A DNA stretch of 64,000 nucleotides from Desulfovibrio sp. (lineage in GTDB: Bacteria > Bacillota > Dethiobacteria > DTU022 > UBA8154): contig JAGVAS010000056.1 in assembly GCA_020060185.1 (NCBI GenBank), forward strand, positions 3,734 through 67,733, read 5' to 3'. Below the pieces are notes generated by a model. It saw only the letters and a program-made list of their open reading frames with translations, was not told where the DNA came from and ran no database searches. The first letter of the stretch is position 1; each line of letters starts with the position of its first letter. The translations under genes and the position numbers were made by a program. Of the stretch, positions 1 through 64,000 are shown piece after piece.

Positions 1-3000
1 GGGAAGAGAGCACCTGCACGTTCCAGGAAGAAGGTTCCTTTTCTTCCAGGTATGGCATATATCCTGCTTCTTTCTGCATCTTTCTTAAAACCCCGGCCTG
101 GGGATGCCGCAACAGCGCCGGCCCGATCCAGTCCAGGCAGCTTTTGGCCCCGGCACGGTAATAGGCGGGAAGAAGCCGTCCCTCCCCGCGTGAGGGTATC
201 ACCCACTTCTGCACCTCTTTCGCCATGTCTTTGGCCGTGGCTACCAGGACCAGCTTTTCCTGGGCCCGCGTCAGGGACACGTAAAGAATGCGCATTTCTT
301 CCGCCAGCATTTCTCTATGCAGGCGATTCTTGAGTGCCAGCCAGGGTAAGGTGGGATAAACCAGGCGCAGCTCCGTATCTATAAATTTCGGCCCAAAGCC
401 CAGCTCTTTGTGCAGGAGAAAATCCTGCCGCAGGTCCTGCATGTTAAACTGCCTGGCAAGCCCCGCCACAAAGACCACGGGGAACTCCAGACCCTTGCTC
501 TTGTGCACGGTGATGATACGCACCACATCTTCCTGCTCGCCCAGCGCCCGTGCCGCACCCAGATCTCCACCCCGCTCCTTTAACCTTTCTATAAAACGCA
601 GGAAGCGGAACAATCCCCTTAAGGAAGTAACCTCATACTGGCAGGCCCTGTCGTACAGGGCCCTCAGGTTGGCCTGACGCTGGTTGCCTCCCGGCATGCC
701 TCCCACCAGATCATAGTAGCCTGTATCGCCGTAAATCTGCCGGATCAGCCCTGCCAGGGAGCCCTGGCGGGCCTCATCCTGCCACCTGTGCAGATCCCCC
801 AGGAAAAGCTGCAGCTTTTCCCGCATCGAATCCCCATCATGCTCACCTTTCGAGCAGTAAACCTGCAAAGCCTCATAATAATTTGCCCCCGGTGCTGCCA
901 TGCGTATACGCGCCAGCTCTTCTGCGCTCAACCCCACCAGTGGTGAGCGCAGCACCGCGGCCAGGGGGATCTCCTGGAAGGGGTTGTCGATAATTTTCAG
1001 GAGGGAGAGCATGACCTCCACTTCCGTAGCCTCAAAATAGCCCGTCCCCAGCTCCACATAGGCGGGTATTCCGGCCCGGCGCAGTTCCTCCAGGACAGGC
1101 ATGGCCCAGTTCCGGGCCGAGCGCAATAAAATAACCATATCCCGGTAAGTTACAGGTCGCTGCTTGTTGTTTTTGCGGTCAAGGACATAAAAAGGTTCGC
1201 CTTCGCTTTCCCCCAGAAGCTCCTTAATTTTTTTCGCTATGAGCCGTCCCTCCAGGGCAGCCTTTTCCAGCTCTTCCTCCTCTACCGCCTGCGGAGACAC
1301 TTCCGTGTCTTCTTCCTCAGCATATTCTTTTTCGCTGCTGCCCGCACTCCCATCATCTTCCTCATCTTCTGCAGCAAGAAGACCTCCAGCGGTTTCACCG
1401 AAGGCAGAGATAAAAACTGCTTCTACGGCAAAAGGATCTTTTTCCTCCTGCAAGGCAGGCGGGTAAGAAGCTCCACAGTGAAGCCAGGCCCTGTGGTCAT
1501 ACTCCATCTCCCCCACAGTCTCATCCATGATCTGGCTGAAAAGAAAATTCACCCCCGCCAGGATTTCCCGGCGGCTGCGAAAATTATGGGTAAGGGCGAT
1601 ACATTCTCCCGGGAGAAACCCGGAGGTATAATCCCGCAGCTTGCGCAGGAAAAGCTCCGGCTCGGCCAGGCGGAAGCGGTAAATGCTCTGCTTGACGTCT
1701 CCCACCATGAAGAGGTTCCCCCCAGGTTCCGGCAGGGAAACAAGCTTCAAAATCGCCTCCTGCACCAGGTTTATATCCTGGTACTCGTCCACCAGTACCC
1801 CGGCAAACCTTTTCCTGTACTCCAGGGCCGCCTCTGACGGTTCCAGGGAACCCGGAGCAGCATCCGGACGGCTCAGGATCTGCAGGGCGTAATGCTCCAG
1901 GTCGGAAAAATCGGCTAACCCCTTTTCTTCCTTGGCCTGGCGGTAACGCCCCTCAAAGGCCGATACCAGTTGCACCAGGATATCCAGGAGGGGAGCGAGG
2001 AGCTTTAATTCTTTCACCTGTTCTTCAAGGGGCCGCTGGAAAAGCTCTTCCTTAATCCTGGCCAGTTCTTTTTTACAACCATCCCGGTCTTTTGCAACCT
2101 TTTCTTTTAAAAGGGGATCGTAATCGTTACCCCGGCAGGGCGCTAAACGGTTAAAAACAGGCAACTGTAACGCCGTAAAAAGCTCCTGCCAGGAGCGAAA
2201 AGAAGCCTCCCTCATCGCCTCAAGTGCCCTGATATCCGCTTCCAGGTTTTCCACGTAGGGCGCCGGACCCCCCGGCCTTCGGGCAATCTCCAGGGCCTCC
2301 TGGAGCCGCCCCATAATGCTTTCTAACTGCAGAACACATTCCCGCATCAGCTCCTGCATCCACGGGGTTTGCTCCAACTCCGCAGCAGCTTCGATCTTAA
2401 AATCATACGCTTTCCTTTGCAACCATGCGGCGGGCTGGGTATGGCTCCTGGAGAAATCGTAGAGCCTCTGCACCAGGACCTGCAAAGCCCTGTCTCCGCG
2501 GTCGCTGCTGTAGACATCCACCAGGCGGTAAAATGGACTTTCCGCCTCCTGGTTCTCGTAATATTCTTCCAGGATCTCTTCCATGATCTCCTGCCTCAAA
2601 AGCTCGGCTTCGGTTTCATCCAGGACACGGAAGGAAGGATTCAAGTCCCGCAGGTAATAGTAACGTTTGATCACTTCCAGGCAAAAGGAATGGACGGTGC
2701 TGATCGCTGCCTTGTTGAGCAGCAGGAGTTGACGGCGCAGGTAAGGAAAGCGGGGGTTTTCCCTAATGGCTTTTTCCAGGGCCGCTCCGATACGCTGCTT
2801 CATCTCCGCTGCCGCGGCGTTGGTGAAAGTAACAACAAGCAGCCTGTCCATTTCTACGGGTTTGTTCCTGTCCGTAATCAGTTGCAGCACCCGCTCCACC
2901 AGCACCCTGGTCTTCCCCGAACCGGCACCGGCTGTCACCAGGGCATTTTCCCCCCGGCAGGCGATGGCCTGCCACTGTTCTTCCGTCCAGGTACTGCCTG

Positions 3001-3038
3001 CGGGTTTCTGCGGCCCTTTTTCGCGCTCACCCCTTGTC
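1..3038 (-). CDS. addA: ATP-dependent helicase/nuclease subunit A (AddA), 5' part; ORF runs off the window start so it is absent from the complete-ORF track
   Basis: Minus-strand translation from ATG at 3036-3038 gives MTRGEREK...GAGSGKTRVLVERV (Walker A), DEYQD, TVHKSKGLEFPVVF (UvrD helicase motifs) with no stop down to position 1. It overlaps the addB stop by about 11 nt, in the canonical addB-addA order. Confidence 0.85.
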
Positions 3039-6000
3039 ATTCTCATTCTCTCCTTCCTTTTCCCGGTCTTTTTCCAGGTAGTTCCAGATGTGCTCCGCTT
3101 TTTCACTCTTTAACAGGCGGAAGCTGTTTCCTTCCAGCGACAGATCAAACTGGCAGATCGCTTTATAGGGGCAGTATGTACAGGCTTGGCTTTTCCCCAG
3201 GCGGTAAGGATTAATCTCCACCTGCCCCCCGATAATTTTCCCCGCTGCAGCTTTGATCAGGCGTCGTACGTGCTGGCGCAGCTGCTCAAACCTCTCCCTC
3301 GTTATCGTTGCTGAATTCTTGTAAAAACCGCCTTCCGCCGTAATCCCCACGGGGATTATCTCTGAATACCCCTTTTTCAGGCTGTTGTCCATCATACGCA
3401 CAATTTGCCGGTCCTCCAGCACCAGCCCCTTCATTTTGTAACGCTTGCGCATTTCCTGTTCTATTTTATCCGGGGGTAGAACTCCTCCCGAACTTATCAG
3501 GGGAGTATGGACGCAGAAATAGAGGACACCGGCTGGCAGGGGCACTTCTTTCAGCCACGTATGGGCCTGGGTTAAAACAATATCCAGGTAAGTCAACACC
3601 TGCAGCGAGAGGCCGTAATATACCTCCAGCAGCTTAAGATCAGTCCACCCCGATTTATAGTCGATCACGCGCAGGTAAGCCTGTCCATCCTTATCGTGGG
3701 CCAAATCCACCCGGTCGATGCGCCCGGCCAGTTCCACCCGGCAGCCGTTTTCCAACTCAAAGCTGATCCCCGGTAAAATGCCCCCGGGGCCGAAGGAGAG
3801 TTCCAGCCCGGCAGGCCTGAAGTTACTGCGCCTGGCATGCTCTCCCAGGATAAGGACAGCGCGCCCTACGGTTTCCTTCAGCTTCCCGCTCAGGTAGCGG
3901 TAGCGGCTGGAACTTAAAAGGATCTCTTTTTGCAGCCTCGGCACCAGCCGTTCCACCTCTTCTGATGCCAGCTGCAGGCAGCTTTCGCTGTCCAGTTCCC
4001 CCCACTCCAACCTTTTTTCCTGCAGGGTTACCGCAAAGTTACGCAGGGCGGCGTGGAAAAAGCGCCCTATATCCGGCGACTCCAGCCGGTAGACCTGCCG
4101 TTCCCTGAGGCGCAGGCCGTGGGAAATGAAATGAGAAAAAGGGCAGGCCTGGAACCTCTCCAGCCGGGAGACACTGGCTTTAAGCTCTTCTCCGTAGATT
4201 TGCAGGCTGGTTTCAGCAGCCAGCGGCCTTTCCCGGTTCTCGTAAAAGATCCCCCCCAGCAGTCGCCTGGCCTGTTGACGCCAGTATTCTTCCTTCGCAT
4301 ACCAGTTGTACATCTCCCACCACAGGGGGTGGATTTCTGCTCCCTTCTTCCAGCGGCTAAGCTGCACCGCCAGGTGGGACAGGGCCCGCCGGGGATGGGC
4401 TATGTAAGGCAATAAAGCCGATGCCTGCCTGTCTTCCCAGTTGCTTGCGGTATCATTTATATCATCAGAAAGAAGATCATAACTTTTCGGCTCACTATCT
4501 TCAGCATTCCCATTCCCGGGTTCGTAACCATCACCACAACTGCATACAGCAACCCCTTCACCGCTGTCCTCATCCCCCGGTTCCGCTTCCAGCAGCTTCT
4601 CCTGCAGGGAAGGGAAAAGTTCTTTTAAATGGGCAATAAGCAGAGAGGAGACCAGCGCCCTGCCTTCCTCGTCAGCCAGGGGATAGCTTATCTGCAGGCC
4701 TCCGGAGGCGCGGGTTAAAGCCATGTAGATGAGGAATTGCTCGTCCAGCAGGCGGCGCCGGCTTCCCGGAGCCATTTCCAGCCCCCAGCTGCTTACGGTC
4801 TCCCGTTCTTCCTCGGAAAAAATACCGCCCTCACGGGGACGGGAGGGCAGCACGCCGTCGTTTACCCCCAGGAGGAAAACAAATCCGGCAGGGCCGGGCC
4901 TGCTCCTCTCCACATCGCCCACAAAGACCTGGTCCAGCGAGGGGGGAACAAGGCTCAGGCGCAGGGCATCCAGCCCCGCCTCCACAATGCTGGCATACAG
5001 CGTTGCAGAGAACTTCTCCTCCCCCATGAGCTCCACAAGCTGGTCCATCAGCTCCATAATTCCTTTATATACCTGCAGGTGCTCCCGCGCTTTTTCTGGG
5101 TCGCCTCTTAGCAGGGCTTCCCTGCTCCAGAACTCCAGACGCTCCCATACGCCGGCATTTGTTAACAGCCCGTACAGGGCTGTCGTCTTTTCCTTAACCG
5201 TTTGTGCTGTTTTAAATTTTTCCCGGAAACGGACTAGCGGTCCGCTTACCCTTAGCCTTGTTTCGTTAATCAAACTGAGGTAGGCTTCCTCTCCGGCCGA
5301 GAGCTTTTCTTCCCCTTCGCCCTCTTCCTCCAGGGTATCCCTCTGGCGGTACTCCCAGGGCCCTTCCCGTAGCCAGGGACTGCCCTGTATACCGAAGGCC
5401 AGGACGTAATTTTCCAGCCTGTCAGCCCTCTCCCGCCATTTCCGTCTCTCGTTTTCATCCTTGGCCAGGGGAAGGAGAAATTCCGTCTTGATACAGCGGA
5501 AAACGGCCTCGTAGCGCCAGTTGCGGTTTACCACCTCCAGGGCCGAGCAGATAAACTCCACCAGGGGATGGTGTACAACGGAGCGTTTCTGGTCCAGGAA
5601 AAAAGGAATATGGTAATCGCCAAAAACAGTAGAGATTGTATCTCTATATTCATCCAGGCTGCTGGCAATTACGGCCATATCCCGCCAGCGATAGCCCCCA
5701 TCCCTCACCAGCCTGATTATCTCCCGGGCCAGGGATTCCACCTCACAGCGACGGTTGGGTGCTGCCGCCAGCCGCAGCGCATGCACCTCCCCCTCAAACG
5801 GTTTAACCGGGTAGTTGTGCAGGTTCCTCTCCAGGTAAGCCAGGTCCGGCTTATCGCCAAAGCGGGGCAGGGTATCCCCCGTAAGGATAACTTTTTCCAC
5901 GGGAATAGCCCGGGACAGCGCCCTCTGCTGCAGTTTCTGGCAGGTTACGGCCGCCGGGTAAAAGGGGTCCAGCTCGTCCACCCTCTCCCCGGGAACACAA

Positions 6001-6743
6001 TCCCGTTCCAGGCAGACAGTTACGGTAACCCTTTTGCAGAACTTAAAAAGCCCCTCCAGTACCAGGAACTCCTGTGCGGTAAAGCCGTAAAAGCCATCCA
6101 CCCAGATTTCGGCCCCCTTTAAAAAAGAAGACTCCGGCATCTGCAAGGCCAAAAGGTTTAAATAATCCTCAGCATCCAGGTAATGCCCGGCCAGTTCACC
6201 CTCCGCTTCCTCCAGGATAAGGATAAGGTCGCTCATTTTCTCCTTAAATAAAGAAGGCAGGCTCTCTCCTGCTCCTGCGTGTTTATGAAAGGTCTCCTTA
6301 AGTTGGGAAATATCTAGACAAGATCGCTTCAGCTCGTTGTACATCTGCACGATGTTATCCAGCACCCCGGCCTGCTCCCCGGCATGCCTAAAGATTTTAA
6401 GTTCATTCCGGCGCTTCTCCAGAATCCTGCGCAGGACCATACCCTTGCCGGTATCGTCGATAAAGAGACGCTTCCCACCCCCGGCCTCCTGCATGACCTT
6501 CCAGGCCAGGCGGCGAAAGCTCAATACCTGGGCGCGGATCATCCCTCCCAGCCCGTAGGACGTAGCCAGGGTATACTCCGCCTGGAAAGTAGCCTGTTCG
6601 GGCACTATGTAAATGAGGGGAAAACCGTCCGGCCTCTCTTTAAGTTCCCCGGCAATCTCCCGCAGGCAAAACTCGCTTTTGCCGCTCCCGGCTCTACCCA
6701 GGATTAAGCGCAATCCCATGAAAACCTCTCCCTTAATATTCAA
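3027..6743 (-). CDS. addB: ATP-dependent helicase/deoxyribonuclease subunit B (AddB/RexB)
   Basis: 1238 aa; N-terminal GRAGSGKSEF Walker A; C-terminal nuclease domain with the CTYCPYKAICQFD Fe-S cysteine cluster typical of AddB; immediately upstream of addA. Confidence 0.9.
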   Translation of the reverse strand: MNIKGEVFMGLRLILGRAGSGKSEFCLREIAGELKERPDGFPLIYIVPEQATFQAEYTLATSYGLGGMIRAQVLSFRRLAWKVMQEAGGGKRLFIDDTGKGMVLRRILEKRRNELKIFRHAGEQAGVLDNIVQMYNELKRSCLDISQLKETFHKHAGAGESLPSLFKEKMSDLILILEEAEGELAGHYLDAEDYLNLLALQMPESSFLKGAEIWVDGFYGFTAQEFLVLEGLFKFCKRVTVTVCLERDCVPGERVDELDPFYPAAVTCQKLQQRALSRAIPVEKVILTGDTLPRFGDKPDLAYLERNLHNYPVKPFEGEVHALRLAAAPNRRCEVESLAREIIRLVRDGGYRWRDMAVIASSLDEYRDTISTVFGDYHIPFFLDQKRSVVHHPLVEFICSALEVVNRNWRYEAVFRCIKTEFLLPLAKDENERRKWRERADRLENYVLAFGIQGSPWLREGPWEYRQRDTLEEEGEGEEKLSAGEEAYLSLINETRLRVSGPLVRFREKFKTAQTVKEKTTALYGLLTNAGVWERLEFWSREALLRGDPEKAREHLQVYKGIMELMDQLVELMGEEKFSATLYASIVEAGLDALRLSLVPPSLDQVFVGDVERSRPGPAGFVFLLGVNDGVLPSRPREGGIFSEEERETVSSWGLEMAPGSRRRLLDEQFLIYMALTRASGGLQISYPLADEEGRALVSSLLIAHLKELFPSLQEKLLEAEPGDEDSGEGVAVCSCGDGYEPGNGNAEDSEPKSYDLLSDDINDTASNWEDRQASALLPYIAHPRRALSHLAVQLSRWKKGAEIHPLWWEMYNWYAKEEYWRQQARRLLGGIFYENRERPLAAETSLQIYGEELKASVSRLERFQACPFSHFISHGLRLRERQVYRLESPDIGRFFHAALRNFAVTLQEKRLEWGELDSESCLQLASEEVERLVPRLQKEILLSSSRYRYLSGKLKETVGRAVLILGEHARRSNFRPAGLELSFGPGGILPGISFELENGCRVELAGRIDRVDLAHDKDGQAYLRVIDYKSGWTDLKLLEVYYGLSLQVLTYLDIVLTQAHTWLKEVPLPAGVLYFCVHTPLISSGGVLPPDKIEQEMRKRYKMKGLVLEDRQIVRMMDNSLKKGYSEIIPVGITAEGGFYKNSATITRERFEQLRQHVRRLIKAAAGKIIGGQVEINPYRLGKSQACTYCPYKAICQFDLSLEGNSFRLLKSEKAEHIWNYLEKDREKEGENENDKG

Positions 6744-7045
6744 ATGGTATGGCGAAGACTGGAGCTCGCTCCAGGTTCACGCAGACAGGTTTTACAGCTT
6801 TGCTCGGTCTTCCGAAGACCTTCCCGGCCAAAATTTCCATCCTGGTCATGTGGCCGGCTACTGGCATTCATGCCAGCAGGGTCTTCTCCAGCCCTCACAT
6901 CGCTGAAGCTGTTTACTGCGCTACACAAGTCGCTCGCCACAGCCTTGCGCCACCTGTGAGTGGCATAATGCGTTCTCTGAAATCGATCATTTTAGTCTAT
7001 TGTTGTCCTACCCGAAAGGTCGCGTGGATTAGAGTAAAATAGGTT

Positions 7046-8254
7046 CTATCTGCCAAGAAAAAAGTTCATTAATCTAAAACCCTCTTCCATATACATTCCT
7101 TTTGCGGCAAAGCTCTCGCTAAACTCGCCCTGCGGGTTTTTTAGAGGGTCTTCCTTTTTATAAATACAGAATGGCACGGGTTCCGCCGTATGGGTGCGCA
7201 GGCTTAACGGGGTGGGATGGTCGGATAAGACCATGAGCCTGTAATCCTGAAATTCTTCGAGCCCGCGAAGTATTTCCCCTACCACTTTTTCATCTATCTC
7301 CTCGATGGCCCTAATTTTTACCTCAAGGTCCCCCTGATGTCCAGCCTCATCGGGAGACTCTACGTGGATAAAGACAAAATCCCTGCCTTCCAGCAGCACA
7401 TCCAGGGCTTTCCGGGCTTTGCCCTTAAAATCGGTTGTAATATTCCCTGTGGCACCGGGAACATCTACAACCTCGAACCCGGCAAGGATACCCAGCCCTT
7501 TGATTAGATCCATGGCGGAGATAACCGCCCCCTCCAGCCCGTATTTTTCCCTAAAGCTGTCCAGCCGGGACTTTCTGCCCTGCCCCCACAACCAGATGGA
7601 ATTAGCCGGCCTCAAGCCCCTGGCGGCGCGCTCCCTGTTGACAGGATGACCGGGCAGAAAAGTGCTGCTTACTTTCATAAACTCCAGCAGTACCTGGCTG
7701 TTTTCCCCCTGCAGCAGGTAGGCAGAAATCTCCTTACCCGTAATATCGTGTGGCGGTGTCAGGTTAAAACCATCGGGCCCGCCCCGCCAGACCATTAGAT
7801 GCCGGTAGCTGACACCGGTATAGAAGTTAAAAATTTCATTTCCCAGTCTGTCTTTAACTGCCGCCATGATCTCCCTTGCTTCGGGAGTGCTGATCTCGCC
7901 TGCGCTGTAATCCAGCATGCTTCTTTGCTCGTAAGGCCCCTCCCCGGAAAGCGTCACCAGGTTGCAGCGAAAGGCCACGTCCTCTTGCGCCAGCTTTACC
8001 CCCATAGCCACGGCTTCGATGGGAGAGCGCCCCGTATAATATCTAGCCGGGTCGTAGCCCATGACGGAGAGGTTGGCCACATCGCTCCCCGCCGGCATCC
8101 CCTGCGGCACAGTCTTAACCATGCCCATCTTACCGTATTTAGCCAGTTTGTCCATATATGGCGTATGGGCGTATTGCAATGGCGTTTTCCCCCCGAGCTC
8201 CTCCAGGGGGAAATCAGGCATCCCATCCCCAAGTATCACAACGTATTTCACCAC
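7046..8254 (-). CDS. apgM: cofactor-independent phosphoglycerate mutase, archaeal type (ApgM family)
   Basis: 402 aa, MVKYVVILGDGMPD... with the alkaline-phosphatase-superfamily metal-binding layout; RBS GGAAAGGAG 8 nt upstream of the ATG. Confidence 0.8.
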   Translation of the reverse strand: MVKYVVILGDGMPDFPLEELGGKTPLQYAHTPYMDKLAKYGKMGMVKTVPQGMPAGSDVANLSVMGYDPARYYTGRSPIEAVAMGVKLAQEDVAFRCNLVTLSGEGPYEQRSMLDYSAGEISTPEAREIMAAVKDRLGNEIFNFYTGVSYRHLMVWRGGPDGFNLTPPHDITGKEISAYLLQGENSQVLLEFMKVSSTFLPGHPVNRERAARGLRPANSIWLWGQGRKSRLDSFREKYGLEGAVISAMDLIKGLGILAGFEVVDVPGATGNITTDFKGKARKALDVLLEGRDFVFIHVESPDEAGHQGDLEVKIRAIEEIDEKVVGEILRGLEEFQDYRLMVLSDHPTPLSLRTHTAEPVPFCIYKKEDPLKNPQGEFSESFAAKGMYMEEGFRLMNFFLGR

Positions 8255-8360
8255 ATTTGCTCCTTTCCATATTTTAAGGAAGGGGGTCAGCCCCCCTTAA
8301 ATCCCTGTTTTAAAGCAATTATACCATTTACCCCTAAGGAAAAAAAGACCTCTTAAAAAA

Positions 8361-8457
8361 AGACAGCAAATAGACCTGTTCCAGTTAAGAAAACAGTCCT
8401 ATTTATAAAGTCATAACAATTTCCATATTTTACAGGAGGGACAGACCCCTTTTGGGA
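8361..8457. repeat. interspersed intergenic repeat family (tandem AACAGGCCTGTT-type palindromes + ATAACAATTTCCATTTTTTACAGGAGGGACAGACCCCTTTTGGGA tail), copy 1 (upstream of apgM)
   Basis: Roughly 80-90% identical to the copies at 35186..35263, 35874..35970, 38318..38393, plus partial copies at 36545..36610 and 38151..38197. Confidence 0.6.
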
Positions 8458-8529
8458 AAATATTCCTGCCAAGGCAGATATAAAATATTAATAAGCAGAA
8501 AAACCTTCCGTGTTTCGTAAAGTAGGCAC

Positions 8530-9642
8530 CTAGACATTAAAAAGATCCTCACCGCCGTTCCTGGAGGCTGTCTGGCTCATGAAGCGAGACATTGAGGACC
8601 GGTCTGTGGCATTTTCCATGGCATCCTCGGCTTTGATAAGACCCTTTTCATAGAGCTGCTGCAGGTGGTTGTCCAGGGTTCTCATGCCTGACTTGGCCCC
8701 GGTTTGCATGCTGGCGTAAATCTGCTGGACCCTACCCTCCCGGATCAGGTTGCGTATGACCGGGGTCACGGCCAAAAATTCCACAGCTGCCACCCTGCCC
8801 TTAGTATCTTTGCGGGGCAGAAGGCGCTGAGCAACGATGCCTATAAGGGTATTGGACAACTGTACCCGTATCTGTTCCTGCTGTACAGGTGGAAATATAT
8901 CAATAATACGGTTGATGGTCTGATGAGCATCCAAAGTATGCAACGAAGCCAGAACCATGTGGCCTGTTTCCGCAGCAGTAACAGCAACAGATATGGTCTC
9001 CAAGTCCTTCATTTCCCCCACCATGATAACATCCGGATCCTGGCGCAGCGCCGCGTGCAGGGCGATGGGGAAGGATTCGCTGTCCGAGCCTATTTCTCTC
9101 TGGTTAATAATGCTTTTTTTATGTTTGTGCAGGTATTCAATAGGATCTTCCAGGGTAATGATATGACAGTGTCTCTCCTCATTTATAAGATCGACCATCG
9201 CCGCCAGCGTGGTAGTCTTGCCGCTGCCGGCCGGTCCCGCTACCAGGATCAAGCCTTTAGGACGCAGGGTCATTCTCGAAACGATGTCCGGCAGCCCCAG
9301 GGTAGATATGTTGGGGACAGTAGTATTTATAACCCTGATGGCCATGCTCATCGTGCCTCTCTGGCGAAAAACATTGACGCGGAACCTTCCCAGCCCCGGG
9401 TAACTGTAGGAAAAATCGATTTCCCCTTTTTCTTTAAAAAGTGCGAAATTCTTTTCATCAAGAAGTTGTTTTGCCAGGTTGAGAGTATCTTCCGGCTTAA
9501 GTGGGATATCTGTTAAGTAAGTTAAAAAGCCGTCCAACCTTATCGTAGGAGGTACTCCCACGGTTATATGCAGATCTGAAGCATCCTGGTCCACCGCCTG
9601 TTTTAACAGATCACTGATATTCATTCTTATCCTCCTTCGCAT
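8530..9642 (-). CDS. pilT: twitching-motility / type IV pilus retraction ATPase PilT
   Basis: 370 aa; LILVAGPAGSGKTTTLAAMVDLIN Walker A; PilT/PilU-type secretion ATPase architecture. Confidence 0.85.
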   Translation of the reverse strand: MRRRIRMNISDLLKQAVDQDASDLHITVGVPPTIRLDGFLTYLTDIPLKPEDTLNLAKQLLDEKNFALFKEKGEIDFSYSYPGLGRFRVNVFRQRGTMSMAIRVINTTVPNISTLGLPDIVSRMTLRPKGLILVAGPAGSGKTTTLAAMVDLINEERHCHIITLEDPIEYLHKHKKSIINQREIGSDSESFPIALHAALRQDPDVIMVGEMKDLETISVAVTAAETGHMVLASLHTLDAHQTINRIIDIFPPVQQEQIRVQLSNTLIGIVAQRLLPRKDTKGRVAAVEFLAVTPVIRNLIREGRVQQIYASMQTGAKSGMRTLDNHLQQLYEKGLIKAEDAMENATDRSSMSRFMSQTASRNGGEDLFNV

Positions 9643-9865
9643 TATCTCGCTTAATTATAGCTGTCTAAACACAAATTTACATGGGCAAATTATAATAAAC
9701 GCATTAATCGGTCGCTCATGGAGCAAACGGTAAACAAATAACTATCACATTGCATCCGCAGTCCTTAAATGCGTTTATTATAGTTACTTTTAAGTTACCT
9801 TAAGGTAGTATTATATAAACTAAAAACAGGGCTTTTGAATTAAATCTCTTGCCCGTTTTCAGGTG

Positions 9866-11239
9866 CTAGCGATTTCTTATATAGACAACAGAACTCTCGT
9901 CCCTGTACGCTTCCTGCCAGAACCGTGATTCCCTTAAAGCAAGATCCTTCATTTGATTGACTCCCGTAAGAATCGTTTCTGCCCCGGTTTCGGCAATAAC
10001 CTCCCCGATGGGCTTTTCTGTTTGTCCCAAGTTTGCAAAACCATCCAGGATATCGTTATAAACGTCATTACGGCCATCTATATAGACAGGGACTCCCTTC
10101 CATATCAGGTAACCGCCCCAACCGTGGTCGTTGAACACTTTTTCATACCCCTGCGTGCTGATAAAATCAAGTGCCTCTACAGGATATCCTCCTTTTTTAG
10201 CTACGGCTTCCAAATTGGAGGGAAACCCTTTTACCCCCAGTACTACCGGCACGGCAATAAGTGAAATTATGGCAAGTCGTTTAATACTGCCCGCCCCCAG
10301 CTTAAAATTTAACAGCCCCATAAGCACCGCCGTGCTCAATACCGCGTAGGGTGAGTAAATCCGGGACATCAGTGCCAGGGCCCAGAATCCTGCGGCACGG
10401 GCAAACTCTAAATCTTTTTCCCTACCCTGCCGCACAGCCACAAAAAGGATTACGATAGAGATAAAAAACATTAAGGCCAGGATATTAAAGCCAAAAACAT
10501 ACGGCATCCAGCTGTAAATGCTTTCACGGTATCTGCTGGATAATAATCCTTCACCGACGGCATAAGCACAGAGGTTAAGGCCGTGGGGGTTAAGCAGGGT
10601 GGCAACTCCGGCCGAGACCGCCGCTGCCAGGCGCCAGCGTATAGTTTCCCACTTTTCCCTGTTAATAAGGAATTTCCAGGCGGTTTCTGCCAGCAGAAGC
10701 AAGGGAAACATTACGGCCGTGGAATGAATATTTCCCCAGAGAAGTGCCAGCCCTGCCGCAAACAGGGTTTCTCTCCAGCCCCACTTGTTGCGCAGGGAAA
10801 AAAAGAGATAGACGGAAAACAATGCGTAAACCCCTGCCTGCGGCCAGGGTTTCAGCCATCCCATGAGCAGTAAAGGAGCGAGCGCCCCAGCAGCAGAAGC
10901 GATCTGCTCCGAAACACCCCTCGCTTTTAGGCCGCTGCGGATCAGTACCCCCGCCATCAGTACCATGAGAAACGCCAGCAGCCAAAGCCCTAGAATTCCC
11001 GTTCTCCGGTGGATAACATACATTAAGGCTTCCCAGAGCCACTGGTGTGCTGTCCAGGGTTGTCCAAAAACACTCCAGGAATAAACATCTGTCCTGGGAA
11101 CGGCAAGATGGGAAACGATCCACTCCCCTACCTTCAGGTGCCAGAAAACGTCGGGGTCAGCCATCCACAGAGATCCCGCCATAACAATTAAAGAGCACCC
11201 GAGGATGTACAGTATTCCCCATTTCTTCCCGGTTAGCAA
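9866..11239 (-). CDS. polytopic membrane protein, possible GT-C fold glycosyltransferase
   Basis: 457 aa with about 10 predicted TM segments and a C-terminal soluble region; no motif I can name with certainty. Confidence 0.35.
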   Translation of the reverse strand: MLTGKKWGILYILGCSLIVMAGSLWMADPDVFWHLKVGEWIVSHLAVPRTDVYSWSVFGQPWTAHQWLWEALMYVIHRRTGILGLWLLAFLMVLMAGVLIRSGLKARGVSEQIASAAGALAPLLLMGWLKPWPQAGVYALFSVYLFFSLRNKWGWRETLFAAGLALLWGNIHSTAVMFPLLLLAETAWKFLINREKWETIRWRLAAAVSAGVATLLNPHGLNLCAYAVGEGLLSSRYRESIYSWMPYVFGFNILALMFFISIVILFVAVRQGREKDLEFARAAGFWALALMSRIYSPYAVLSTAVLMGLLNFKLGAGSIKRLAIISLIAVPVVLGVKGFPSNLEAVAKKGGYPVEALDFISTQGYEKVFNDHGWGGYLIWKGVPVYIDGRNDVYNDILDGFANLGQTEKPIGEVIAETGAETILTGVNQMKDLALRESRFWQEAYRDESSVVYIRNR

Positions 11240-11314
11240 GTCTAGCTGCCTCCATTAAAAATATTTATTGGGGTAAAAATAATCACCAAAACTTTTGAAG
11301 ACGTGCCAAGGGAA

Positions 11315-11674
11315 TTATATTTCCTCCAGCTTTACTTCGTCTCCGCTTACGGTTTCCGTTTTGCTGAAAGTGCCCGCCGGCGCCTCAATAACGAAACTGC
11401 CCTTTTTCACAGCAGGACTGAATTTAAAAGCAGGCATTCTCTCAATCAAGTAACAAATTCGATTGTGCTTGTCCACAAAGGCCACATCGATGGGAAAAGA
11501 CATGCCCACGGTGTGCACCGCCTGGCACGGTTTTATAACTATTCCCTTTCCGGGAGGGAGGCCACTGCGCCCCAAAAGCCCCTTCAAGCGCAGGTAAAAA
11601 TTGTCCGCCACTTCCGCCTCATCCAAAATGATATTACCTTTAGAAAGGTTTGTAACTCTTACTTTTTTCATCAC
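11315..11674 (-). CDS. DUF192 (ACR, COG1430) family protein, last gene of the tad operon
   Basis: 119 aa; GLLGRSGLPPGKGIVIKPCQAVHTVGMSFPIDVAFVD matches the DUF192 signature; overlaps the upstream VWA gene by 4 nt. Confidence 0.6.
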   Translation of the reverse strand: MMKKVRVTNLSKGNIILDEAEVADNFYLRLKGLLGRSGLPPGKGIVIKPCQAVHTVGMSFPIDVAFVDKHNRICYLIERMPAFKFSPAVKKGSFVIEAPAGTFSKTETVSGDEVKLEEI

Positions 11675-14226
11675 GATTTACCTTCCAGTATATTCACTCC
11701 TTCGATATTGTCCTGCAAACGACTGGCTTTGGGATTAATGTACTGGAAACCAAACTCTCCTGATTCAAATTTGTCGGAGTCAAAAAGTTCTTTCCTGGTA
11801 TAAACGCCCCCCTCGAACTCAAAAATCCCGGGCTGGGTGCACTGCAAGAACGTCTTTACGGGCAGATTTCTTTTTATTAACGCCTTCCAACCCTGAATGA
11901 AAAAGGGATAGGGGTCCTCGAGGACTGTCCTGATGATAATATCGTAAACAAATTCACTTCCTTTAAGAATAAAGTCCGCTTTTTCATTGCCTGGGTCAAG
12001 GGAAACTGTAACTATCTCCTTGTTGAAATTACCCAGTTTTAGCTTCTGGGGCAATGCCTCTTCAGTGTCGCTGCTTCCCGTTCTCCAGTACAAAAGGTAG
12101 CCTCCAACTTTTTTTTGCGGCAGTACCAGAAAACGGTAAAGCAGCAGCCCTCCGGCATAGATAAATATCCCTGCCAATATGATTATTAAGGCAATAAGAA
12201 AAACAGAAGAGATAAGTTCTGCAAAATTCCTTAAAAAGGCTTTCCCCGGGGTTACAATTTCGATGGCAATCTCCAGCCTGGAGGGTATCACGGTAGTAAG
12301 GTCGTTTTCGGCATTAAAAACCACCGGGAGAGAATATTTCCCTTTATTCAGGCTTCTATGAAGGTTAACATCCAGGTTTATAGCTTTCTCCTCCCCGGGT
12401 TCAAGGACAAGCCTGGACTGGAGAAAGCTGCCTAGGCTTTGCAGCTGCTCCATAACCAGGGTTTCTTTAAAAGCAGATTCATTTTTAATGTTTACGGGAA
12501 AGGATAAACTTTTTCCCGCCAGGGACCAGTAGCTCTGCCGGGGGAGATTAATTTGCACTGTTCCGGGAGGATGGACAGCAATATCACCTATGTTTTTTTC
12601 CAGGAAAAAATCTCTTCCCGTGTATTCACCTACAGCCAGCAGGTAAGCTTTAGCTATACCCTGCCGTTCAAAAGTAAAACGATTCGACCAGATGCCATCG
12701 GCTGCTTTGATATCTCCGTATTGCTGGTTGCCGTTGTCATAAAGGGGTAAAGTAACTTTAGTACCGTTTTCGTAAGTTAAAATCAGGTTAAAGTTTTCAA
12801 CCTTAAGCTCACGGCCCTCCAGCAGGCGCTTTCCTCCTAGATTAAGAGAGGCCGTCACGACAAGCTCCTCTCCCATCCGGTATCCTTCTTCTGCCCAGAA
12901 ATCGGTCGTCAACACCGGCAGCATTTTTACGTACACTTTGGAAAAAGAGGTGTTTACCACTTCATCCTCAAGTAAAAGGCGCAGCAGTAATTCATAGGTG
13001 CCCGTTTTATCAACCGGTTCATAACTGCCGGTAAAATACCCGCCTTCTGCAGTAAGCGGTACAACCACAGGTTGTTCCAGTCCCGATTTCTTAAGCTGAA
13101 CTTCCGCTTTTAAAGACGTATCCTGCAGATGCTCCCCTCCGGTAACCTTTACTTTAAAACGAAAAGGTTCGTTTAGGGGGTGCTGGGAAGAAGGTGCTGG
13201 TTCTTCCAGCCAGGCCTTGATAAAGAGGTCCATATCCCCCAGGACCCTTACCGATCCGCGGCCGGAAACGGTAGCCTGCCATTTTCCCCGGTAAGCTTCT
13301 CCCGGCTGGTGAAGGATAATCATGCTGTAATTCTGCTGTTTGTTTACTGTTAAACCTTCAACCGGCCCTGTATCCCCCTGGAGGGGAACGAGGGACATCT
13401 CGCAATCTCCGGCGGAAAGGTTTACCGCTACGAGGTTGACCTGGCGGGTATATTCATCGACCCAAAACTCAAAGGTCCTTGGTGCTCCCGTTTGGAGGGA
13501 ATAGGTATCCTCCAGTAACCCTTTTCTGTTTTTCAGGTTTCCCAGCAGTTCAAAAAAACTTACTAGCAGTTCTCCCGGTTCATTTAGAATGTAATATTCT
13601 CCTTTGGTATCGAGCGAGATCCTGCTGATAACCTCGGGGTCTATCTCACTGCTGAAGCCCACCGTGTAGATGGGATAACCCTCCAGGGCGAAATGTCCAA
13701 CCACATCCCACAGGGATTCCATATAAGAGGTCATAAAGGCGGCATCACGGCTCCGCCTGGGGTTGGGATCCGGTTCTCCGTCTGTGAGGAATACCACGAC
13801 AGGACGCGCACCCTCGATACCTGCATCCTGTAATTGGCCAAAGGCGGTTTCCAAGGCAACCTTAAAATCAGTATTGCCCCGGGGCTGCAATTTGGGGGAA
13901 AGCGTCTCCTTAAAAATTTCCTTTGTCGAGGAGCTTGTGACCTGCTGTAAAGGAACCACCACTTCAGCATCCTGGTCAAAAGTAATAATGCCCAGGTAAT
14001 CGTCTGGGCTTAACAGATCTATAAATATACGGGCCGCGGTTTCCCTTAACCTTTGGGGATCGGTATAGCGCATACTGCCCGAAGTATCAATTACCAGGAT
14101 GATAGCCAGGGTTTCCTGGCTAAGAGCTTCCTGTGCCTGAAGAGTATATTTCCCCCCGAAAGTAATTAACTGGAATAATATCGTTAAAAGTAGAAGTATC
14201 AGGCTGTAGCTCTTTTTTAACACCAT
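11671..14226 (-). CDS. von Willebrand factor A domain protein with signal peptide and C-terminal TM anchor (Tad-locus accessory, possible pilus-associated adhesin)
   Basis: 851 aa; MIDAS-like LVIDTSGSM...D...TDG motifs near the N-terminus; TM helix near residue 700. Confidence 0.7.
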   Translation of the reverse strand: MVLKKSYSLILLLLTILFQLITFGGKYTLQAQEALSQETLAIILVIDTSGSMRYTDPQRLRETAARIFIDLLSPDDYLGIITFDQDAEVVVPLQQVTSSSTKEIFKETLSPKLQPRGNTDFKVALETAFGQLQDAGIEGARPVVVFLTDGEPDPNPRRSRDAAFMTSYMESLWDVVGHFALEGYPIYTVGFSSEIDPEVISRISLDTKGEYYILNEPGELLVSFFELLGNLKNRKGLLEDTYSLQTGAPRTFEFWVDEYTRQVNLVAVNLSAGDCEMSLVPLQGDTGPVEGLTVNKQQNYSMIILHQPGEAYRGKWQATVSGRGSVRVLGDMDLFIKAWLEEPAPSSQHPLNEPFRFKVKVTGGEHLQDTSLKAEVQLKKSGLEQPVVVPLTAEGGYFTGSYEPVDKTGTYELLLRLLLEDEVVNTSFSKVYVKMLPVLTTDFWAEEGYRMGEELVVTASLNLGGKRLLEGRELKVENFNLILTYENGTKVTLPLYDNGNQQYGDIKAADGIWSNRFTFERQGIAKAYLLAVGEYTGRDFFLEKNIGDIAVHPPGTVQINLPRQSYWSLAGKSLSFPVNIKNESAFKETLVMEQLQSLGSFLQSRLVLEPGEEKAINLDVNLHRSLNKGKYSLPVVFNAENDLTTVIPSRLEIAIEIVTPGKAFLRNFAELISSVFLIALIIILAGIFIYAGGLLLYRFLVLPQKKVGGYLLYWRTGSSDTEEALPQKLKLGNFNKEIVTVSLDPGNEKADFILKGSEFVYDIIIRTVLEDPYPFFIQGWKALIKRNLPVKTFLQCTQPGIFEFEGGVYTRKELFDSDKFESGEFGFQYINPKASRLQDNIEGVNILEGKS

Positions 14227-14237
14227 AATACTCCTCC

Positions 14238-15167
14238 TTATAACATGTTCCCAAATGCCTGCATAATCCTAATAAAAGCCGGGCCCAAAAGAACCACGAA
14301 CAGTGCCGGGAAGATAAAAAAAACAAGGGGGAAAAGCATTTTAATAGGAGCCTTCATGGCGGCCTCTTCTGCCCGCTGACGGCGTTTCTGCCTCATCGTC
14401 CCCGCCTGAATACGCAGGGTGCTGGCGATATTGCTTCCCAGTTGTTCCGACTGGATGATGGCGCTGACAAAGGTGCTTAAATCCGTCACTCCGGTACGCC
14501 TGACTATCCCCCGCAGGGCCTCTTCACGTGTTTTACCCATGCGCATTTCATCTAAAGCCCGGGAAATCTCTTTGTTGAGGGCACCGGATGACTGCTCCAC
14601 CACCCGTTTCAAGGACATGTCAAAACTTAACCCCGCCTCCACGCTTACCAACAGCAGATCCAGGATATCCGGCAGGGCTTTCTGGATCTGCTTCTGGCGC
14701 TTCAAAGCCCGTGAATTAACCATATTTAAAGGTACCATTGCTCCAACGATAACACCCATGATAACAAGGAAAAATGCCCTTGAACCTTCTGTATGGGTAA
14801 GCCAGACCATACCCAGGGCTAAAAAGCCGAAGAGCGCTCCCATTAAAACTTGTAAAGATATGAAGCTATTAAAATTCATATTCCAGGGATTACCCGCATA
14901 GACTATCTTTTTTTCGATATTATTTCGTATTTCCCTGGGTGTTAAATTTCCCAGGGTATTCCCAATATTGCGGTAGGCAGGTTTAATCAGCCTGTCTAAA
15001 AAGGATTTCCTAAGCTCATCATCTTCTTCGGTTGTTCCTTCAATTTTTTTTATTTCAGAAAGCCTTTCCGCTACCAGGTGTTTGTGGGCAAATGTTGCTT
15101 CATAGGTGGCAATCACCAGCAGTACAATGGTAACAAAAACCATGATGTTTATTATAAGCCCGGGCAT
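14238..15167 (-). CDS. tadC: type II secretion system F-domain protein TadC
   Basis: 309 aa polytopic T2SSF-family protein adjacent to tadB and cpaF. Confidence 0.7.
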   Translation of the reverse strand: MPGLIINIMVFVTIVLLVIATYEATFAHKHLVAERLSEIKKIEGTTEEDDELRKSFLDRLIKPAYRNIGNTLGNLTPREIRNNIEKKIVYAGNPWNMNFNSFISLQVLMGALFGFLALGMVWLTHTEGSRAFFLVIMGVIVGAMVPLNMVNSRALKRQKQIQKALPDILDLLLVSVEAGLSFDMSLKRVVEQSSGALNKEISRALDEMRMGKTREEALRGIVRRTGVTDLSTFVSAIIQSEQLGSNIASTLRIQAGTMRQKRRQRAEEAAMKAPIKMLFPLVFFIFPALFVVLLGPAFIRIMQAFGNML

Positions 15168-15184
15168 ATTCCCACCTCTTTAAA

Positions 15185-16159
15185 TTATACCTCTATATTG
15201 ATGATCTTTTGAATAATGATTATACCTAGAAATTGCATAATTATAGCCAGGACCAGCATTATAATCCCCAGTGTATCCTGGACAAGGGTTAACATGTACT
15301 CCGGGTTCATAACCATCAAAAAGCCAGCTACGGCTATTGGCAGAAGGATAATAATGACTGCTGATAGCCTCCCCTGTGCTGTCAGTGTTTTAATCTCCCC
15401 TTTGATTCTCACCCTTTCCCGGACAGTGTGAGAAATATTATCTAGAATCTCGGCCAGATTGCCGCCCACCTGCTTTTGGATAAGCAATGCCGTGATAAAC
15501 AGGTTGAGGTCATCACTGTCGGTTCTTTCTTTAAGGTTCTGCAGTACTTCCTCCAGAGGTTTTCCCATGCGGTTCTCCCAGATCACCCGGGCAAATTCCT
15601 CTCCGATAGGCAGTCCCATTTCCCTGCTCACCACAGACATGGCCTGGGGAAAACTGTAACCGGCCCTGAGGCCGCTGGAGACAATTTGCAGCGCTTCGGG
15701 AAGCTGCTGTGTTAGGGTGTTTAACCTTTTTGCTTTTTTAAGATTTACGAACAGACCGGGAATTTTAAAGCCTACTATCCCTACCAGTAAAGCTATAAGC
15801 AGGTTTGCCGTCATTAAATAGGTTACACAAAACAAACCTGCACCACAGAAAATTGTCAACCCGATAAATTCTTCAGCGCGCATTAGAATATGGGCACGGA
15901 GAAGCTTCTGTTGGATAGCTTTTAGGTTGGAACGGCGTGAAAGCATTGCTCCCAGCATCCCCGAAAAGTGTAAAAACTCCCCCCCGAAGCCCTTCGCCCT
16001 GGCCGCATCAAACTGCTGCTGCAAGGCGCCGGGACCCATGGTGTGAATTTTTAACCTCTCCATTACGGCCAGGCGGGAAGCAAAAAGGAAATGGTATATG
16101 ACTATTGTAGAAAAAAGTATAGTGAGAAAGGCACCGCCTAAAACAATATAATAAAACAT
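15185..16159 (-). CDS. tadB: type II secretion system F-domain protein TadB
   Basis: 324 aa T2SSF-type membrane protein immediately downstream of cpaF. Confidence 0.7.
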   Translation of the reverse strand: MFYYIVLGGAFLTILFSTIVIYHFLFASRLAVMERLKIHTMGPGALQQQFDAARAKGFGGEFLHFSGMLGAMLSRRSNLKAIQQKLLRAHILMRAEEFIGLTIFCGAGLFCVTYLMTANLLIALLVGIVGFKIPGLFVNLKKAKRLNTLTQQLPEALQIVSSGLRAGYSFPQAMSVVSREMGLPIGEEFARVIWENRMGKPLEEVLQNLKERTDSDDLNLFITALLIQKQVGGNLAEILDNISHTVRERVRIKGEIKTLTAQGRLSAVIIILLPIAVAGFLMVMNPEYMLTLVQDTLGIIMLVLAIIMQFLGIIIIQKIINIEV

Positions 16160-16182
16160 TTAAGGCCTCCAATAGGTCGTTT

Positions 16183-17532
16183 CTAAGTTATTTGTTTAAA
16201 AACATCCATGGTAATGTTTTCCCCAAAAGCCTTCAGTTTGTCCATGCATTTGGGAACTATACCGGTGGGCATATTTTTTCCGATAACCTGGCCTTTTTCG
16301 TTAAGCCCGGTTTGTTTAAAAACAAAGATATCCTGCAAGGTAACAGTGTCCCCCTCCATCCCCACCACTTCCGTTATCTTGACAATTTTGCGGCTGCCGT
16401 CGTTGAAACGGGCCTGGTGAATAATCAGGTCAACAGCGGATGCTATTTGCTCACGGATGGCCCGCAGTGGCAAGTCCATGCCTGCCATCAATACCATGGT
16501 TTCAAGCCGGGCCAGGGCATCCCTGGGATTATTGGCGTGCAAAGTAGAAATAGAACCGTCATGGCCGGTATTCATGGCCTGCAGCATATCAAGGGCCTCC
16601 CCCCCCCTGACTTCTCCAACCACGATACGATCCGGGCGCATCCGCAGGGAGTTGATAACCAGATTACGGATCGTAACTTGTCCCTTACCTTCAATATCGG
16701 GAGGCCGGCTTTCCAGAGTTACAACGTGCTCCTGCCTGAGCTGCAACTCCGCAGCATCTTCAATGGTAATAATCCTGTCCTTCTCCGGAATAAAGCTGGA
16801 AAGCACATTTAAGGTGGTGGTTTTACCGCTGCCTGTTCCGCCGGAAACTAGAATATTTATGCGTGCCCGCACGCAAGCCTTCATAAACCTGGCCATTTCC
16901 CGGGTCATTGTTCCAAAAGAGATTAAATCCTCGGCAGTAAAGGGATCGGTAGCAAATTTACGGATAGTTAGTGTAGGCCCCTTGATAGCCAGCGGAGGTA
17001 TGATGGCATTTACACGGGAGCCGTCCGGCAAACGCGCATCCACCATGGGGGAGCTCTCGTCAATCCTTCTTCCCAACGGGGTAATAATTTTATCTATGGT
17101 ATGAATAACATGGGCGTTATCACGGAAGGTTATATCTGTTTTCATGATCTTCCCATCACGTTCCACATACACGTGCTGACTGCCGTTAACCATGATTTCG
17201 GAAACGGATGGATCGTGAATAAGAGAGTTGATGGGGCCATAACCAAAAATTTCGTCAGAGACGTATTTAACAATTTTCTGCTTATCAGCCTGTGAAAGAT
17301 GCCGCCCAAACTCTTCCAATATCACGTCCACGGTATCATTGATTTGCTCCAGAAACTGTTTCTTTTGAAAAGTATCCATTTTTTCCAGGACGAGGGTATC
17401 ATCCATAGTATCAATAACCTGCCGCAATGTTTCCGTAACGACATCTTCAAGTTCTTTTTTCTTATTTAACGCCGGTTCCCTTAGATCGGGTTTTGTACCG
17501 TTATTTCGAAAAGACTGTTTAGGGGACATCAT
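16183..17532 (-). CDS. cpaF: Flp pilus assembly ATPase CpaF/TadA
   Basis: 449 aa; ILVSGGTGSGKTTTLNVLSSFIP Walker A; VirB11/CpaF-like secretion ATPase. Confidence 0.9.
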   Translation of the reverse strand: MMSPKQSFRNNGTKPDLREPALNKKKELEDVVTETLRQVIDTMDDTLVLEKMDTFQKKQFLEQINDTVDVILEEFGRHLSQADKQKIVKYVSDEIFGYGPINSLIHDPSVSEIMVNGSQHVYVERDGKIMKTDITFRDNAHVIHTIDKIITPLGRRIDESSPMVDARLPDGSRVNAIIPPLAIKGPTLTIRKFATDPFTAEDLISFGTMTREMARFMKACVRARINILVSGGTGSGKTTTLNVLSSFIPEKDRIITIEDAAELQLRQEHVVTLESRPPDIEGKGQVTIRNLVINSLRMRPDRIVVGEVRGGEALDMLQAMNTGHDGSISTLHANNPRDALARLETMVLMAGMDLPLRAIREQIASAVDLIIHQARFNDGSRKIVKITEVVGMEGDTVTLQDIFVFKQTGLNEKGQVIGKNMPTGIVPKCMDKLKAFGENITMDVFKQIT

Positions 17533-17546
17533 TTTACCTCGCCTTT

Positions 17547-18752
17547 CTATTCCACAGCTTCAACAGCGTTTTCACTTTTTTCTATCACTTTTTCCTGGCT
17601 GCTTCCTGAAATTTTACGTGTCAAATCCAGAAAACTGCGGCTTATCTTTGCCCGGGGATAAAGAAGCACTACAGGTATCCCTTTATTCAATGAAGAGGAC
17701 ACCAGCTTGTGTTCTTCCGGTATAATCGCATAAAGATTATAATTTAAAGTCGTTTCTACATCCCTGGTTTTAATATCACTACGGGATTCTGCCCTGTTAA
17801 GCAGCAACTTTATCTTTTGCCTGGGATAATTTAAGGAATTCAGAGATACCATACAGGCTTTGATATTTCGAATAGCAGCCACATCCTGGGTGGTTACCAG
17901 CAAGAGCAAATCAGCTTCCTGGAAAGCAGAGTCAATGGCTTCATAAAATCTTGCCGGCATATCGACAACTACATAATCAAAAAAACTCTGCAGAACCTTG
18001 ATAATGATCTCGATATGCTCCGCATTGATAAATTCGGCCATCTGCGGCTGAGCGTTTGCAGCCAGGACCTTAATCCCGGAGCGGTGCGGGATCAGGTAGC
18101 TTTCCATTAAATCATGGTCCAGGTTGCGTATATCATTGACAACATCCGTAATGGTATAGCGGGGAATTATATTTAAAGCGAGTGCAGCATTACCAAAATC
18201 CAAATCCAGGTCGACAAGAACAACCTTCTCCCTGGTATGCTGTGCCAGGGAAACCGCCAGGTTAGTGGCAATAAAGGTCCTGCCCACCCCACCTTTTGTA
18301 CTAAAGACAGTAATAACCTGGCCCTTCTGGGACTTTTTCTTCAGGACAGAAGTTTTATCCCGGTGGATAACCTGCTTTTTTCTTTCCAGCTGGTAAGTAC
18401 GGTAGATGGAATCTACCAGTTTGGACGGAGAAAAGGGGTAAATCAGCATATCTTTGGCACCGGCAAAGATAGCTTTGCGCATCGTTTCTTCCCGTAAATC
18501 TTCTTCGATCATAATTATGGAGACCCAGGGGGAAGATCCGGTCACCTTTTCAGCCAGCTTGTAACCGTCTCCCGGAACATAGGCTCCAATAAGCATTACA
18601 TCCGGGATAGCCCTGTCCAGCATTTCCAGCGCTTCTTCCGCCGACCCCGCTTCTCCCGTCAAAGTAATATATTCTACATTGGAGAGGATATTAAGAACAG
18701 TTGACCTCTTTTCAGGATCATCTTCTACTATCAGAACCTTTATGTGTTCCAC
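17547..18752 (-). CDS. cpaE: CpaE/TadZ pilus-assembly ParA/MinD-like ATPase with N-terminal pseudo-receiver domain
   Basis: 401 aa; N-terminal REC-like fold (KVLIVEDD) lacking the phospho-Asp (DVMLIG); deviant Walker A VFSTKGGVGRT. Confidence 0.8.
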   Translation of the reverse strand: MEHIKVLIVEDDPEKRSTVLNILSNVEYITLTGEAGSAEEALEMLDRAIPDVMLIGAYVPGDGYKLAEKVTGSSPWVSIIMIEEDLREETMRKAIFAGAKDMLIYPFSPSKLVDSIYRTYQLERKKQVIHRDKTSVLKKKSQKGQVITVFSTKGGVGRTFIATNLAVSLAQHTREKVVLVDLDLDFGNAALALNIIPRYTITDVVNDIRNLDHDLMESYLIPHRSGIKVLAANAQPQMAEFINAEHIEIIIKVLQSFFDYVVVDMPARFYEAIDSAFQEADLLLLVTTQDVAAIRNIKACMVSLNSLNYPRQKIKLLLNRAESRSDIKTRDVETTLNYNLYAIIPEEHKLVSSSLNKGIPVVLLYPRAKISRSFLDLTRKISGSSQEKVIEKSENAVEAVE

Positions 18753-18756
18753 ATTT

Positions 18757-19482
18757 TCACCTCTCCCTGAAAGTTTCGAAGTTATCGGAGTTATAGTAAT
18801 CTAATTCAACTATTTCCTCATCCATAGGGGAGCGTAAGGTTAAATGAAAGGTACCCTTCAGATTTGCATACGCCAGTACTTCAGCCTGGGCCGGATTAAC
18901 ACCCAGTGTAACTGTACTTACAAGATGCCTTTCTTCATTATCTTGTTCTCTTGTAAACTCCCCGGTAGCCAGTACGAGTGCATTTTGAACTACTGTATAA
19001 ACAGTCATTACATCATTAATATCCGGATCGTTATAGGCAACCAGCACATCCACTTTATCACCAGGGGAAACATAACCGGAAACCCCGGGCACTTCACTTA
19101 CAGGGATAGAAATAGCCCGCAGCTTTTCCGGTACCCTGTAAGAAAGGCTGGCCCGTCTTTCTTCCGTAGCAACCCTGCTGGCTAGAACCTGCTCTCCTTT
19201 AACGATATCCGACCTGGAAATACCTCCCACTGCATCAGCCGCATTCCTTAAAGCTTCAGGATGTACAGCCTCCGAAGGAATAGATTCCGTAGTGAGCATC
19301 TCCGCTGTAATTCTGGTATGTCGAGGTATGGTGATTTTAGCTGTAATTACCTTAGTCTGGGAAACAGGAGTCAAAGTAAGTGTGTCGGGAGAAGATAAAT
19401 TCTTAATATATGAATTTAAGGCAATAACGGTTATAAGTCCCAAAAATACTGCTACTATTAAAAGACGTTTGTTGACTTTCAA
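18757..19482 (-). CDS. cpaB: Flp pilus assembly protein CpaB/RcpC (SAF domain plus C-terminal beta-clip)
   Basis: 241 aa; N-terminal TM; C-terminal ISIPVSEVPGVSGYVSPGDKVDVL...AQAEVLAYA motif. Confidence 0.75.
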   Translation of the reverse strand: MKVNKRLLIVAVFLGLITVIALNSYIKNLSSPDTLTLTPVSQTKVITAKITIPRHTRITAEMLTTESIPSEAVHPEALRNAADAVGGISRSDIVKGEQVLASRVATEERRASLSYRVPEKLRAISIPVSEVPGVSGYVSPGDKVDVLVAYNDPDINDVMTVYTVVQNALVLATGEFTREQDNEERHLVSTVTLGVNPAQAEVLAYANLKGTFHLTLRSPMDEEIVELDYYNSDNFETFRER

Positions 19483-19512
19483 TGATTAGTTACTCCTTTC
19501 AAATACATTACT

Positions 19513-20616
19513 TTATTTAATTAAGTGCACTCTCACAGCCCCCGAATTTATAATTCTGGGACAACCATATATAACTTCGATGATATCTCCTGATAGCACA
19601 TGTTGATTTCCTATTTCCTCATAATGGAGATTTTCTGCATATGCAAAAATATATTGACCATTTGAAATTACTTCTCTTCCAGAAAAAGTCTCCACAATAG
19701 ATGGCAGAACCAAAAGAATCCAACCTTTGTAACCCTGTCTTTCCAACCGTATTCCAAGCGGGGAGTTAGCATAATTTGGTGTTACAATAGCTGCAACCTG
19801 GCCGGGATCATTTTTTAGAACCCCGATGGAGCTGTATATAGGATTTTCGATGCCATTTAATAGCACTTGTGAGATATTACTTGCCGAACCGAAATCAGTT
19901 AGATCCAGCAACCCCCAGTTTCCGGATAAGTCAGATCTCCTCCATAAAGAAAAGTTGATTTTATCTTCTTTTTCAATAAGGCAGTCAAGGATATAATAAA
20001 AATGTTCTAATTCGTTCTTCCAATTCAAATCTTTAAAAACTCCATTATTTTTTACATTTATGCGAATGGCTGTTCCAGTACTCCCTGCATCTAACATTAA
20101 TTCAGTACTATCTTCGTGAGTATAAAAAATTTCTCCTACAGTACCACCATTTTTCATGTCCTCTATTTTATTCTCTATGTCCTGGTAGTTAAGAACATGA
20201 AAAGGCAATAAATCCTGTCCCACTATATCTGCTGATGCAGTTGCTTCAGCACTTACAATATAATCATCATTTGCAAACATTTTTCCAAGTAACCGGGGAT
20301 AATTGTCCCTTATTAATACCTTAACTTCCCGGTTATTATTTTGCTTGGTTGCAATTACTATCCCATCTGAAATATTGTGTTTATTTGCATAGGATAATGC
20401 AATTGCCTGAACATCACCGGCTGGCAACTCAAAAGCAGCTGCCAGCGCAGCAGCATCAGCTGCATTTTGTAAATTCCTTCTTTGAAAATAAAGATAGCCA
20501 ACATCTATAACCAGCGCTGTTAACCCAAGTAAAACAACCATAGAGGCTGCAACAATAATCAAGGCTGCACCTTTTTGATCATTTAAAAGTTTAAATATTT
20601 TTTTCACCATACTCAC
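19513..20616 (-). CDS. tadG: TadG-like pseudopilin / Tad_N-domain pilus assembly protein
   Basis: 367 aa; N-terminal AALIIVAASMVVLLGLTALVIDVGYLY...NAADAAALAAA typical of the TadE/G-like N-terminal domain. Confidence 0.6.
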   Translation of the reverse strand: MSMVKKIFKLLNDQKGAALIIVAASMVVLLGLTALVIDVGYLYFQRRNLQNAADAAALAAAFELPAGDVQAIALSYANKHNISDGIVIATKQNNNREVKVLIRDNYPRLLGKMFANDDYIVSAEATASADIVGQDLLPFHVLNYQDIENKIEDMKNGGTVGEIFYTHEDSTELMLDAGSTGTAIRINVKNNGVFKDLNWKNELEHFYYILDCLIEKEDKINFSLWRRSDLSGNWGLLDLTDFGSASNISQVLLNGIENPIYSSIGVLKNDPGQVAAIVTPNYANSPLGIRLERQGYKGWILLVLPSIVETFSGREVISNGQYIFAYAENLHYEEIGNQHVLSGDIIEVIYGCPRIINSGAVRVHLIK

Positions 20617-20638
20617 TTCCTAAAGGAAATACCTTAAA

Positions 20639-21412
20639 TTAAAAACTGCCTGGTTTATTAAAACCTTGATTAATAGGATTTCCATCCCACGTATAGCCTA
20701 ACTTATTTACATTTGTAATTACGATTATGTAATTGCCATCAGGAGCACCATGTATCTGATGAAAAAATCTGGCAACCTCTATAACCGCTATCCCCGATGA
20801 ATTCGTAGTTCCGGGAATTCCTCCGGCATACAGGGAACCATCTTGTTGATCTATTCTTATGTTTACATCTGCACCTTGGATTGGACGATCCAAAGTAATA
20901 GTCACGTTTAAATCATTAACAACTTTAGTGGGATTAATTGAACTGACACCTAAATATTCCGGCGCACCCGGTCCGCCTGATGCAAGTTGCCCTACTTCGA
21001 TACGCATCGATGCTACGGAGGATAGTGGGAAAGTATCCCCTATTATCCTGTTTAAAAACGGCACTACTATATCCACAGAGCCATTTACTGTCACCTTGGT
21101 TTCCTCCCCTACCACACGGTCTAAAGCATTGGCAGGTGTAATAACAATAGAGCTTTCACTAATGTTTACAAAACCAGTCGACGAAGCTGCATTTATAACT
21201 TTTGTTCTAACATTTTCATAAGTTTCTCCCAGAGCAGCCGCACGGACACCTTCTCTGGCAGCATGGGTCATGGAAACCTGGCCATTAAAGATTAAACCAA
21301 ATTGTATAATTCCAAAAAGTATTGGTGGAAGCACAAACACTAATAAAAGAGCGAACTCTACCAATGACTGTCCTTTTTCGTTTGTTTTAAAAAAGGAAAA
21401 GAAATTGAACAA
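20639..21412 (-). CDS. tadE: TadE-like pseudopilin
   Basis: 257 aa; N-terminal GQSLVEFALLLVFVLPPILFGIIQFG TadE signature; non-ATG (TTG) start in the track, which overlaps the cpaA 3' end by 55 nt, so the true start may lie further downstream. Confidence 0.65.
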   Translation of the reverse strand: MFNFFSFFKTNEKGQSLVEFALLLVFVLPPILFGIIQFGLIFNGQVSMTHAAREGVRAAALGETYENVRTKVINAASSTGFVNISESSIVITPANALDRVVGEETKVTVNGSVDIVVPFLNRIIGDTFPLSSVASMRIEVGQLASGGPGAPEYLGVSSINPTKVVNDLNVTITLDRPIQGADVNIRIDQQDGSLYAGGIPGTTNSSGIAVIEVARFFHQIHGAPDGNYIIVITNVNKLGYTWDGNPINQGFNKPGSF

Positions 21413-22035
21413 TATTTTTCACATCCGAATGTATAAAATACTGTTGATAATGGCAATATTTGTCCTCCCAGGTTACTTAAGACAATAAGTGTTCCAAGGA
21501 CTATGGCAACCCCATAAGGCAGAAAAAGCTTTTTTTCCTCTTGCTTTTTTTCACTGGGAGAAAAAAAGAGCGAAAGCCTGTTTAAAAAGGAAAATCCGAA
21601 TTTTAAGTAAAGGACATTTAATAAAGGTACAGCAACTATCGCTAAAATTTTTTTCAAAAAACTAAGCAGTTGACCATTAGCAATTAAAAAAACAATGGCT
21701 AGCCCTCCCCCACATAGTACGGTAAAAAGGGCGGCATGAAATACAAACTGTGCACCTTTCATTGCTCCAATGGCTCCCAGGAGTTTCACGTCTCCTCCTC
21801 CCATACCACCCATTACAAATGGTATTATGAAGAGGCCGATTCCTAAAAGAAGGCCGTAGGAGCTAAATAAAAACCCTTCAAACCTGCCCGTAACTGTATT
21901 TGAAAATAAACCCCAAAGCATGACTGGAAAGGTCAGGAAGTTGGGGATTTTTTTCTTAGTCAGATCAAAGTAGAGTGAGGAAAATAACAAAGAAAAAAGT
22001 ATATATTCGTTAAATTGTAATTCCACAATTAGCAC
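21358..22035 (-). CDS. cpaA: prepilin peptidase CpaA/TadV (A24 family)
   Basis: 225 aa polytopic; GGMGGGDVKLLGAIGAMKG catalytic-Asp region of A24 peptidases. Confidence 0.75.
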   Translation of the reverse strand: MLIVELQFNEYILFSLLFSSLYFDLTKKKIPNFLTFPVMLWGLFSNTVTGRFEGFLFSSYGLLLGIGLFIIPFVMGGMGGGDVKLLGAIGAMKGAQFVFHAALFTVLCGGGLAIVFLIANGQLLSFLKKILAIVAVPLLNVLYLKFGFSFLNRLSLFFSPSEKKQEEKKLFLPYGVAIVLGTLIVLSNLGGQILPLSTVFYTFGCEKYCSISFPFLKQTKKDSHW

Positions 22036-22217
22036 TCCAAAAATTTATTTAAGGAAAAATAGTTACCACATTATTAAAAAGATTCCCAACATGGACATAG
22101 CCAGAACCAAAAAGTTCATAAAAATAACCCTTTCTGACCCCTGAAAACATCGAGGTGTTTTTAAGGGAACCTGCTTCTTAAAAGAAACAGGCTCCCTTTT
22201 TTTTAAATAAGATGTTC

Positions 22218-22412
22218 TTATAAAGCATTAGTAATAGTTTGGAATACATTTCTAATTTGATCGCCTAATAATGTCAAAGCAACAATAACCACAACAGCAA
22301 TCAATACTAGAATAAGTGCATATTCCGCCAAGCCTTGTCCTTCTTCATCCTTAATAAATCTTAAAATCATATTTAACATTTTTATTTTACCTCCATTTAC
22401 TAGGAATTTCAA
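22218..22412 (-). CDS. flp: Flp/Fap family type IVb pilin
   Basis: 64 aa; GQGLAEYALILVLIAVVVIVAL contains the G/XXXXEY processing motif and hydrophobic helix of Flp pilins. Confidence 0.8.
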   Translation of the reverse strand: MKFLVNGGKIKMLNMILRFIKDEEGQGLAEYALILVLIAVVVIVALTLLGDQIRNVFQTITNAL

Positions 22413-22528
22413 TGAAAACGTGGAAAGAAAACCCTCTATAATAATACTTTTCCAACCGCACCCTTTTTCCCCTCATCAGACACCTCCCTAAAAATGGAAT
22501 TATGTTAGAGTGGAATTGCTGGTATGTG

Positions 22529-24631
22529 CTAATTTTTGTATACTACTTTAGTAGTATGAGAGTTGGGACATAAAGTTAAATGGAAGGATCCTTTCAGGTA
22601 GGCATAGGCCAATATTTCGGCCTGTTGGGGAGTAACGGCGAGGATTACCATGTCTCGCGGATTTTTTTCTTCATTTTCTTTTTTCCCACTGCCATCTTTG
22701 ATTGCCAGTATTAAGGCATTCTGAACAGTTGTAGAGGCAGCAGGAACCCTATTTAAGCTCTTTTCTTCATAAGTAATCAATACGTCCACCCTATCCCCCG
22801 GATTGATTAGCCCACAAAGCCCGGTTACCTTATTTACAGGAATGGAAATACCACGCATATTTTCCGGTATCCGGCTGGACAGTCCCTGCCGGTTTTTGCC
22901 TTTAGCTTCAGAAGAGAAAGCATGTGCAACTTTTATTTCTTCTGTTAAAACCCCTATTTCTTCTGTTATACCCTCTTCTACTTGCTCAGAACGCAGGGTG
23001 ACAGGTAGACCCTGTTCTACAACATGACTGGAATTATTTTCGACGATAACTTTTTCTGTATGATTTGTATTTTTAGTATTAACAGAGTCCTCCAGGTTTT
23101 GATAATCATTGTCATATTCATTTTCAGTAAACTCGTTTTCATCCTGCATGTAATTTGAGGCCGTAGGTTCTGGTTCCATAGAGTTTTCCTTATCTTCATT
23201 TGTATGTGTATCTGTATCAATTAAAGTTTGTAATTGATCGGGAGATGTTTCGCTATTCCGAATCCATTCCATAAATTCAGCGGCCACAATAGCCTCCCCG
23301 TGAGCCTTCAGTTTATCAAGGCACCCGGGAATTATCCCCGTAGCAACATGTTTCCCGATAACATTGCCGTTACCATCAACTTCTGAATGTTCAAAAACGA
23401 AGATATCCTGTAAAGTGATGTTATCCCCTTCCATCCCTACTACTTCGCTAATCCTGGTGATCCTGCGGCTTCCGTCACTGAAACGGGATTGTTGAATAAT
23501 TAACTCGATGGCAGAGCTGATCTGCTCCCTGATGGCACGTAAAGGCAGCTCCATACCAGCCATCAGGACCATGGTTTCCAGGCGAGCCAGGGCATCCCTG
23601 GGGTTATTGGCATGCAGAGTGGAAATAGAACCGTCATGGCCGGTATTCATCGCCTGCAGCATGTCCAGGGCTTCACCGCCCCTGACCTCCCCTACCACGA
23701 TACGGTCCGGGCGCATACGCAGGGAATTGATTACCAGCTCACGAATGGTAAACTGCCCCCTGCCCTCAATATTTGCAGGCCGGCTTTCCAGGGTAACGAC
23801 GTGATTCTGGCAAAGCTGCAGCTCAGCGGTATCTTCAATGGTAACGATTCTTTCTTTATCCGGGATGAAACTGGAAAGCACATTTAAGGTAGTGGTTTTT
23901 CCGCTGCCGGTCCCACCGGACACAATGATGTTGATCCGTGATCGCACACAGGACTTTAAGAACATGGCCATCTCCCTGGTCATGGTTCCCAATTTAATTA
24001 ATTCTTCTACAGTAAAGGGATCTTTGGAGAATTTCCGGATAGTTATGGAGGGTCCCTTAAGAGCCAGGGGCGGGATAATGGCATTAACCCGGGAACCATC
24101 AGGCAACCGGGCATCGACCGTTGGAGAACTTTCATCTATTCTTCTTCCCAAGGGAGTGATAATTCGGTTAATGGCATGCAGGACATGATCGTTATCCCTG
24201 AAGGTTATATCCGTCTTGGTAATTTTACCATCACGTTCTACAAAAACATTATCACAACCATTTACCATGATCTCCGTAACGGAAGGATCATTAAGCAGTG
24301 AGTTAATAGGCCCGTAGCCGAAAATCTCGTCCAAGACGTACTGGATCACCTTCTGCTTGTCGCCCTGGGAAAGGTGGCGGTTGCTCTCTTCAAGCAGCGC
24401 TAACAGGGTATCGTAGATCTGCTCCGTAAACTGCCTCTTTTGAAAGGCATCCAGTTTTTCCAGATCAATAGTATTATCTACACTGTCAATCACCCGGCGA
24501 AGGGTTTCGACGGCGATATCATCCAGTTCCTTTTTCTTATTTACACCCTGCTCCCTGGCAAGCAAATGAGGTCTTGCCCCGTTGATCTTTACAGCCTGTT
24601 TGGAAAACACCGCCACCCCACCTTTTTGCAT
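22529..24631 (-). CDS. fusion protein: CpaF/TadA secretion ATPase paralog + acidic linker + CpaB-type C-terminal (RcpC beta-clip) domain
   Basis: 700 aa. Residues about 1-450 are roughly 75% identical to CpaF (16183..17532), with IIVSGGTGSGKTTTLNVLSSFIP. Residues 450-580 are a D/E/N-rich low-complexity stretch. The C-terminus GISIPVNKVTGLCGLINPGDRVDVLITY...QQAEILAYAYLKGSFHLTL parallels the CpaB C-terminus. Confidence 0.75.
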   Translation of the reverse strand: MQKGGVAVFSKQAVKINGARPHLLAREQGVNKKKELDDIAVETLRRVIDSVDNTIDLEKLDAFQKRQFTEQIYDTLLALLEESNRHLSQGDKQKVIQYVLDEIFGYGPINSLLNDPSVTEIMVNGCDNVFVERDGKITKTDITFRDNDHVLHAINRIITPLGRRIDESSPTVDARLPDGSRVNAIIPPLALKGPSITIRKFSKDPFTVEELIKLGTMTREMAMFLKSCVRSRINIIVSGGTGSGKTTTLNVLSSFIPDKERIVTIEDTAELQLCQNHVVTLESRPANIEGRGQFTIRELVINSLRMRPDRIVVGEVRGGEALDMLQAMNTGHDGSISTLHANNPRDALARLETMVLMAGMELPLRAIREQISSAIELIIQQSRFSDGSRRITRISEVVGMEGDNITLQDIFVFEHSEVDGNGNVIGKHVATGIIPGCLDKLKAHGEAIVAAEFMEWIRNSETSPDQLQTLIDTDTHTNEDKENSMEPEPTASNYMQDENEFTENEYDNDYQNLEDSVNTKNTNHTEKVIVENNSSHVVEQGLPVTLRSEQVEEGITEEIGVLTEEIKVAHAFSSEAKGKNRQGLSSRIPENMRGISIPVNKVTGLCGLINPGDRVDVLITYEEKSLNRVPAASTTVQNALILAIKDGSGKKENEEKNPRDMVILAVTPQQAEILAYAYLKGSFHLTLCPNSHTTKVVYKN

Positions 24632-24664
24632 TACTCTAAAATAGATACCCTAAGCGAGGAATAA

Positions 24665-24700
24665 AAATAAAATCCCGGCCAGGCCGAGAAAAAGGACATT
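24665..24700 (-). terminator. intrinsic terminator (expression platform of riboswitch 2)
   Basis: Minus strand CUCGG-CCUGG-CCGGG hairpin followed by AUUUUAUUUUUAUU; lies between the aptamer and the ATG at 24631. Confidence 0.55.
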
Positions 24701-24721
24701 AAGGGTAGTGAAAAAATCAAA

Positions 24722-24845
24722 AGTCCTGTCTTCGGCAACCTGGCAATCATAGCTCATTTAGAGCCTTAGACCCATGGCTTTGCGTCCCATCCTTTTGGGT
24801 GGTTTGCCTTTATCGGTCAAGGAAGCTATTTCCTTACCTCAATCA
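24722..24845 (-). ncRNA. cyclic-di-GMP-I (GEMM) riboswitch aptamer, copy 2
   Basis: Minus strand GGCAAACCACCCAAAAGGAUGGGACGCAAAGCCAUGGGUCUAAGG...GCCAGGUUGCCGAAGACAGG matches the GEMM-I consensus (GGCAAACC..GAAAG..GGGACGCAAAGCC.CGGGUCU). Confidence 0.75.
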
Positions 24846-24860
24846 TATTCTTTTAATAAT

Positions 24861-24889
24861 ATTATACAAAAATTCAGACACCCCTACAA
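24861..24889 (-). promoter_or_regulatory. sigma-A-type promoter for riboswitch 2 / tad operon (TTGTAG-17-TGnTATAAT)
   Basis: Minus strand TTGTAG (24884-24889), 17 nt spacer, extended -10 TGTATAAT (24861-24868). Confidence 0.5.
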
Positions 24890-24918
24890 GCCTTATTTTA
24901 CAATTCTGTTACTTAAAC

Positions 24919-26139
24919 CTAAGAAACATTCCTGAGAAAGATCTGGTTAGACACCTCCAGCGAATTAAGGTAGAACTCTTTAACCTCCTTTTCCTCCAGC
25001 TCCAATTTGGCTGCCTTCCTGGAAAGCCTTTCCCAATCACCCGTTTCATAGGCTAAAATTAGCTCATAGATATCCCTGAACCTGCTTTTACCCCCCAGCA
25101 AGGCAGTTTTAATATCTTCAGAGATGGGCAGTTGCGCCAGGATATCACTTAAAGGCTGGTCCAGAAAAGCGTCCATCAGGGAAAACATCCCCATGAGAAA
25201 AAGATCGGAATTGCGGTTCTTCAGGCCGACCCTGGGGGCTATCAACTCGCAGAACTTGGCCCGGCAGATAGCCGTAATGATCAGCTCATCAGGTTTATTC
25301 TCACCGATGCTTTTGAGGGAAATCAAGGAAAGCCATTTGCTGATCTCTTTCTTGCCCAGCAAAACCAGTGCCTGCCGGATGGAGCGGATTTCGCTACGAA
25401 AACCAAAGGCCAGGGAATTAATAAATTTAAGCAGCTTGTAGGAAAGGGAGACATCCATTTTAATAAGCTTCTCCAGCCTGTCAAAATCTAGTTCCGGCTT
25501 GTTGATCTCCTGCAGTATTTTAAGGTAGGTAAGCTTGAAGCTGGGAATATCCCGGCCGGAAACGATATCTGGTTTACTGAAGAAATATCCCTGAAAATAG
25601 GAATAGCCCATTTCCACAGCCTGGACAAAATCCTCCCTGGTCTCCACTTTCTCCGCCAGAAAAAGAGCTTTATGCGGCTCGATTCTCTGCACTACGGCCC
25701 TTCTTTGTTCTACAGGCGTGGTTAGAAAGTCAACCTTAATGATATCCACAAGGTCGAGGAGGGGCTTAAAGATATCGTCATAAAGAAAATCGTCCAGGGC
25801 CAGGAGGTAACCCAGTTCCTTTAACTTCCGGCAGGCAGCCAGCATCTTCTCGTCCGGCTCGATATCCTGTAAAATCTCTACCACGATAAGATCGTTGGGG
25901 AGAAGAGTAGCAACATCATTTTCCAGCAAATTTCTGGTGAAGTTGATAAAAGCCTTTTTCCTCCTAGTAAGTGTCTCCAAGCCAATGAGAAGAAAGCTGT
26001 TGGTAATAACTTCCGAGGAGGCCTGGTCACCGTTCAGGCTGGAATAGAACTTATTAGCCCCGGAACGGTATAACAGCTCGTAGGCGTAAACTTCCTGCTG
26101 CTTGTTAAAGATCGGTTGCCTGGCCACATAGATTTCCAT
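24919..26139 (-). CDS. EAL domain + HDOD domain protein (c-di-GMP phosphodiesterase-type signalling protein)
   Basis: 406 aa; EAL-domain motifs ARQPIF...YELLYR, IKVD, AEKVET, FQGYFFSKP; C-terminal HDOD-like helical region. Confidence 0.7.
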   Translation of the reverse strand: MEIYVARQPIFNKQQEVYAYELLYRSGANKFYSSLNGDQASSEVITNSFLLIGLETLTRRKKAFINFTRNLLENDVATLLPNDLIVVEILQDIEPDEKMLAACRKLKELGYLLALDDFLYDDIFKPLLDLVDIIKVDFLTTPVEQRRAVVQRIEPHKALFLAEKVETREDFVQAVEMGYSYFQGYFFSKPDIVSGRDIPSFKLTYLKILQEINKPELDFDRLEKLIKMDVSLSYKLLKFINSLAFGFRSEIRSIRQALVLLGKKEISKWLSLISLKSIGENKPDELIITAICRAKFCELIAPRVGLKNRNSDLFLMGMFSLMDAFLDQPLSDILAQLPISEDIKTALLGGKSRFRDIYELILAYETGDWERLSRKAAKLELEEKEVKEFYLNSLEVSNQIFLRNVS

Positions 26140-26353
26140 AGCCTGCCTCCATTTCCTTTCCTGATCTTTCAGCCCTTATCTGCTTTTCTTTAAACTCTTA
26201 AGATTCTCCCCGGGTAACGGCCAGCTGCCCTCCCTGGTAGCGAACGCGCATGGACAGGTCCTGGTAGTTCTGGGCCAGGTGGCTGGTCCGGGGCAGGGAG
26301 GCAAAGTAGTTAAATTACGAATGATTGAACTCTCCGGCAAATAGTTACTTTCT

Positions 26354-26452
26354 TTACCGGGGAACATTTCTTAAAAAGAACAATAAGATAAAAATGACGA
26401 TAGCGGCAATTAAAAGTAATTTTTCCGCTTGCTTTAGTGATTTGTCGCTCAT
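26354..26452 (-). CDS. small hydrophobic peptide ORF (32 aa) immediately after the riboswitch-1 terminator
   Basis: AGGAGGG 6 nt upstream of ATG; MSDKSLKQAEKLLLIAAIVIFILLFFLRNVPR is a single TM helix; hypothetical. Confidence 0.3.
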   Translation of the reverse strand: MSDKSLKQAEKLLLIAAIVIFILLFFLRNVPR

Positions 26453-26480
26453 GCTTGTCCCTCCTGCGAGGGACCGACAA

Positions 26481-26510
26481 ACCGAAAAATCCCCGGCCAG
26501 GCCGGGGATC
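26481..26510 (-). terminator. intrinsic terminator (expression platform of riboswitch 1)
   Basis: Minus strand CCCCGG-CCUGG-CCGGGG 6-bp GC stem followed by AUUUUUC. Confidence 0.65.
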
Positions 26511-26540
26511 AGGGCTCAAAAAATATCAATAAATACAAAA

Positions 26541-26668
26541 CCCCTGTCTTCGGCAGCCTGGCGATCCTGGTTCATAAGAACTTTAGACCCATAGCTTTGC
26601 GCCCCACCCTTTCGGATGGTTTGCCTTTGTCGGTCAAGAAGTTACTCCTTGCTTCTTTATAATACTTT
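26541..26668 (-). ncRNA. cyclic-di-GMP-I (GEMM) riboswitch aptamer, copy 1
   Basis: Minus strand GGCAAACCAUCCGAAAGGGUGGGGCGCAAAGCUAUGGGUCUAAAG...GCCAGGCUGCCGAAGACAGGGG; about 85-90% identical to copy 2 including the expression platform. Confidence 0.75.
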
Positions 26669-26675
26669 TAAAATT

Positions 26676-26704
26676 ATTATACCAAAGTTTAGTTTTTTCT
26701 GCAA
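26676..26704 (-). promoter_or_regulatory. sigma-A-type promoter for riboswitch 1 (TTGCAG-17-TGgTATAAT)
   Basis: Minus strand TTGCAG (26699-26704), 17 nt spacer, TATAAT (26676-26681) with upstream TG. Confidence 0.5.
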
Positions 26705-26824
26705 GTAATGGAATAAAATTTTTTCAAATAACTATTATTTTTCTAGTTGGGATAAAAGTTCACTAGAATTCATTCATGAAAGCAAAAGAAATAACTCAAG
26801 AGAGGCAAAGATGGTTTTAAGCTT

Positions 26825-27809
26825 ATGCCTCATTCCTTCCAGCAGATCGCGAAAAAGTATGGCAGGATTGCTGGTATTAAGCGCAATGTTTCCCCAACAC
26901 GGAAGCATGTGCAGGTTATGCCAGAAAGTGCCGTCATTGGCGATACCAGGTTTTCTTCACGCACAAATCGGAGTTTTTTTGAGGTATACTGTAACGGGGC
27001 CTGGGTTCCCCTTATTGTAAAAGGGGTAAATATTGCACCGCCCTGCCGGGAAGATACTTCACCCAGTTTCCCATGAGCAGGGAAGTATATTACGGCTGGC
27101 TGGAGCAGGCTGCCGAACTAAATGTCAACACTATACGTCTCTACAGCTCCTTGATCCTCTCTTCTACCAGGTTTTTCAGGAATATAACCGCTCGGTAAAA
27201 CCTGCAAAGAGGTTATGGCTCCTGCAGGAGATCTGGAAAAAACTAGAAGGGTATGCAGGGGGTATAATTTTCGAGCTAATGGACGAATGGACAAAAAAAA
27301 CCTGGATTACCGTACCGTATATGGTACCCTTCGAGCGAAACGCCTACTGGCACAACGCTCTCTGCCCGGAACAGAATTATGGCTTGTTAGCCATGGAATC
27401 AGCAAAAGTACCCTTTTTTGAGACAGGCCCCTTCTATCTTCAGGATAGCAGTCCTGAGAATACGACGGCAAATGCCGGGTTATCAGGAAAAGAGCAGAAA
27501 GTAGTGGAATTAAGAAGGCTTTGGGTGGACCACAATGAAACTTTTCTTTACCTCGGGCTGGAGCTGTTCACAGGCGGAATAGCAGGCACGGCCGGCGGTA
27601 AAGCTATTAGCGGGTCCTTTCTGCCGCCAGGCACCGGCCTTTTAATTGGGCTGGATACCATTGGTCCTGAGCGAGGCACAAGGCGCCTGCCCCTTGAAAA
27701 GGAATATTCTCCCCACGGCCTGGAATATGTTATGCTTTTCCGGTTTATCAAGAGATCCGCAACCCTCTTCCCAGGGGGCATTTTTCCTTTGGAAGCCTGC
27801 ACAACATGA
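26825..27809 (+). pseudogene. degraded copy of the GH-A family lipoprotein glycoside hydrolase (paralog of 38642..41059): internal deletion plus frameshift
   Basis: Two overlapping + ORFs match the intact paralog (FFEVY..GAWVPLIVKGVNI; LLDPLFYQVFQEYNRS...LWLLQEIW; GGIIFELMDEWTKKTWIT...) but lack the central roughly 270 aa carrying the NEP acid/base and EFG nucleophile motifs. Confidence 0.6.
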
Positions 27810-28521
27810 TGCTGTCACGCACCTTGGCCATAATTTTGAGCTTGCTGGGGCTCTTCTTGCAGTCGTAATACACCACCATAGGGACCTCGCTTATTTTGCT
27901 GCAAAGCGTCGCGAGTTTCAACAAAAGCTCAACAGTTGCCGAAAAAGTCCTGGAGATAAGCAAAGGGTCATCCACTTTGTTACAGGCGTTTTTGATAAGC
28001 TCTGCCCGGTAAGCACGAAAATTAACGGCGTAATCGGTTACACCGGCAAGGGGGAAAACCAGGCGGTAATATTTTCTTGCCCCAAGGCTTAACAGGCGGC
28101 GAAAAAGGGGGACCCCTACCTGCCCCCCGCCTTTTACAAAGCGGGAGGCGAGTGCTATTTCTGCGCCTTCCAGGACCGCTCTTACCAGCCTGCCGATGAT
28201 CTCGCCGGGATGGGTGGCATCGGCATCCATGGTTACAATGAAGGTAGAATTCATTCTTACGGCTTCGTAAAAACCTGTCAAGATAGCCTGTCCCAGGCCC
28301 TTGTTTTCAGTATGAGACAGTACTTTAACCCTGGAATCACATTTTGCCCACTCCATAACTTTCTGAAGAGTTGCATCCCTGCTCCCGTCATTAATGATAA
28401 TTATGCGGTAATCGCATCCTTTAGGCAGTGATATGCCGCGCTCAAACATGCTGCGCAGTGCCGGAACAGACAGCTCCTCGTTATACATGGGTAAAATGAT
28501 GGCAACAAGTCTTTCTGACAA
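27748..28521 (-). CDS. GT2 polyprenyl-phosphate glycosyltransferase (DPM1/ArnC/GtrB-like), copy A
   Basis: 257 aa; AIILPMYNEE...IIIINDGSRD...VTMDADATHP GT-A DXD-type motifs; about 85% identical to 44655..45437. Confidence 0.8.
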   Translation of the reverse strand: MSERLVAIILPMYNEELSVPALRSMFERGISLPKGCDYRIIIINDGSRDATLQKVMEWAKCDSRVKVLSHTENKGLGQAILTGFYEAVRMNSTFIVTMDADATHPGEIIGRLVRAVLEGAEIALASRFVKGGGQVGVPLFRRLLSLGARKYYRLVFPLAGVTDYAVNFRAYRAELIKNACNKVDDPLLISRTFSATVELLLKLATLCSKISEVPMVVYYDCKKSPSKLKIMAKVRDSIMLCRLPKEKCPLGRGLRIS

Positions 28522-28536
28522 CTTCTTTCACCTCCC

Positions 28537-28914
28537 CTACCGGTGTAAAAAAAACACGCCTGCCAAGATCAGAGCAAGCCCTGCAACCTTGGACAATGTA
28601 ATATTTTCTTTAAAAAGCACCATCGAGAAAGTAAAAACAAGAATATAAGAAAGGCCGGCGCTCGGATAGGCCCTGCTGAGCTCCATGCCGCTAATAACCT
28701 TGATCCACAGGACCATGCTGGCAACAAAACAAAAGACCCCGAATAGCACCCACCCATTCGTGAATATCTCTAAAACTGAATAAGGCAGAGCCGTCCACTC
28801 CAGACTAAAATCCCCAAGCCTCCCCGCAGTATACTTTAACAGGATCTGCCCGCACGACCCCCCCAAAATAGAAAAAAGCATTAATGACAAGTCGCTTTTC
28901 AACCCATTTTCCAC
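28537..28914 (-). CDS. 4-TM EamA/SMR-like small membrane protein (ArnE/ArnF-type putative polyprenyl-P-sugar flippase), copy A
   Basis: 125 aa, four hydrophobic helices, GQILLKYTA motif; paralog of 44221..44586. Confidence 0.55.
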   Translation of the reverse strand: MENGLKSDLSLMLFSILGGSCGQILLKYTAGRLGDFSLEWTALPYSVLEIFTNGWVLFGVFCFVASMVLWIKVISGMELSRAYPSAGLSYILVFTFSMVLFKENITLSKVAGLALILAGVFFLHR

Positions 28915-30287
28915 CTCTGCTTCTTTTTAGTTTTCCCAGGAGAAAAAAACATAGTTTTCAGCGAAATGTGATAGGATCTTACCATCTCCTTAAGCTGGAT
29001 GACAGGGTTTTCCACCCTCCAGCTTTGAGGTTCCGTTAAAACCAGTATTATACCGGCTAATCTGAACCAGTACACGAGAAACCTGAAGAAAGGCAGGAAA
29101 AACAATATCCACCAGATTTTTTTCAGACCTTCCCGGTAAACCTCCGGAATAGCCCTGTAGTAGAAGAGCAGGCTGACGGCATCCAGGATAATATAACAGA
29201 AGAGGAGCACGGCCAATGAGAAGAAAACTGTCTGCAGGGCATAACCTATAAAATAGAGAAAAAAGATTAAAAATGTCCAGGAGAGGCGGGAAAGAGCCAG
29301 GGTATGGTCGGAGACAAACATACGGCCTAGATAATCCCACACTTTTATAGCTATACCCTTGCTCGCCGCCGAGTGAATGGCTATCGTTTCTATTTCCCCC
29401 CTCTGCCAGCGTGCCCTTTGTGAATACAGGCTTGCCAGGGAGCGGACCGGTTCAACGTAAGCGACGGCGTCCAGAACGCACCCCACACGGTACTTTTTAT
29501 TCTTAAAGGTCTTTTTAATTTGAAAGGTCAGGTCGGTATCTTCGGAAACAGTGCGCTCCTGGTACATGAAAGATTGCATGAGTACATCCCGCCGGAATGC
29601 AGAAAAGGCGCCGGAAAGGGTAAACAAAATGTTTTTTATGTTTTGATAACGCCGGCCTATATTAAAAGCGATCATATATTCTATGACTTCACAGAAGTTT
29701 ATAATATCCATGAAAGAAGAGCCTTTCCCCAGCTCCTTATCAACCCTGATAAACCCTGTAGCAGCAGCCAGCTTGCTATCTCCTTCAAAAGTCTGGACAA
29801 CCTTCAAGAGTGCGTCCTTATCCAGCCAGGTATCGGCGTCCACGTTTACAATATAAGCGCCGTGGCCTGAATAAATGCCGGCATTCAATGCTATTGACTT
29901 GCTGGCCCTGTCCAGAGACTTCCAGGCAACCAACAACTCGGGATGAGCGATTTGAAAGCGCTGGAAAACATCAAAGCTGTTGTCCCGGCTGCCGTTGTTA
30001 ACACAAATAACCTCTATTTTCTCCCGGGGATAGCTCTGCATATATATTGATTTCAGGCACTTGTAGAGGGTTTTTTCAGAATTGTAAACAGGAACGATAA
30101 CGGTTATATACGGTTGGTATTCCAGGGTGACCGGGTTTAAAAGTTGTTTTTCTTTCTTTGAGTGAAAATAAAGCCCCCAAAAGCAGTTTACGGCCGCAGC
30201 TACATCCACCAGGAGCGGAGCGAGCAGCCAGATACCCCAGTTAAGAATAAGGCGCAAAGAGTTTTCCCACAAGATCTCAGCGAACAT
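28899..30287 (-). CDS. processive GT2 beta-glycan synthase (D,D,D,QxxRW family; IcaA/PgaC/cellulose-synthase-like), copy A
   Basis: 462 aa; ITVIVPVYNSE, NVDADT, SEDTD, QRARWQRGEIE (QxxRW) with N- and C-terminal TM helices; about 80% identical to 45450..46850. Confidence 0.8.
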   Translation of the reverse strand: MFAEILWENSLRLILNWGIWLLAPLLVDVAAAVNCFWGLYFHSKKEKQLLNPVTLEYQPYITVIVPVYNSEKTLYKCLKSIYMQSYPREKIEVICVNNGSRDNSFDVFQRFQIAHPELLVAWKSLDRASKSIALNAGIYSGHGAYIVNVDADTWLDKDALLKVVQTFEGDSKLAAATGFIRVDKELGKGSSFMDIINFCEVIEYMIAFNIGRRYQNIKNILFTLSGAFSAFRRDVLMQSFMYQERTVSEDTDLTFQIKKTFKNKKYRVGCVLDAVAYVEPVRSLASLYSQRARWQRGEIETIAIHSAASKGIAIKVWDYLGRMFVSDHTLALSRLSWTFLIFFLYFIGYALQTVFFSLAVLLFCYIILDAVSLLFYYRAIPEVYREGLKKIWWILFFLPFFRFLVYWFRLAGIILVLTEPQSWRVENPVIQLKEMVRSYHISLKTMFFSPGKTKKKQRWKMG

Positions 30288-31493
30288 TTTCTACATTCTC
30301 CCTAACTTTTAGAAGCGTGGGCTGTGTTAAAACATACCAGTACAGCAAAATAATAAAGACGAAAAAGAAAAGCCGCCCGATGAGGGTATGGGCCACAAAG
30401 TTAAAGTTCCTGCCGCCGCTGTAAATAATGGCTATTACTATCATCATGCGCAGCATGTTAAAAAAGAGCAGGGCAATGATTCCCGCCAGAGAATAAAGAA
30501 TTTTCTTGATAAAACCGTACGCGGGGAAAAAGAAGAGCAACCCCAAAAAGACAGCGATTTCTAAGATAGCAGAGCTTTCTATATCTATATCAATGTAGTC
30601 CAGCTGTTGTCCATTTTTATAAATACCAAAATAGTCCCTGGCGCTTTATCAAAAACATAGGTTGTAATATCCACGTATTGCAATAAATGGTGCAGGACTA
30701 GGCCGGTCCAGTACTCAATGCGGTACTCGAGAAACGAACCCCGGAAAACCATGATGAAAAGGAATGTAAAACCTACCGCGCTCCAGATATAGTAAAAAAG
30801 CCAGATGCGGTGACGGTAGAGCACAACCGACCCCAAAAGCCAGAGCATAGCAAAAACCGTTATCTTTCCTCTGTCCCTTACCATAACAGGAAACGGCTTC
30901 CATTGAATATCTCCTTCTGAGGGCAGGCGGTCGCCTTTAACAGCAGCGCTGGAAAGGTAAAACCTGATGTATTGAGCAGGGTAAATGTGGAGGTCGGCCA
31001 TGGGAATACTAAATTCAAAGCAGCTGCCGCCGCTTATAGACCCTTCTCCCCAGTCCCCCTCGTAGGTAGAAAGCAGCTTTCCCTGTGACGAGTACAGCTC
31101 TACAAGCACTTCCCCTGTATCATGACCCGGCTTGTAAAGCACTTTTGCAAACTTATCAATGCCGTCATCATAGCTGCCGTTATCGTTAATGTCAAAAGAA
31201 AGCCTGCATACAAAACTGCTCCCTGTCTTAACCGGCTCAAACAGCTCTATCATAAAATACAGGTTTCTTTCGTTCTCTTTAGTCCCCCAGGACAGGGATT
31301 TAAGTTTCCTGCCGATCGAATCGTTATCTTTATAATCGGACAGGTAGGAAGCGCGCCCTTTCCAGTCGTCAAATTGCCCGTCCAGCCCAAATTTCTGCAT
31401 AAACCATGACCCGGGAGGCCACAATAGTATGACGGCCGCGCATAATACGGCGATGAAAAAATGAAACAGGCGCATATTATATCCCAGCTTCAC
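30277..31493 (-). pseudogene. frameshifted paralog of the 404 aa synthase-partner membrane protein (split into 302 aa + 89 aa ORFs)
   Basis: Versus the intact copy 46834..48048, copy A reads ..SWTTLI* where copy B reads ..SWTTIDIDIESSGILEIGVF..; a 1-nt deletion in the ATAGA(C/T)ATAGATAT run shifts the frame, and the C-terminal TM part continues in the +1 frame. Confidence 0.6.
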
Positions 31494-33184
31494 AGTTTTT
31501 TGCGCATGTAAAAAAGGCCGTACCCGAGGAACAGGAGGGAGATCATTGATAGCGCCGCTCCCCAGCGGTAAACAGGCGTTTTTTCCAGGTAGATTACTAT
31601 TTCGTGCTCACCGGCGGGGATGCTCAACCGCAGCAAATTTTCGTAAACTTTATAGGGCCAGGGCTCCCCATCCATCTCCACCCTCATTCCGTCCAGGGCA
31701 GCAACGGGAACGATTACGTCAACATCATTTTCAACCCGGCAGCTCATTACGTAACCATTTTCAGTGGCCTGATAATCGAGCAGAGGTATGAGCGAAACGG
31801 CAGTGAATTCTGACCTTAAAGCAAATATGTCTTTCAACAGCTCCTGGGCTACGGCATCCTTTGTAAGAAAGGCATGGTGGACCAAGTTCCCGCTCAGAAA
31901 ATGGATCTTCTTGTTTCCGACAAGCCTGTGCCCGTAAACGGGTGCGCTCATCCCGTAGTAATCAAATTCGAGTTCTACTTCGTCCAGTCCCTGGAGCGCG
32001 AAAGTTTTCCAGACCTCTATATCCTCCAAGGAAAAAGGATCCAGCTGGTATCTATCGCCTTTGCGTCCCACAAGGCTTAGCGGATCCCGGAGGAAAACCA
32101 TTTCGCCGTAGACCCCCAGGAATTCCGGCTGCTTTGCCAGAACGTCTTCCGGCATCCCCATAAGCTCGACGAACACCTGCCCTCCGGAAGCGGCGTAATC
32201 CAGGATAACCTGTTCCGCTCTTGCCTTGGACCTCCATTTTGCCCCGTATAGAATAACGCTGCTGTACCTGCGCAGGTCTTCAGGATCGTAGCTGTCAATG
32301 TAACTGGAAACACCCATTTCTACATCAGGAAAGTGCATGGCGATAGAAGGGGCATATTCACCGATTACGAGGCAGTCATCTTTCATCTCAACCAGGTAAG
32401 GCCTGTCGATACCGGCATGCCAGATGCTGATCCCGTCTATTGTTACGATGTGGCTGTATCCGGCATTCTCCGCTTCGAGGGAAAAAGTGTGCGGGTCCTT
32501 AATTACATCGTCCTTGACGAGCAGATCTGTCGCTCCCAGAAAAAGGCAGGAACGAAACAAAAAGGGATAATACTGGAATTCTAAACCCGTGTTGAGGAGC
32601 ATGATGTTATTGGAGGTGGTAGCGCCCTGCCAGGCCCATCCAAACACCTGCTCCCTGCCCGATGCTTCCACAAAAAGATAGGAAGGAGCTGAACCAAGCT
32701 GGCTTAAATCAATGGTAGCCACGCGCCAGCCGGGGGCAGCCTGTAACATCTCTGCGCTTTCCATCAAGTTATGCGCTCTCGCGCCGGTATGGGCAAGCAG
32801 GCGTACGGAAAAAAATGAGTCGAGTAAAAATGCCGCTGAAAGTATAATAACAATAACAATAACAGGCCCTGCTTTGCTAAAAGGAAATCGAAAAGGAAAA
32901 GCCCATTTTTTGACTGGAAAAAAAGCCAGGCTGGAAGCAATAATAGAGAGCGCCGCAAAGCCGGCAAAGTAATGCGGCCACAGCAGGTGGCTTAAAGGAA
33001 GAAGTAAATATAAAAGCCGTAGCGAAGGAAAAGTGAATACTATTAAGATTGCTCCGCAAATGGCCAGACTTTTGGCCCACGGCGGTTTTGAACGCCATGT
33101 CAAGATAATAAGGGGTAGGGCAAAAATAATGCTGATTCCCCAGTAAAAAGCCTCCCGGTCAGCAAAACGATAAAAAGGATCCAT
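31490..33184 (-). CDS. N-terminally truncated paralog of the PTPS-related polytopic membrane protein (copy A; corresponds to the C-terminal 564 aa of 48045..51506)
   Basis: 564 aa collinear with residues about 590-1153 of the 1153 aa protein (DPFYRFA.REAFYWGISIIF...VYRWGA.LS..SLL.LGYG.FY.RKKL). Confidence 0.6.
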   Translation of the reverse strand: MDPFYRFADREAFYWGISIIFALPLIILTWRSKPPWAKSLAICGAILIVFTFPSLRLLYLLLPLSHLLWPHYFAGFAALSIIASSLAFFPVKKWAFPFRFPFSKAGPVIVIVIILSAAFLLDSFFSVRLLAHTGARAHNLMESAEMLQAAPGWRVATIDLSQLGSAPSYLFVEASGREQVFGWAWQGATTSNNIMLLNTGLEFQYYPFLFRSCLFLGATDLLVKDDVIKDPHTFSLEAENAGYSHIVTIDGISIWHAGIDRPYLVEMKDDCLVIGEYAPSIAMHFPDVEMGVSSYIDSYDPEDLRRYSSVILYGAKWRSKARAEQVILDYAASGGQVFVELMGMPEDVLAKQPEFLGVYGEMVFLRDPLSLVGRKGDRYQLDPFSLEDIEVWKTFALQGLDEVELEFDYYGMSAPVYGHRLVGNKKIHFLSGNLVHHAFLTKDAVAQELLKDIFALRSEFTAVSLIPLLDYQATENGYVMSCRVENDVDVIVPVAALDGMRVEMDGEPWPYKVYENLLRLSIPAGEHEIVIYLEKTPVYRWGAALSMISLLFLGYGLFYMRKKL

Positions 33185-34190
33185 GGATATCGCTGGCTGA
33201 TACTGTCCAGGCCCAGATTTAGCTCGGAGAGGGCATCTTCCAGGCGGTTGTAAAAGTACATAGCCATGTTTTCCGCCGTGGGCTGGAAAATGTTAAAAGG
33301 ATGAAGCTCGTTCAATAAACTGTTTTCGTATTTCTCAAAAACAGACTTGATGCATTCCATAATGGGGCGAAAGGTATCAGCTCGTGCTCATTAGGAGGAA
33401 TACTGACCTTCACGTGGACCTGCCAGGAGTGAGCGTGAATTGGCCCGTCGTTTTCGTCCAGCGAAAAGCGGTGGCGAGCATTAAGAAAAGAAAACAGCCG
33501 GATGGAGTAAGTCTTGGGTTCAGCAAGCAGCTCCGGTCTTCCGTGCGGATAGACAATTACTCCTTCTTTGCCTGAGATTTCCGAATATCGTTCTGCTCCC
33601 TCTACGTCGTTTTTTTTGCTTTCATCCGCTCAAAATTTACTCCATATCTGCTACCTCATGGAGGCCAGTTCATTATTTAAACGGGCCATTTCGTCTTTAA
33701 TAATATTTGCTTCTATTTTTTTGGAGGCAGCAACAGCTTCGGCATCAACTATAATGCTCCGAGCTGAAAGATGATGCCTGGGCTAAAGCTCTCTTTTTCT
33801 TGACTGAAGCTCTGCTCTAGGGAACGTTGAATATTCAAAAAAAAGAATTCTTTGCAATTCGGAGGCATGCAGCCTGCACTTTTTTATCTTCTCCAGCAAC
33901 CCCTGCAGTTCTTCACGTAATTCATTTTCCTGCTGCTCTAAATGATGTTCAGGTCTTTCTTTAATAGAAATATAAATCTTCCCCTTATATTTGAGATCAT
34001 TTAAATTTTTCTTTAAAACGAGCTACTTTTTCCTTGAGGTTTAGCAGCTCCTGGTTCCTTTTCCTTAACTCATTTTCCGCTTCTTCAATTATTATCCTGG
34101 CGGTTGCCTGTGCTTCTTCTTCAATTTTCGTAGCCCTTTTTTGCGCTTCCCGAAAAACTTCGGCAATTAAATGGACCTAGCCCTTCTGGT
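33100..34190 (-). pseudogene. degraded remnants: QueD/PTPS-like domain fragment (33100..33360), DivIVA-like coiled-coil fragment and a divIVA gene fragment (about 33990..34190)
   Basis: 33100..33360 encodes ..HPFNIFQPTAENMAMYFYNRLEDAL (PTPS C-terminal motif). Nucleotides 33880-33960 match 51470-51580 and 33990-34170 match the divIVA gene 52020-52200 at high identity, but the reading frames are broken. Confidence 0.5.
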
Positions 34191-34695
34191 CATTTGGACG
34201 AAAGATGAAGCTGACAATTTTATCCTGCAAGGAAACAGATATCTCGAATTTGATTCCATAACTGTATTTCCATTTAAAATTATTTTCGGAAAAATTAGCA
34301 AACTCCCTGACCACTTCCCCTTCCACATCCAGTGATACTTTCTTACCTGGATCAAGTTCGATCTCAAACGTCAACTGCAAGCTGCAACCAACCTGGAGGG
34401 GGTTTTGAGTGGCAAAAATTGCTCCACCACTAGAGATATTCATAATCAACCCATCATATAACCTTTGTTGCGGTAAAATTGCATACTTTGCCTCCAGGTT
34501 TACCGGTAACCGGGCAAAGCGCCTGTGTTGAACCCTCCTGAATTTCGCAATATCCTGTAAGACGCAAATGTGATTCTTCGACCGTTTAATCTCCACCACT
34601 GTGGCTTCAGAAAAATACGTAGCATCGTCTTTCTGCGCAGTTTCAATTTGAACCCTTTCGCCGGGTTTTAGCCAACTTCCTGGGGCATCCAACAA
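34177..34695 (-). CDS. PilZ domain protein (c-di-GMP receptor; YcgR-like N-terminal domain)
   Basis: 172 aa; RRFAR (RxxxR) followed about 25 aa later by NISSGG (D/NxSxxG). Confidence 0.65.
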   Translation of the reverse strand: MLDAPGSWLKPGERVQIETAQKDDATYFSEATVVEIKRSKNHICVLQDIAKFRRVQHRRFARLPVNLEAKYAILPQQRLYDGLIMNISSGGAIFATQNPLQVGCSLQLTFEIELDPGKKVSLDVEGEVVREFANFSENNFKWKYSYGIKFEISVSLQDKIVSFIFRPNDQKG

Positions 34696-35084
34696 CTTAA
34701 TTATTATTCTTTGTTGATCATCCTGTGCTAAAATAGAAGCACCAGATCACCATATTTTTCACCCCTGATTCTTACCTGTTGCCCCGGCTCTATAAAACTT
34801 TCTAACATTGATTTTTGCCCCTTTCCCTTATCAGGGCTTTTTGAAAAGGGCTTATTATTTACCGTACTCCAGAACAAGCAGTGTGCACAAATTCGTATCC
34901 TGCCGAATCAACTCCATCCTCGAGGAATTAACATTGTTGGCATACTTTTCATCTAATTTTCAGCGAATAGTCATTTATTTCCTCCTCAAATTAATAACAG
35001 CATATACGCAGATCATTTTTTATGGGAAAAAATGCTACTTTTTTTCTTATCTTAAAGTAGTATGTACCGCTACGCAAAAAAAAT

Positions 35085-35165
35085 TTGGATTAAGGTAAAT
35101 ATTTGCCAAACGCCGAAATTGCTGGTCAAAGGAAACCGCATTAGTTATTTTAACCTGTCCATTCA
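35085..35165 (-). pseudogene. 3' remnant of a vapC (PIN) gene
   Basis: Minus strand encodes ..NAVSFDQQFRR.. and the nucleotides are about 90% identical to the 3' end of vapC at 37414..37490. Confidence 0.4.
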
Positions 35166-35185
35166 GTATACCATTCAGTATATGA

Positions 35186-35263
35186 AAAAAGACAGCAAAC
35201 AGGCCTGTTCCGGTTAAGGAAACAGGCCTGTTTATAAGCTATAACAATTCCCATTTTTACCAG
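35186..35263. repeat. intergenic repeat family, copy 2
   Basis: GACAGCAAACAGGCCTGTTCCGGTTAAGGAAACAGGCCTGTTTATAAGCTATAACAATTCCCATTTTTACCAG. Confidence 0.6.
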
Positions 35264-35308
35264 ATGAGCTCACATCAAAATCAGGATATTTATCCCGTTA
35301 AAACCCAA

Positions 35309-35548
35309 TTAGCTTTTATTATAAGCATCCAGAAAATCATCCCTTGAAATGCCAGCCTGAGTACAAATTGTTCGTAATGTCGATGCCTTTATTGTATTAT
35401 GGTTCGGCATTGTTAAGGGAGTCTTACTTCCATCAGGATTTTTTCTTTCCAATGAAATGTGTTCTTTTTCTCTAATTACACAAAAACCCAGAACTTCAAG
35501 TGTTTTAACTACTCTTCGTTTGGGAGCATCAACAGGAAACTTTTTCAT
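35309..35548 (-). CDS. hicA: HicA family toxin (mRNA interferase)
   Basis: 79 aa; VKTLEVLGFCVIREKEHISLERKNPDGSKTPLTMPNH..LRTICTQAGI matches the HicA/YcfA pattern. Confidence 0.7.
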   Translation of the reverse strand: MKKFPVDAPKRRVVKTLEVLGFCVIREKEHISLERKNPDGSKTPLTMPNHNTIKASTLRTICTQAGISRDDFLDAYNKS

Positions 35549-35553
35549 ATAAA

Positions 35554-35793
35554 TTATACTCCTGCTTCTGCAATAAATGCTTCAAGTACAGATGATTCAT
35601 TAATAATCACATCATCTCCAAAGGTTTCGATATGAAATTTTATTGCTGATTTTACATCTGAAAGAGCTTCTTCGTAGGTATCCCCTTGCCCTACCACTAC
35701 ACCCTTTAGTCCTAAAGGATAAGCAACATATCCATCAGAATGTTTTTCCACAATAACCTTATATTGCTTCATTAAAAAACCTCCGCATTCCAA
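35554..35793 (-). CDS. hicB: HicB family antitoxin (UPF0150)
   Basis: 79 aa; KVIVEKHSDGYVAYPLGLKGVVVGQGDTYEEALSDVKSAIKFHIE. Confidence 0.7.
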   Translation of the reverse strand: MECGGFLMKQYKVIVEKHSDGYVAYPLGLKGVVVGQGDTYEEALSDVKSAIKFHIETFGDDVIINESSVLEAFIAEAGV

Positions 35794-35873
35794 TTGTGAT
35801 ACTCTTTTTTATTATATTATAGCAAATACCTATCTTTTTTTCTACTTATTATTTTTTCGGACCTGTTAAAAGT

Positions 35874-35970
35874 AGGCAGCAAACAGGCCTGATCCGGTTA
35901 AGGAAACAGGCCTGTTTATAAGCCATACAATTTCCATTTTTTTCAGGAAAGACAGACCCCTTTTGGGAGG
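35874..35970. repeat. intergenic repeat family, copy 3 (upstream of hicB-1)
   Basis: GGCAGCAAACAGGCCTGATCCGGTTAAGGAAACAGGCCTGTTTATAAGCCATACAATTTCCATTTTTTTCAGGAAAGACAGACCCCTTTTGGGAGG. Confidence 0.6.
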
Positions 35971-36040
35971 AAGTGAAAAGAACGTTGATTGAATCTCCTG
36001 GAAAACGCTTCATTGATGACACGGAAGGACAGGACGGTGG

Positions 36041-36250
36041 TCAGTTTTCTTCCCACTCTTCTTCTAAAATTCCTGCCTGTCTTAAAATTTCTTTAATAAG
36101 GCTAACTCCAATATCGTTTCCATGCGGGTTAGGAATACGAATTTTTAAGGAAGCTTTTTTCATAAATGAGTGCTTGCCACCAGAAAATGGGCCTTTAAAG
36201 CCAAATTTCCGAAGCCCTTTAATCAGATCACGCCTTGAAATCGATTTCAT
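36041..36250 (-). CDS. hicA: HicA family toxin
   Basis: 69 aa; RDLIKGLRKFGFKGPFSGGKHSFMKK...HGNDIGVSLIKEILRQAGI. Confidence 0.75.
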   Translation of the reverse strand: MKSISRRDLIKGLRKFGFKGPFSGGKHSFMKKASLKIRIPNPHGNDIGVSLIKEILRQAGILEEEWEEN

Positions 36251-36495
36251 GTTTCTTTCACTGCTATGTTTAAATCAATACTTCTAATTAATGGCAGGGA
36301 ATCTCCATCCCTTATCTTCATTAATAACCATTCTTCTAATACTTCCTGCAATACTGCTCGACATGTTTCTAGTGTTGACTCGTTTGACCATACACCCGGG
36401 CAACTTTCAATTTCTCCAAAGAATGTTCCATCTTCAAGAATTTTATATTTCGCTTCTTCCATTGCTGCATTAATAAACTTAGTTAACATAGCCAT
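36247..36495 (-). CDS. hicB: HicB family antitoxin (start revised to MAMLTKF..)
   Basis: GGAGGT RBS 6 nt upstream of ATG at 36495; YKILEDGTFFGEIESCPGVWSNESTLETCRAVLQEVLEEWLL; consensus promoter TTGACA-18-TATAAT at 36532-36561. Confidence 0.7.
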   Translation of the reverse strand: MAMLTKFINAAMEEAKYKILEDGTFFGEIESCPGVWSNESTLETCRAVLQEVLEEWLLMKIRDGDSLPLIRSIDLNIAVKET

Positions 36496-36692
36496 AAGCT
36501 TACCTCCACTGCTAATGAATCCTATACAAATATTATAATATACGAAACAAAAGCCTGTCAAAGCAATAAAAATTAATTTAAGATAATATCAATTTCCATT
36601 TTTTACAGGATGTTTCTTCAAACTGCCCGTAATTTAAACTTAAACGGATAATAGAAACGAAATTAAAAAAAGAATCCCCGTTACCGTCTGGA

Positions 36693-37091
36693 TTAACTTT
36701 GCTCCGGGGAAACAGGCTTATACAAAAGGACTTCAGGAATAAAATTAAAGTGATGATCCAGGGAATAGACGTAAGCCCTGTTATTAATGGAAATGGCCGC
36801 AATTAATAAATCTGTCAGAGGGATTGTCAAGCCATCTTTCCTTAACCTGAATGAAATTGAGCCGGATAATCGCCAATCAGCAATGTTAGATTCAAGAAAT
36901 GGAACAGCATCTATACAACCAAGTAATCTGTCTAATTCTTGTTCTGTTTTTACTCCTTGTAAAAGTTCTGAAACGACCGGTCCTACCATATATGTTGTTC
37001 CGAGCAGTAACTCCCTATCGATAAATGCAACTATTTCAGCTTTTTTCTTAAAATATTCTATCCAGATAGAGGTATCAACTATGATCTTCAT
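36693..37091 (-). CDS. vapC: PIN-domain toxin VapC
   Basis: 132 aa; IVDTSIWIEYF...acidic residues typical of the PIN fold; overlaps the upstream antitoxin gene. Confidence 0.75.
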   Translation of the reverse strand: MKIIVDTSIWIEYFKKKAEIVAFIDRELLLGTTYMVGPVVSELLQGVKTEQELDRLLGCIDAVPFLESNIADWRLSGSISFRLRKDGLTIPLTDLLIAAISINNRAYVYSLDHHFNFIPEVLLYKPVSPEQS

Positions 37092-37314
37092 TTTCTTTTA
37101 ACTCCGCTTCTCTAAATCTTTTAACTGATTCTTCATCTATATCAAGATTGCCCTTTAAAGCCATAAAAGCTTTTATTTTTTTTAGACGGATAGCATCTTC
37201 CAGGGCATTTTCCACAGATTTGGAACGGCTTCCTGTTTTGTAGAGTCTTTCCACTTCCCTGATGATATTTTCTGAGATGTTCAATGTCGTACGCATCTTC
37301 ATCACTCCTTTCAC
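37075..37314 (-). CDS. vapB: VapB-type antitoxin
   Basis: 79 aa; MRTTLNISENIIREVERLYKTGSRSKSVENALEDAI; upstream of and overlapping vapC. Confidence 0.6.
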   Translation of the reverse strand: MKGVMKMRTTLNISENIIREVERLYKTGSRSKSVENALEDAIRLKKIKAFMALKGNLDIDEESVKRFREAELKENEDHS

Positions 37315-37413
37315 AATTATTATACACCATATTATTATGATTAATCAACTACAGGTGAACTACTCTCCAATAAATTAGTTTTTCGGACCTGGCTCTACCA
37401 ATGAAAACTTGGA

Positions 37414-37803
37414 TTAAGGTAAATATTTGCCAAACTGCCGAAAATGCTGGTCAAAGGAAACCGCATTATTTATTTTTAACCTGTCCATTATCACAAAACT
37501 TGTGGCATCAGTAAGGGGAAAATTTTTGTCCCGATACTTTTGCAATAGCTTTATTGCTTTTCTTTCGTCTTCCGGCGTAACCCATTCTACCAACCACGAA
37601 TCTACCTCTAAAAATCTCAGGGCAATTTCTCTTCCTGCACGCTGCAATAAAAGAGCATGGGTCTCAATCCTGATATAGTTCGTCATAACCAGTACGCTAT
37701 TTTCTTTTGCCAATTTTTGAAAAATTTGTTTTGCTTCTACATGATTACTATCCCTTGCATTCATAGCTGCCACTATACCGGAAGTATCCAAAAAAATCAT
37801 CAT
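37414..37803 (-). CDS. vapC: PIN-domain toxin VapC (second copy)
   Basis: 129 aa; MIFLDTSGIVAAMNARD...LTDATSFVIMD PIN motifs. Confidence 0.75.
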   Translation of the reverse strand: MMIFLDTSGIVAAMNARDSNHVEAKQIFQKLAKENSVLVMTNYIRIETHALLLQRAGREIALRFLEVDSWLVEWVTPEDERKAIKLLQKYRDKNFPLTDATSFVIMDRLKINNAVSFDQHFRQFGKYLP

Positions 37804-38063
37804 TCATCTTCCTCTGCCAAATATTTATCGTGTTCTTCGGCCAAGTTCTCGGCTCCTTTAAAACTTCCGATCAGGTTAAAAAACGTACTTTTTTCGGAGA
37901 AAACAGGAACTGTATCGTTATCTTTAATGGCCTTCATACGAATTTCGTCATTATCCAGTACAACAAATATTTTGGATCCTTTCTTTAATTCCAGCTTACC
38001 CCTGATCTCCCGGGGCAACGTCAATTGTCCCTTACTGCTCAAACGGACGATATAAGATTCCAC
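37800..38063 (-). CDS. AbrB/MazE/SpoVT-type antitoxin (start revised to GTG at 38063)
   Basis: AAGGAGGT RBS 8 nt upstream of GTG; IVRLSSKGQLTLPREIRGKLELKKGSKIFV swapped-hairpin AbrB fold motif; 4-nt overlap with vapC. Confidence 0.65.
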   Translation of the reverse strand: MESYIVRLSSKGQLTLPREIRGKLELKKGSKIFVVLDNDEIRMKAIKDNDTVPVFSEKSTFFNLIGSFKGAENLAEEHDKYLAEEDE

Positions 38064-38178
38064 GGTTAAATACCTCCTTACAAGTAAGACTATTCTTACA
38101 TGTATTATACCAGCTAAGAACAATTCATGCAACTTTAAGTATATTAAAAAGATAACAAATAAACCTGTTCCGGTTAAT

Positions 38179-38320
38179 ACTACAGCGAAAGATCGTTTAT
38201 TTTGTTACACCGCTAGCCACGGGGACGGTTCCATCGTCTACCCTGGCGGCCCTTCGCTGCGCTCCGGGGACGTGTGAGCCGTCCCCATGGCACCGCTAAT
38301 TGCTAAATCTCGCTGTAGTG
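38179..38320. mobile_element. MITE-like small insertion with about 10-bp terminal inverted repeats (ACTACAGCGA) and an internal 12-bp GC-rich inverted repeat, nested inside a repeat-family copy
   Basis: Left end TACTACAGCGAAAG (38179-38192) versus right end CTCGCTGTAGTG (38309-38320); internal CCACGGGGACGG (38217-38228) / CCGTCCCCATGG (38279-38290); it splits the repeat unit into two halves. Confidence 0.45.
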
Positions 38321-38393
38321 TTAAGAAAACAGACCTATTGTTATGCCATAACAATTTCCATTTTTTACAGGAGGGACAGACCCTTTTTGGGAG
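38318..38393. repeat. intergenic repeat family, copy 4 (right half; left half at 38151..38197 separated by a nested insertion)
   Basis: AGTGTTAAGAAAACAGACCTATTGTTATGCCATAACAATTTCCATTTTTTACAGGAGGGACAGACCCTTTTTGGGAGG. Confidence 0.55.
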
Positions 38394-38641
38394 GAACTGG
38401 AAGAGCGGCAGCTTTTACAGTTCCGACCCGGGTAAGGAGAGGCAGGTCTTTAAGGATAGGAAGTAGAGCTCGACCGTAAAAAGGAAAACGGGCTTTGATG
38501 GAGAAATTATACAAAGAAAGCATAAATTTAGTTATATACAGTTATATAAAACTGTATTCTCCTAACGGTATTAAACCTTGTTCCTCCCTGTTGTTTCTCC
38601 CCCGGATCGGGAACAATCTACACAGGAACAGGAGGCCCCGG

Positions 38642-41059
38642 ATGAATAAAGTTTTTTCGCAAAAAAAGGGCGGTTCCAGGCATTATATCCCGGCCTTTGC
38701 CACGTTTTTTATAATCCTTATTTTTTTTGCCGGTTCCTTAAGTGGCTGCGCCAGGCAACAGGCACAGTTTTTGCCGGAAATTGCCGTTATCAGTGATACC
38801 AGGCTTGTCTCACGCACAAATGAGCGCTTTTTTGAGGTGTACCGTGACGGCGAGTGGGTCCCCCTGATTGTCAAAGGGGTAAACATCGGCACCGCCCTGC
38901 CGGGAAAACACTTCACCCAGTTTCCCATGACCAGAGAGGTTTACCAAAGCTGGCTGGAGCAGGTAGCCGAGCTCAATGCCAATACAATACGTCTCTACAC
39001 GCTCCTGGATCCTCTCTTCTACCAGGCTTTTCATGAATACAACCGCTCGGCAGAGCCAGCAAAAAGGTTGTGGCTCCTGCAGGAGATCTGGCCGGAAGAA
39101 AATGTCCCCGGAAAAAACTATTTCTCTCCCGATTATATGGAGGAGTATAAGCAGGAAATCCGCCATGTGATCGATGCGCTGCATGGGTCAGCAGAAATAC
39201 GGGCGCGAAGAGGAAGAGCCTTTGGTTCTTACCGGGCTGATGTTTCACCTTACCTCCTTGGTCTGCTCATCGGCAGGGAGCTGGAGCCGGACGAAGTGCT
39301 GCACACCAACACGGTCAATAAAGATTTAAATATATATGAAGGCCGTTTTCTCCAGGCCGCAGCCGGCTCCAACTCCACCGAAGTGTGGCTCGCCATGATG
39401 TGCGATTATGCCATGGAGTATGGACAGGAGGTTTACGGGTGGCAGCAGCCCGTTTCTTTCGTCAGCTGGCCGACTCTTGACCCCCTTGAACATCCGACGG
39501 AGTGGGAGCCACATGGCCTGCCATACAACGATATGGCCGAGGTGAACCCCGCACACCTCCAGGCTGGCCCTGACAACCTGGCCGGTTTTTTCGGCTCCTA
39601 CCATATCTATCCCAACTACCCTGACTTCATGAATAATGAACCCGAATACGATAAATATGTCGATGAAGAAGGCATTTTGCGCTACGGAGGTTACCTGCGG
39701 GACTTTATGGCCGTTCACCCTCCCTACCCGGCGCTGGTGGCAGAATTTGGCATGGCTACCGGTGTGGCTACAGCGCATGTGCATCCTCATGGGTTTGATC
39801 ACGGCGGCGTATCCGAACAGCAGCAGGGTGAAATGATCGTGCGCATGTTCAAAGCCATCCTCAGAGAAGGGTATGCCGGTGGTGTCATTTTCGAGTTAAT
39901 GGACGAATGGGCGAAAAAAACCTGGATAACCGAGCCGTACATGGTGCCCTTTGAGCGAAATATTTACTGGCAAAATGCTCTCTGCCCCGAGCAAAATTAC
40001 GGCCTTCTAGCCATGGAGTCAGCAAAAGTGCCCTTTTCTGAGACAAGCCCCCTCTATAACCAGGATGTAAACTTTATGCATAAGACAGAAAATACTGTGT
40101 CACCGGAAAAAGAGCAGAAAGTGCTGGGATTAAAAAGTCTCTGGGTGGACCATAATGAGACTTATCTTTACCTCGGTTTGGAGCTGGAGACAAGCGAAAG
40201 AGCATTAACGTCCGGCAATGCAGATGCCGGCGGGCGGTTTCTGCCGCCGGGCACCGGCCTGCTCATCGGGCTTGATACCTTTGGCCCCGAACGAGGGACC
40301 AAGCGCCTTCCCATTGGAGAGGAACATTCTCCACACGGCCTGGAATTTGTTATTCTCATAACCGCAGACGAAGAGGATGCGTGTTTACTCGTCACATCTT
40401 CATACAACCGCTCTAAACATAATTATTCCTCCCCGCCAAGCAACAGTTATCAAAATAATGTTGAGGAAAAATGGGAAAGCATACGCCCTCTGGTCAACAG
40501 GGAGCGCGTAGCTGAAGACGGCACTTACTTCCCCGCCATTTACAGCAACCAGAGCATCCTGAAGGGGGGTAACTTTTACCCCGAAGGAGAAGATTATAAT
40601 TCCCTGGCCCTGTATTATGCCAACGAAGACTCAGGGAGGCTGGAGCTGCGCCTTCCCTGGGCGCTGCTCGGTTTTTCAGACCCCTCTACCCGCCAGGTAA
40701 TTGATGATCCCCGGGAGCACAGGGAAAGCCCCCTTCGCGATGCGCTGCAGACCACTACCAGCCCTGGAATATCTATCTGCGCCCTTTCCTTTTCCTTTAC
40801 CCCCGTAGAAAAAGCCGGGACCCCCTTCCGGGATATTGAGGGGATCGAGCCTGGAGAGCTGCCGGCATTAGCCTTGGACTATCTCCCGCGAAATCCTTTC
40901 GGAACCGGCTTTTCTTTAACTCTACCTTTTTATACCTGGGAATTCTGGGAAGAGCCAGATTACAGGAGCAGACACAAGAAAAGCTTTCCTATTATCAGGG
41001 ATTTCTTCTCCGCACCGGACAGCTTTTTTATAGAATACCCCAGGACCACTACAGGCTAA
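38642..41059 (+). CDS. secreted lipoprotein, clan GH-A (TIM-barrel) glycoside hydrolase family (EPS-processing hydrolase candidate)
   Basis: Start revised to MNKVF.. (GGAGG RBS 6 nt upstream); signal peptide + lipobox LSGC; VKGVNIG.. ..NTIRLY, acid/base NEP motif (FMNNEPEY) and nucleophile AEFGMATG typical of GH5-like clan A enzymes. Confidence 0.55.
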   Translation: MNKVFSQKKGGSRHYIPAFATFFIILIFFAGSLSGCARQQAQFLPEIAVISDTRLVSRTNERFFEVYRDGEWVPLIVKGVNIGTALPGKHFTQFPMTREVYQSWLEQVAELNANTIRLYTLLDPLFYQAFHEYNRSAEPAKRLWLLQEIWPEENVPGKNYFSPDYMEEYKQEIRHVIDALHGSAEIRARRGRAFGSYRADVSPYLLGLLIGRELEPDEVLHTNTVNKDLNIYEGRFLQAAAGSNSTEVWLAMMCDYAMEYGQEVYGWQQPVSFVSWPTLDPLEHPTEWEPHGLPYNDMAEVNPAHLQAGPDNLAGFFGSYHIYPNYPDFMNNEPEYDKYVDEEGILRYGGYLRDFMAVHPPYPALVAEFGMATGVATAHVHPHGFDHGGVSEQQQGEMIVRMFKAILREGYAGGVIFELMDEWAKKTWITEPYMVPFERNIYWQNALCPEQNYGLLAMESAKVPFSETSPLYNQDVNFMHKTENTVSPEKEQKVLGLKSLWVDHNETYLYLGLELETSERALTSGNADAGGRFLPPGTGLLIGLDTFGPERGTKRLPIGEEHSPHGLEFVILITADEEDACLLVTSSYNRSKHNYSSPPSNSYQNNVEEKWESIRPLVNRERVAEDGTYFPAIYSNQSILKGGNFYPEGEDYNSLALYYANEDSGRLELRLPWALLGFSDPSTRQVIDDPREHRESPLRDALQTTTSPGISICALSFSFTPVEKAGTPFRDIEGIEPGELPALALDYLPRNPFGTGFSLTLPFYTWEFWEEPDYRSRHKKSFPIIRDFFSAPDSFFIEYPRTTTG

Positions 41060-41088
41060 AAATATTAAATATAATTAAAACCACAACC

Positions 41089-41277
41089 CTCGAGACGGTC
41101 CAGGGCTGGGTCGAACAGACAGAGGAAAACGATGAATGGCTGATCATGCTTTTCCACAGGATTGAAAAACCGGCTGATTATGAGACGAAGGTAACTCCCT
41201 CAACCTTCAAGGAGATTATTGATTACCTGGCAACAACGAACGTTATAGTAGTTACCATGTCAGATGCGTTTTGAAAG
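41089..41277 (+). pseudogene. C-terminal remnant (about 62 codons) of a polysaccharide deacetylase (CE4/NodB-like) gene
   Basis: Translation ..DEWLIMLFHRIEKPADYETKVTPSTFKEIIDYLATTNVIVVTMSDAF* resembles CE4 deacetylase C-termini (..ilmHd.....t...l..iidyl...gy.fvt..e); no start codon and a stop lies immediately upstream. Confidence 0.35.
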
Positions 41278-41519
41278 TGCCACTTCCTCAAAAGAACCGC
41301 AGCCCTTTTCCCGGCGAGCATTTTTCTTGGATGCATGCACAACCAGTGCCGTCTCGTACTCCGCGGAGCTATGGAGAAAAGATTGTACCCGACTTCGCGA
41401 ACTCGCTTCGCTCGATGATTCAATGAGGAGCTCTGCCCCACTGAATTATAAGGTTTTATAATTAACTATGCTGAATTCAGCTCCCATCTATAGAAGTGGG
41501 AGACCTATTCTGGCCTTGG

Positions 41520-42386
41520 TTAAAGCTCTTCCTTCTCCCTTTTGGCCAGATGTTTGCCCCGCCAGATCAGCCATCCTGCAGCCAGAGCGGTGATAAGCCA
41601 ACCTGTGTTTACAGCGCTGCTCGAACCGTATCTCATACTGACAGCGTGCCTACCGGGCGGCAAAATTAACAGGACCAGGTTCTCATGTCTGTACGCGGTG
41701 ATGGGCTCACCATCAAGATAAACATGCCACCTAGGAGTATAGGTGACCGATATGATTACAGGTTGAGTTTCTAATGACTCATACTCGAACTCAACGCCCT
41801 TGTGATCCCAGCGCGTCCAAATAGTCTCGAAAGGCTCAGGGATTATTTCTTTTCGAGGCTTTCCAAGATCAAGAAGCGGTTCTAAAAGCCGGCGAGCTTC
41901 TTCTTTAAATTCAGGTTTAATGAGTCTTGGAATATGCAAGCCAGTAAAGTATATTTCTCCTTCCGGGATCTGCTTTACACCACAAACGGCATAAACACTT
42001 TTTTCTTCACCGAACACACCTTTTTCCTCGTCAAGGGTAAGCATTACTGAACCCAATTTTCTATAAACAGCACCTTGTCCTTCTTTTAAATGAATTAAAT
42101 GAATATCCATTTCGCTTTTATAAAAATTTGAACTCTCATCCGTGGGAACAAGGTTTACTACTCCGCTCACAGGCTTTTCAAAGCGCCACACATTAAATAT
42201 CTCCGGAATCGTGCCAGTTGCTGAAAGGTCCAGAATAACAGTTTTCCCTTTGTCTACCCACCTTTTAATACGCTTCTCCAGCTCTGCAATATTCAGTTCG
42301 GGGAGATCATACAGATAGATAACGTTAAAAAGATCGACGTATTCTTCATCATATTTCAGGGGGTTTGCCACCCTCCCCTCGGTCAC
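41520..42386 (-). CDS. C-terminal extracytoplasmic domain + TM anchor paralog of the PTPS-related membrane protein (3' part of a frameshift-split gene)
   Basis: 288 aa; NVIYLYDLPELNIAELEKRIKRWVDKGKTVILDLSATG parallels SVILYGAKWSSKTRAEQVILDYAASG in 48045..51506, and the C-terminus ..DGEPITAYRHENLVLLILPPGRHAV parallels ..NGEPWPYEIYENLLRLKIPAGDHEI. The ORF continues upstream without a start (..EEAAINYVARLFPWVTEG) to a stop in the +1 frame relative to 42412..44130. Confidence 0.6.
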   Translation of the reverse strand: MTEGRVANPLKYDEEYVDLFNVIYLYDLPELNIAELEKRIKRWVDKGKTVILDLSATGTIPEIFNVWRFEKPVSGVVNLVPTDESSNFYKSEMDIHLIHLKEGQGAVYRKLGSVMLTLDEEKGVFGEEKSVYAVCGVKQIPEGEIYFTGLHIPRLIKPEFKEEARRLLEPLLDLGKPRKEIIPEPFETIWTRWDHKGVEFEYESLETQPVIISVTYTPRWHVYLDGEPITAYRHENLVLLILPPGRHAVSMRYGSSSAVNTGWLITALAAGWLIWRGKHLAKREKEEL

Positions 42387-42411
42387 CCACGGAAAGAGCC
42401 GCGCTACGTAA

Positions 42412-44130
42412 TTAATAGCTGCTTCTTCCTATAACAAGCACGTCGGAATGCAGCTTCATGAAATAGGTGGAAGGGTGATCCGTAGTGACTACCACAGCAT
42501 CTTCATTTTGAGCCAGATACGACCAATCATTCAGGTAGAGATAATCCGACATACTCTGGAGAAAATCATAACCGCGGTCTAGAACAACTGCTCGTGTGTT
42601 CCACAAATACCAATTTCTCAGCATGTACTGATAATAGCCTTCATGGTAGGCGATGTTATGATTGACAAGGGTATAAGAATGAACAGTGCCTTCAATATTC
42701 CAACCAATTGAAGTGTTGAACCCATATTTAACCGGGAAAAAGGCCATTTCTCCACCCGAATGTGGGAGTTCTGCAGTAAGGCGACCCTTTTCAAACGGAT
42801 TTTTTCCGGTTGTCGGGACAGCATCAATAAGAAACCGTAATCTAGCATAGTCTGAAGGTGGGTTGAGAGGAACGAGGGGAGAAGATACAATAATGATTAT
42901 TACGATGACAATCGCAGGGACAATGCCAAGGGATTTCTTTATATCGGGATCTTTAAACCATCCGGTAAAAACTCTAGCAACCCCCTGAGCAAAAAAACTT
43001 ACCAGTATCGCCGCAGGGAGATCCGCAGCATGTAAAAAACGTAGAGGCACCAAGCTCTTTTCTCCCAGCGGCAAGAGCAAGTAAATTGGATTTTTCGGCC
43101 CTAAAGTTAAAGATGTTGTCACTACCCATACAACTACTAGCCCTAACCAGATAAAACGATCTTTATAAAAAAGAAACCCTAACAGTGCACCAAGAAGGGT
43201 TAGAAAAAAATAATAGAAATAAGGGGACCCAGGGTTTAAAAAAAAATCAACCGTAAGCATACTTTCGGCCCCCCGCGGCAGTGGCCAGGGAACACCCGGG
43301 GTTTCCCACTGGAAAACTCCTGGTACAGCCCAGAAGCCAGTCAAAGCTATACCTGTTAAAGCAGCTTCCGCAATTAAGATCAACCTTTTCCAATATAAAG
43401 GTAATTTCAGGCGCCAGATCATACAAAACAATACAACCCCGGCAAATTGTATATAAGCATGCATAGCATGAGTCATGGCCAGTAATGCCATATAAATGCA
43501 GGAGTATAGCCAGTTGCGGGTGCATGGTTTTTCGCATAAATTTATCATTTGCGCAAGTAAAAGGGGATAAAGAGGGAGAGAGAGCGCCCTTCCCAATGTT
43601 CCATCAATGAAAACTGACGAAAGGGTGTAATGACTGAGAGAGTACAGGAGTGCAGCATTTATTCCAACAACAACATCTCCACCCAGTTTCTTTGCAAGCT
43701 GGGCTGTAAAAAGGCCACCCAGGAAGAGGGATACCCAAGTAAACACTTTAAAAGTCATCATAATATTTCCAGTAAGAAGTTGTATAAAGGCGCCAACCCA
43801 TTTGCTTAAAGGAGGGTAGTACTGAACGAGGGTTGAGCCCATGTACCACTCCGGAAACCAATCGGAAAACTGCAGGTGACGCCAGCGCTCCGCCAGGTAC
43901 TCAACCTTGGTCAGGTGGCCCAACGTGTCAACGCCGGTTGGGAAAAGATCGTTAGAGGCACTTAAAATTGGCCACATGACAACAGTGCAGGCAATTGCTA
44001 TTATTGGTACTACATAGTGCCAGTATAGCACATCGGAGTTTAGTAAGGATTTATTACTCTTTAGCTCCCGTTTGTTAAATTGAACTGATAGATTTTTAGA
44101 AGCATCCATGGTAATTTTCTCCTGCTGCAT
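42412..44130 (-). CDS. polytopic membrane domain paralog of the PTPS-related membrane protein (5' part of the frameshift-split gene; lacks DivIVA and PTPS-like domains)
   Basis: 572 aa; SNDLFPTGVDTLGHLTKVEYLAERW parallels PWGSDAWGHLLKAEFLYEQ in 48045..51506; ends ..DVLVIGRSSY* exactly where the fused paralog continues ..DVLVIGEYAPTIALMF. Confidence 0.6.
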   Translation of the reverse strand: MQQEKITMDASKNLSVQFNKRELKSNKSLLNSDVLYWHYVVPIIAIACTVVMWPILSASNDLFPTGVDTLGHLTKVEYLAERWRHLQFSDWFPEWYMGSTLVQYYPPLSKWVGAFIQLLTGNIMMTFKVFTWVSLFLGGLFTAQLAKKLGGDVVVGINAALLYSLSHYTLSSVFIDGTLGRALSLPLYPLLLAQMINLCEKPCTRNWLYSCIYMALLAMTHAMHAYIQFAGVVLFCMIWRLKLPLYWKRLILIAEAALTGIALTGFWAVPGVFQWETPGVPWPLPRGAESMLTVDFFLNPGSPYFYYFFLTLLGALLGFLFYKDRFIWLGLVVVWVVTTSLTLGPKNPIYLLLPLGEKSLVPLRFLHAADLPAAILVSFFAQGVARVFTGWFKDPDIKKSLGIVPAIVIVIIIIVSSPLVPLNPPSDYARLRFLIDAVPTTGKNPFEKGRLTAELPHSGGEMAFFPVKYGFNTSIGWNIEGTVHSYTLVNHNIAYHEGYYQYMLRNWYLWNTRAVVLDRGYDFLQSMSDYLYLNDWSYLAQNEDAVVVTTDHPSTYFMKLHSDVLVIGRSSY

Positions 44131-44220
44131 ATACAGTGCAGCAACAATACCAATAAAATACCAATAAAGTGTTAGTAAGCGTTTAAAGGCGGTTTCGGTA
44201 AAAATTCTTCCGTGATGACG

Positions 44221-44586
44221 TTACTGCTGTAGAAAAAAAACACCTATACTAACAAGGACCATTCCGATAACCTTTGTTAGAGTAACTGTTTCCTTAAAAA
44301 GTAAAACAGAAAATACAAATACAATAATATAAGATAAACTGATACTGGGGTAAGCTTTACTTAGTTCCATGGTCGATATTACTTTAATCCACAGGATCAT
44401 GCTTGCAACAAAAAAACAAATGCCAGTTATTATCCACGGGCTGCGGAAAATATTTAAAAGTGTAAAAGGAATCGCTGACCACTCCAGATTAATCTCACCC
44501 ATTCTCTCTGTTGCGTATTTCAGCAAGATTTGACCGGATGCCCCCAGGAAAATGGCAATAAATAGTAACATCAAACTGGATTTCAA
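44221..44586 (-). CDS. 4-TM EamA/SMR-like small membrane protein (putative lipid-linked sugar flippase), copy B
   Basis: 121 aa; paralog of 28537..28914 (ASGQILLKYA, KVISTMELSKAYP). Confidence 0.55.
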   Translation of the reverse strand: MKSSLMLLFIAIFLGASGQILLKYATERMGEINLEWSAIPFTLLNIFRSPWIITGICFFVASMILWIKVISTMELSKAYPSISLSYIIVFVFSVLLFKETVTLTKVIGMVLVSIGVFFLQQ

Positions 44587-44654
44587 ATGTTTTACCCCTT
44601 TCTGTTTTAGAAATATACAGCTACAGCAGAATTGTTTTTAAGACTGCTGCTATG

Positions 44655-45437
44655 TTAAGAAATCCGCAGCCCTTTTCCCAGCGGACATTTTTCTTTTGGG
44701 AGCGTGCACAGTTTGAGACTGTCACGTATTGTGGCTGCAATGCCAAGTTTACTGCGGCTTTTCTTGCGGTTGTACTGCAGCACCATGGGAACCTCACTTA
44801 TTTTCCGGCAAAGGGTTGCCAGCTTTAACAGAAGCTCAACAGTTGCCGAAAAGGTGCTGGACACCAGTAAGGAGCCATCAACTCTGTTACAGGCATTTTT
44901 TATCAGTTCTGCCCTGTAAGCACGAAAATTAACGGTGTAATCGCTTACGCCGGCAAGAGGAAAAATCAGGCCATAGTATTTCCTTGCCCCAAAGCTTAAA
45001 AGGCGGCGAAAAAAGGGGACCCCTACCTGCCCTCCACCCTTGGTGAAACGGGAGGCAATCGCTATTTCTGCTCCGTTCAGGACTGTCTTTACCAGAGCGC
45101 CGATGAGTTCGCCGGGGTGGGTGGCATCAGCGTCCATGGTCACGATACACGAAGCATTCATCCTTACGGCCTCGTAAAAACCCGTCAAGATAGCCTGTCC
45201 CAAGCCTTTATTTTCTGTATGAGACAGTATTGTAACCTTGGAATCAGCTTTTGCCCACTCTATAACTTTCTGCAGAGTTGCATCCCTGCTCCCGTCATTA
45301 ATGATAATTATGCGGTAATCGCATCCTTTAGGCAGTGATATGCCGCACTCAAACATGCTGCGCAGCGCCGGAACAGACAGCTCCTCGTTATACATGGGTA
45401 AAATTATAGCAACGAGTCTCTCTATCAACTTTATCAC
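44655..45437 (-). CDS. GT2 polyprenyl-phosphate glycosyltransferase (DPM1/ArnC-like), copy B
   Basis: 260 aa; same motifs as copy A. Confidence 0.8.
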   Translation of the reverse strand: MIKLIERLVAIILPMYNEELSVPALRSMFECGISLPKGCDYRIIIINDGSRDATLQKVIEWAKADSKVTILSHTENKGLGQAILTGFYEAVRMNASCIVTMDADATHPGELIGALVKTVLNGAEIAIASRFTKGGGQVGVPFFRRLLSFGARKYYGLIFPLAGVSDYTVNFRAYRAELIKNACNRVDGSLLVSSTFSATVELLLKLATLCRKISEVPMVLQYNRKKSRSKLGIAATIRDSLKLCTLPKEKCPLGKGLRIS

Positions 45438-45449
45438 CTCATTGACAAG

Positions 45450-46850
45450 TCAGTTTACAACCCGCTTTCCACCTTTGCTTATTTTAGATTTTCCGGGAGA
45501 GGTAAAGAGAGTTTTCAGTGAAAGATGATATTCTCTAAAAACATCCTTGAGCTGGGCAACAGGGTTTTCCACCCTCCAGCTTTTGGCTTCCGTTAAAACC
45601 AAGATTATCCCGGCCAGCCTGAACCAGTAAACGAGATACCTGAAAAAAGGAACTAAAAAAACTATCCACCAAATTTTTTTCACGTCTTTTTTGAAGTCTT
45701 CCGGACTGGCCCTGTAGTATACGAGCAGGCTGAGAGCATCCAAAAGAAAGTAGCAGAAAAAAAGTATGGCTATGAAGAAAAATACAGTTTGCAATGCATA
45801 ACCCAAGAAGTAGAGAAAAAAGATTAAAAATGTCCAGGTGAGCCGGGTGAGAGCCAGCGTATGATCAGTGAGGAACATACGGCCTATATAATCCCACAAT
45901 TTTAATGCCGGGCCCTTGCTCCCCGCCGAATGGATGGCCACTGTTTCTATTTCTCCCCGCTGCCAGCGCGCCCTTTGGGCATACAAGCTTGCAAGTGACT
46001 TGACTGGCTCAACGTAAGCAACTGAGTCCAAAATAGCTCCCACGCGGTATTTCTTTTGGGGAGAGACTTTTTTGATCTGAAAAGTCAGGTCGGTATCTTC
46101 GGACACGGTGCGCTCCTGGTACATGAATGACTGCATAAGTACATCCCGCCGGAATGCAGAGAAGGCGCCGGAGAGGGTAAACAGAGTGTTCTTAATGTCC
46201 TGGTAACGGCGGCCAATATTAAAAGCAAGCATATACTCTACGACTTCACAGTAGTTAATAATATCCATGAAGGAAAAACCTTTTCCCAGCTCTTTATCTA
46301 CCCTGATATAACCTGTCGCAGCAGCCAGTGTGCTGTCTTCTTCAAAAGTCCGGGCTACCTTCATAAGGGCTTCCTCGTCCAGCCAGGCGTCGGAATCCAC
46401 GTTTATAATATAAGTGCCTTGGGCTGAATAAATCCCCGCATTTAAAGCAATTGATTTGCTGGGCCTATTAAGGGAGATCCAGAGGGTATTAATTTCGGGG
46501 TGAGCAAATTGAAAGCGCTGAAAAACTTCAAAACTGTTGTCCTGGCTGCCGTTGTTGACACAGATAATCTGTATTTTTTCCTTTGGGTAGTTCTGCATAT
46601 AAATTGACTCCAGACATTTAAAAAGCGTTTTCTCGGAGTTGTAAACAGGAACAATAACGGTTATAAACGGCTGATGAAGCTCGCAGCTCAGCGGTGGGTC
46701 TTGTTTTTCTCTCTTCGAATGAACATAAAGGCCCCAAAAACAGTTTACTGCCGCGGATACATCCACCAGGAGCGGGGCAAGCAGCCAGATGCCCCAGAAA
46801 AGTATAAAACGAAGAGAAATATCCCATAAAACTTCAGGCATTTTCAACAT
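45450..46850 (-). CDS. processive GT2 beta-glycan synthase (QxxRW), copy B
   Basis: 466 aa; ITVIVPVYNSE, NVDSDAW, SEDTD, QRARWQRGEIE. Confidence 0.8.
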   Translation of the reverse strand: MLKMPEVLWDISLRFILFWGIWLLAPLLVDVSAAVNCFWGLYVHSKREKQDPPLSCELHQPFITVIVPVYNSEKTLFKCLESIYMQNYPKEKIQIICVNNGSQDNSFEVFQRFQFAHPEINTLWISLNRPSKSIALNAGIYSAQGTYIINVDSDAWLDEEALMKVARTFEEDSTLAAATGYIRVDKELGKGFSFMDIINYCEVVEYMLAFNIGRRYQDIKNTLFTLSGAFSAFRRDVLMQSFMYQERTVSEDTDLTFQIKKVSPQKKYRVGAILDSVAYVEPVKSLASLYAQRARWQRGEIETVAIHSAGSKGPALKLWDYIGRMFLTDHTLALTRLTWTFLIFFLYFLGYALQTVFFFIAILFFCYFLLDALSLLVYYRASPEDFKKDVKKIWWIVFLVPFFRYLVYWFRLAGIILVLTEAKSWRVENPVAQLKDVFREYHLSLKTLFTSPGKSKISKGGKRVVN

Positions 46851-48048
46851 CCTCCTTGACTCTTACCAATGTGGGCCGCGTCATGAGATGCCAGTAAATC
46901 AGCACAATAAAAAAGAAAAAGAGAATACGCCCAAACAGGGTATGGGCCAGAAAATTAAAATTCCTGCCGAAGCTGTAAATAATAGCTACAATTATCATCA
47001 AGCGCACCATGTTAAAAGAAAGCAGCGCAGCGACCCCTACCAATGAATAAAGAATTCTTTTGGAAAGCCTGCAGACAGGATAAAAGAGGATCAAGCCTAA
47101 AAAAACACCGATCTCCAGGATGCCTGAGCTTTCAATATCTATGTCTATTGTTGTCCAGCTTTCATCGATCTTGATAAACACCAGGATTGTGCCAGGAGCT
47201 TTATCAAAAACAAAGGTTATAATATCAAAATAATTCAGTAAATGGTGGAGAGCCAGGCCGGTCAGGTGCTCGATACGGTACTCTAGAAGCGAGCCACGGA
47301 AAAGCAGAATAAACAGGAAAGTAAAGCCTACCGCGCTCCATATGTAATAGAAAAGCCAGATACGGTGCCGGTATAGTATAAATGAACCTGTCAGCCAGCA
47401 CAGGGCCAGAAATGTTATCCATATCCTGTTCCTTACGACAACTGGAAATGGTTTCCATTGAATATCTCCTTCCGAGGGGATTCGGTCGTCTTGAAGAACG
47501 GCAGTGGAAAGATAAAACCTGATATACTGGGCGGGGTAGACATGGAGGTCGGCCATGGGAATACTAAATTCAAAGCAGCTGCCGCCGCTTATGGACCCTT
47601 CTCCCCAGTCCCCCTCGTAGGTAGAAAGCAGCTTTCCCTGTGACGAGTACAGCTCTACAAGCACTTCCCCTGTATCATAAGTCGGTTCATACAATACTTT
47701 CGCAAACTTGTCAATGGCGTTATTATAGCTGCCGTTATCGTTAATATCCAAATTAAGCCTGCACACATAGCTGCTCCCTTCTTTAACTGGCTCGCGCAGC
47801 TCTACCATGAAATAGAGGATTCTTTCATTTTCATTGGTTCCCCAGGACATTGATTTAAGTCTTCTGCTTTTTGAAGCGTCGTCTTTAAAGTCGATGTGGT
47901 AGGAAGTGCGCCCTTTCCAGTCGTCAAATTGCCCGTCCAGCCGTATTTTTTGTAGAAATAAAGACCCCGGGGGCCACAGTAATATTAGCGCCACACATAT
48001 TGCCGTTATGATAAAATAAAAAAGGCGCATATCAGATCCTAACCTCAC
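46834..48048 (-). CDS. membrane protein partner of the GT2 synthase: N-terminal TM + roughly 190 aa extracytoplasmic domain + C-terminal 6-TM domain; family unknown
   Basis: 404 aa intact; translationally coupled to the upstream (4-nt overlap) and downstream (17-nt overlap) genes; C-terminal FNMVRLMII...NFNFLAHTLFGR motif. Confidence 0.5.
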   Translation of the reverse strand: MRLGSDMRLFYFIITAICVALILLWPPGSLFLQKIRLDGQFDDWKGRTSYHIDFKDDASKSRRLKSMSWGTNENERILYFMVELREPVKEGSSYVCRLNLDINDNGSYNNAIDKFAKVLYEPTYDTGEVLVELYSSQGKLLSTYEGDWGEGSISGGSCFEFSIPMADLHVYPAQYIRFYLSTAVLQDDRIPSEGDIQWKPFPVVVRNRIWITFLALCWLTGSFILYRHRIWLFYYIWSAVGFTFLFILLFRGSLLEYRIEHLTGLALHHLLNYFDIITFVFDKAPGTILVFIKIDESWTTIDIDIESSGILEIGVFLGLILFYPVCRLSKRILYSLVGVAALLSFNMVRLMIIVAIIYSFGRNFNFLAHTLFGRILFFFFIVLIYWHLMTRPTLVRVKEDVENA

Positions 48049-51000
48049 AGTTTCTTACGAATGTAAAAAAAGCCGTATCCGAGACACAAAAGGGAAAGCA
48101 CGGATAGGACCGCTCCCCAGCGATAGACAGGCGGCCTTTCCAGGTAGATTATGATTTCATGATCGCCGGCGGGGATTTTCAGCCTCAGCAGGTTTTCATA
48201 AATTTCGTAAGGCCAGGGCTCCCCGTTTATCTTCACCTTCATCCCATCAAGGGCGGCGACGGGAACGATCACATCAACATCATTCTCGACGCTGCAGGTC
48301 ATTACATAACCGTCCTCGCTGGCCTGGTAATTGAGCAGCGGTATAAGCGAAACAGGAGCATATTCCGTCCTTAATGCGAAAATATCTTTCAGGAGCTCCA
48401 AGACCAGAGCATCCTTTGTTAAAAAGGTATGGTAGGGCAGGTTCCCGCCTAAAAAGTGGATTTTCCTGCTCTTTATCAGCCTGCTCCCGTAAACGGGCGC
48501 GCTCATCCCGAAATATTCAAATTCAAGCTCTACTTCATCCAACCCCTGAAGCACCCAGGCTTTCCAGACATCAATATCCTCGAGAAAAAAAGGCTCCAGA
48601 AGGTATCTTTCGCCTTTCCGCCCCATGAGTTCCAGCTGGCCCCGGAGAGTAACCAGCTCACCGTAAACTTCCAAAAACTCCGGCTGCCTGGCCAGTATAT
48701 CTTCCTGCATCCCGGTAAGCTCGACAAACACCTCTCCTCCAGAAGCGGCATAATCCAGGATTACCTGTTCCGCTCTTGTCTTGGAGGACCATTTTGCCCC
48801 GTACAGGATAACACTGCTGTACCTTTTCAGCTTTTCGGGGTCATAGCTGTCAATATAGGTAGAAACGCCCATCTCTACATTGGGAAACATCAGGGCGATC
48901 GTTGGAGCATACTCGCCGATGACAAGGACGTCATCCTGCACCTCAACCAGGTAGGGTATGTCGATACCGGCATGCCAGATGCTGATCCCGTCTATTGTTA
49001 CAATATGGCTGTATCCGGCTTTTTCCGCTTCAAATGAAAAAGCCTGCGGATCCTTGATTACATCGTCCTTTACAAGCAAATCGGTCGCCCCCAAAAGAAC
49101 ACACGACCGAAACAAAAAAGGATAATACTGGAATTCCAAACCCGTGTTAATGAGCATGATATTGGGGGAGGTGGTAGCGCCCTGCCAGGCCCACCCAAAT
49201 ACCTGCTCTCTTCCTGATTGTTCTGCAAAAAGATATGAAGGGGTGGAACCGAGCCTGCTTAAATCTATAGTTGCTACGCGCCAGCCCGGGGTTGCCTGTA
49301 ATATCTCTGCGCTCTCGATCAATTTAGGGGCTCTCGCGGAGGTATGGGCAAGCAGGCGCACGGAAAAAAAAGAGTCCATCAAAAATGCCGCTGAAAGCAT
49401 AATAACAACAACAGGCCCCGCTTTGCTAAAAGGAAATCGAAATGGAAAGGCCCATTTTTTGACTGGGGAAAAAGCCAGGCTGGAAGCAATAACAGAGAGT
49501 GCCGCAAAGCCGGCAAAGTAATGCGGCCACAGCAGGTGGCTTAAGGGAAGGAGTAAATATAAAAGCCGCAGTGAAGGAAAAGTGAATGCTATTAAGATTG
49601 CTCCGCAAATGGCCAGGCTTTTGGCCCACGGCGGTTTTGAACGCCAGGTCAAGATAATAAGGGTTAGGGCAAAAATAATGCTGATTCCCCAGTAAAAAGC
49701 CTCCCGGTTAGCAAAACGATAAAAGGGATCTAGAGATATCGCTGCCGGAATGAGATTTTCGACTACATAAGCTTTTACCGCCTCAGCGTTGATCCCGGTA
49801 ATACCGCCGACAAGGGCCGGCAGCAGCCACCACCCTGTCGAAAGAACTCCTATAGCAATTACCAAAACTCCTCTCGAAAAATCTCTTAGTCGGCAGCCGC
49901 TCAAGAACCAAAGGAAAAAAGCAAAAAGTCCCAGGGAGATAGAAAAAATCGCTCCAAACATGGCATGCGTGAGAATAACCCCGTGCAAAAGAGCGACAAA
50001 AATAATGATGTTGGAAAAAGACCTTTTTTCTTCAATTACTTTTAAAAAGAAGGCAAACAAAAGGGGCAGCAAAGCTGCGGCCAGAACACGGGGGAGGTTT
50101 CCTTCTGAGAAGGCAACACGCACGTTATCGATCCAAACGCTCCAGATTATACCCGCCAGCGTTGCCGCAAAAAGCCCTATGCGGTTGGCCCAAAAAAGCC
50201 ACGCCAGCCCTCCGCCAAGAGCACAGGCAAAAATAAAGTAATTTCCCGCCATGAAAATGTCAGCGCTGAAGGAACGCAACAAGGCCAACAAGTAATAAGG
50301 AAGAGGGGCCCAATAGCGAAAAGGTTGAACTCCGTTGTACCAATACTCAGTAAATTGGGGAAAATAGCTGCCTTTGAGGATCTGTTCGTACAGAAACTCT
50401 GCTTTCAAAAGATGCCCCCAGGCATCAGAACCCCACGGGTAATGAAGCCTGAATTGGGGCGTGAGAACATAATAATAGGCAAGGAAAGCCAGCAGGCTAA
50501 TTATCAGTGCGGATACGATATAATGGTGAACAGCATATCTGTAAAAAACCTGTCCGGAAAGTCTTTTGTCAGGTTGTTTGACAGGAATGGCATCCTTTAA
50601 ACCGTCCTCGACGGCAGTATCTGCTTTTAAACTGCTTTCGACGGCCGCGGCAATTTCCCTGCGGTAATCTGAACTTTCCGCACTTTCCCTGCTGCTTTCC
50701 GCCAGGGAATCAAGTGCGGTATTACGGTTGCTTACTTCTATTCCGCGGAGAGGCGTTTCCCAGAGACTAATACTGTCAAGCCCCAATTTTAACCCAGATA
50801 GTGCATCTTCCAGCCGGTTGTAAAAGTACATGGCCATATTCTCTGTCGTGGGTTGGAAAATATTGAAAGGATGAATTTCATTCAGAATTTTATCTTCATA
50901 TTGTCCAAAAACAGACTTGATACAATCTACAATGGTGGCAAAGGGTATTGGTTCATCATTTTCACTGGAAGGAATATCAACTTTCAAATGGACCTGCCAG

Positions 51001-51506
51001 GAGTGAGCATGAACCGGACCGGCTTTTTCGGTAAACGAAACATAATGGCGGGCATTAAGAAAAGAAACCAGCTGGATAGAGTAAGCCTTGGATTCAGCAA
51101 GGGGCTTCGGTTCCCAGGGGGAGGAGACAATTTCCTTTTTACTGCCTGAAATTTCTAATTCTGGCCCGATTTCCTCAGCCAATTGTTTATTTTGCTCTGC
51201 TGATACTTTGTTTAGAATTTCCCGTTCCATGGATGAAAGTTCGTTGTTTAACCGGGCGATTTCATCCTCAACAATCTGCAATTCTATTTTTTTTGAAGCA
51301 ACTATAGCTTCCGCTTCAGATATGATGCGCCGTGCCTTAGCCCGGGCATTATCTTCCATCTCTTTTGCCACCCTGATGCTTTGAGCAAGCGAACGCTGGA
51401 CATTTAAAAAATGGGATTCATTTGCAGCAATTATCGCCTTTAACTCGGTGACCTGCAGCTCGTACTTTTTTATCTTGCCCAGTAACCCCTGAAGTTCTTC
51501 GCGCAA
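48045..51506 (-). CDS. multidomain fusion: DivIVA-like coiled coil + QueD/6-pyruvoyl-tetrahydropterin-synthase-like domain + roughly 12-TM domain (PTPS-related membrane protein architecture) + C-terminal extracytoplasmic domain + TM anchor; putative GT-C-like glycosyltransferase
   Basis: 1153 aa. Residues about 1-110 are a coiled coil similar to DivIVA at 51897..52427. Residues about 150-250: FNARHYV..GPVHAHSWQV...LNEIHPFNIFQPTTENMAMYFYNRL aligns to QueD FEAAHRL..CGRLHGHSF...[20 protein letters not shown], keeping the His ligands but losing the catalytic Cys. After that come multiple TM helices and a soluble C-terminal domain. Confidence 0.7.
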   Translation of the reverse strand: MREELQGLLGKIKKYELQVTELKAIIAANESHFLNVQRSLAQSIRVAKEMEDNARAKARRIISEAEAIVASKKIELQIVEDEIARLNNELSSMEREILNKVSAEQNKQLAEEIGPELEISGSKKEIVSSPWEPKPLAESKAYSIQLVSFLNARHYVSFTEKAGPVHAHSWQVHLKVDIPSSENDEPIPFATIVDCIKSVFGQYEDKILNEIHPFNIFQPTTENMAMYFYNRLEDALSGLKLGLDSISLWETPLRGIEVSNRNTALDSLAESSRESAESSDYRREIAAAVESSLKADTAVEDGLKDAIPVKQPDKRLSGQVFYRYAVHHYIVSALIISLLAFLAYYYVLTPQFRLHYPWGSDAWGHLLKAEFLYEQILKGSYFPQFTEYWYNGVQPFRYWAPLPYYLLALLRSFSADIFMAGNYFIFACALGGGLAWLFWANRIGLFAATLAGIIWSVWIDNVRVAFSEGNLPRVLAAALLPLLFAFFLKVIEEKRSFSNIIIFVALLHGVILTHAMFGAIFSISLGLFAFFLWFLSGCRLRDFSRGVLVIAIGVLSTGWWLLPALVGGITGINAEAVKAYVVENLIPAAISLDPFYRFANREAFYWGISIIFALTLIILTWRSKPPWAKSLAICGAILIAFTFPSLRLLYLLLPLSHLLWPHYFAGFAALSVIASSLAFSPVKKWAFPFRFPFSKAGPVVVIMLSAAFLMDSFFSVRLLAHTSARAPKLIESAEILQATPGWRVATIDLSRLGSTPSYLFAEQSGREQVFGWAWQGATTSPNIMLINTGLEFQYYPFLFRSCVLLGATDLLVKDDVIKDPQAFSFEAEKAGYSHIVTIDGISIWHAGIDIPYLVEVQDDVLVIGEYAPTIALMFPNVEMGVSTYIDSYDPEKLKRYSSVILYGAKWSSKTRAEQVILDYAASGGEVFVELTGMQEDILARQPEFLEVYGELVTLRGQLELMGRKGERYLLEPFFLEDIDVWKAWVLQGLDEVELEFEYFGMSAPVYGSRLIKSRKIHFLGGNLPYHTFLTKDALVLELLKDIFALRTEYAPVSLIPLLNYQASEDGYVMTCSVENDVDVIVPVAALDGMKVKINGEPWPYEIYENLLRLKIPAGDHEIIIYLERPPVYRWGAVLSVLSLLCLGYGFFYIRKKL

Positions 51507-51896
51507 TTTAATTTCCAGGACCTCTAAATGGGGTTCGGCTTTTTCTCTAATAGAAATATAAATCTTTCCCTTCTTAAGACGTGTTCTATCTTATCTTTAT
51601 ATCTTTCAGTAATAGCTCACCTTAATCAGATAACTTTCACCATATCCATAAAACCTGAGTACAACGAAAAACACCAGAGCACATCTACTACCAATATATC
51701 AATGCGTTCAAGGTAGGATCCAGCTTTGTGGTAGTGTGATGATGTACGTTATCTATGGGTTTGAGGCAATAGAGCATCTGCTTCAATTTTGACGAATTGG
51801 ATACAAAGCTCGAACGCGCTGAGATAGATACTTATACCCTGGCTTGGTAATCATCTGTTACAACTTAAGTTTTATTATTTAAAGTGAATAATTAAT

Positions 51897-52427
51897 TCAG
51901 GGCAAACTGCCTCTTTCTTTATTCTTATCGTCAACAAGTTTGGGATAAAAAGAAACATCTCCGCTCAGATGCTCTGCTGTCACCGTTTCTAGAGAAAACC
52001 TGTACTTATCTAAAACCTTTTTAAATTCTTCTTTAAAATGAGCTACTTTTTCCCTCAGGTTTGTCAGTTCCTGGTTTCTTTTCTTTAACTCGTTTTCGCT
52101 TTCTTCAATTAACCTCCTGGCAGTTGCCCGCGCTTCTTCTTCAATTTGCGTCGCCCTTTTTTGCGCTTCCAAGAAAACTTCGGCAATTGTATGTTCCCTG
52201 GCAGTATATTCGTTTATCTTATTCCTTAACCCGTAAACTTCTTCTTCTGCTTTTTTTAATTCCTCTTTCTTTTTTTCAATCTCAAGCTGAAGAGCTGCTA
52301 TTGTGCTTTGATATTCGCTGTTAAGCTGCTTAATCTCACCTTCAACATCAGCTGGCTTAAAGCCAAAAAGCGATTTTCTGAACCTTCTTCCCATTTTCTC
52401 CCCTCCTTCAGAATATATTAATTTCAA
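51897..52427 (-). CDS. divIVA: DivIVA domain protein
   Basis: 176 aa; N-terminal RKSLFGFKPADVEGEIKQL followed by a long heptad-repeat coiled coil. Confidence 0.65.
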   Translation of the reverse strand: MKLIYSEGGEKMGRRFRKSLFGFKPADVEGEIKQLNSEYQSTIAALQLEIEKKKEELKKAEEEVYGLRNKINEYTAREHTIAEVFLEAQKRATQIEEEARATARRLIEESENELKKRNQELTNLREKVAHFKEEFKKVLDKYRFSLETVTAEHLSGDVSFYPKLVDDKNKERGSLP

Positions 52428-53006
52428 AAGAGAACACTATGCCCCAAAACAAAACACACAATTCAGCATTTATCCCGTAGCAATATTTATTCTTAATTTA
52501 TTTAGAAAATCCTGCTAATATTCGACAAAAAAGGTACATATCATCAACAATCGCGAACTTTTTTATCTTAAGTACTTCAGCTATCCTCCGTTTTCTGTCA
52601 TAAATGAGAAAACATTCTATAAAACAGCCGATCTTTAGATAATTATATCAGAAATGCCTAAATATTACAAGAACATTTTTAAAAAGCCATTTGGGTTGTA
52701 TTTTCTTTTTTGAGCAAAGCTTTAGCAGCAATAGGGTCCTTGATTTAGTCCATTTTTATAGCTTTTGCGGATATTTTTTGGCCTTTTTTCCATTTTCAGG
52801 TAACGATTGCGAATTTGAGCATAATCTTCTGTTGGATATTCAATTTTAAAGCTACGGTTAAGAGGTACGGCCTTGACCTCAGCTTTAGCGGTGAAATCGC
52901 CTCCACCTCTGGCAAAGATCTTGAGATGGATGGAGACGAGCTGACCGCAAGAATAAAGAATATTAGCGAAAAGGCCTTGTAAAATAAAATTTATCCCGGA
53001 TCCCGT

Positions 53007-53228
53007 TTGCTGGACACAGGTGCCCGAAACGCTAAAAAATCAAAGTCCCAGCGGCACAGGCGGCAGGTTGGTCTTATCGATTCGCTCTTCAGACATAAGA
53101 AAATTCTGTTTAACCCAAAATACGGCCTTATTGGCCTTTATGCCGCTCCTTATTTCTGGTTTTTTGAGATGTTAGGGCCTATAGTAAAAATCCTCGGCTA
53201 TATCCTCACTTTACCACCAGGGACATAA
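53007..53228 (+). pseudogene. C-terminal fragment of another processive GT2 synthase (relic)
   Basis: ..SLFRHKKILFNPKYGLIGLYAAPYFWFFEMLGPIVKILGYI resembles the post-QxxRW C-terminal segment of PgaC/IcaA/YdaM-type synthases; no upstream body. Confidence 0.35.
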
Positions 53229-53238
53229 AACAGGTTAA

Positions 53239-54270
53239 TTAATAATTTAGGCGCCGGGAAGGCAGGTCGATTTTCAAGGCTGTTTCCGCTATTTTCGGGT
53301 CAAACTGGGTTCCGGAACAAAGACGGAGCTGCTCCCTGACCTGTTCCACTGTTTTGGCCGGGGCATAAGGCCGCTGGGAAAGCATAGCATCGATGGCATC
53401 GGCAACGGCAATTATCCTGGCACTGCATGGAATCTGCAGCCCCTTGATACCCTCCGGATAGCCTGTCCCGTCAAATTTTTCATGATGGTGAAGAACGATG
53501 GGGACTGCTTCCTTGAGGAATTCGACTGGGGAGATAATTTCCGCCCCAATAACAGGGTGCTGTTTGATCACTTTAAATTCCTCAAAAGTAAGGGTAGAGG
53601 GTTTTCTTAAGATATGCTCCGGAACGCCGATCTTCCCGATATCATGCAGTATGGCCGCCTGCTGCAGCAGGTCCATTTCCATGGCGGAAAGTCCCATCTC
53701 CTCCCCCAGGATCATCGTAAACATAGCAACCCTTTCCTGGTGACCCTTGGTATAGGAATCTTTGGCATCAATGGCCGCTACCAGGGAGCGCACCGTCTCC
53801 AGGTAATGCTTCTGGATATTGTTGTAAGCGCGCTCAATTTCCTCCTTAAGGGAGTCATTTACAACCTGCAGTTCGTTAAGCCTGTTCCTGATGGCTGTGC
53901 TTGTAGTGCGGCGTGAAAGCCCCTTTTCCACAACTTCTTTAACCGAGCTGCAGTCAAAGGGTTTAATAAGGTAATCCAGGGCGCCGTTGCGCAGGGCATT
54001 GGTAGCCGTATCCACGGAGGCATAGGCGGTTATCATCACCACCTCCGTTTCCGGAGCCTTCTTTTTTACTTCGGCAAGCAGTTCGATGCCGTTAATGTCG
54101 GGCATCCTTATATCCAGTATAACCAGGTCGAATTCGGAAACATCAAGATAATCCAGGGCCTGCTTACCGTTGTCTGCGGTAACAACCTCATACTCGTCCC
54201 GCAAGATCATCCTCAGGGCCTCCCTGGGGCCGAGTTCGTCATCGACAACCAGTATTCTCGGGTTTTCCAT
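53239..54270 (-). CDS. response regulator: REC + HD-GYP domain (RpfG-like c-di-GMP phosphodiesterase)
   Basis: 343 aa; ILVVDDE...DLVILDIRMP receiver; HDIGKIGVPEHIL and HHHEKFDGTGYP HD-GYP motifs. Confidence 0.85.
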   Translation of the reverse strand: MENPRILVVDDELGPREALRMILRDEYEVVTADNGKQALDYLDVSEFDLVILDIRMPDINGIELLAEVKKKAPETEVVMITAYASVDTATNALRNGALDYLIKPFDCSSVKEVVEKGLSRRTTSTAIRNRLNELQVVNDSLKEEIERAYNNIQKHYLETVRSLVAAIDAKDSYTKGHQERVAMFTMILGEEMGLSAMEMDLLQQAAILHDIGKIGVPEHILRKPSTLTFEEFKVIKQHPVIGAEIISPVEFLKEAVPIVLHHHEKFDGTGYPEGIKGLQIPCSARIIAVADAIDAMLSQRPYAPAKTVEQVREQLRLCSGTQFDPKIAETALKIDLPSRRLNY

Positions 54271-54274
54271 ATAC

Positions 54275-56296
54275 TCATCCCCCTTTTCCGGAAAAAATAG
54301 GCAAAATGACTTCTATCTCCAGGCACTTGTCCTTGGTTAAGGACGCTTTCAGACGCCCGCCGTGATCCTCGATTATTTTCCGGCTTACAGGCAGACCCAG
54401 CGAAATATAGCCGTTTTGATGGGCAGTTAAAGGTTCAAACATTTTCTCCACGTCTTCAATTGACGCTTTTGTCTGGTTGTCACACAAGCGAATACAGGCG
54501 CCCCCGGAAAATATCTTGTCAGTATAAAATGTATGTATATGAATTATCCCCCCGACTTCCACGGCCCTGAAACAATGGCGCAGCAGGTAGGAAAAAGCCC
54601 TGGCCAGAAGGGTTTTGTCCGCCCTGATGTTTAAAGGCTCTCCAAAATAAGCGGTATCTACTGTGGTCTCCTGCCCCATCCCCTGTTCCTGCAAGAGTAA
54701 AAGTCCCATGTCAAGGGTTTCATGGATATCAACAGAGCTGTACTTGTAGGAAAGAGGCGTGGAAAAAGCAATGAGCTGCTCTACCAGTTCATTTAACCTC
54801 TTAATCTCCTGCCGTACTGTATAGGTAAAGAATTCCCGGAAGGAGCTGTCGTCGTATTTTTCCGTTAAAAGCTCTGCAAAGGTCTGGATGGCAACCATGG
54901 GATTCTTTATTTCATGTGCCAGTTGGCCGACAAATTTATTAAGCACATCAAGCCGGTCAGCCTGGCGCCGCTCCACCTCCAGCTGTTTTCTTTGCGTAAT
55001 ATCTTCAAAGATCATGACGCTGCCGAAGGTTTCTCCCTCTATGCTGAGCAGCTGGTAAGTATTGATCTCCAGGGGGATACGTCCCGGGGCTAGTTCAATC
55101 TCTTCTTTGAAAAATGCTTTTCCAGTAGTCAATGTTTCATAAAGCAAATCACCCAGGGGGCTGGGAAGGGAGCGCAGGTCTTTTCCCATAACTTCCTGCG
55201 GTAAAAACTTAAGAAGTTCCCCGGCACGAAAATTAAAGGTTATAATACGCTCTTCCCGGTTAATAGCCACAACTCCGCTGTTCATGCGCTGCAGGATACT
55301 TTCGATATATGACTTCTGATCGCATACCTGGTGGTAAAGGGCGATATCCCGCAGGGCCATAGCCACATTCCCACAGAGGGTAAAAAGTATCTCCAGTTCC
55401 TCTTCATAAAAGGAAGAACGGGTTATTTTGGGCCCCAGGTTAAGAATCCCCACCAGTTGCCCGTGGGCCAACAACGGTATACAGGCAACTGCCTGGAGCA
55501 GTTTCATTTCCTGAAGGGCTTCAGCGGAAGAAATGCCGTTGGGAGCGTAGTGCACTTCTTCAATGCGCAGTATGCGCCCTTCTCCGGCCAACCAGGAAAT
55601 AAGTCCCGTGGACGATTTAAAGCGCAAGCTAAAAGAAAACTGTGGGTCAAGCCCTCTTTGCGATACAATTTTATACTGGTCCAGGTTCTCATCGTATAAC
55701 AAGATCGACAACTTGCCCACCGGGACCAGTTCGGCAACGGCATTCATAAAAAGATCCAGGAGGCGGTTCCTGTTGAAATTGTTGCTCAAAGCCTTTGAGA
55801 ATTCGCGTAAGACGCGCTCTTTATGCAGAATCGGTGAAAAATGGTTTGGAAGCTCTTGCTTACCGTTATTATCACCTGCAGCTTTTTTAAGGTTCTGCAT
55901 CTCAAAGCGAAGCTGAACCCTCTCCCAGGCCCGCGCAAGCTTAATATTAACCTGCTTGCTAGAAAAAGGTGCATGAATAAAATCATAAAAATATGGCAAA
56001 AGGGAATCTTCCACGGCAGCCTGGCCGTCAATAAGGCCGAGGTAGGTTAAATCGGGCCTCCGGGAACACGCTTCTTGTATCCATGGTAAAATACCATGCA
56101 TAGTTGTATCTACAAGTATTATGCCGGAAACAAGATTTTTCAGCAGCTGCAGGGTTTTTGGACCCATTTCGCATTCCAGGAAAGTATATTCTTCCGCAAT
56201 ATATTCTTTTACTTTCCTGAGAGTGCTGTCTTTACTGCATACAAGGATAACCAGTTTCAATATGTTTCCCTTCTTTCGGGATTCTATAGGTGCCAC
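54275..56296 (-). CDS. sensor histidine kinase with N-terminal receiver-like domain, GAF and PAS domains
   Basis: 673 aa; HEIKNPMVAIQTFAELL H-box; C-terminal HATPase region. Confidence 0.75.
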   Translation of the reverse strand: MAPIESRKKGNILKLVILVCSKDSTLRKVKEYIAEEYTFLECEMGPKTLQLLKNLVSGIILVDTTMHGILPWIQEACSRRPDLTYLGLIDGQAAVEDSLLPYFYDFIHAPFSSKQVNIKLARAWERVQLRFEMQNLKKAAGDNNGKQELPNHFSPILHKERVLREFSKALSNNFNRNRLLDLFMNAVAELVPVGKLSILLYDENLDQYKIVSQRGLDPQFSFSLRFKSSTGLISWLAGEGRILRIEEVHYAPNGISSAEALQEMKLLQAVACIPLLAHGQLVGILNLGPKITRSSFYEEELEILFTLCGNVAMALRDIALYHQVCDQKSYIESILQRMNSGVVAINREERIITFNFRAGELLKFLPQEVMGKDLRSLPSPLGDLLYETLTTGKAFFKEEIELAPGRIPLEINTYQLLSIEGETFGSVMIFEDITQRKQLEVERRQADRLDVLNKFVGQLAHEIKNPMVAIQTFAELLTEKYDDSSFREFFTYTVRQEIKRLNELVEQLIAFSTPLSYKYSSVDIHETLDMGLLLLQEQGMGQETTVDTAYFGEPLNIRADKTLLARAFSYLLRHCFRAVEVGGIIHIHTFYTDKIFSGGACIRLCDNQTKASIEDVEKMFEPLTAHQNGYISLGLPVSRKIIEDHGGRLKASLTKDKCLEIEVILPIFSGKGG

Positions 56297-56319
56297 CTGT
56301 ACGAAACATAAAGCTGTAT

Positions 56320-58848
56320 TTAAAGCCGTTCATTTTCTTCCATTGTTGTAACCAGTAGGGTCACGGGGAGGCATATTTCAAAGACCGTCCCTTTCAAGCT
56401 GCTATTAAATTGGACCGTGCCCCCGTGATCGGTAATAATCCGGTGACTTATACTTAAACCAATTCCTATACCCTCCGTTTTGGTAGTAAAAAAAGGATCA
56501 AATACCCTCTCTTTCTGGCGGGGGTCTATTCCTGTTCCCGTATCTTTAATTAATATTTTTACTTTTCTTTGTGGTAAAGCACCCCTGCCGGCCTCAACAG
56601 CAGGTTTCTCCACAGAGAATATCTCCACTTCCAGCTCTCCACCCTCAGGCATGGCCTGTATACCGTTAAGGCAGATATTTAAAAGGGCCTGTTTTAACTG
56701 ATCCCGATCCGCTTTAAGGGCGGGAAGATCCTTGTGGTAGAGCTTGCAGAGCTGGATTTTTTGTGTGTTGAGCTGAGGAGTTAAAAGCATGAGAATTTCA
56801 TCCATCACAACCTTTATGTCCACATCTTCAAAATTGGGCTGGGGGCTTCGGGAAAAGTTAAGAAGCTCCATTATCAGCTTGTTAATACGCTCAATTTCCT
56901 GTTTGACTATATGGGAAAAACCGTGGCGAAATTCATGATCATCATATTTATAGGGCAGAAGTTCGGCAAAGGTCTTAATGGAAACAAGGGGGTTTTTGAT
57001 CTCATGCGCCATCCCCGCAGCAAGTTCTCCCAGTGAGGCAAGCCTCATTGCCTGGCTTTTTTCCCTTTCCAGTTCCTTGATACGTGTTACATCACTTAAG
57101 ACCATAATTGCTCCCCGTTCCCCTGTATCCAGAGACTCCACCTGGGCTGTACTGCAGCACAGGAAACTTGTGTGGTTGCCTGCCTGTATTTCCACTTCCT
57201 CTTCGCTTCGTTTATGCCCGTTATTTAACGTCTGTATTATGGGGCGATACAGACCTACATCCAGGACTTCTTCCGCCCTGCAGCCCAGTATCTCTCCGGC
57301 AGCAATTCCGGTCAGCCTTTCTGCCGTGCTGTTAAAAGTAGTTATCCTTCCCTGTCCATCTATAGCGATCAACCCGTTGCCCATATTTGTAAGGATATTC
57401 TCCAGGTATTGCTTGATCTCCAGGACCTCCTGGTACAGCCGTGCATTTTTCAAGGAAACAGCAATCTGATAACTTAAAGTGGAAAGCAGGTTTACATCAT
57501 CTCGAGAATATGGTTCTCCGGATATTTTAAATCCCAGGCAAAAAATAGCTTCCAGTTTTTCTTCCATAATGATGGGGACAACTGCCTCGCCATGTAGTTT
57601 TCTCATCTCCGCTACCAGCAGTTCCCGCTCCCCTTCGCTTACTAAATCTTTTAAATCCGTCAGCAGCAGGACGTCAGGCTTTTTTTGGAGATAAGCTAAG
57701 AGATGACTCCCAGGCTCCAATGGCTGGATATCTCCTGCGGGGGAAAAAGGCTCGATGCTTTTTTCGGCTGCAGCAATAAAGGAACCATCCTTGTTTTTCA
57801 GTAGAAAAACACCTCGCTCGATATAAATGGTATTTACAACCTTGTCCACCAGAAAACGGAGAAGCTCGTCCAGCCTTAAAATAGAAACCATGGCTTTATT
57901 GGCATCTATCAGGGCATCATAATAATCGTAGGCGCCCCGGTAGAAATAGCGATCGACCAGGGACTGGGCTTTATCTTTTAACGGCTGGAAAAAGATAGCC
58001 ACCAGGATTACCAAAACTAATGTAAAAGGAAGATTATTAGACTCCAAATAAATCCGGAAATTTTTTTCCATAACGAGCAGCAAAATAACATATATCCCGG
58101 CCAGAAGAATAACAGCCAGAATATAAGCCATAACCCTGCGCACGGCTATCCGTATATCCATTAATCTGTACTTCACAATAGCATAAGCGATAGAAACAAT
58201 CATAATGAGGGTAAACACCGGCCCGAACGGGCGCAGATCAACAGCAGTTACCCCAAGCAAAGGCAAAAAAAGATTGGATAAAGTCCCCATAATAAAGGAA
58301 ATAAGTATGCCGCCGATAAAATAACGGAGTTGATTGCGAGCAATACCCCTTGACAAATGCAACTGCCGGAATAGTTTATAAATGGTGTAAATGGTCACTC
58401 CGCTAAAAAATAGAGGATATACCGGAAATAATGGGCCATAAAGCGGCTCCTTGTGTTCCAGGGGGAACCCTATACCAGGAATTATTGTAGGTGTAAAGCT
58501 CAACACAGCCAATATTAAACTAAAGCTAAGAACAATTATAACTTTTTTATAAGGATAAGCTTTTTCATCTTGAAAAGCATCAACAAGGGCATAAACAAAC
58601 CAGGGAGTTGTTGCCGCTACAGCGTGAGAAAACCTTATCCAGAATAATAAACCGGCATAGTCGCTTATAAGAGTTATAACCAGAACAGTAAAAGTCCAAA
58701 GGGAGGCATTCAGGGCAAACCCCAAAAAAAGACGGTTAAGTAGAGTATAGGGAGCCTTTCTAAAGGCAACAACCCCTAAAACCAGGTTTGCTGCCGCCGT
58801 AAAACCCAGCAGCCATTTAACTAAAAAAGAAAAGTCCATCTCGGCCAA
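56320..58848 (-). CDS. sensor histidine kinase with N-terminal 7TM (HisKA_7TM-like) domain, GAF and PAS domains
   Basis: 842 aa; seven N-terminal TM helices; HEIKNPLVSIKTFAELL H-box; HATPase G-boxes (DTGTGI, GIGLSIS). Confidence 0.75.
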   Translation of the reverse strand: MAEMDFSFLVKWLLGFTAAANLVLGVVAFRKAPYTLLNRLFLGFALNASLWTFTVLVITLISDYAGLLFWIRFSHAVAATTPWFVYALVDAFQDEKAYPYKKVIIVLSFSLILAVLSFTPTIIPGIGFPLEHKEPLYGPLFPVYPLFFSGVTIYTIYKLFRQLHLSRGIARNQLRYFIGGILISFIMGTLSNLFLPLLGVTAVDLRPFGPVFTLIMIVSIAYAIVKYRLMDIRIAVRRVMAYILAVILLAGIYVILLLVMEKNFRIYLESNNLPFTLVLVILVAIFFQPLKDKAQSLVDRYFYRGAYDYYDALIDANKAMVSILRLDELLRFLVDKVVNTIYIERGVFLLKNKDGSFIAAAEKSIEPFSPAGDIQPLEPGSHLLAYLQKKPDVLLLTDLKDLVSEGERELLVAEMRKLHGEAVVPIIMEEKLEAIFCLGFKISGEPYSRDDVNLLSTLSYQIAVSLKNARLYQEVLEIKQYLENILTNMGNGLIAIDGQGRITTFNSTAERLTGIAAGEILGCRAEEVLDVGLYRPIIQTLNNGHKRSEEEVEIQAGNHTSFLCCSTAQVESLDTGERGAIMVLSDVTRIKELEREKSQAMRLASLGELAAGMAHEIKNPLVSIKTFAELLPYKYDDHEFRHGFSHIVKQEIERINKLIMELLNFSRSPQPNFEDVDIKVVMDEILMLLTPQLNTQKIQLCKLYHKDLPALKADRDQLKQALLNICLNGIQAMPEGGELEVEIFSVEKPAVEAGRGALPQRKVKILIKDTGTGIDPRQKERVFDPFFTTKTEGIGIGLSISHRIITDHGGTVQFNSSLKGTVFEICLPVTLLVTTMEENERL

Positions 58849-58862
58849 CCATCCTTTAGTTT

Positions 58863-60095
58863 CTAGCTTTTAGTTAAAAGCAGAGAGGCATTGCAGCCTC
58901 CAAGGCCGTGCAAATTTACCAGTGCCGTTTCAATCCTGGCCACTCGCCCCCTGTTAGGAACGCAATCAAGATCACAATGCGGATCAGGAAACTCGTAATT
59001 TATGGTAGGAGGAACAAATTTATTTTGAATAACCTGGGCTGCGGCAATGGCCTGCAAAGGGCCTGCAGCAGCCAGGGGGTTGCCGATCATGGACTTAATG
59101 GAACTAACGGGCAAATTATAAGCATGCCGCCCAAAAACCTCTTTAATCGCTTTGGTTTCCATTTTATCGATCAATTTATCCCCAGGGGCATGAGCACAAA
59201 TGTAATCTACCGTAGAAGGTTGGAGGCGTGCCTTCTGCAAAGACTGGGTCATCGAAGAAGCAATAGACGCTTGTAATTGTTTTAATGAGGCAGCATTGGA
59301 TATCCCCCACCCGGCAACCCTGGCATATACTCTTGCTCCACGGGAATAAGCCCTTTCAGCTTCCTCCAGGACAAGTACTCCCGCTCCTTCAGCCAGTACG
59401 CCGCCATCACGTTTAGCATCGAAGGGCCGGCTGGCAGAAGCAGGTTCATGATTAAATAAAGAAGAAAGAAGACCAATAGCACAAAAACAGGAATGAACAA
59501 AAGGAGTAAGGGGAGCATCACCTCCACCGGCAAGAACCAGATCAGCTTCCCCCCTGAGAATGGATTCTACACCATAAATAATACTGAAAAGCCCGCCGGG
59601 GCATCCGGCAGATAATGTAATAACCTGCCCTGAACAATTAAATACAGTACCCAATTCACTGGCAGCCGCATGGGGAAACGAAGATGAAAGAACTTCTGGC
59701 TTTGTTGAACCGTTTTGTTTAAAACAATCATATTCTTTTTCCACAACTCCCATATCTGATGTGCTTATCCCAACCAGGATACCTGATCTACAGTGGGCGA
59801 ATTCATCCTCAGTTATTTCTGCATCCTGCAATGCCAGGCGTGCCGCAGTTATAACAAGATGGGTGCTCCAAGCCCTGCCATTTTCGTGATAAGGCTCCAC
59901 TGCCTCAATCCATTCCAGGGGAATTTCACCTGCTACCTGGGAAGGATATCCTGTGGGATCAAAGCGGGTAATGCGGCGCACACCTGATTTGCCCTCCTTA
60001 AGAGCATTCCAGAAACTCTCCTTCCCGACGCCATTGGGAGCTACAGCACCCAGTCCGGTAATTACCACTTCCCTCATGTTTATCCTTCCTTTCAA
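58863..60095 (-). CDS. beta-ketoacyl-ACP synthase (KAS I/II family), non-canonical: second catalytic His apparently replaced by Asn
   Basis: 410 aa; VVITGLGAVAPNG, active-site Cys in LSAGCPGG, first His in ICAHAPGD; KSMIGNPLAAAG where FabF has KSMTGHLLGAAG. Confidence 0.7.
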   Translation of the reverse strand: MKGRINMREVVITGLGAVAPNGVGKESFWNALKEGKSGVRRITRFDPTGYPSQVAGEIPLEWIEAVEPYHENGRAWSTHLVITAARLALQDAEITEDEFAHCRSGILVGISTSDMGVVEKEYDCFKQNGSTKPEVLSSSFPHAAASELGTVFNCSGQVITLSAGCPGGLFSIIYGVESILRGEADLVLAGGGDAPLTPFVHSCFCAIGLLSSLFNHEPASASRPFDAKRDGGVLAEGAGVLVLEEAERAYSRGARVYARVAGWGISNAASLKQLQASIASSMTQSLQKARLQPSTVDYICAHAPGDKLIDKMETKAIKEVFGRHAYNLPVSSIKSMIGNPLAAAGPLQAIAAAQVIQNKFVPPTINYEFPDPHCDLDCVPNRGRVARIETALVNLHGLGGCNASLLLTKS

Positions 60096-60859
60096 GCCCC
60101 CTTGGAGAAGGGCTTCACAGCCTCCAAAAACCAGTCCTGCCCTCCATAGACACGCTCCATGGAAATAAGTTCAAAACCACAGCTTTTTAGCATAAAGGAC
60201 AGCTCTTCGCCATTTAAGAAATGAAAGGACTGCTGATCCTTAATAAAGTAGTTTATAAGCAGGAATACAATTAAAAACGGAATAAGGTATACAATCTGAC
60301 CGGTAAGAATTACAGGCCACCATAAAGGGGCTCTTTCTCTAAGCTGGTAAACATGTTCTTTAAAAACCGGTCCCATTTTGGGTTGAAAAGGCGGGGTAAC
60401 AAGGATCATCTTGCCGCCTTTTCTCAAAACTCTGTAAATTTCTCCCAGTAAAAATGTAGGATTGTCCACGGCATAAAGAACATTAACACAGATTACCCCC
60501 TGAAAATCATCCTCTGGAAAGGGAATGGGATGGTTAAGATTCACTTCCTGCAGGATGACCTTCTGGTTATTTAGATCATTTTCTTTTACCTTAAAGCTGG
60601 CCCGTCTAAGCATTGCCGGAGAAAAATCAACCCCCACGACCTTTATTCCTGAATGAACCCGTATAAGGTTATAAAGAAAATTTCCCGTACCACAGCCAGC
60701 ATCTAGAATATGCCAGCCATCCTGAGGATTAAGGCTTCTTGTTACATTTATTATTAACTGGCGATAAGGTAAAAACCTCAGCATGACAGCGTCATAAACT
60801 TGAGCATAAAGCTGCCATAAATATTTTTTATTTTCTTCATTCATATTAGGCTTCCCCAT
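60092..60859 (-). CDS. class I SAM-dependent methyltransferase
   Basis: 255 aa; ILDAGCGTGNF motif I; 4-nt overlap with the KAS gene. Confidence 0.75.
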   Translation of the reverse strand: MGKPNMNEENKKYLWQLYAQVYDAVMLRFLPYRQLIINVTRSLNPQDGWHILDAGCGTGNFLYNLIRVHSGIKVVGVDFSPAMLRRASFKVKENDLNNQKVILQEVNLNHPIPFPEDDFQGVICVNVLYAVDNPTFLLGEIYRVLRKGGKMILVTPPFQPKMGPVFKEHVYQLRERAPLWWPVILTGQIVYLIPFLIVFLLINYFIKDQQSFHFLNGEELSFMLKSCGFELISMERVYGGQDWFLEAVKPFSKGA

Positions 60860-60873
60860 ACTATTGATATTTT

Positions 60874-63414
60874 TTATTGATCTTCGGTCAGGCTTATAAA
60901 AATATCAACCAGCCTGGGATCGAACTGCACACCGCTGTTTTTTTTCAGTTCCCTGATCGCTTCGGCATGGGAAAGGGGACCCCGGTAGGGCCTGGGGCTG
61001 ATCATCGCTTCATAAGCATCTACAATAGCCAGGATACGGGAATAAAGATGGATTTCATTCCCTTTGAGGCCTTTGGGGTAGCCGTTCCCGTTCCAGTATT
61101 CGTGATGCTGTAAAATATAATCGGCCAGCTGGGCCATTTCCTCAGAGTTGCGGGCTATTCGGCAGCCGATTTCCGGGTGGCGCTTGATTTCTTCCCATTC
61201 GTCATTATTCAGGGCTTCCTTTTTAAAGAGGATAGACTCGTCAATGCCCACCTTGCCGATATCATGCACCTTCGCCAACCGAATAATATCCTTTAACTCC
61301 TCATAGGGTAAGCCGATAGCCTGTCCCAGTAGAAGCACCATGCGCTGCAGCCTCTCTTCATATTTCCCGTCCCGGAAGTCTTTCTCCGCCAGGAGGGACA
61401 GCAGGTAGTCGACAATCTTCTTTTTGACTGTTTCGCTGCGCTCAAATTTATTTTTATACATGCTGCCGTCGGCCTGCTTGAATATCTCCATGATTCCCCG
61501 GGAAGCCTGATTTCCGGTGGCAAAACCGACAGACAGGCTCAGGGGAATACCATCCTTTTCCCTGTTATACTCCTCCACGGCCTTATGAATACGTCCGGCA
61601 ATCTCCTCTACAATATTTTCATCAGTCGATGGAAGGATAACAGCAAACTCGTCTCCCCCCACACGGGCCACCACATCAGAGGAGCGGAAAGGCTTCCTGA
61701 TAATCTCTGCCGCTGTTTTTAAAAGCTCATCGCCCTGGCCGTGCCCCATAATGTCGTTGACAAGTTTCAACCCGTCCACATCACAGACCACGACGCTGAT
61801 AGGGTAGTGGCGTTCCGTATCCAGGCGCCGTATCTCCTCCTCAAAGTATACCCGGTTATAAAGGCCCGTGAGGTGATCGTGCATACTGTAATATTTCAAT
61901 TCTTCTTCATTGAGTTTGCGCTCGGTAACATCACTGGCTGTAAATGTAACCCCGGAAACTTCGCGTTGACCGTCAAAAACCGGCGAAAGGATAATGTCCA
62001 GCCACCTTTCCCTGCCGTTAAAATCTTCCATCCTTGCTTCCATGCGGAGCTGTTCACCGCTTTTAAAAACCTCTGCTGCGGCCTCCAGCAATATTCCCGC
62101 TTCCCGGGGCTTAAGTATTTCCTCAATGCGCCTTTCTACAAGGCTGCTGGTGTCTATTCCCAAAAAAGCTGCGCAGGACTTGTTGACGAAAGTGAAGTTG
62201 TTTTCCCTGTTTAGAACCCAGATAAGGCTGGGAACGCTATCCAGCACCGCGTTCTCTGCAGCGTTCCTTTTCCCAAGGGAGGCAAGCAGGGAACGCTGCA
62301 GCACTTCATCTTCTCCCGCCGGGACAGACCTTAAATCGAGTAGAACTTTTCCCCTTTTTAACCGGGGAATAACCGGGGGGTCCCCTTTATATAAAAGATC
62401 ACATATCTGCCGGGGTGAAAGTACCGGTGAGCTTAGTGTTACCTGCCAACTGGGCAATATCTCCTGGCCGCGGCGTCTTCCCATTAACTGGGCGTCTTCA
62501 TTTGCCAGCCCCACATCATACCTGCCCTCCCCGGCACTCAGAAGTTCAGCTGAGTGCCGGGCCAGGTGCCGGGCACGTTCTTCTATGCTCTCCACCGGGG
62601 CCGTAATCATGCGCAGCAGGGGAATTTTTTGCATGGCATCCCTCTCATCGAGATAAAGCTCTACTGTTGCTTCCAGTGCTGCTATGCTCATTATGTCCGC
62701 ACCTAACGCCGTACTCAGTGGGTTTTTCTTTACCTGGGAAAGATACCTGTCCTTCCCGGCGATAATCCCTACAGGTGGCCCTCCTAAAAGCTTGTCTCCG
62801 GGAAAAACGATTACGTCAAAACCGTCATCAAAGAGTTTCTGAACCTGCATCCCCCCGGGCAGGCCAAAAGGCGCCAGATCCAGCAGTGCAGCACAGCTCA
62901 TGATCTTAACTGCGAGAAGGTTAGATTTCCGGCGAAGTTCGGACAGTATGCCGTCCTCTACAGATACCAGGCTGTTCCACCCGTTAATACTTACCAGGCA
63001 GGCGGCATCATTATCACTTCTAGAGCTGTTGCAGTCCAGTAGTATGGCGAGCTCCTTTTTACCGGCTTTCCTCAGCCTTGCCCCGCTGTGCTTTAACATG
63101 GCAGCAACAGCGGAAGAAAATTTATCGGCCAGCAGGTCCTCCCGGGAGACGAAAACTTCCTTACCGCGTGCCAGGGCATGGAACACAAGAAAAGCCGCAG
63201 CCTGAATGTTATTAGCTACCAGGATATCTTCAGCTCCGCTAAGGGTACAGAGAAGTTCGTCAAGCTGTTCAAGCAGGCCTTCACCGGCCAGCTGTTCCAG
63301 CCATCCCCGGGATGATGCTGCCGCATTTGCAGCCCTGACAGCCTCCCCGGCCAGGGGAGGTTCCTTTATAGCGCTGTGAAAGATTATCCCTGTAGCATTG
63401 ATTGGAGGAGGCAA
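60874..63414 (-). CDS. multidomain c-di-GMP signalling protein: SelA-like (PLP fold) N-terminal domain + PAS + GGDEF + HD-GYP
   Basis: 846 aa. VIVFPGDKLLGGPPVGIIAGK...STALGADIMSIAALEATVELYL parallels SelA GDKLLGGPQAGIIVGK...ALRADKMTLAALEATLRLY, with the PLP-Lys conserved. Then PAS, then RVGGDEFAVIL (GGDEF), then HDIGKVGIDESIL + HHEYWNGNGYP (HD-GYP). Confidence 0.75.
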   Translation of the reverse strand: MPPPINATGIIFHSAIKEPPLAGEAVRAANAAASSRGWLEQLAGEGLLEQLDELLCTLSGAEDILVANNIQAAAFLVFHALARGKEVFVSREDLLADKFSSAVAAMLKHSGARLRKAGKKELAILLDCNSSRSDNDAACLVSINGWNSLVSVEDGILSELRRKSNLLAVKIMSCAALLDLAPFGLPGGMQVQKLFDDGFDVIVFPGDKLLGGPPVGIIAGKDRYLSQVKKNPLSTALGADIMSIAALEATVELYLDERDAMQKIPLLRMITAPVESIEERARHLARHSAELLSAGEGRYDVGLANEDAQLMGRRRGQEILPSWQVTLSSPVLSPRQICDLLYKGDPPVIPRLKRGKVLLDLRSVPAGEDEVLQRSLLASLGKRNAAENAVLDSVPSLIWVLNRENNFTFVNKSCAAFLGIDTSSLVERRIEEILKPREAGILLEAAAEVFKSGEQLRMEARMEDFNGRERWLDIILSPVFDGQREVSGVTFTASDVTERKLNEEELKYYSMHDHLTGLYNRVYFEEEIRRLDTERHYPISVVVCDVDGLKLVNDIMGHGQGDELLKTAAEIIRKPFRSSDVVARVGGDEFAVILPSTDENIVEEIAGRIHKAVEEYNREKDGIPLSLSVGFATGNQASRGIMEIFKQADGSMYKNKFERSETVKKKIVDYLLSLLAEKDFRDGKYEERLQRMVLLLGQAIGLPYEELKDIIRLAKVHDIGKVGIDESILFKKEALNNDEWEEIKRHPEIGCRIARNSEEMAQLADYILQHHEYWNGNGYPKGLKGNEIHLYSRILAIVDAYEAMISPRPYRGPLSHAEAIRELKKNSGVQFDPRLVDIFISLTEDQ

Positions 63415-63430
63415 AATAAATCCCCTTCCC

Positions 63431-63988
63431 TTAATTGTTTTGCAAACTTTTAATCGTATTCTGAATAAATTCCCGTTCCTGCGGTGTTAAAAGCTCGTTC
63501 CGGCATAATTTATCCAGGTCGGCGGGAATGGCAGATTTCTCTTCTTTATGGTAAAAGCCGGGGGAAGGCATATCCTCTCTTATAAGGGATGAGGAAAAAT
63601 AATCGTTAAGCAGTTCCAGGAGGGCTTTGCCCATGCGTTCTACGGTTTTTTTCTGGGGTTTCCAGGAAGGCTTTAGCATCAACTGTGGATTTTCCTCCAC
63701 TTCCAAAGAAGCCGCCTCTTCCGGTGTCACAGGCACCTCTGTCTTTTCCTGAAAATATTTTTCTACTGAATCAAGAGCACGCCCCGTTACGACCAAAGCA
63801 GTTTCCAGCAGGTGATCAGTCCCGTAACGGTGAGCCAATTGTTTCAGCTCTTTCCTGGCCGGCTCCAGGAGCCGGCAAATTTCTTCGGCCCGGGAGTTGT
63901 TATCTTTCCCGAAACCTTCAGCCGCCCTTTCATAGAGCTTTACATACCGTTCTGCCAGCTTCAGGGCGCTTTTAAGGCGGTTAATCAC
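63431..63988 (-). CDS. hypothetical protein
   Basis: 185 aa, no recognisable motif. Confidence 0.4.
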   Translation of the reverse strand: MINRLKSALKLAERYVKLYERAAEGFGKDNNSRAEEICRLLEPARKELKQLAHRYGTDHLLETALVVTGRALDSVEKYFQEKTEVPVTPEEAASLEVEENPQLMLKPSWKPQKKTVERMGKALLELLNDYFSSSLIREDMPSPGFYHKEEKSAIPADLDKLCRNELLTPQEREFIQNTIKSLQNN

Positions 63989-64000
63989 CTGCCACGAGCC

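Follow-up and report, generated by a model that had tools for sequence, protein, structure and literature searches.

Bacterial selenocysteine synthase, SelA, assembles as a pentamer of dimers through an interface that includes R174, T191/T192, D199 and residues 218-224; three of its arginines (R86, R312 and R315) bind selenophosphate, R119 has a positioning role, and S217 and S282 form hydrogen bonds to PLP (PMC4607533). The E. coli equivalent of R86, R97, contacts the Lys-PLP (PMC11047290). Two departures from this enzyme have been described. The orphan SelA of Helicobacter pylori and H. acinonychis has lost the N-domain and the 218-224 dimer-dimer segment, and it evolves under purifying selection without a Sec-synthase role (PMC4607533); archaeal MJ0158 forms dimers and fails to bind tRNA(Sec), and no activity is known for it (PMC11047290). 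Enzyme-derived fold-type-I domains are also known as regulatory inputs, namely in the MocR/GabR regulators, which join a wHTH domain to an aminotransferase-like domain (PMC5320631).

The stretch of DNA analysed here (64,000 nt; hereafter, the window) contains an ORF whose 846-aa product, cytoplasmic and with zero transmembrane segments, carries a SelA-like region in front of PAS, GGDEF and HD-GYP domains (Table 1). This is the architecture that the first-pass annotation had read from the sequence, and the Pfam profiles strongly support it: SelA matches residues 5-364 (E = 9.5e-56, 189.8 bits, profile positions 2-366 of 367), and PAS_4, GGDEF and HD_5 (PF13487; profile positions 5-170 of 170) each match significantly in the order expected. 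The start codon is a TTG, 16 nt past the stop codon of the upstream gene (63,431-63,433). All 14 relatives start 3-12 residues ahead of the same INATG motif, several of them also with TTG; since the N-termini are conserved in this way, the possibility that translation in fact starts downstream, after the SelA-like region, was rejected. An assembly chimera was rejected as well, because the fusion is present in many independent assemblies (NCBI, ENA, JGI, and Logan). Promoter and terminator scans gave scores no better than those of shuffled sequence.

Table 1. Positions in the window of the fusion gene, its domains and motifs, and the neighboring genes (aa, residue numbers of the fusion protein).
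Feature	Position	Strand	Evidence
Whole ORF, 846 aa: SelA-like, PAS, GGDEF, HD-GYP	60874..63414	-	ORF call and HMM matches
Shine-Dalgarno-like GGGAAGGGGA, 6 nt 5' of the TTG start	63421..63430	-	Direct sequence reading
SelA-derived predicted pseudoenzyme domain, aa 1-375, opening at SelA N-linker motif INATG	62290..63414	-	Pfam SelA, AlphaFold2, Foldseek
HSAIKE, degenerate HTNLGR counterpart; R86 (E. coli R97) is Glu	63361..63378	-	Alignment; PMC4607533, PMC11047290
Low-confidence loop, aa 146-153, in place of the SelA HxSN...GFT segment	62956..62979	-	Alignment, AlphaFold2 model
GDKLLGGPPVGIIAGK, aa 206-221, retained Asp-Lys loop; K208 corresponds to the SelA PLP lysine	62752..62799	-	Alignment
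C-terminal junction helix of the SelA-like domain, aa 366-384, running into PAS	62263..62319	-	Conservation, AlphaFold2
PAS domain, aa 391-500	61915..62244	-	PAS_4 E = 1.5e-15; TIGR00229
GGDEF diguanylate cyclase domain (predicted), aa 511-658	61441..61884	-	PF00990 E = 7e-37
RxxD I-site RSSD, aa 577-580, five residues upstream of GGDEF	61675-61686	-	Direct sequence reading
GGDEF motif, aa 586-590	61645-61659	-	Direct sequence reading
HD-GYP domain, aa 673-835, reduced-ligand variant	60910..61398	-	HD_5 E = 2.5e-31
KYEERLQRM segment, without E185 and H189 equivalents	61339-61365	-	Alignment to PmGH
HD motif (VHDIGK)	61252-61269	-	Sequence
HHEYWNGNGYP	61075-61107	-	Sequence
C-terminal part of conserved upstream gene, running off the window	63431..64000	-	Synteny
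SAM-dependent methyltransferase with hydrophobic C-terminal helix, co-operonic	60092..60859	-	Synteny
Beta-ketoacyl synthase (Cys-His-Asn), co-operonic	58863..60095	-	Conserved synteny
7TM-GAF-PAS histidine kinase, GAF-PAS histidine kinase, REC-HD-GYP (RpfG-type) response regulator, co-operonic	53239..58848	-	Synteny

The N-terminal domain keeps the SelA fold in its AlphaFold2 model (pLDDT 88.7), for which the top Foldseek match is SelA itself (3w1h/3wco, TM 0.85-0.86). The INATG N-linker, the D-K-LLGGP loop and the ALEAT motif of SelA are all present, and identity to genuine SelAs is 33-40%, the nearest ones to the fusion family coming from Dethiobacteria/Bacillota, the same bacterial class. 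Because both the structural and the sequence neighbors are bona fide SelAs, descent from DgaE/MJ0158-like paralogs was rejected, and the domain is derived from a bona fide bacterial SelA. Its Pfam SelA score is about 40% of that of genuine SelAs (460-480 bits), and its TIGR00474 score of 204.3 bits (model positions 77-452 of 455 aligned) is below the equivalog cutoff of 267.9. Pfam found no match in the protein to the tRNA(Sec) D-arm-binding N-domain (PF12390), and the ORF begins four residues before INATG.

Comparison of a 13-member alignment of the fusion family with 129 genuine SelAs revealed that R86, R119, S217, S282, R312, and R315, which are invariant in 129/129 genuine SelAs, are replaced in the fusion family (in the window protein they correspond to E18, L47, W146, P205, T235, and G238, respectively), and so is H215. 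From the role-defining set, only D284 (13/13) and K285 (12/13) are kept. The invariant Asp of DxGSG, probably the anchor of the pyridine N1 to judge from the general fold-type-I architecture, is I171 in the window protein and hydrophobic in all family members. Overall, 35 of the 97 near-invariant SelA columns survive and 62 are gone, and with them the motifs HTNLGR, EIGGxFRxP, GTTN, HxSN, GFT, DxGSG, and GGGxLP. The SelA-like domain has thus lost its active-site determinants and, on the strength of these replacements, is predicted to be a pseudoenzyme.

The losses extend to the assembly of the SelA ring: one of ten conserved decamer-interface positions is kept, residues 221-224 are deleted, and the loop at aa 146-153 stands where part of the decamer (dimer-dimer) interface has been removed. 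Polar intradimer contacts, which overlap the active site, are kept at 4 of 13 positions. These observations bear on the idea that a selenocysteine synthase, genuine or moonlighting, has here been tethered to an enzyme of c-di-GMP metabolism, an idea that can appeal to the Pfam SelA match and the retained lysine and that the sequence effectively refutes: neither the N-domain for tRNA binding nor the decamer interface is left, the selenophosphate arginines are lost, the TIGR00474 score is under its cutoff, the window holds no sel genes, and SelA that is dimeric or N-truncated is inactive (PMC4607533, PMC11047290). A tRNA scan of the window found no tRNA, and hence no tRNA-Sec. A genuine selA may be present in the same genome as the fusion: one sample yielded both a fusion contig and a selA-selB contig, although the tetranucleotide compositions of these two correlate at only r = 0.82, and the window correlates with the selA-selB contig at r = 0.96, which is suggestive and not proof.

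The first-pass annotation was correct that the segment GDKLLGGPPVGIIAGK aligns with the PLP-lysine segment of SelA, K208 corresponding to K285 of A. aeolicus and K295 of E. coli. It went further in treating the domain as a working fold-type-I PLP domain that might sense an amino-acid or selenium-related metabolite, and here the alignment does not bear it out: of the elements of a functional fold-type-I PLP site, the lysine is present, while both PLP-binding serines and the DxGSG Asp are replaced, and two members of the same architecture have Thr (P0130) or Arg (P0188) at the lysine position. A link to selenium is unsupported, since every selenophosphate-binding arginine has been lost, and the replacement of R119 together with R86, R312, and R315 leaves the proposed metabolite sensing without support. 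We therefore consider it unlikely that the protein is a PLP-dependent sensor similar to MocR/GabR, in which PLP bound to K208 would form an external aldimine with an amino-acid-like or selenium ligand and so switch the cyclase. Such a sensor would account for the D207-K208 pair and LLGGP loop being kept in 12 of the 14 members, and for the most conserved segments, INATG and DKLLGGP, surrounding the former active site; N140 and N141 are mostly kept, which leaves room for residual PLP binding, and fold-type-I sensor domains have a precedent (PMC5320631). Against this, S217, S282, R86 (E. coli R97), H215 and the DxGSG Asp have all been replaced at positions that do not vary in genuine SelAs.

The SelA-like domain is under purifying selection, at a level equal to that on the adjacent PAS domain. 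In the three closest pairs (among the window protein, L008, and L011), dN/dS ranges over 0.17-0.26 in the SelA-like domain, 0.14-0.25 in PAS, 0.07-0.08 in HD-GYP and 0.04-0.08 in GGDEF, values that are approximate because dS is about 1 or higher. Mean identities within the family follow suit (SelA-like, 44.6%; PAS, 44.1%; GGDEF, 69%). At 66 columns of the SelA-like domain, 11 of them family-specific, at least 12 of 13 members agree; the most conserved stretches, INATG and DKLLGGP, ring the former active site, and family-specific conserved residues (E366, E368, D369, S375, and L380) cluster in the junction helix. The same architecture is found in about 15 protein clusters, all from uncultured Bacillota/Dethiobacteria, and their SelA-like parts are about 375 aa long, with an intact frame, down to 36% identity. 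The fusion family is monophyletic, with a long stem and an accelerated rate, and has a single origin. A close relative at locus L002 (P0133), 70% identical over PAS-GGDEF-HD-GYP and in the same synteny, cleanly lacks the SelA module; the core protein can thus work without it. A genome contig scan yielded only PAS-GGDEF-HD-GYP proteins of 41-42% identity, likewise without the module, in Syntrophomonadaceae MAGs.

The massive loss of catalytic residues, the accelerated evolution of the SelA-like family, the absence of the module from P0133 and the large low-complexity inserts that some members carry and evidently tolerate could all be expected of a functionless relic, that is, a selA paralog in decay, joined in frame to a PAS-GGDEF-HD-GYP gene and tolerated there without serving any purpose. 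We regard this as very unlikely, because a relic would not be expected to keep its frame and length across all these clusters, to be constrained as strongly as PAS, to hold 66 conserved columns with family-specific ones among them, or to yield a confident fold prediction.

On the output side, the GGDEF domain is predicted from its sequence to be a diguanylate cyclase and the main output of the protein. It aligns with the active cyclases 4URS and 3IGN, its GGDEF motif and RxxD site are invariant in the family, and it is the best-conserved domain. The HD-GYP domain is full-length, with the HD, HHE...GYP and D305-equivalent motifs, but it retains only six of the eight metal ligands of the PmGH set (E185, H189, H221, D222, H250, H276, H277, and D305): the E185 equivalent is Lys and the H189 equivalent is Arg, inside a 3-residue deletion, and no His occurs anywhere upstream of the HD motif in this domain. 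The H189A mutation abolishes PmGH activity, and yet active RpfG also lacks equivalents of both E185 and H189 (PMC4159591). The His of the HD motif is itself replaced in about half of the fusion family. The HD-GYP domain is accordingly best described, from its ligands, as either a putative phosphodiesterase, weak or binuclear, or a domain with a regulatory role, and it appears to be drifting in relatives. The earlier reading of an intact GGDEF and a complete HD-GYP thus holds for the former, and for the length and motifs of the latter, but not for its metal ligands; whether the protein is a bifunctional cyclase/phosphodiesterase, as had been proposed, is uncertain, given an intact GGDEF and RxxD on the one hand and the reduced and drifting HD-GYP on the other.

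The fusion gene belongs to a seven-gene operon in which the genes lie close together, -4 to 23 nt apart, and those sampled loci whose flanks are long enough share up to seven of these genes; the methyltransferase gene adjoins the fusion in the homologous loci with sufficient downstream sequence. Homologs of the upstream gene encode soluble proteins of 570-650 aa, rich in Leu, Ala, and Glu, a composition that suggests a helical protein, and the upstream protein had no Pfam, PDB or informative homolog match. The upstream gene adjoins the fusion in the window, L001, L004, L008, and L011, and the two genes overlap in L001. This kept adjacency, together with the short gap between the two genes in the window, would suit a SelA-like domain that serves for docking the upstream-encoded protein, with that partner being the real sensor; however, the two elements are separable, as L002 has the upstream gene without the SelA module and L022 has the module without the upstream gene, and we hold the docking role to be distinctly unlikely. 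Two c-di-GMP riboswitches lie in the surrounding region, along with Tad-pilus and exopolysaccharide-type genes, which makes control of surface attachment and biofilm the likely physiological output.

Taken together, we think it probable that the fusion protein is a diguanylate cyclase whose SelA-derived domain is non-catalytic and serves as input or scaffold, acting within a c-di-GMP operon. In a selA copy of this Bacillota/Dethiobacteria lineage, the N-domain, the decamer interface and the residues for catalysis, selenophosphate and PLP would have been lost, and the degenerate copy would then have gone to fixation as the input of a PAS-GGDEF-HD-GYP protein. The pseudo-SelA domain would no longer be catalytic and would probably have no need of PLP. 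It is most likely a homodimer, by analogy with fold-type-I proteins that lack the ring interface of SelA, and may serve as a regulatory or scaffold module by which the two downstream chains are held in, or shifted between, particular relative geometries. GGDEF domains must pair for c-di-GMP synthesis. A ligand or partner at the remodelled former active-site region is a possible trigger, and the signal may pass through the acidic junction helix to PAS and on to GGDEF, which, with its RxxD feedback site, would be the main output, the HD-GYP domain being RpfG-like and either a weak or binuclear phosphodiesterase or regulatory. The protein would act amid an operon that also encodes two histidine kinases and a REC-HD-GYP regulator. 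Ligand binding, dimerisation and signal transmission by the pseudo-SelA domain are what we infer from these data. That the domain is a genuine ligand sensor, whose remodelled pocket binds a small molecule and thereby switches the diguanylate cyclase, is a possible though doubtful extension of the scaffold reading; the ligand could conceivably be a seryl/aminoacyl-type compound, or else something made by the membrane methyltransferase and ketoacyl synthase of the operon.

Input domains of c-di-GMP enzymes decide which signals control biofilm formation and motility, and most such signals are unknown. Should the ligand-sensor reading be true, the domain would be the first tRNA-dependent enzyme of the translation machinery exapted as a second-messenger sensor, and would found a new sensor-domain family. 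The fusion offers a clean and evolutionarily recent case in which a housekeeping enzyme from the selenocysteine machinery appears to have been duplicated, stripped of catalysis and recruited for signalling, and the comparators are at hand: the genuine selA-selB of class-mates, a close ortholog without the module, and relatives in which the lysine is replaced. It is also a caution for annotation, in that a Pfam SelA match, even with a "PLP lysine" motif, is no proof of Sec synthesis or PLP chemistry. The signalling architecture, which the first-pass annotation had called novel, is very rare: among 1.84 billion representative proteins, an N-terminal SelA-like fusion of this type has only two full-length and two fragmentary representatives. 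Database annotations of the fusion proteins are just "diguanylate cyclase" or "hypothetical", the literature searched contained no description of a SelA-PAS-GGDEF-HD-GYP architecture, and a survey of HD-GYP architectures does not mention SelA. The novelty does not reach to the concept of a fold-type-I sensor domain, for which MocR/GabR is the precedent (PMC5320631).

Among known systems, PAS-GGDEF-HD-GYP hybrids (P0136, P0137, L006, and L007) match the C-terminal 470 aa at 39-42% identity without having the SelA-like N-terminus, and RpfG-type HD-GYPs resemble the HD-GYP domain in their missing E185 and H189 equivalents (PMC4159591). MocR/GabR has an aminotransferase-derived input in which PLP is central to sensing, and its output is DNA binding, whereas the input here is SelA-derived and has lost most of its PLP residues, and c-di-GMP turnover is the predicted output; no HMM match to a GntR-type wHTH was found in the fusion protein, and the likeness is one of analogy. 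Bacterial SelA (PF03841/TIGR00474; 3W1H, 8UZW) has the same fold and the three motifs noted above, but the domain described here differs from it in having neither the tRNA(Sec) N-domain nor the decamer interface, and in being fused to signalling domains. MJ0158 (2AEU) and the D-glucosaminate-6-phosphate ammonia-lyase DgaE (7LC0) belong to the SelA superfamily and also have no N-domain; both are stand-alone and structurally more distant (TM 0.67 for DgaE), and DgaE is an active PLP enzyme. The orphan SelA has the same truncation and the same kind of selection as the domain, but it keeps K285, R86, R312, R315, R119, and D284, is thought to be still an enzyme, and is stand-alone (PMC4607533), while the domain keeps just D284 and K285 of that set and is fused to PAS-GGDEF-HD-GYP. 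With the H. pylori orphan and MJ0158 as the first two, the fusion brings the kinds of non-canonical SelA to three, and it shows which parts of the SelA fold outlast catalysis.

The fusion ORF begins with a TTG codon 6 nt 3′ of a Shine-Dalgarno sequence (GGGAAGGGGA), with the stop codon of the upstream gene 16 nt ahead of this start, and its product carries four strong, non-overlapping Pfam domains. AlphaFold2 modelled aa 1-385 confidently (pLDDT 88.7, pTM 0.88), and the top PDB matches of this model were SelA structures only (3W1H, 3WCO, 3W1I, and 8UZW; TM 0.82-0.86), with DgaE (TM 0.67) and Cap15 (TM 0.60) far behind. The SelA-like N-terminus proposed in the first-pass annotation is thus borne out: the SelA HMM match is there, the start does not lie 3′ of the SelA-like region, and the segment it had quoted for the PLP lysine (GDKLLGGPPVGIIAGK, aa 206-221) aligns with SelA, K208 corresponding to K285 in A. 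aeolicus and K295 in E. coli.

Table. Features of the fusion protein, its operon, and the wider window (nucleotide positions in the window unless marked aa).
Feature	Position	Strand	Description
Operon gene 1	63431-64000 (cut off by window end)	-	Protein of no known family; 570-650 aa in homologs
Operon gene 2 (fusion)	60874-63414	-	846 aa
SelA (Pfam)	aa 5-364		E = 9.5e-56; profile positions 2-366 of 367
PAS_4 (Pfam)	aa 391-500
GGDEF (Pfam)	aa 511-658		E = 7e-37
HD_5 (Pfam)	aa 673-835		E = 2.5e-31
Operon gene 3	60092-60859	-	SAM-dependent methyltransferase; strongly hydrophobic helix at aa ~184-202
Operon gene 4	58863-60095	-	KAS-type beta-ketoacyl synthase
Operon gene 5			7TM-GAF-PAS histidine kinase
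Operon gene 6			GAF-PAS histidine kinase
Operon gene 7			REC-HD-GYP response regulator
Two c-di-GMP riboswitches	24731-24818 and 26548-26634	-
T2SSE-RcpC/CpaB gene	22529-24631	-	700 aa
GT2/PTPS_related sets	28899-33184 and 42412-51506	-
Small-ORF stretch	34700-38500	mostly -	~3.8 kb; ORFs of 50-132 aa only
ORF after small-ORF stretch	38495-41059	+	854 aa; no Pfam match

In SelA, K285 binds PLP, selenophosphate is bound by R86, R312, and R315, these arginines are positioned by R119 and D284, and S217 and S282 hydrogen-bond PLP (PMC4607533); R97 of the E. coli enzyme (equivalent to R86) contacts Lys-PLP (PMC11047290). We aligned 13 N-domains of the family with 129 genuine SelAs and the A. aeolicus and E. 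coli sequences: each of the eight A. aeolicus residues is invariant in 129/129 genuine SelAs, and the family keeps only D284 (13/13) and K285 (12/13), the fusion having E18 for R86, L47 for R119, W146 for S217, P205 for S282, T235 for R312, and G238 for R315. Among 97 columns at least 95% invariant in genuine SelA, 35 are kept (present in at least 80% of the family); the motifs lost are HTNLGR, EIGGxFRxP, GTTN, HxSN, GFT (deleted), DxGSG, K318, GGGxLP, and R412. The DxGSG Asp, 38 residues N-terminal of the Lys, would be expected from fold-type-I architecture to anchor the pyridine N1, and its position is hydrophobic in all family members; the lysine position itself is Thr in the relative P0130 (GDTLLGGP) and Arg in P0188 (GDRMVGGP). 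A residual PLP-dependent sensor, close to the PLP-domain input first envisaged, could draw on the lysine retained by most members, but with S217, S282, R86, and the DxGSG Asp replaced, canonical PLP binding seems unlikely and we regard such a sensor as doubtful. The suggested sensing of a selenium-related metabolite finds no support, R86, R312, R315, and R119 all being replaced in the family.

The Pfam search found no tRNA-binding N-domain (PF12390) in the fusion protein, and the TIGR00474 score is 204 bits, below the equivalog cutoff of 267.9. The dimer-dimer (decamer) interface keeps one of ten conserved residues, and residues 221-224 are deleted (residue lists from PMC4607533); the model's sole low-confidence loop (aa 146-153) lies at the deleted segment. 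SelA is catalytically inactive when dimeric or N-truncated (PMC4607533; PMC11047290). A domain missing the N-domain, the interface, and the catalytic residues therefore cannot be a selenocysteine synthase; for all its SelA fold and Pfam match, the chance that it is a genuine one, with the selenophosphate arginines also gone, is negligible. From its residues, it appears to be a pseudoenzyme. Three family members, P0128, P0134, and P0001 (L003:327-1661; L022:3001-5784), carry a 30-60-residue Thr/Asp/Ala-rich low-complexity insertion within the SelA-like domain, falling exactly on the former decamer-interface loop.

One might take a domain so stripped of catalysis for a tolerated relic. Its dN/dS, however, is 0.17-0.26 in the three closest gene pairs (window, L008, and L011), close to that of PAS (0.14-0.25), with GGDEF at 0.04-0.08 and HD-GYP at 0.07-0.08, values that are approximate since dS is ~1 or higher; and conservation extends to 12 or more of the 13 members at 66 columns, making a relic improbable. 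Mean pairwise identity in the family is likewise close for the SelA-like domain (44.6%) and PAS (44.1%), with 69% for GGDEF and 63% for HD-GYP. As far as these approximate dN/dS values go, the domain appears to be still under selection, behaving as a sensor or regulatory domain and not as a decaying remnant. Eleven of the 66 columns are family-specific, five of them (E366, E368, D369, S375, and L380) in the C-terminal helix running into PAS, the expected place for signal coupling.

The family is monophyletic by neighbour-joining, with a long stem and an accelerated rate, and the genuine SelAs nearest to it come from Dethiobacteria and Bacillota. This fits an origin in which the lineage's own selA was duplicated once and the copy then lost catalysis and was recruited. 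The nearest genuine SelA (P0004) is encoded in a canonical selA-selB operon; at its loci (L012-L021), selA-selB adjoins genes for an Fe-S/CCG-domain protein, ETF subunits, and a putative FAD-dependent oxidoreductase. There are no sel or tRNA genes within the window; its tetranucleotide profile resembles that of a Dethiobacteria selA-selB contig (r = 0.96), and metagenome ERZ27280797 holds both a fusion-family contig and that selA-selB (P0004) contig, which is only suggestive of a working selA beside the fusion.

The fusion architecture is genuine, and it is both rare and lineage-restricted. Full-length searching gave, from NCBI, ENA, JGI, and Logan assemblies, ~14 clusters with this architecture (48-100% identity), from Bacillota and Dethiobacteria MAGs, several from biogas fermenters; database names are ‘diguanylate cyclase’ or ‘hypothetical’ only. 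With the SelA-like domain alone as query, HMMER was run exhaustively against 1.84 billion representatives and found N-terminal placement only in P0125, P0188 (854 aa, 36% identical, same architecture), and the fragments P0001 and P0251; the remaining top matches were ordinary SelAs of ~470 aa or genuine SelAs with a metabolic N-terminal extension. In P0001 (L003, coverage about 1x), one gene is apparently broken in two, a SelA-like and a GGDEF-HD part, probably through sequencing errors. Of the extended SelAs, P0232 joins a MobA-like NTP-transferase domain, and P0310 a long extension with a Mur_ligase_C domain, to a genuine SelA core (Pfam SelA ~465 bits in each); each may be a true fusion or the product of merged gene calls.

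The fused PAS, GGDEF, and HD-GYP domains of the first-pass annotation are all present, with the HD-GYP full length but not complete in its ligands. The GGDEF domain can be aligned with active cyclases, and its motif (aa 586-590) and RxxD I-site (RSSD, aa 577-580) are invariant throughout the family. The HD-GYP domain has HD, H250, HH, GYP, and the D305 equivalent (numbering of the reference enzyme PmGH); the equivalents of ligands E185 and H189 are K and R, respectively, inside a 3-residue deletion, and the domain has no His upstream of the HD motif, a His kept in the neighbouring REC-HD-GYP protein of the same operon. H189A abolishes PmGH activity, but RpfG, an active enzyme thought to be binuclear, likewise lacks both residues (PMC4159591). 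At the HD motif, the His is replaced in about half of the family: seven members have YD and one has CN (P0125, P0126, P0127, P0129, P0130, P0132, P0188, and P0131), and the SelA-less relative P0133 has HE, which suggests that phosphodiesterase function is being lost or changed. This pattern points to the cyclase as the constrained output; phosphodiesterase activity of the fusion is plausible but not a given, leaving the proposed bifunctionality unproven.

Seven closely packed genes (gaps of -4 to 23 nt, then one of 811 nt) form the operon of the fusion, in an order kept in homologous loci wherever flanking sequence suffices. The gene 1 protein (homologs at L008:2211-4127, L004:5908-7866, L002:8063-9964, and L001:2513-4237) matches nothing in Pfam, NCBIfam-type models, or the PDB, and a large protein database yielded only three homologs, all fragmentary; it is soluble and Leu/Ala/Glu-rich, a composition suggesting a helical protein. 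The SelA-like domain might serve as its docking site, but locus L022 carries the fusion without gene 1, and L002 (8063-11443) encodes, in the same synteny, a 70% identical PAS-GGDEF-HD-GYP protein (P0133) without the SelA module, of which tblastn found no remnant there; docking is thus rather unlikely. The module is thus an accessory input and need not be paired with the upstream protein. The methyltransferase and ketoacyl synthase genes, whose frames overlap by 4 nt in the window, also directly follow the fusion in homologous loci with enough downstream sequence; the second catalytic His of the synthase is apparently Asn (IGNPLAAAG). This gene pair, both histidine kinases, and the REC-HD-GYP protein loosely recall, speculatively, an Rpf/DSF-type lipid-signal module.

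Elsewhere in the window are genes for Tad/Flp pili, PilT, GT2 and PTPS-related membrane proteins, and an EAL-HDOD protein, with a c-di-GMP-I riboswitch (86 bits) immediately 5′ of the T2SSE-RcpC/CpaB gene heading the Tad-pilus cluster and a c-di-GMP-I-GGC variant (75 bits) located ~400 nt 5′ of the EAL-HDOD gene; surface structures in this region are therefore clearly under c-di-GMP control. The T2SSE-RcpC/CpaB product couples a T2SSE-type secretion ATPase domain to an RcpC/CpaB domain at its C-terminus, an unusual fusion. The repeated sets of GT2 glycosyltransferase and ‘PTPS_related’ membrane protein, one of whose proteins (1153 aa) joins a PTPS to a PTPS_related domain, are probably exopolysaccharide or glycan machinery. 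The small-ORF stretch has no tandem repeats or Rfam matches.

The domain thus combines a SelA fold without SelA chemistry, purifying selection (on approximate dN/dS), a single origin, and a conserved helix to PAS-GGDEF. We propose that it serves as a regulatory or scaffold module without catalytic function and, the ring interface being gone, would most likely form a fold-type-I-style homodimer. Acting via the junction helix and PAS, it would control GGDEF pairing geometry, possibly triggered by a ligand or partner that would bind the remodelled pocket. In SelA, the polar contacts within the dimer overlap with the active site, and most of them are changed in the family.

In our literature search, no paper connected SelA with GGDEF or HD-GYP proteins, and an HD-GYP architecture survey does not mention SelA; within the literature searched, the novelty claimed for the signalling architecture holds. 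The case is a clean one of a translation-machinery enzyme reused in signalling, with natural comparators at hand. By fold and HMM the domain belongs to the SelA superfamily, and it lacks what defines a selenocysteine synthase. The H. pylori orphan SelA and archaeal MJ0158 are similarly without the N-domain and ring interface (PMC4607533; PMC11047290), but the fusion domain goes beyond them in having lost catalytic residues and gained signalling domains. Closest in function are MocR/GabR, in which a fold-type-I domain is the regulatory input (PMC5320631), whereas the fusion domain probably lacks PLP. The fusion's C-terminal core, PAS-GGDEF-HD-GYP, is an already known architecture; the input domain of this c-di-GMP enzyme is derived from an enzyme and previously undescribed.
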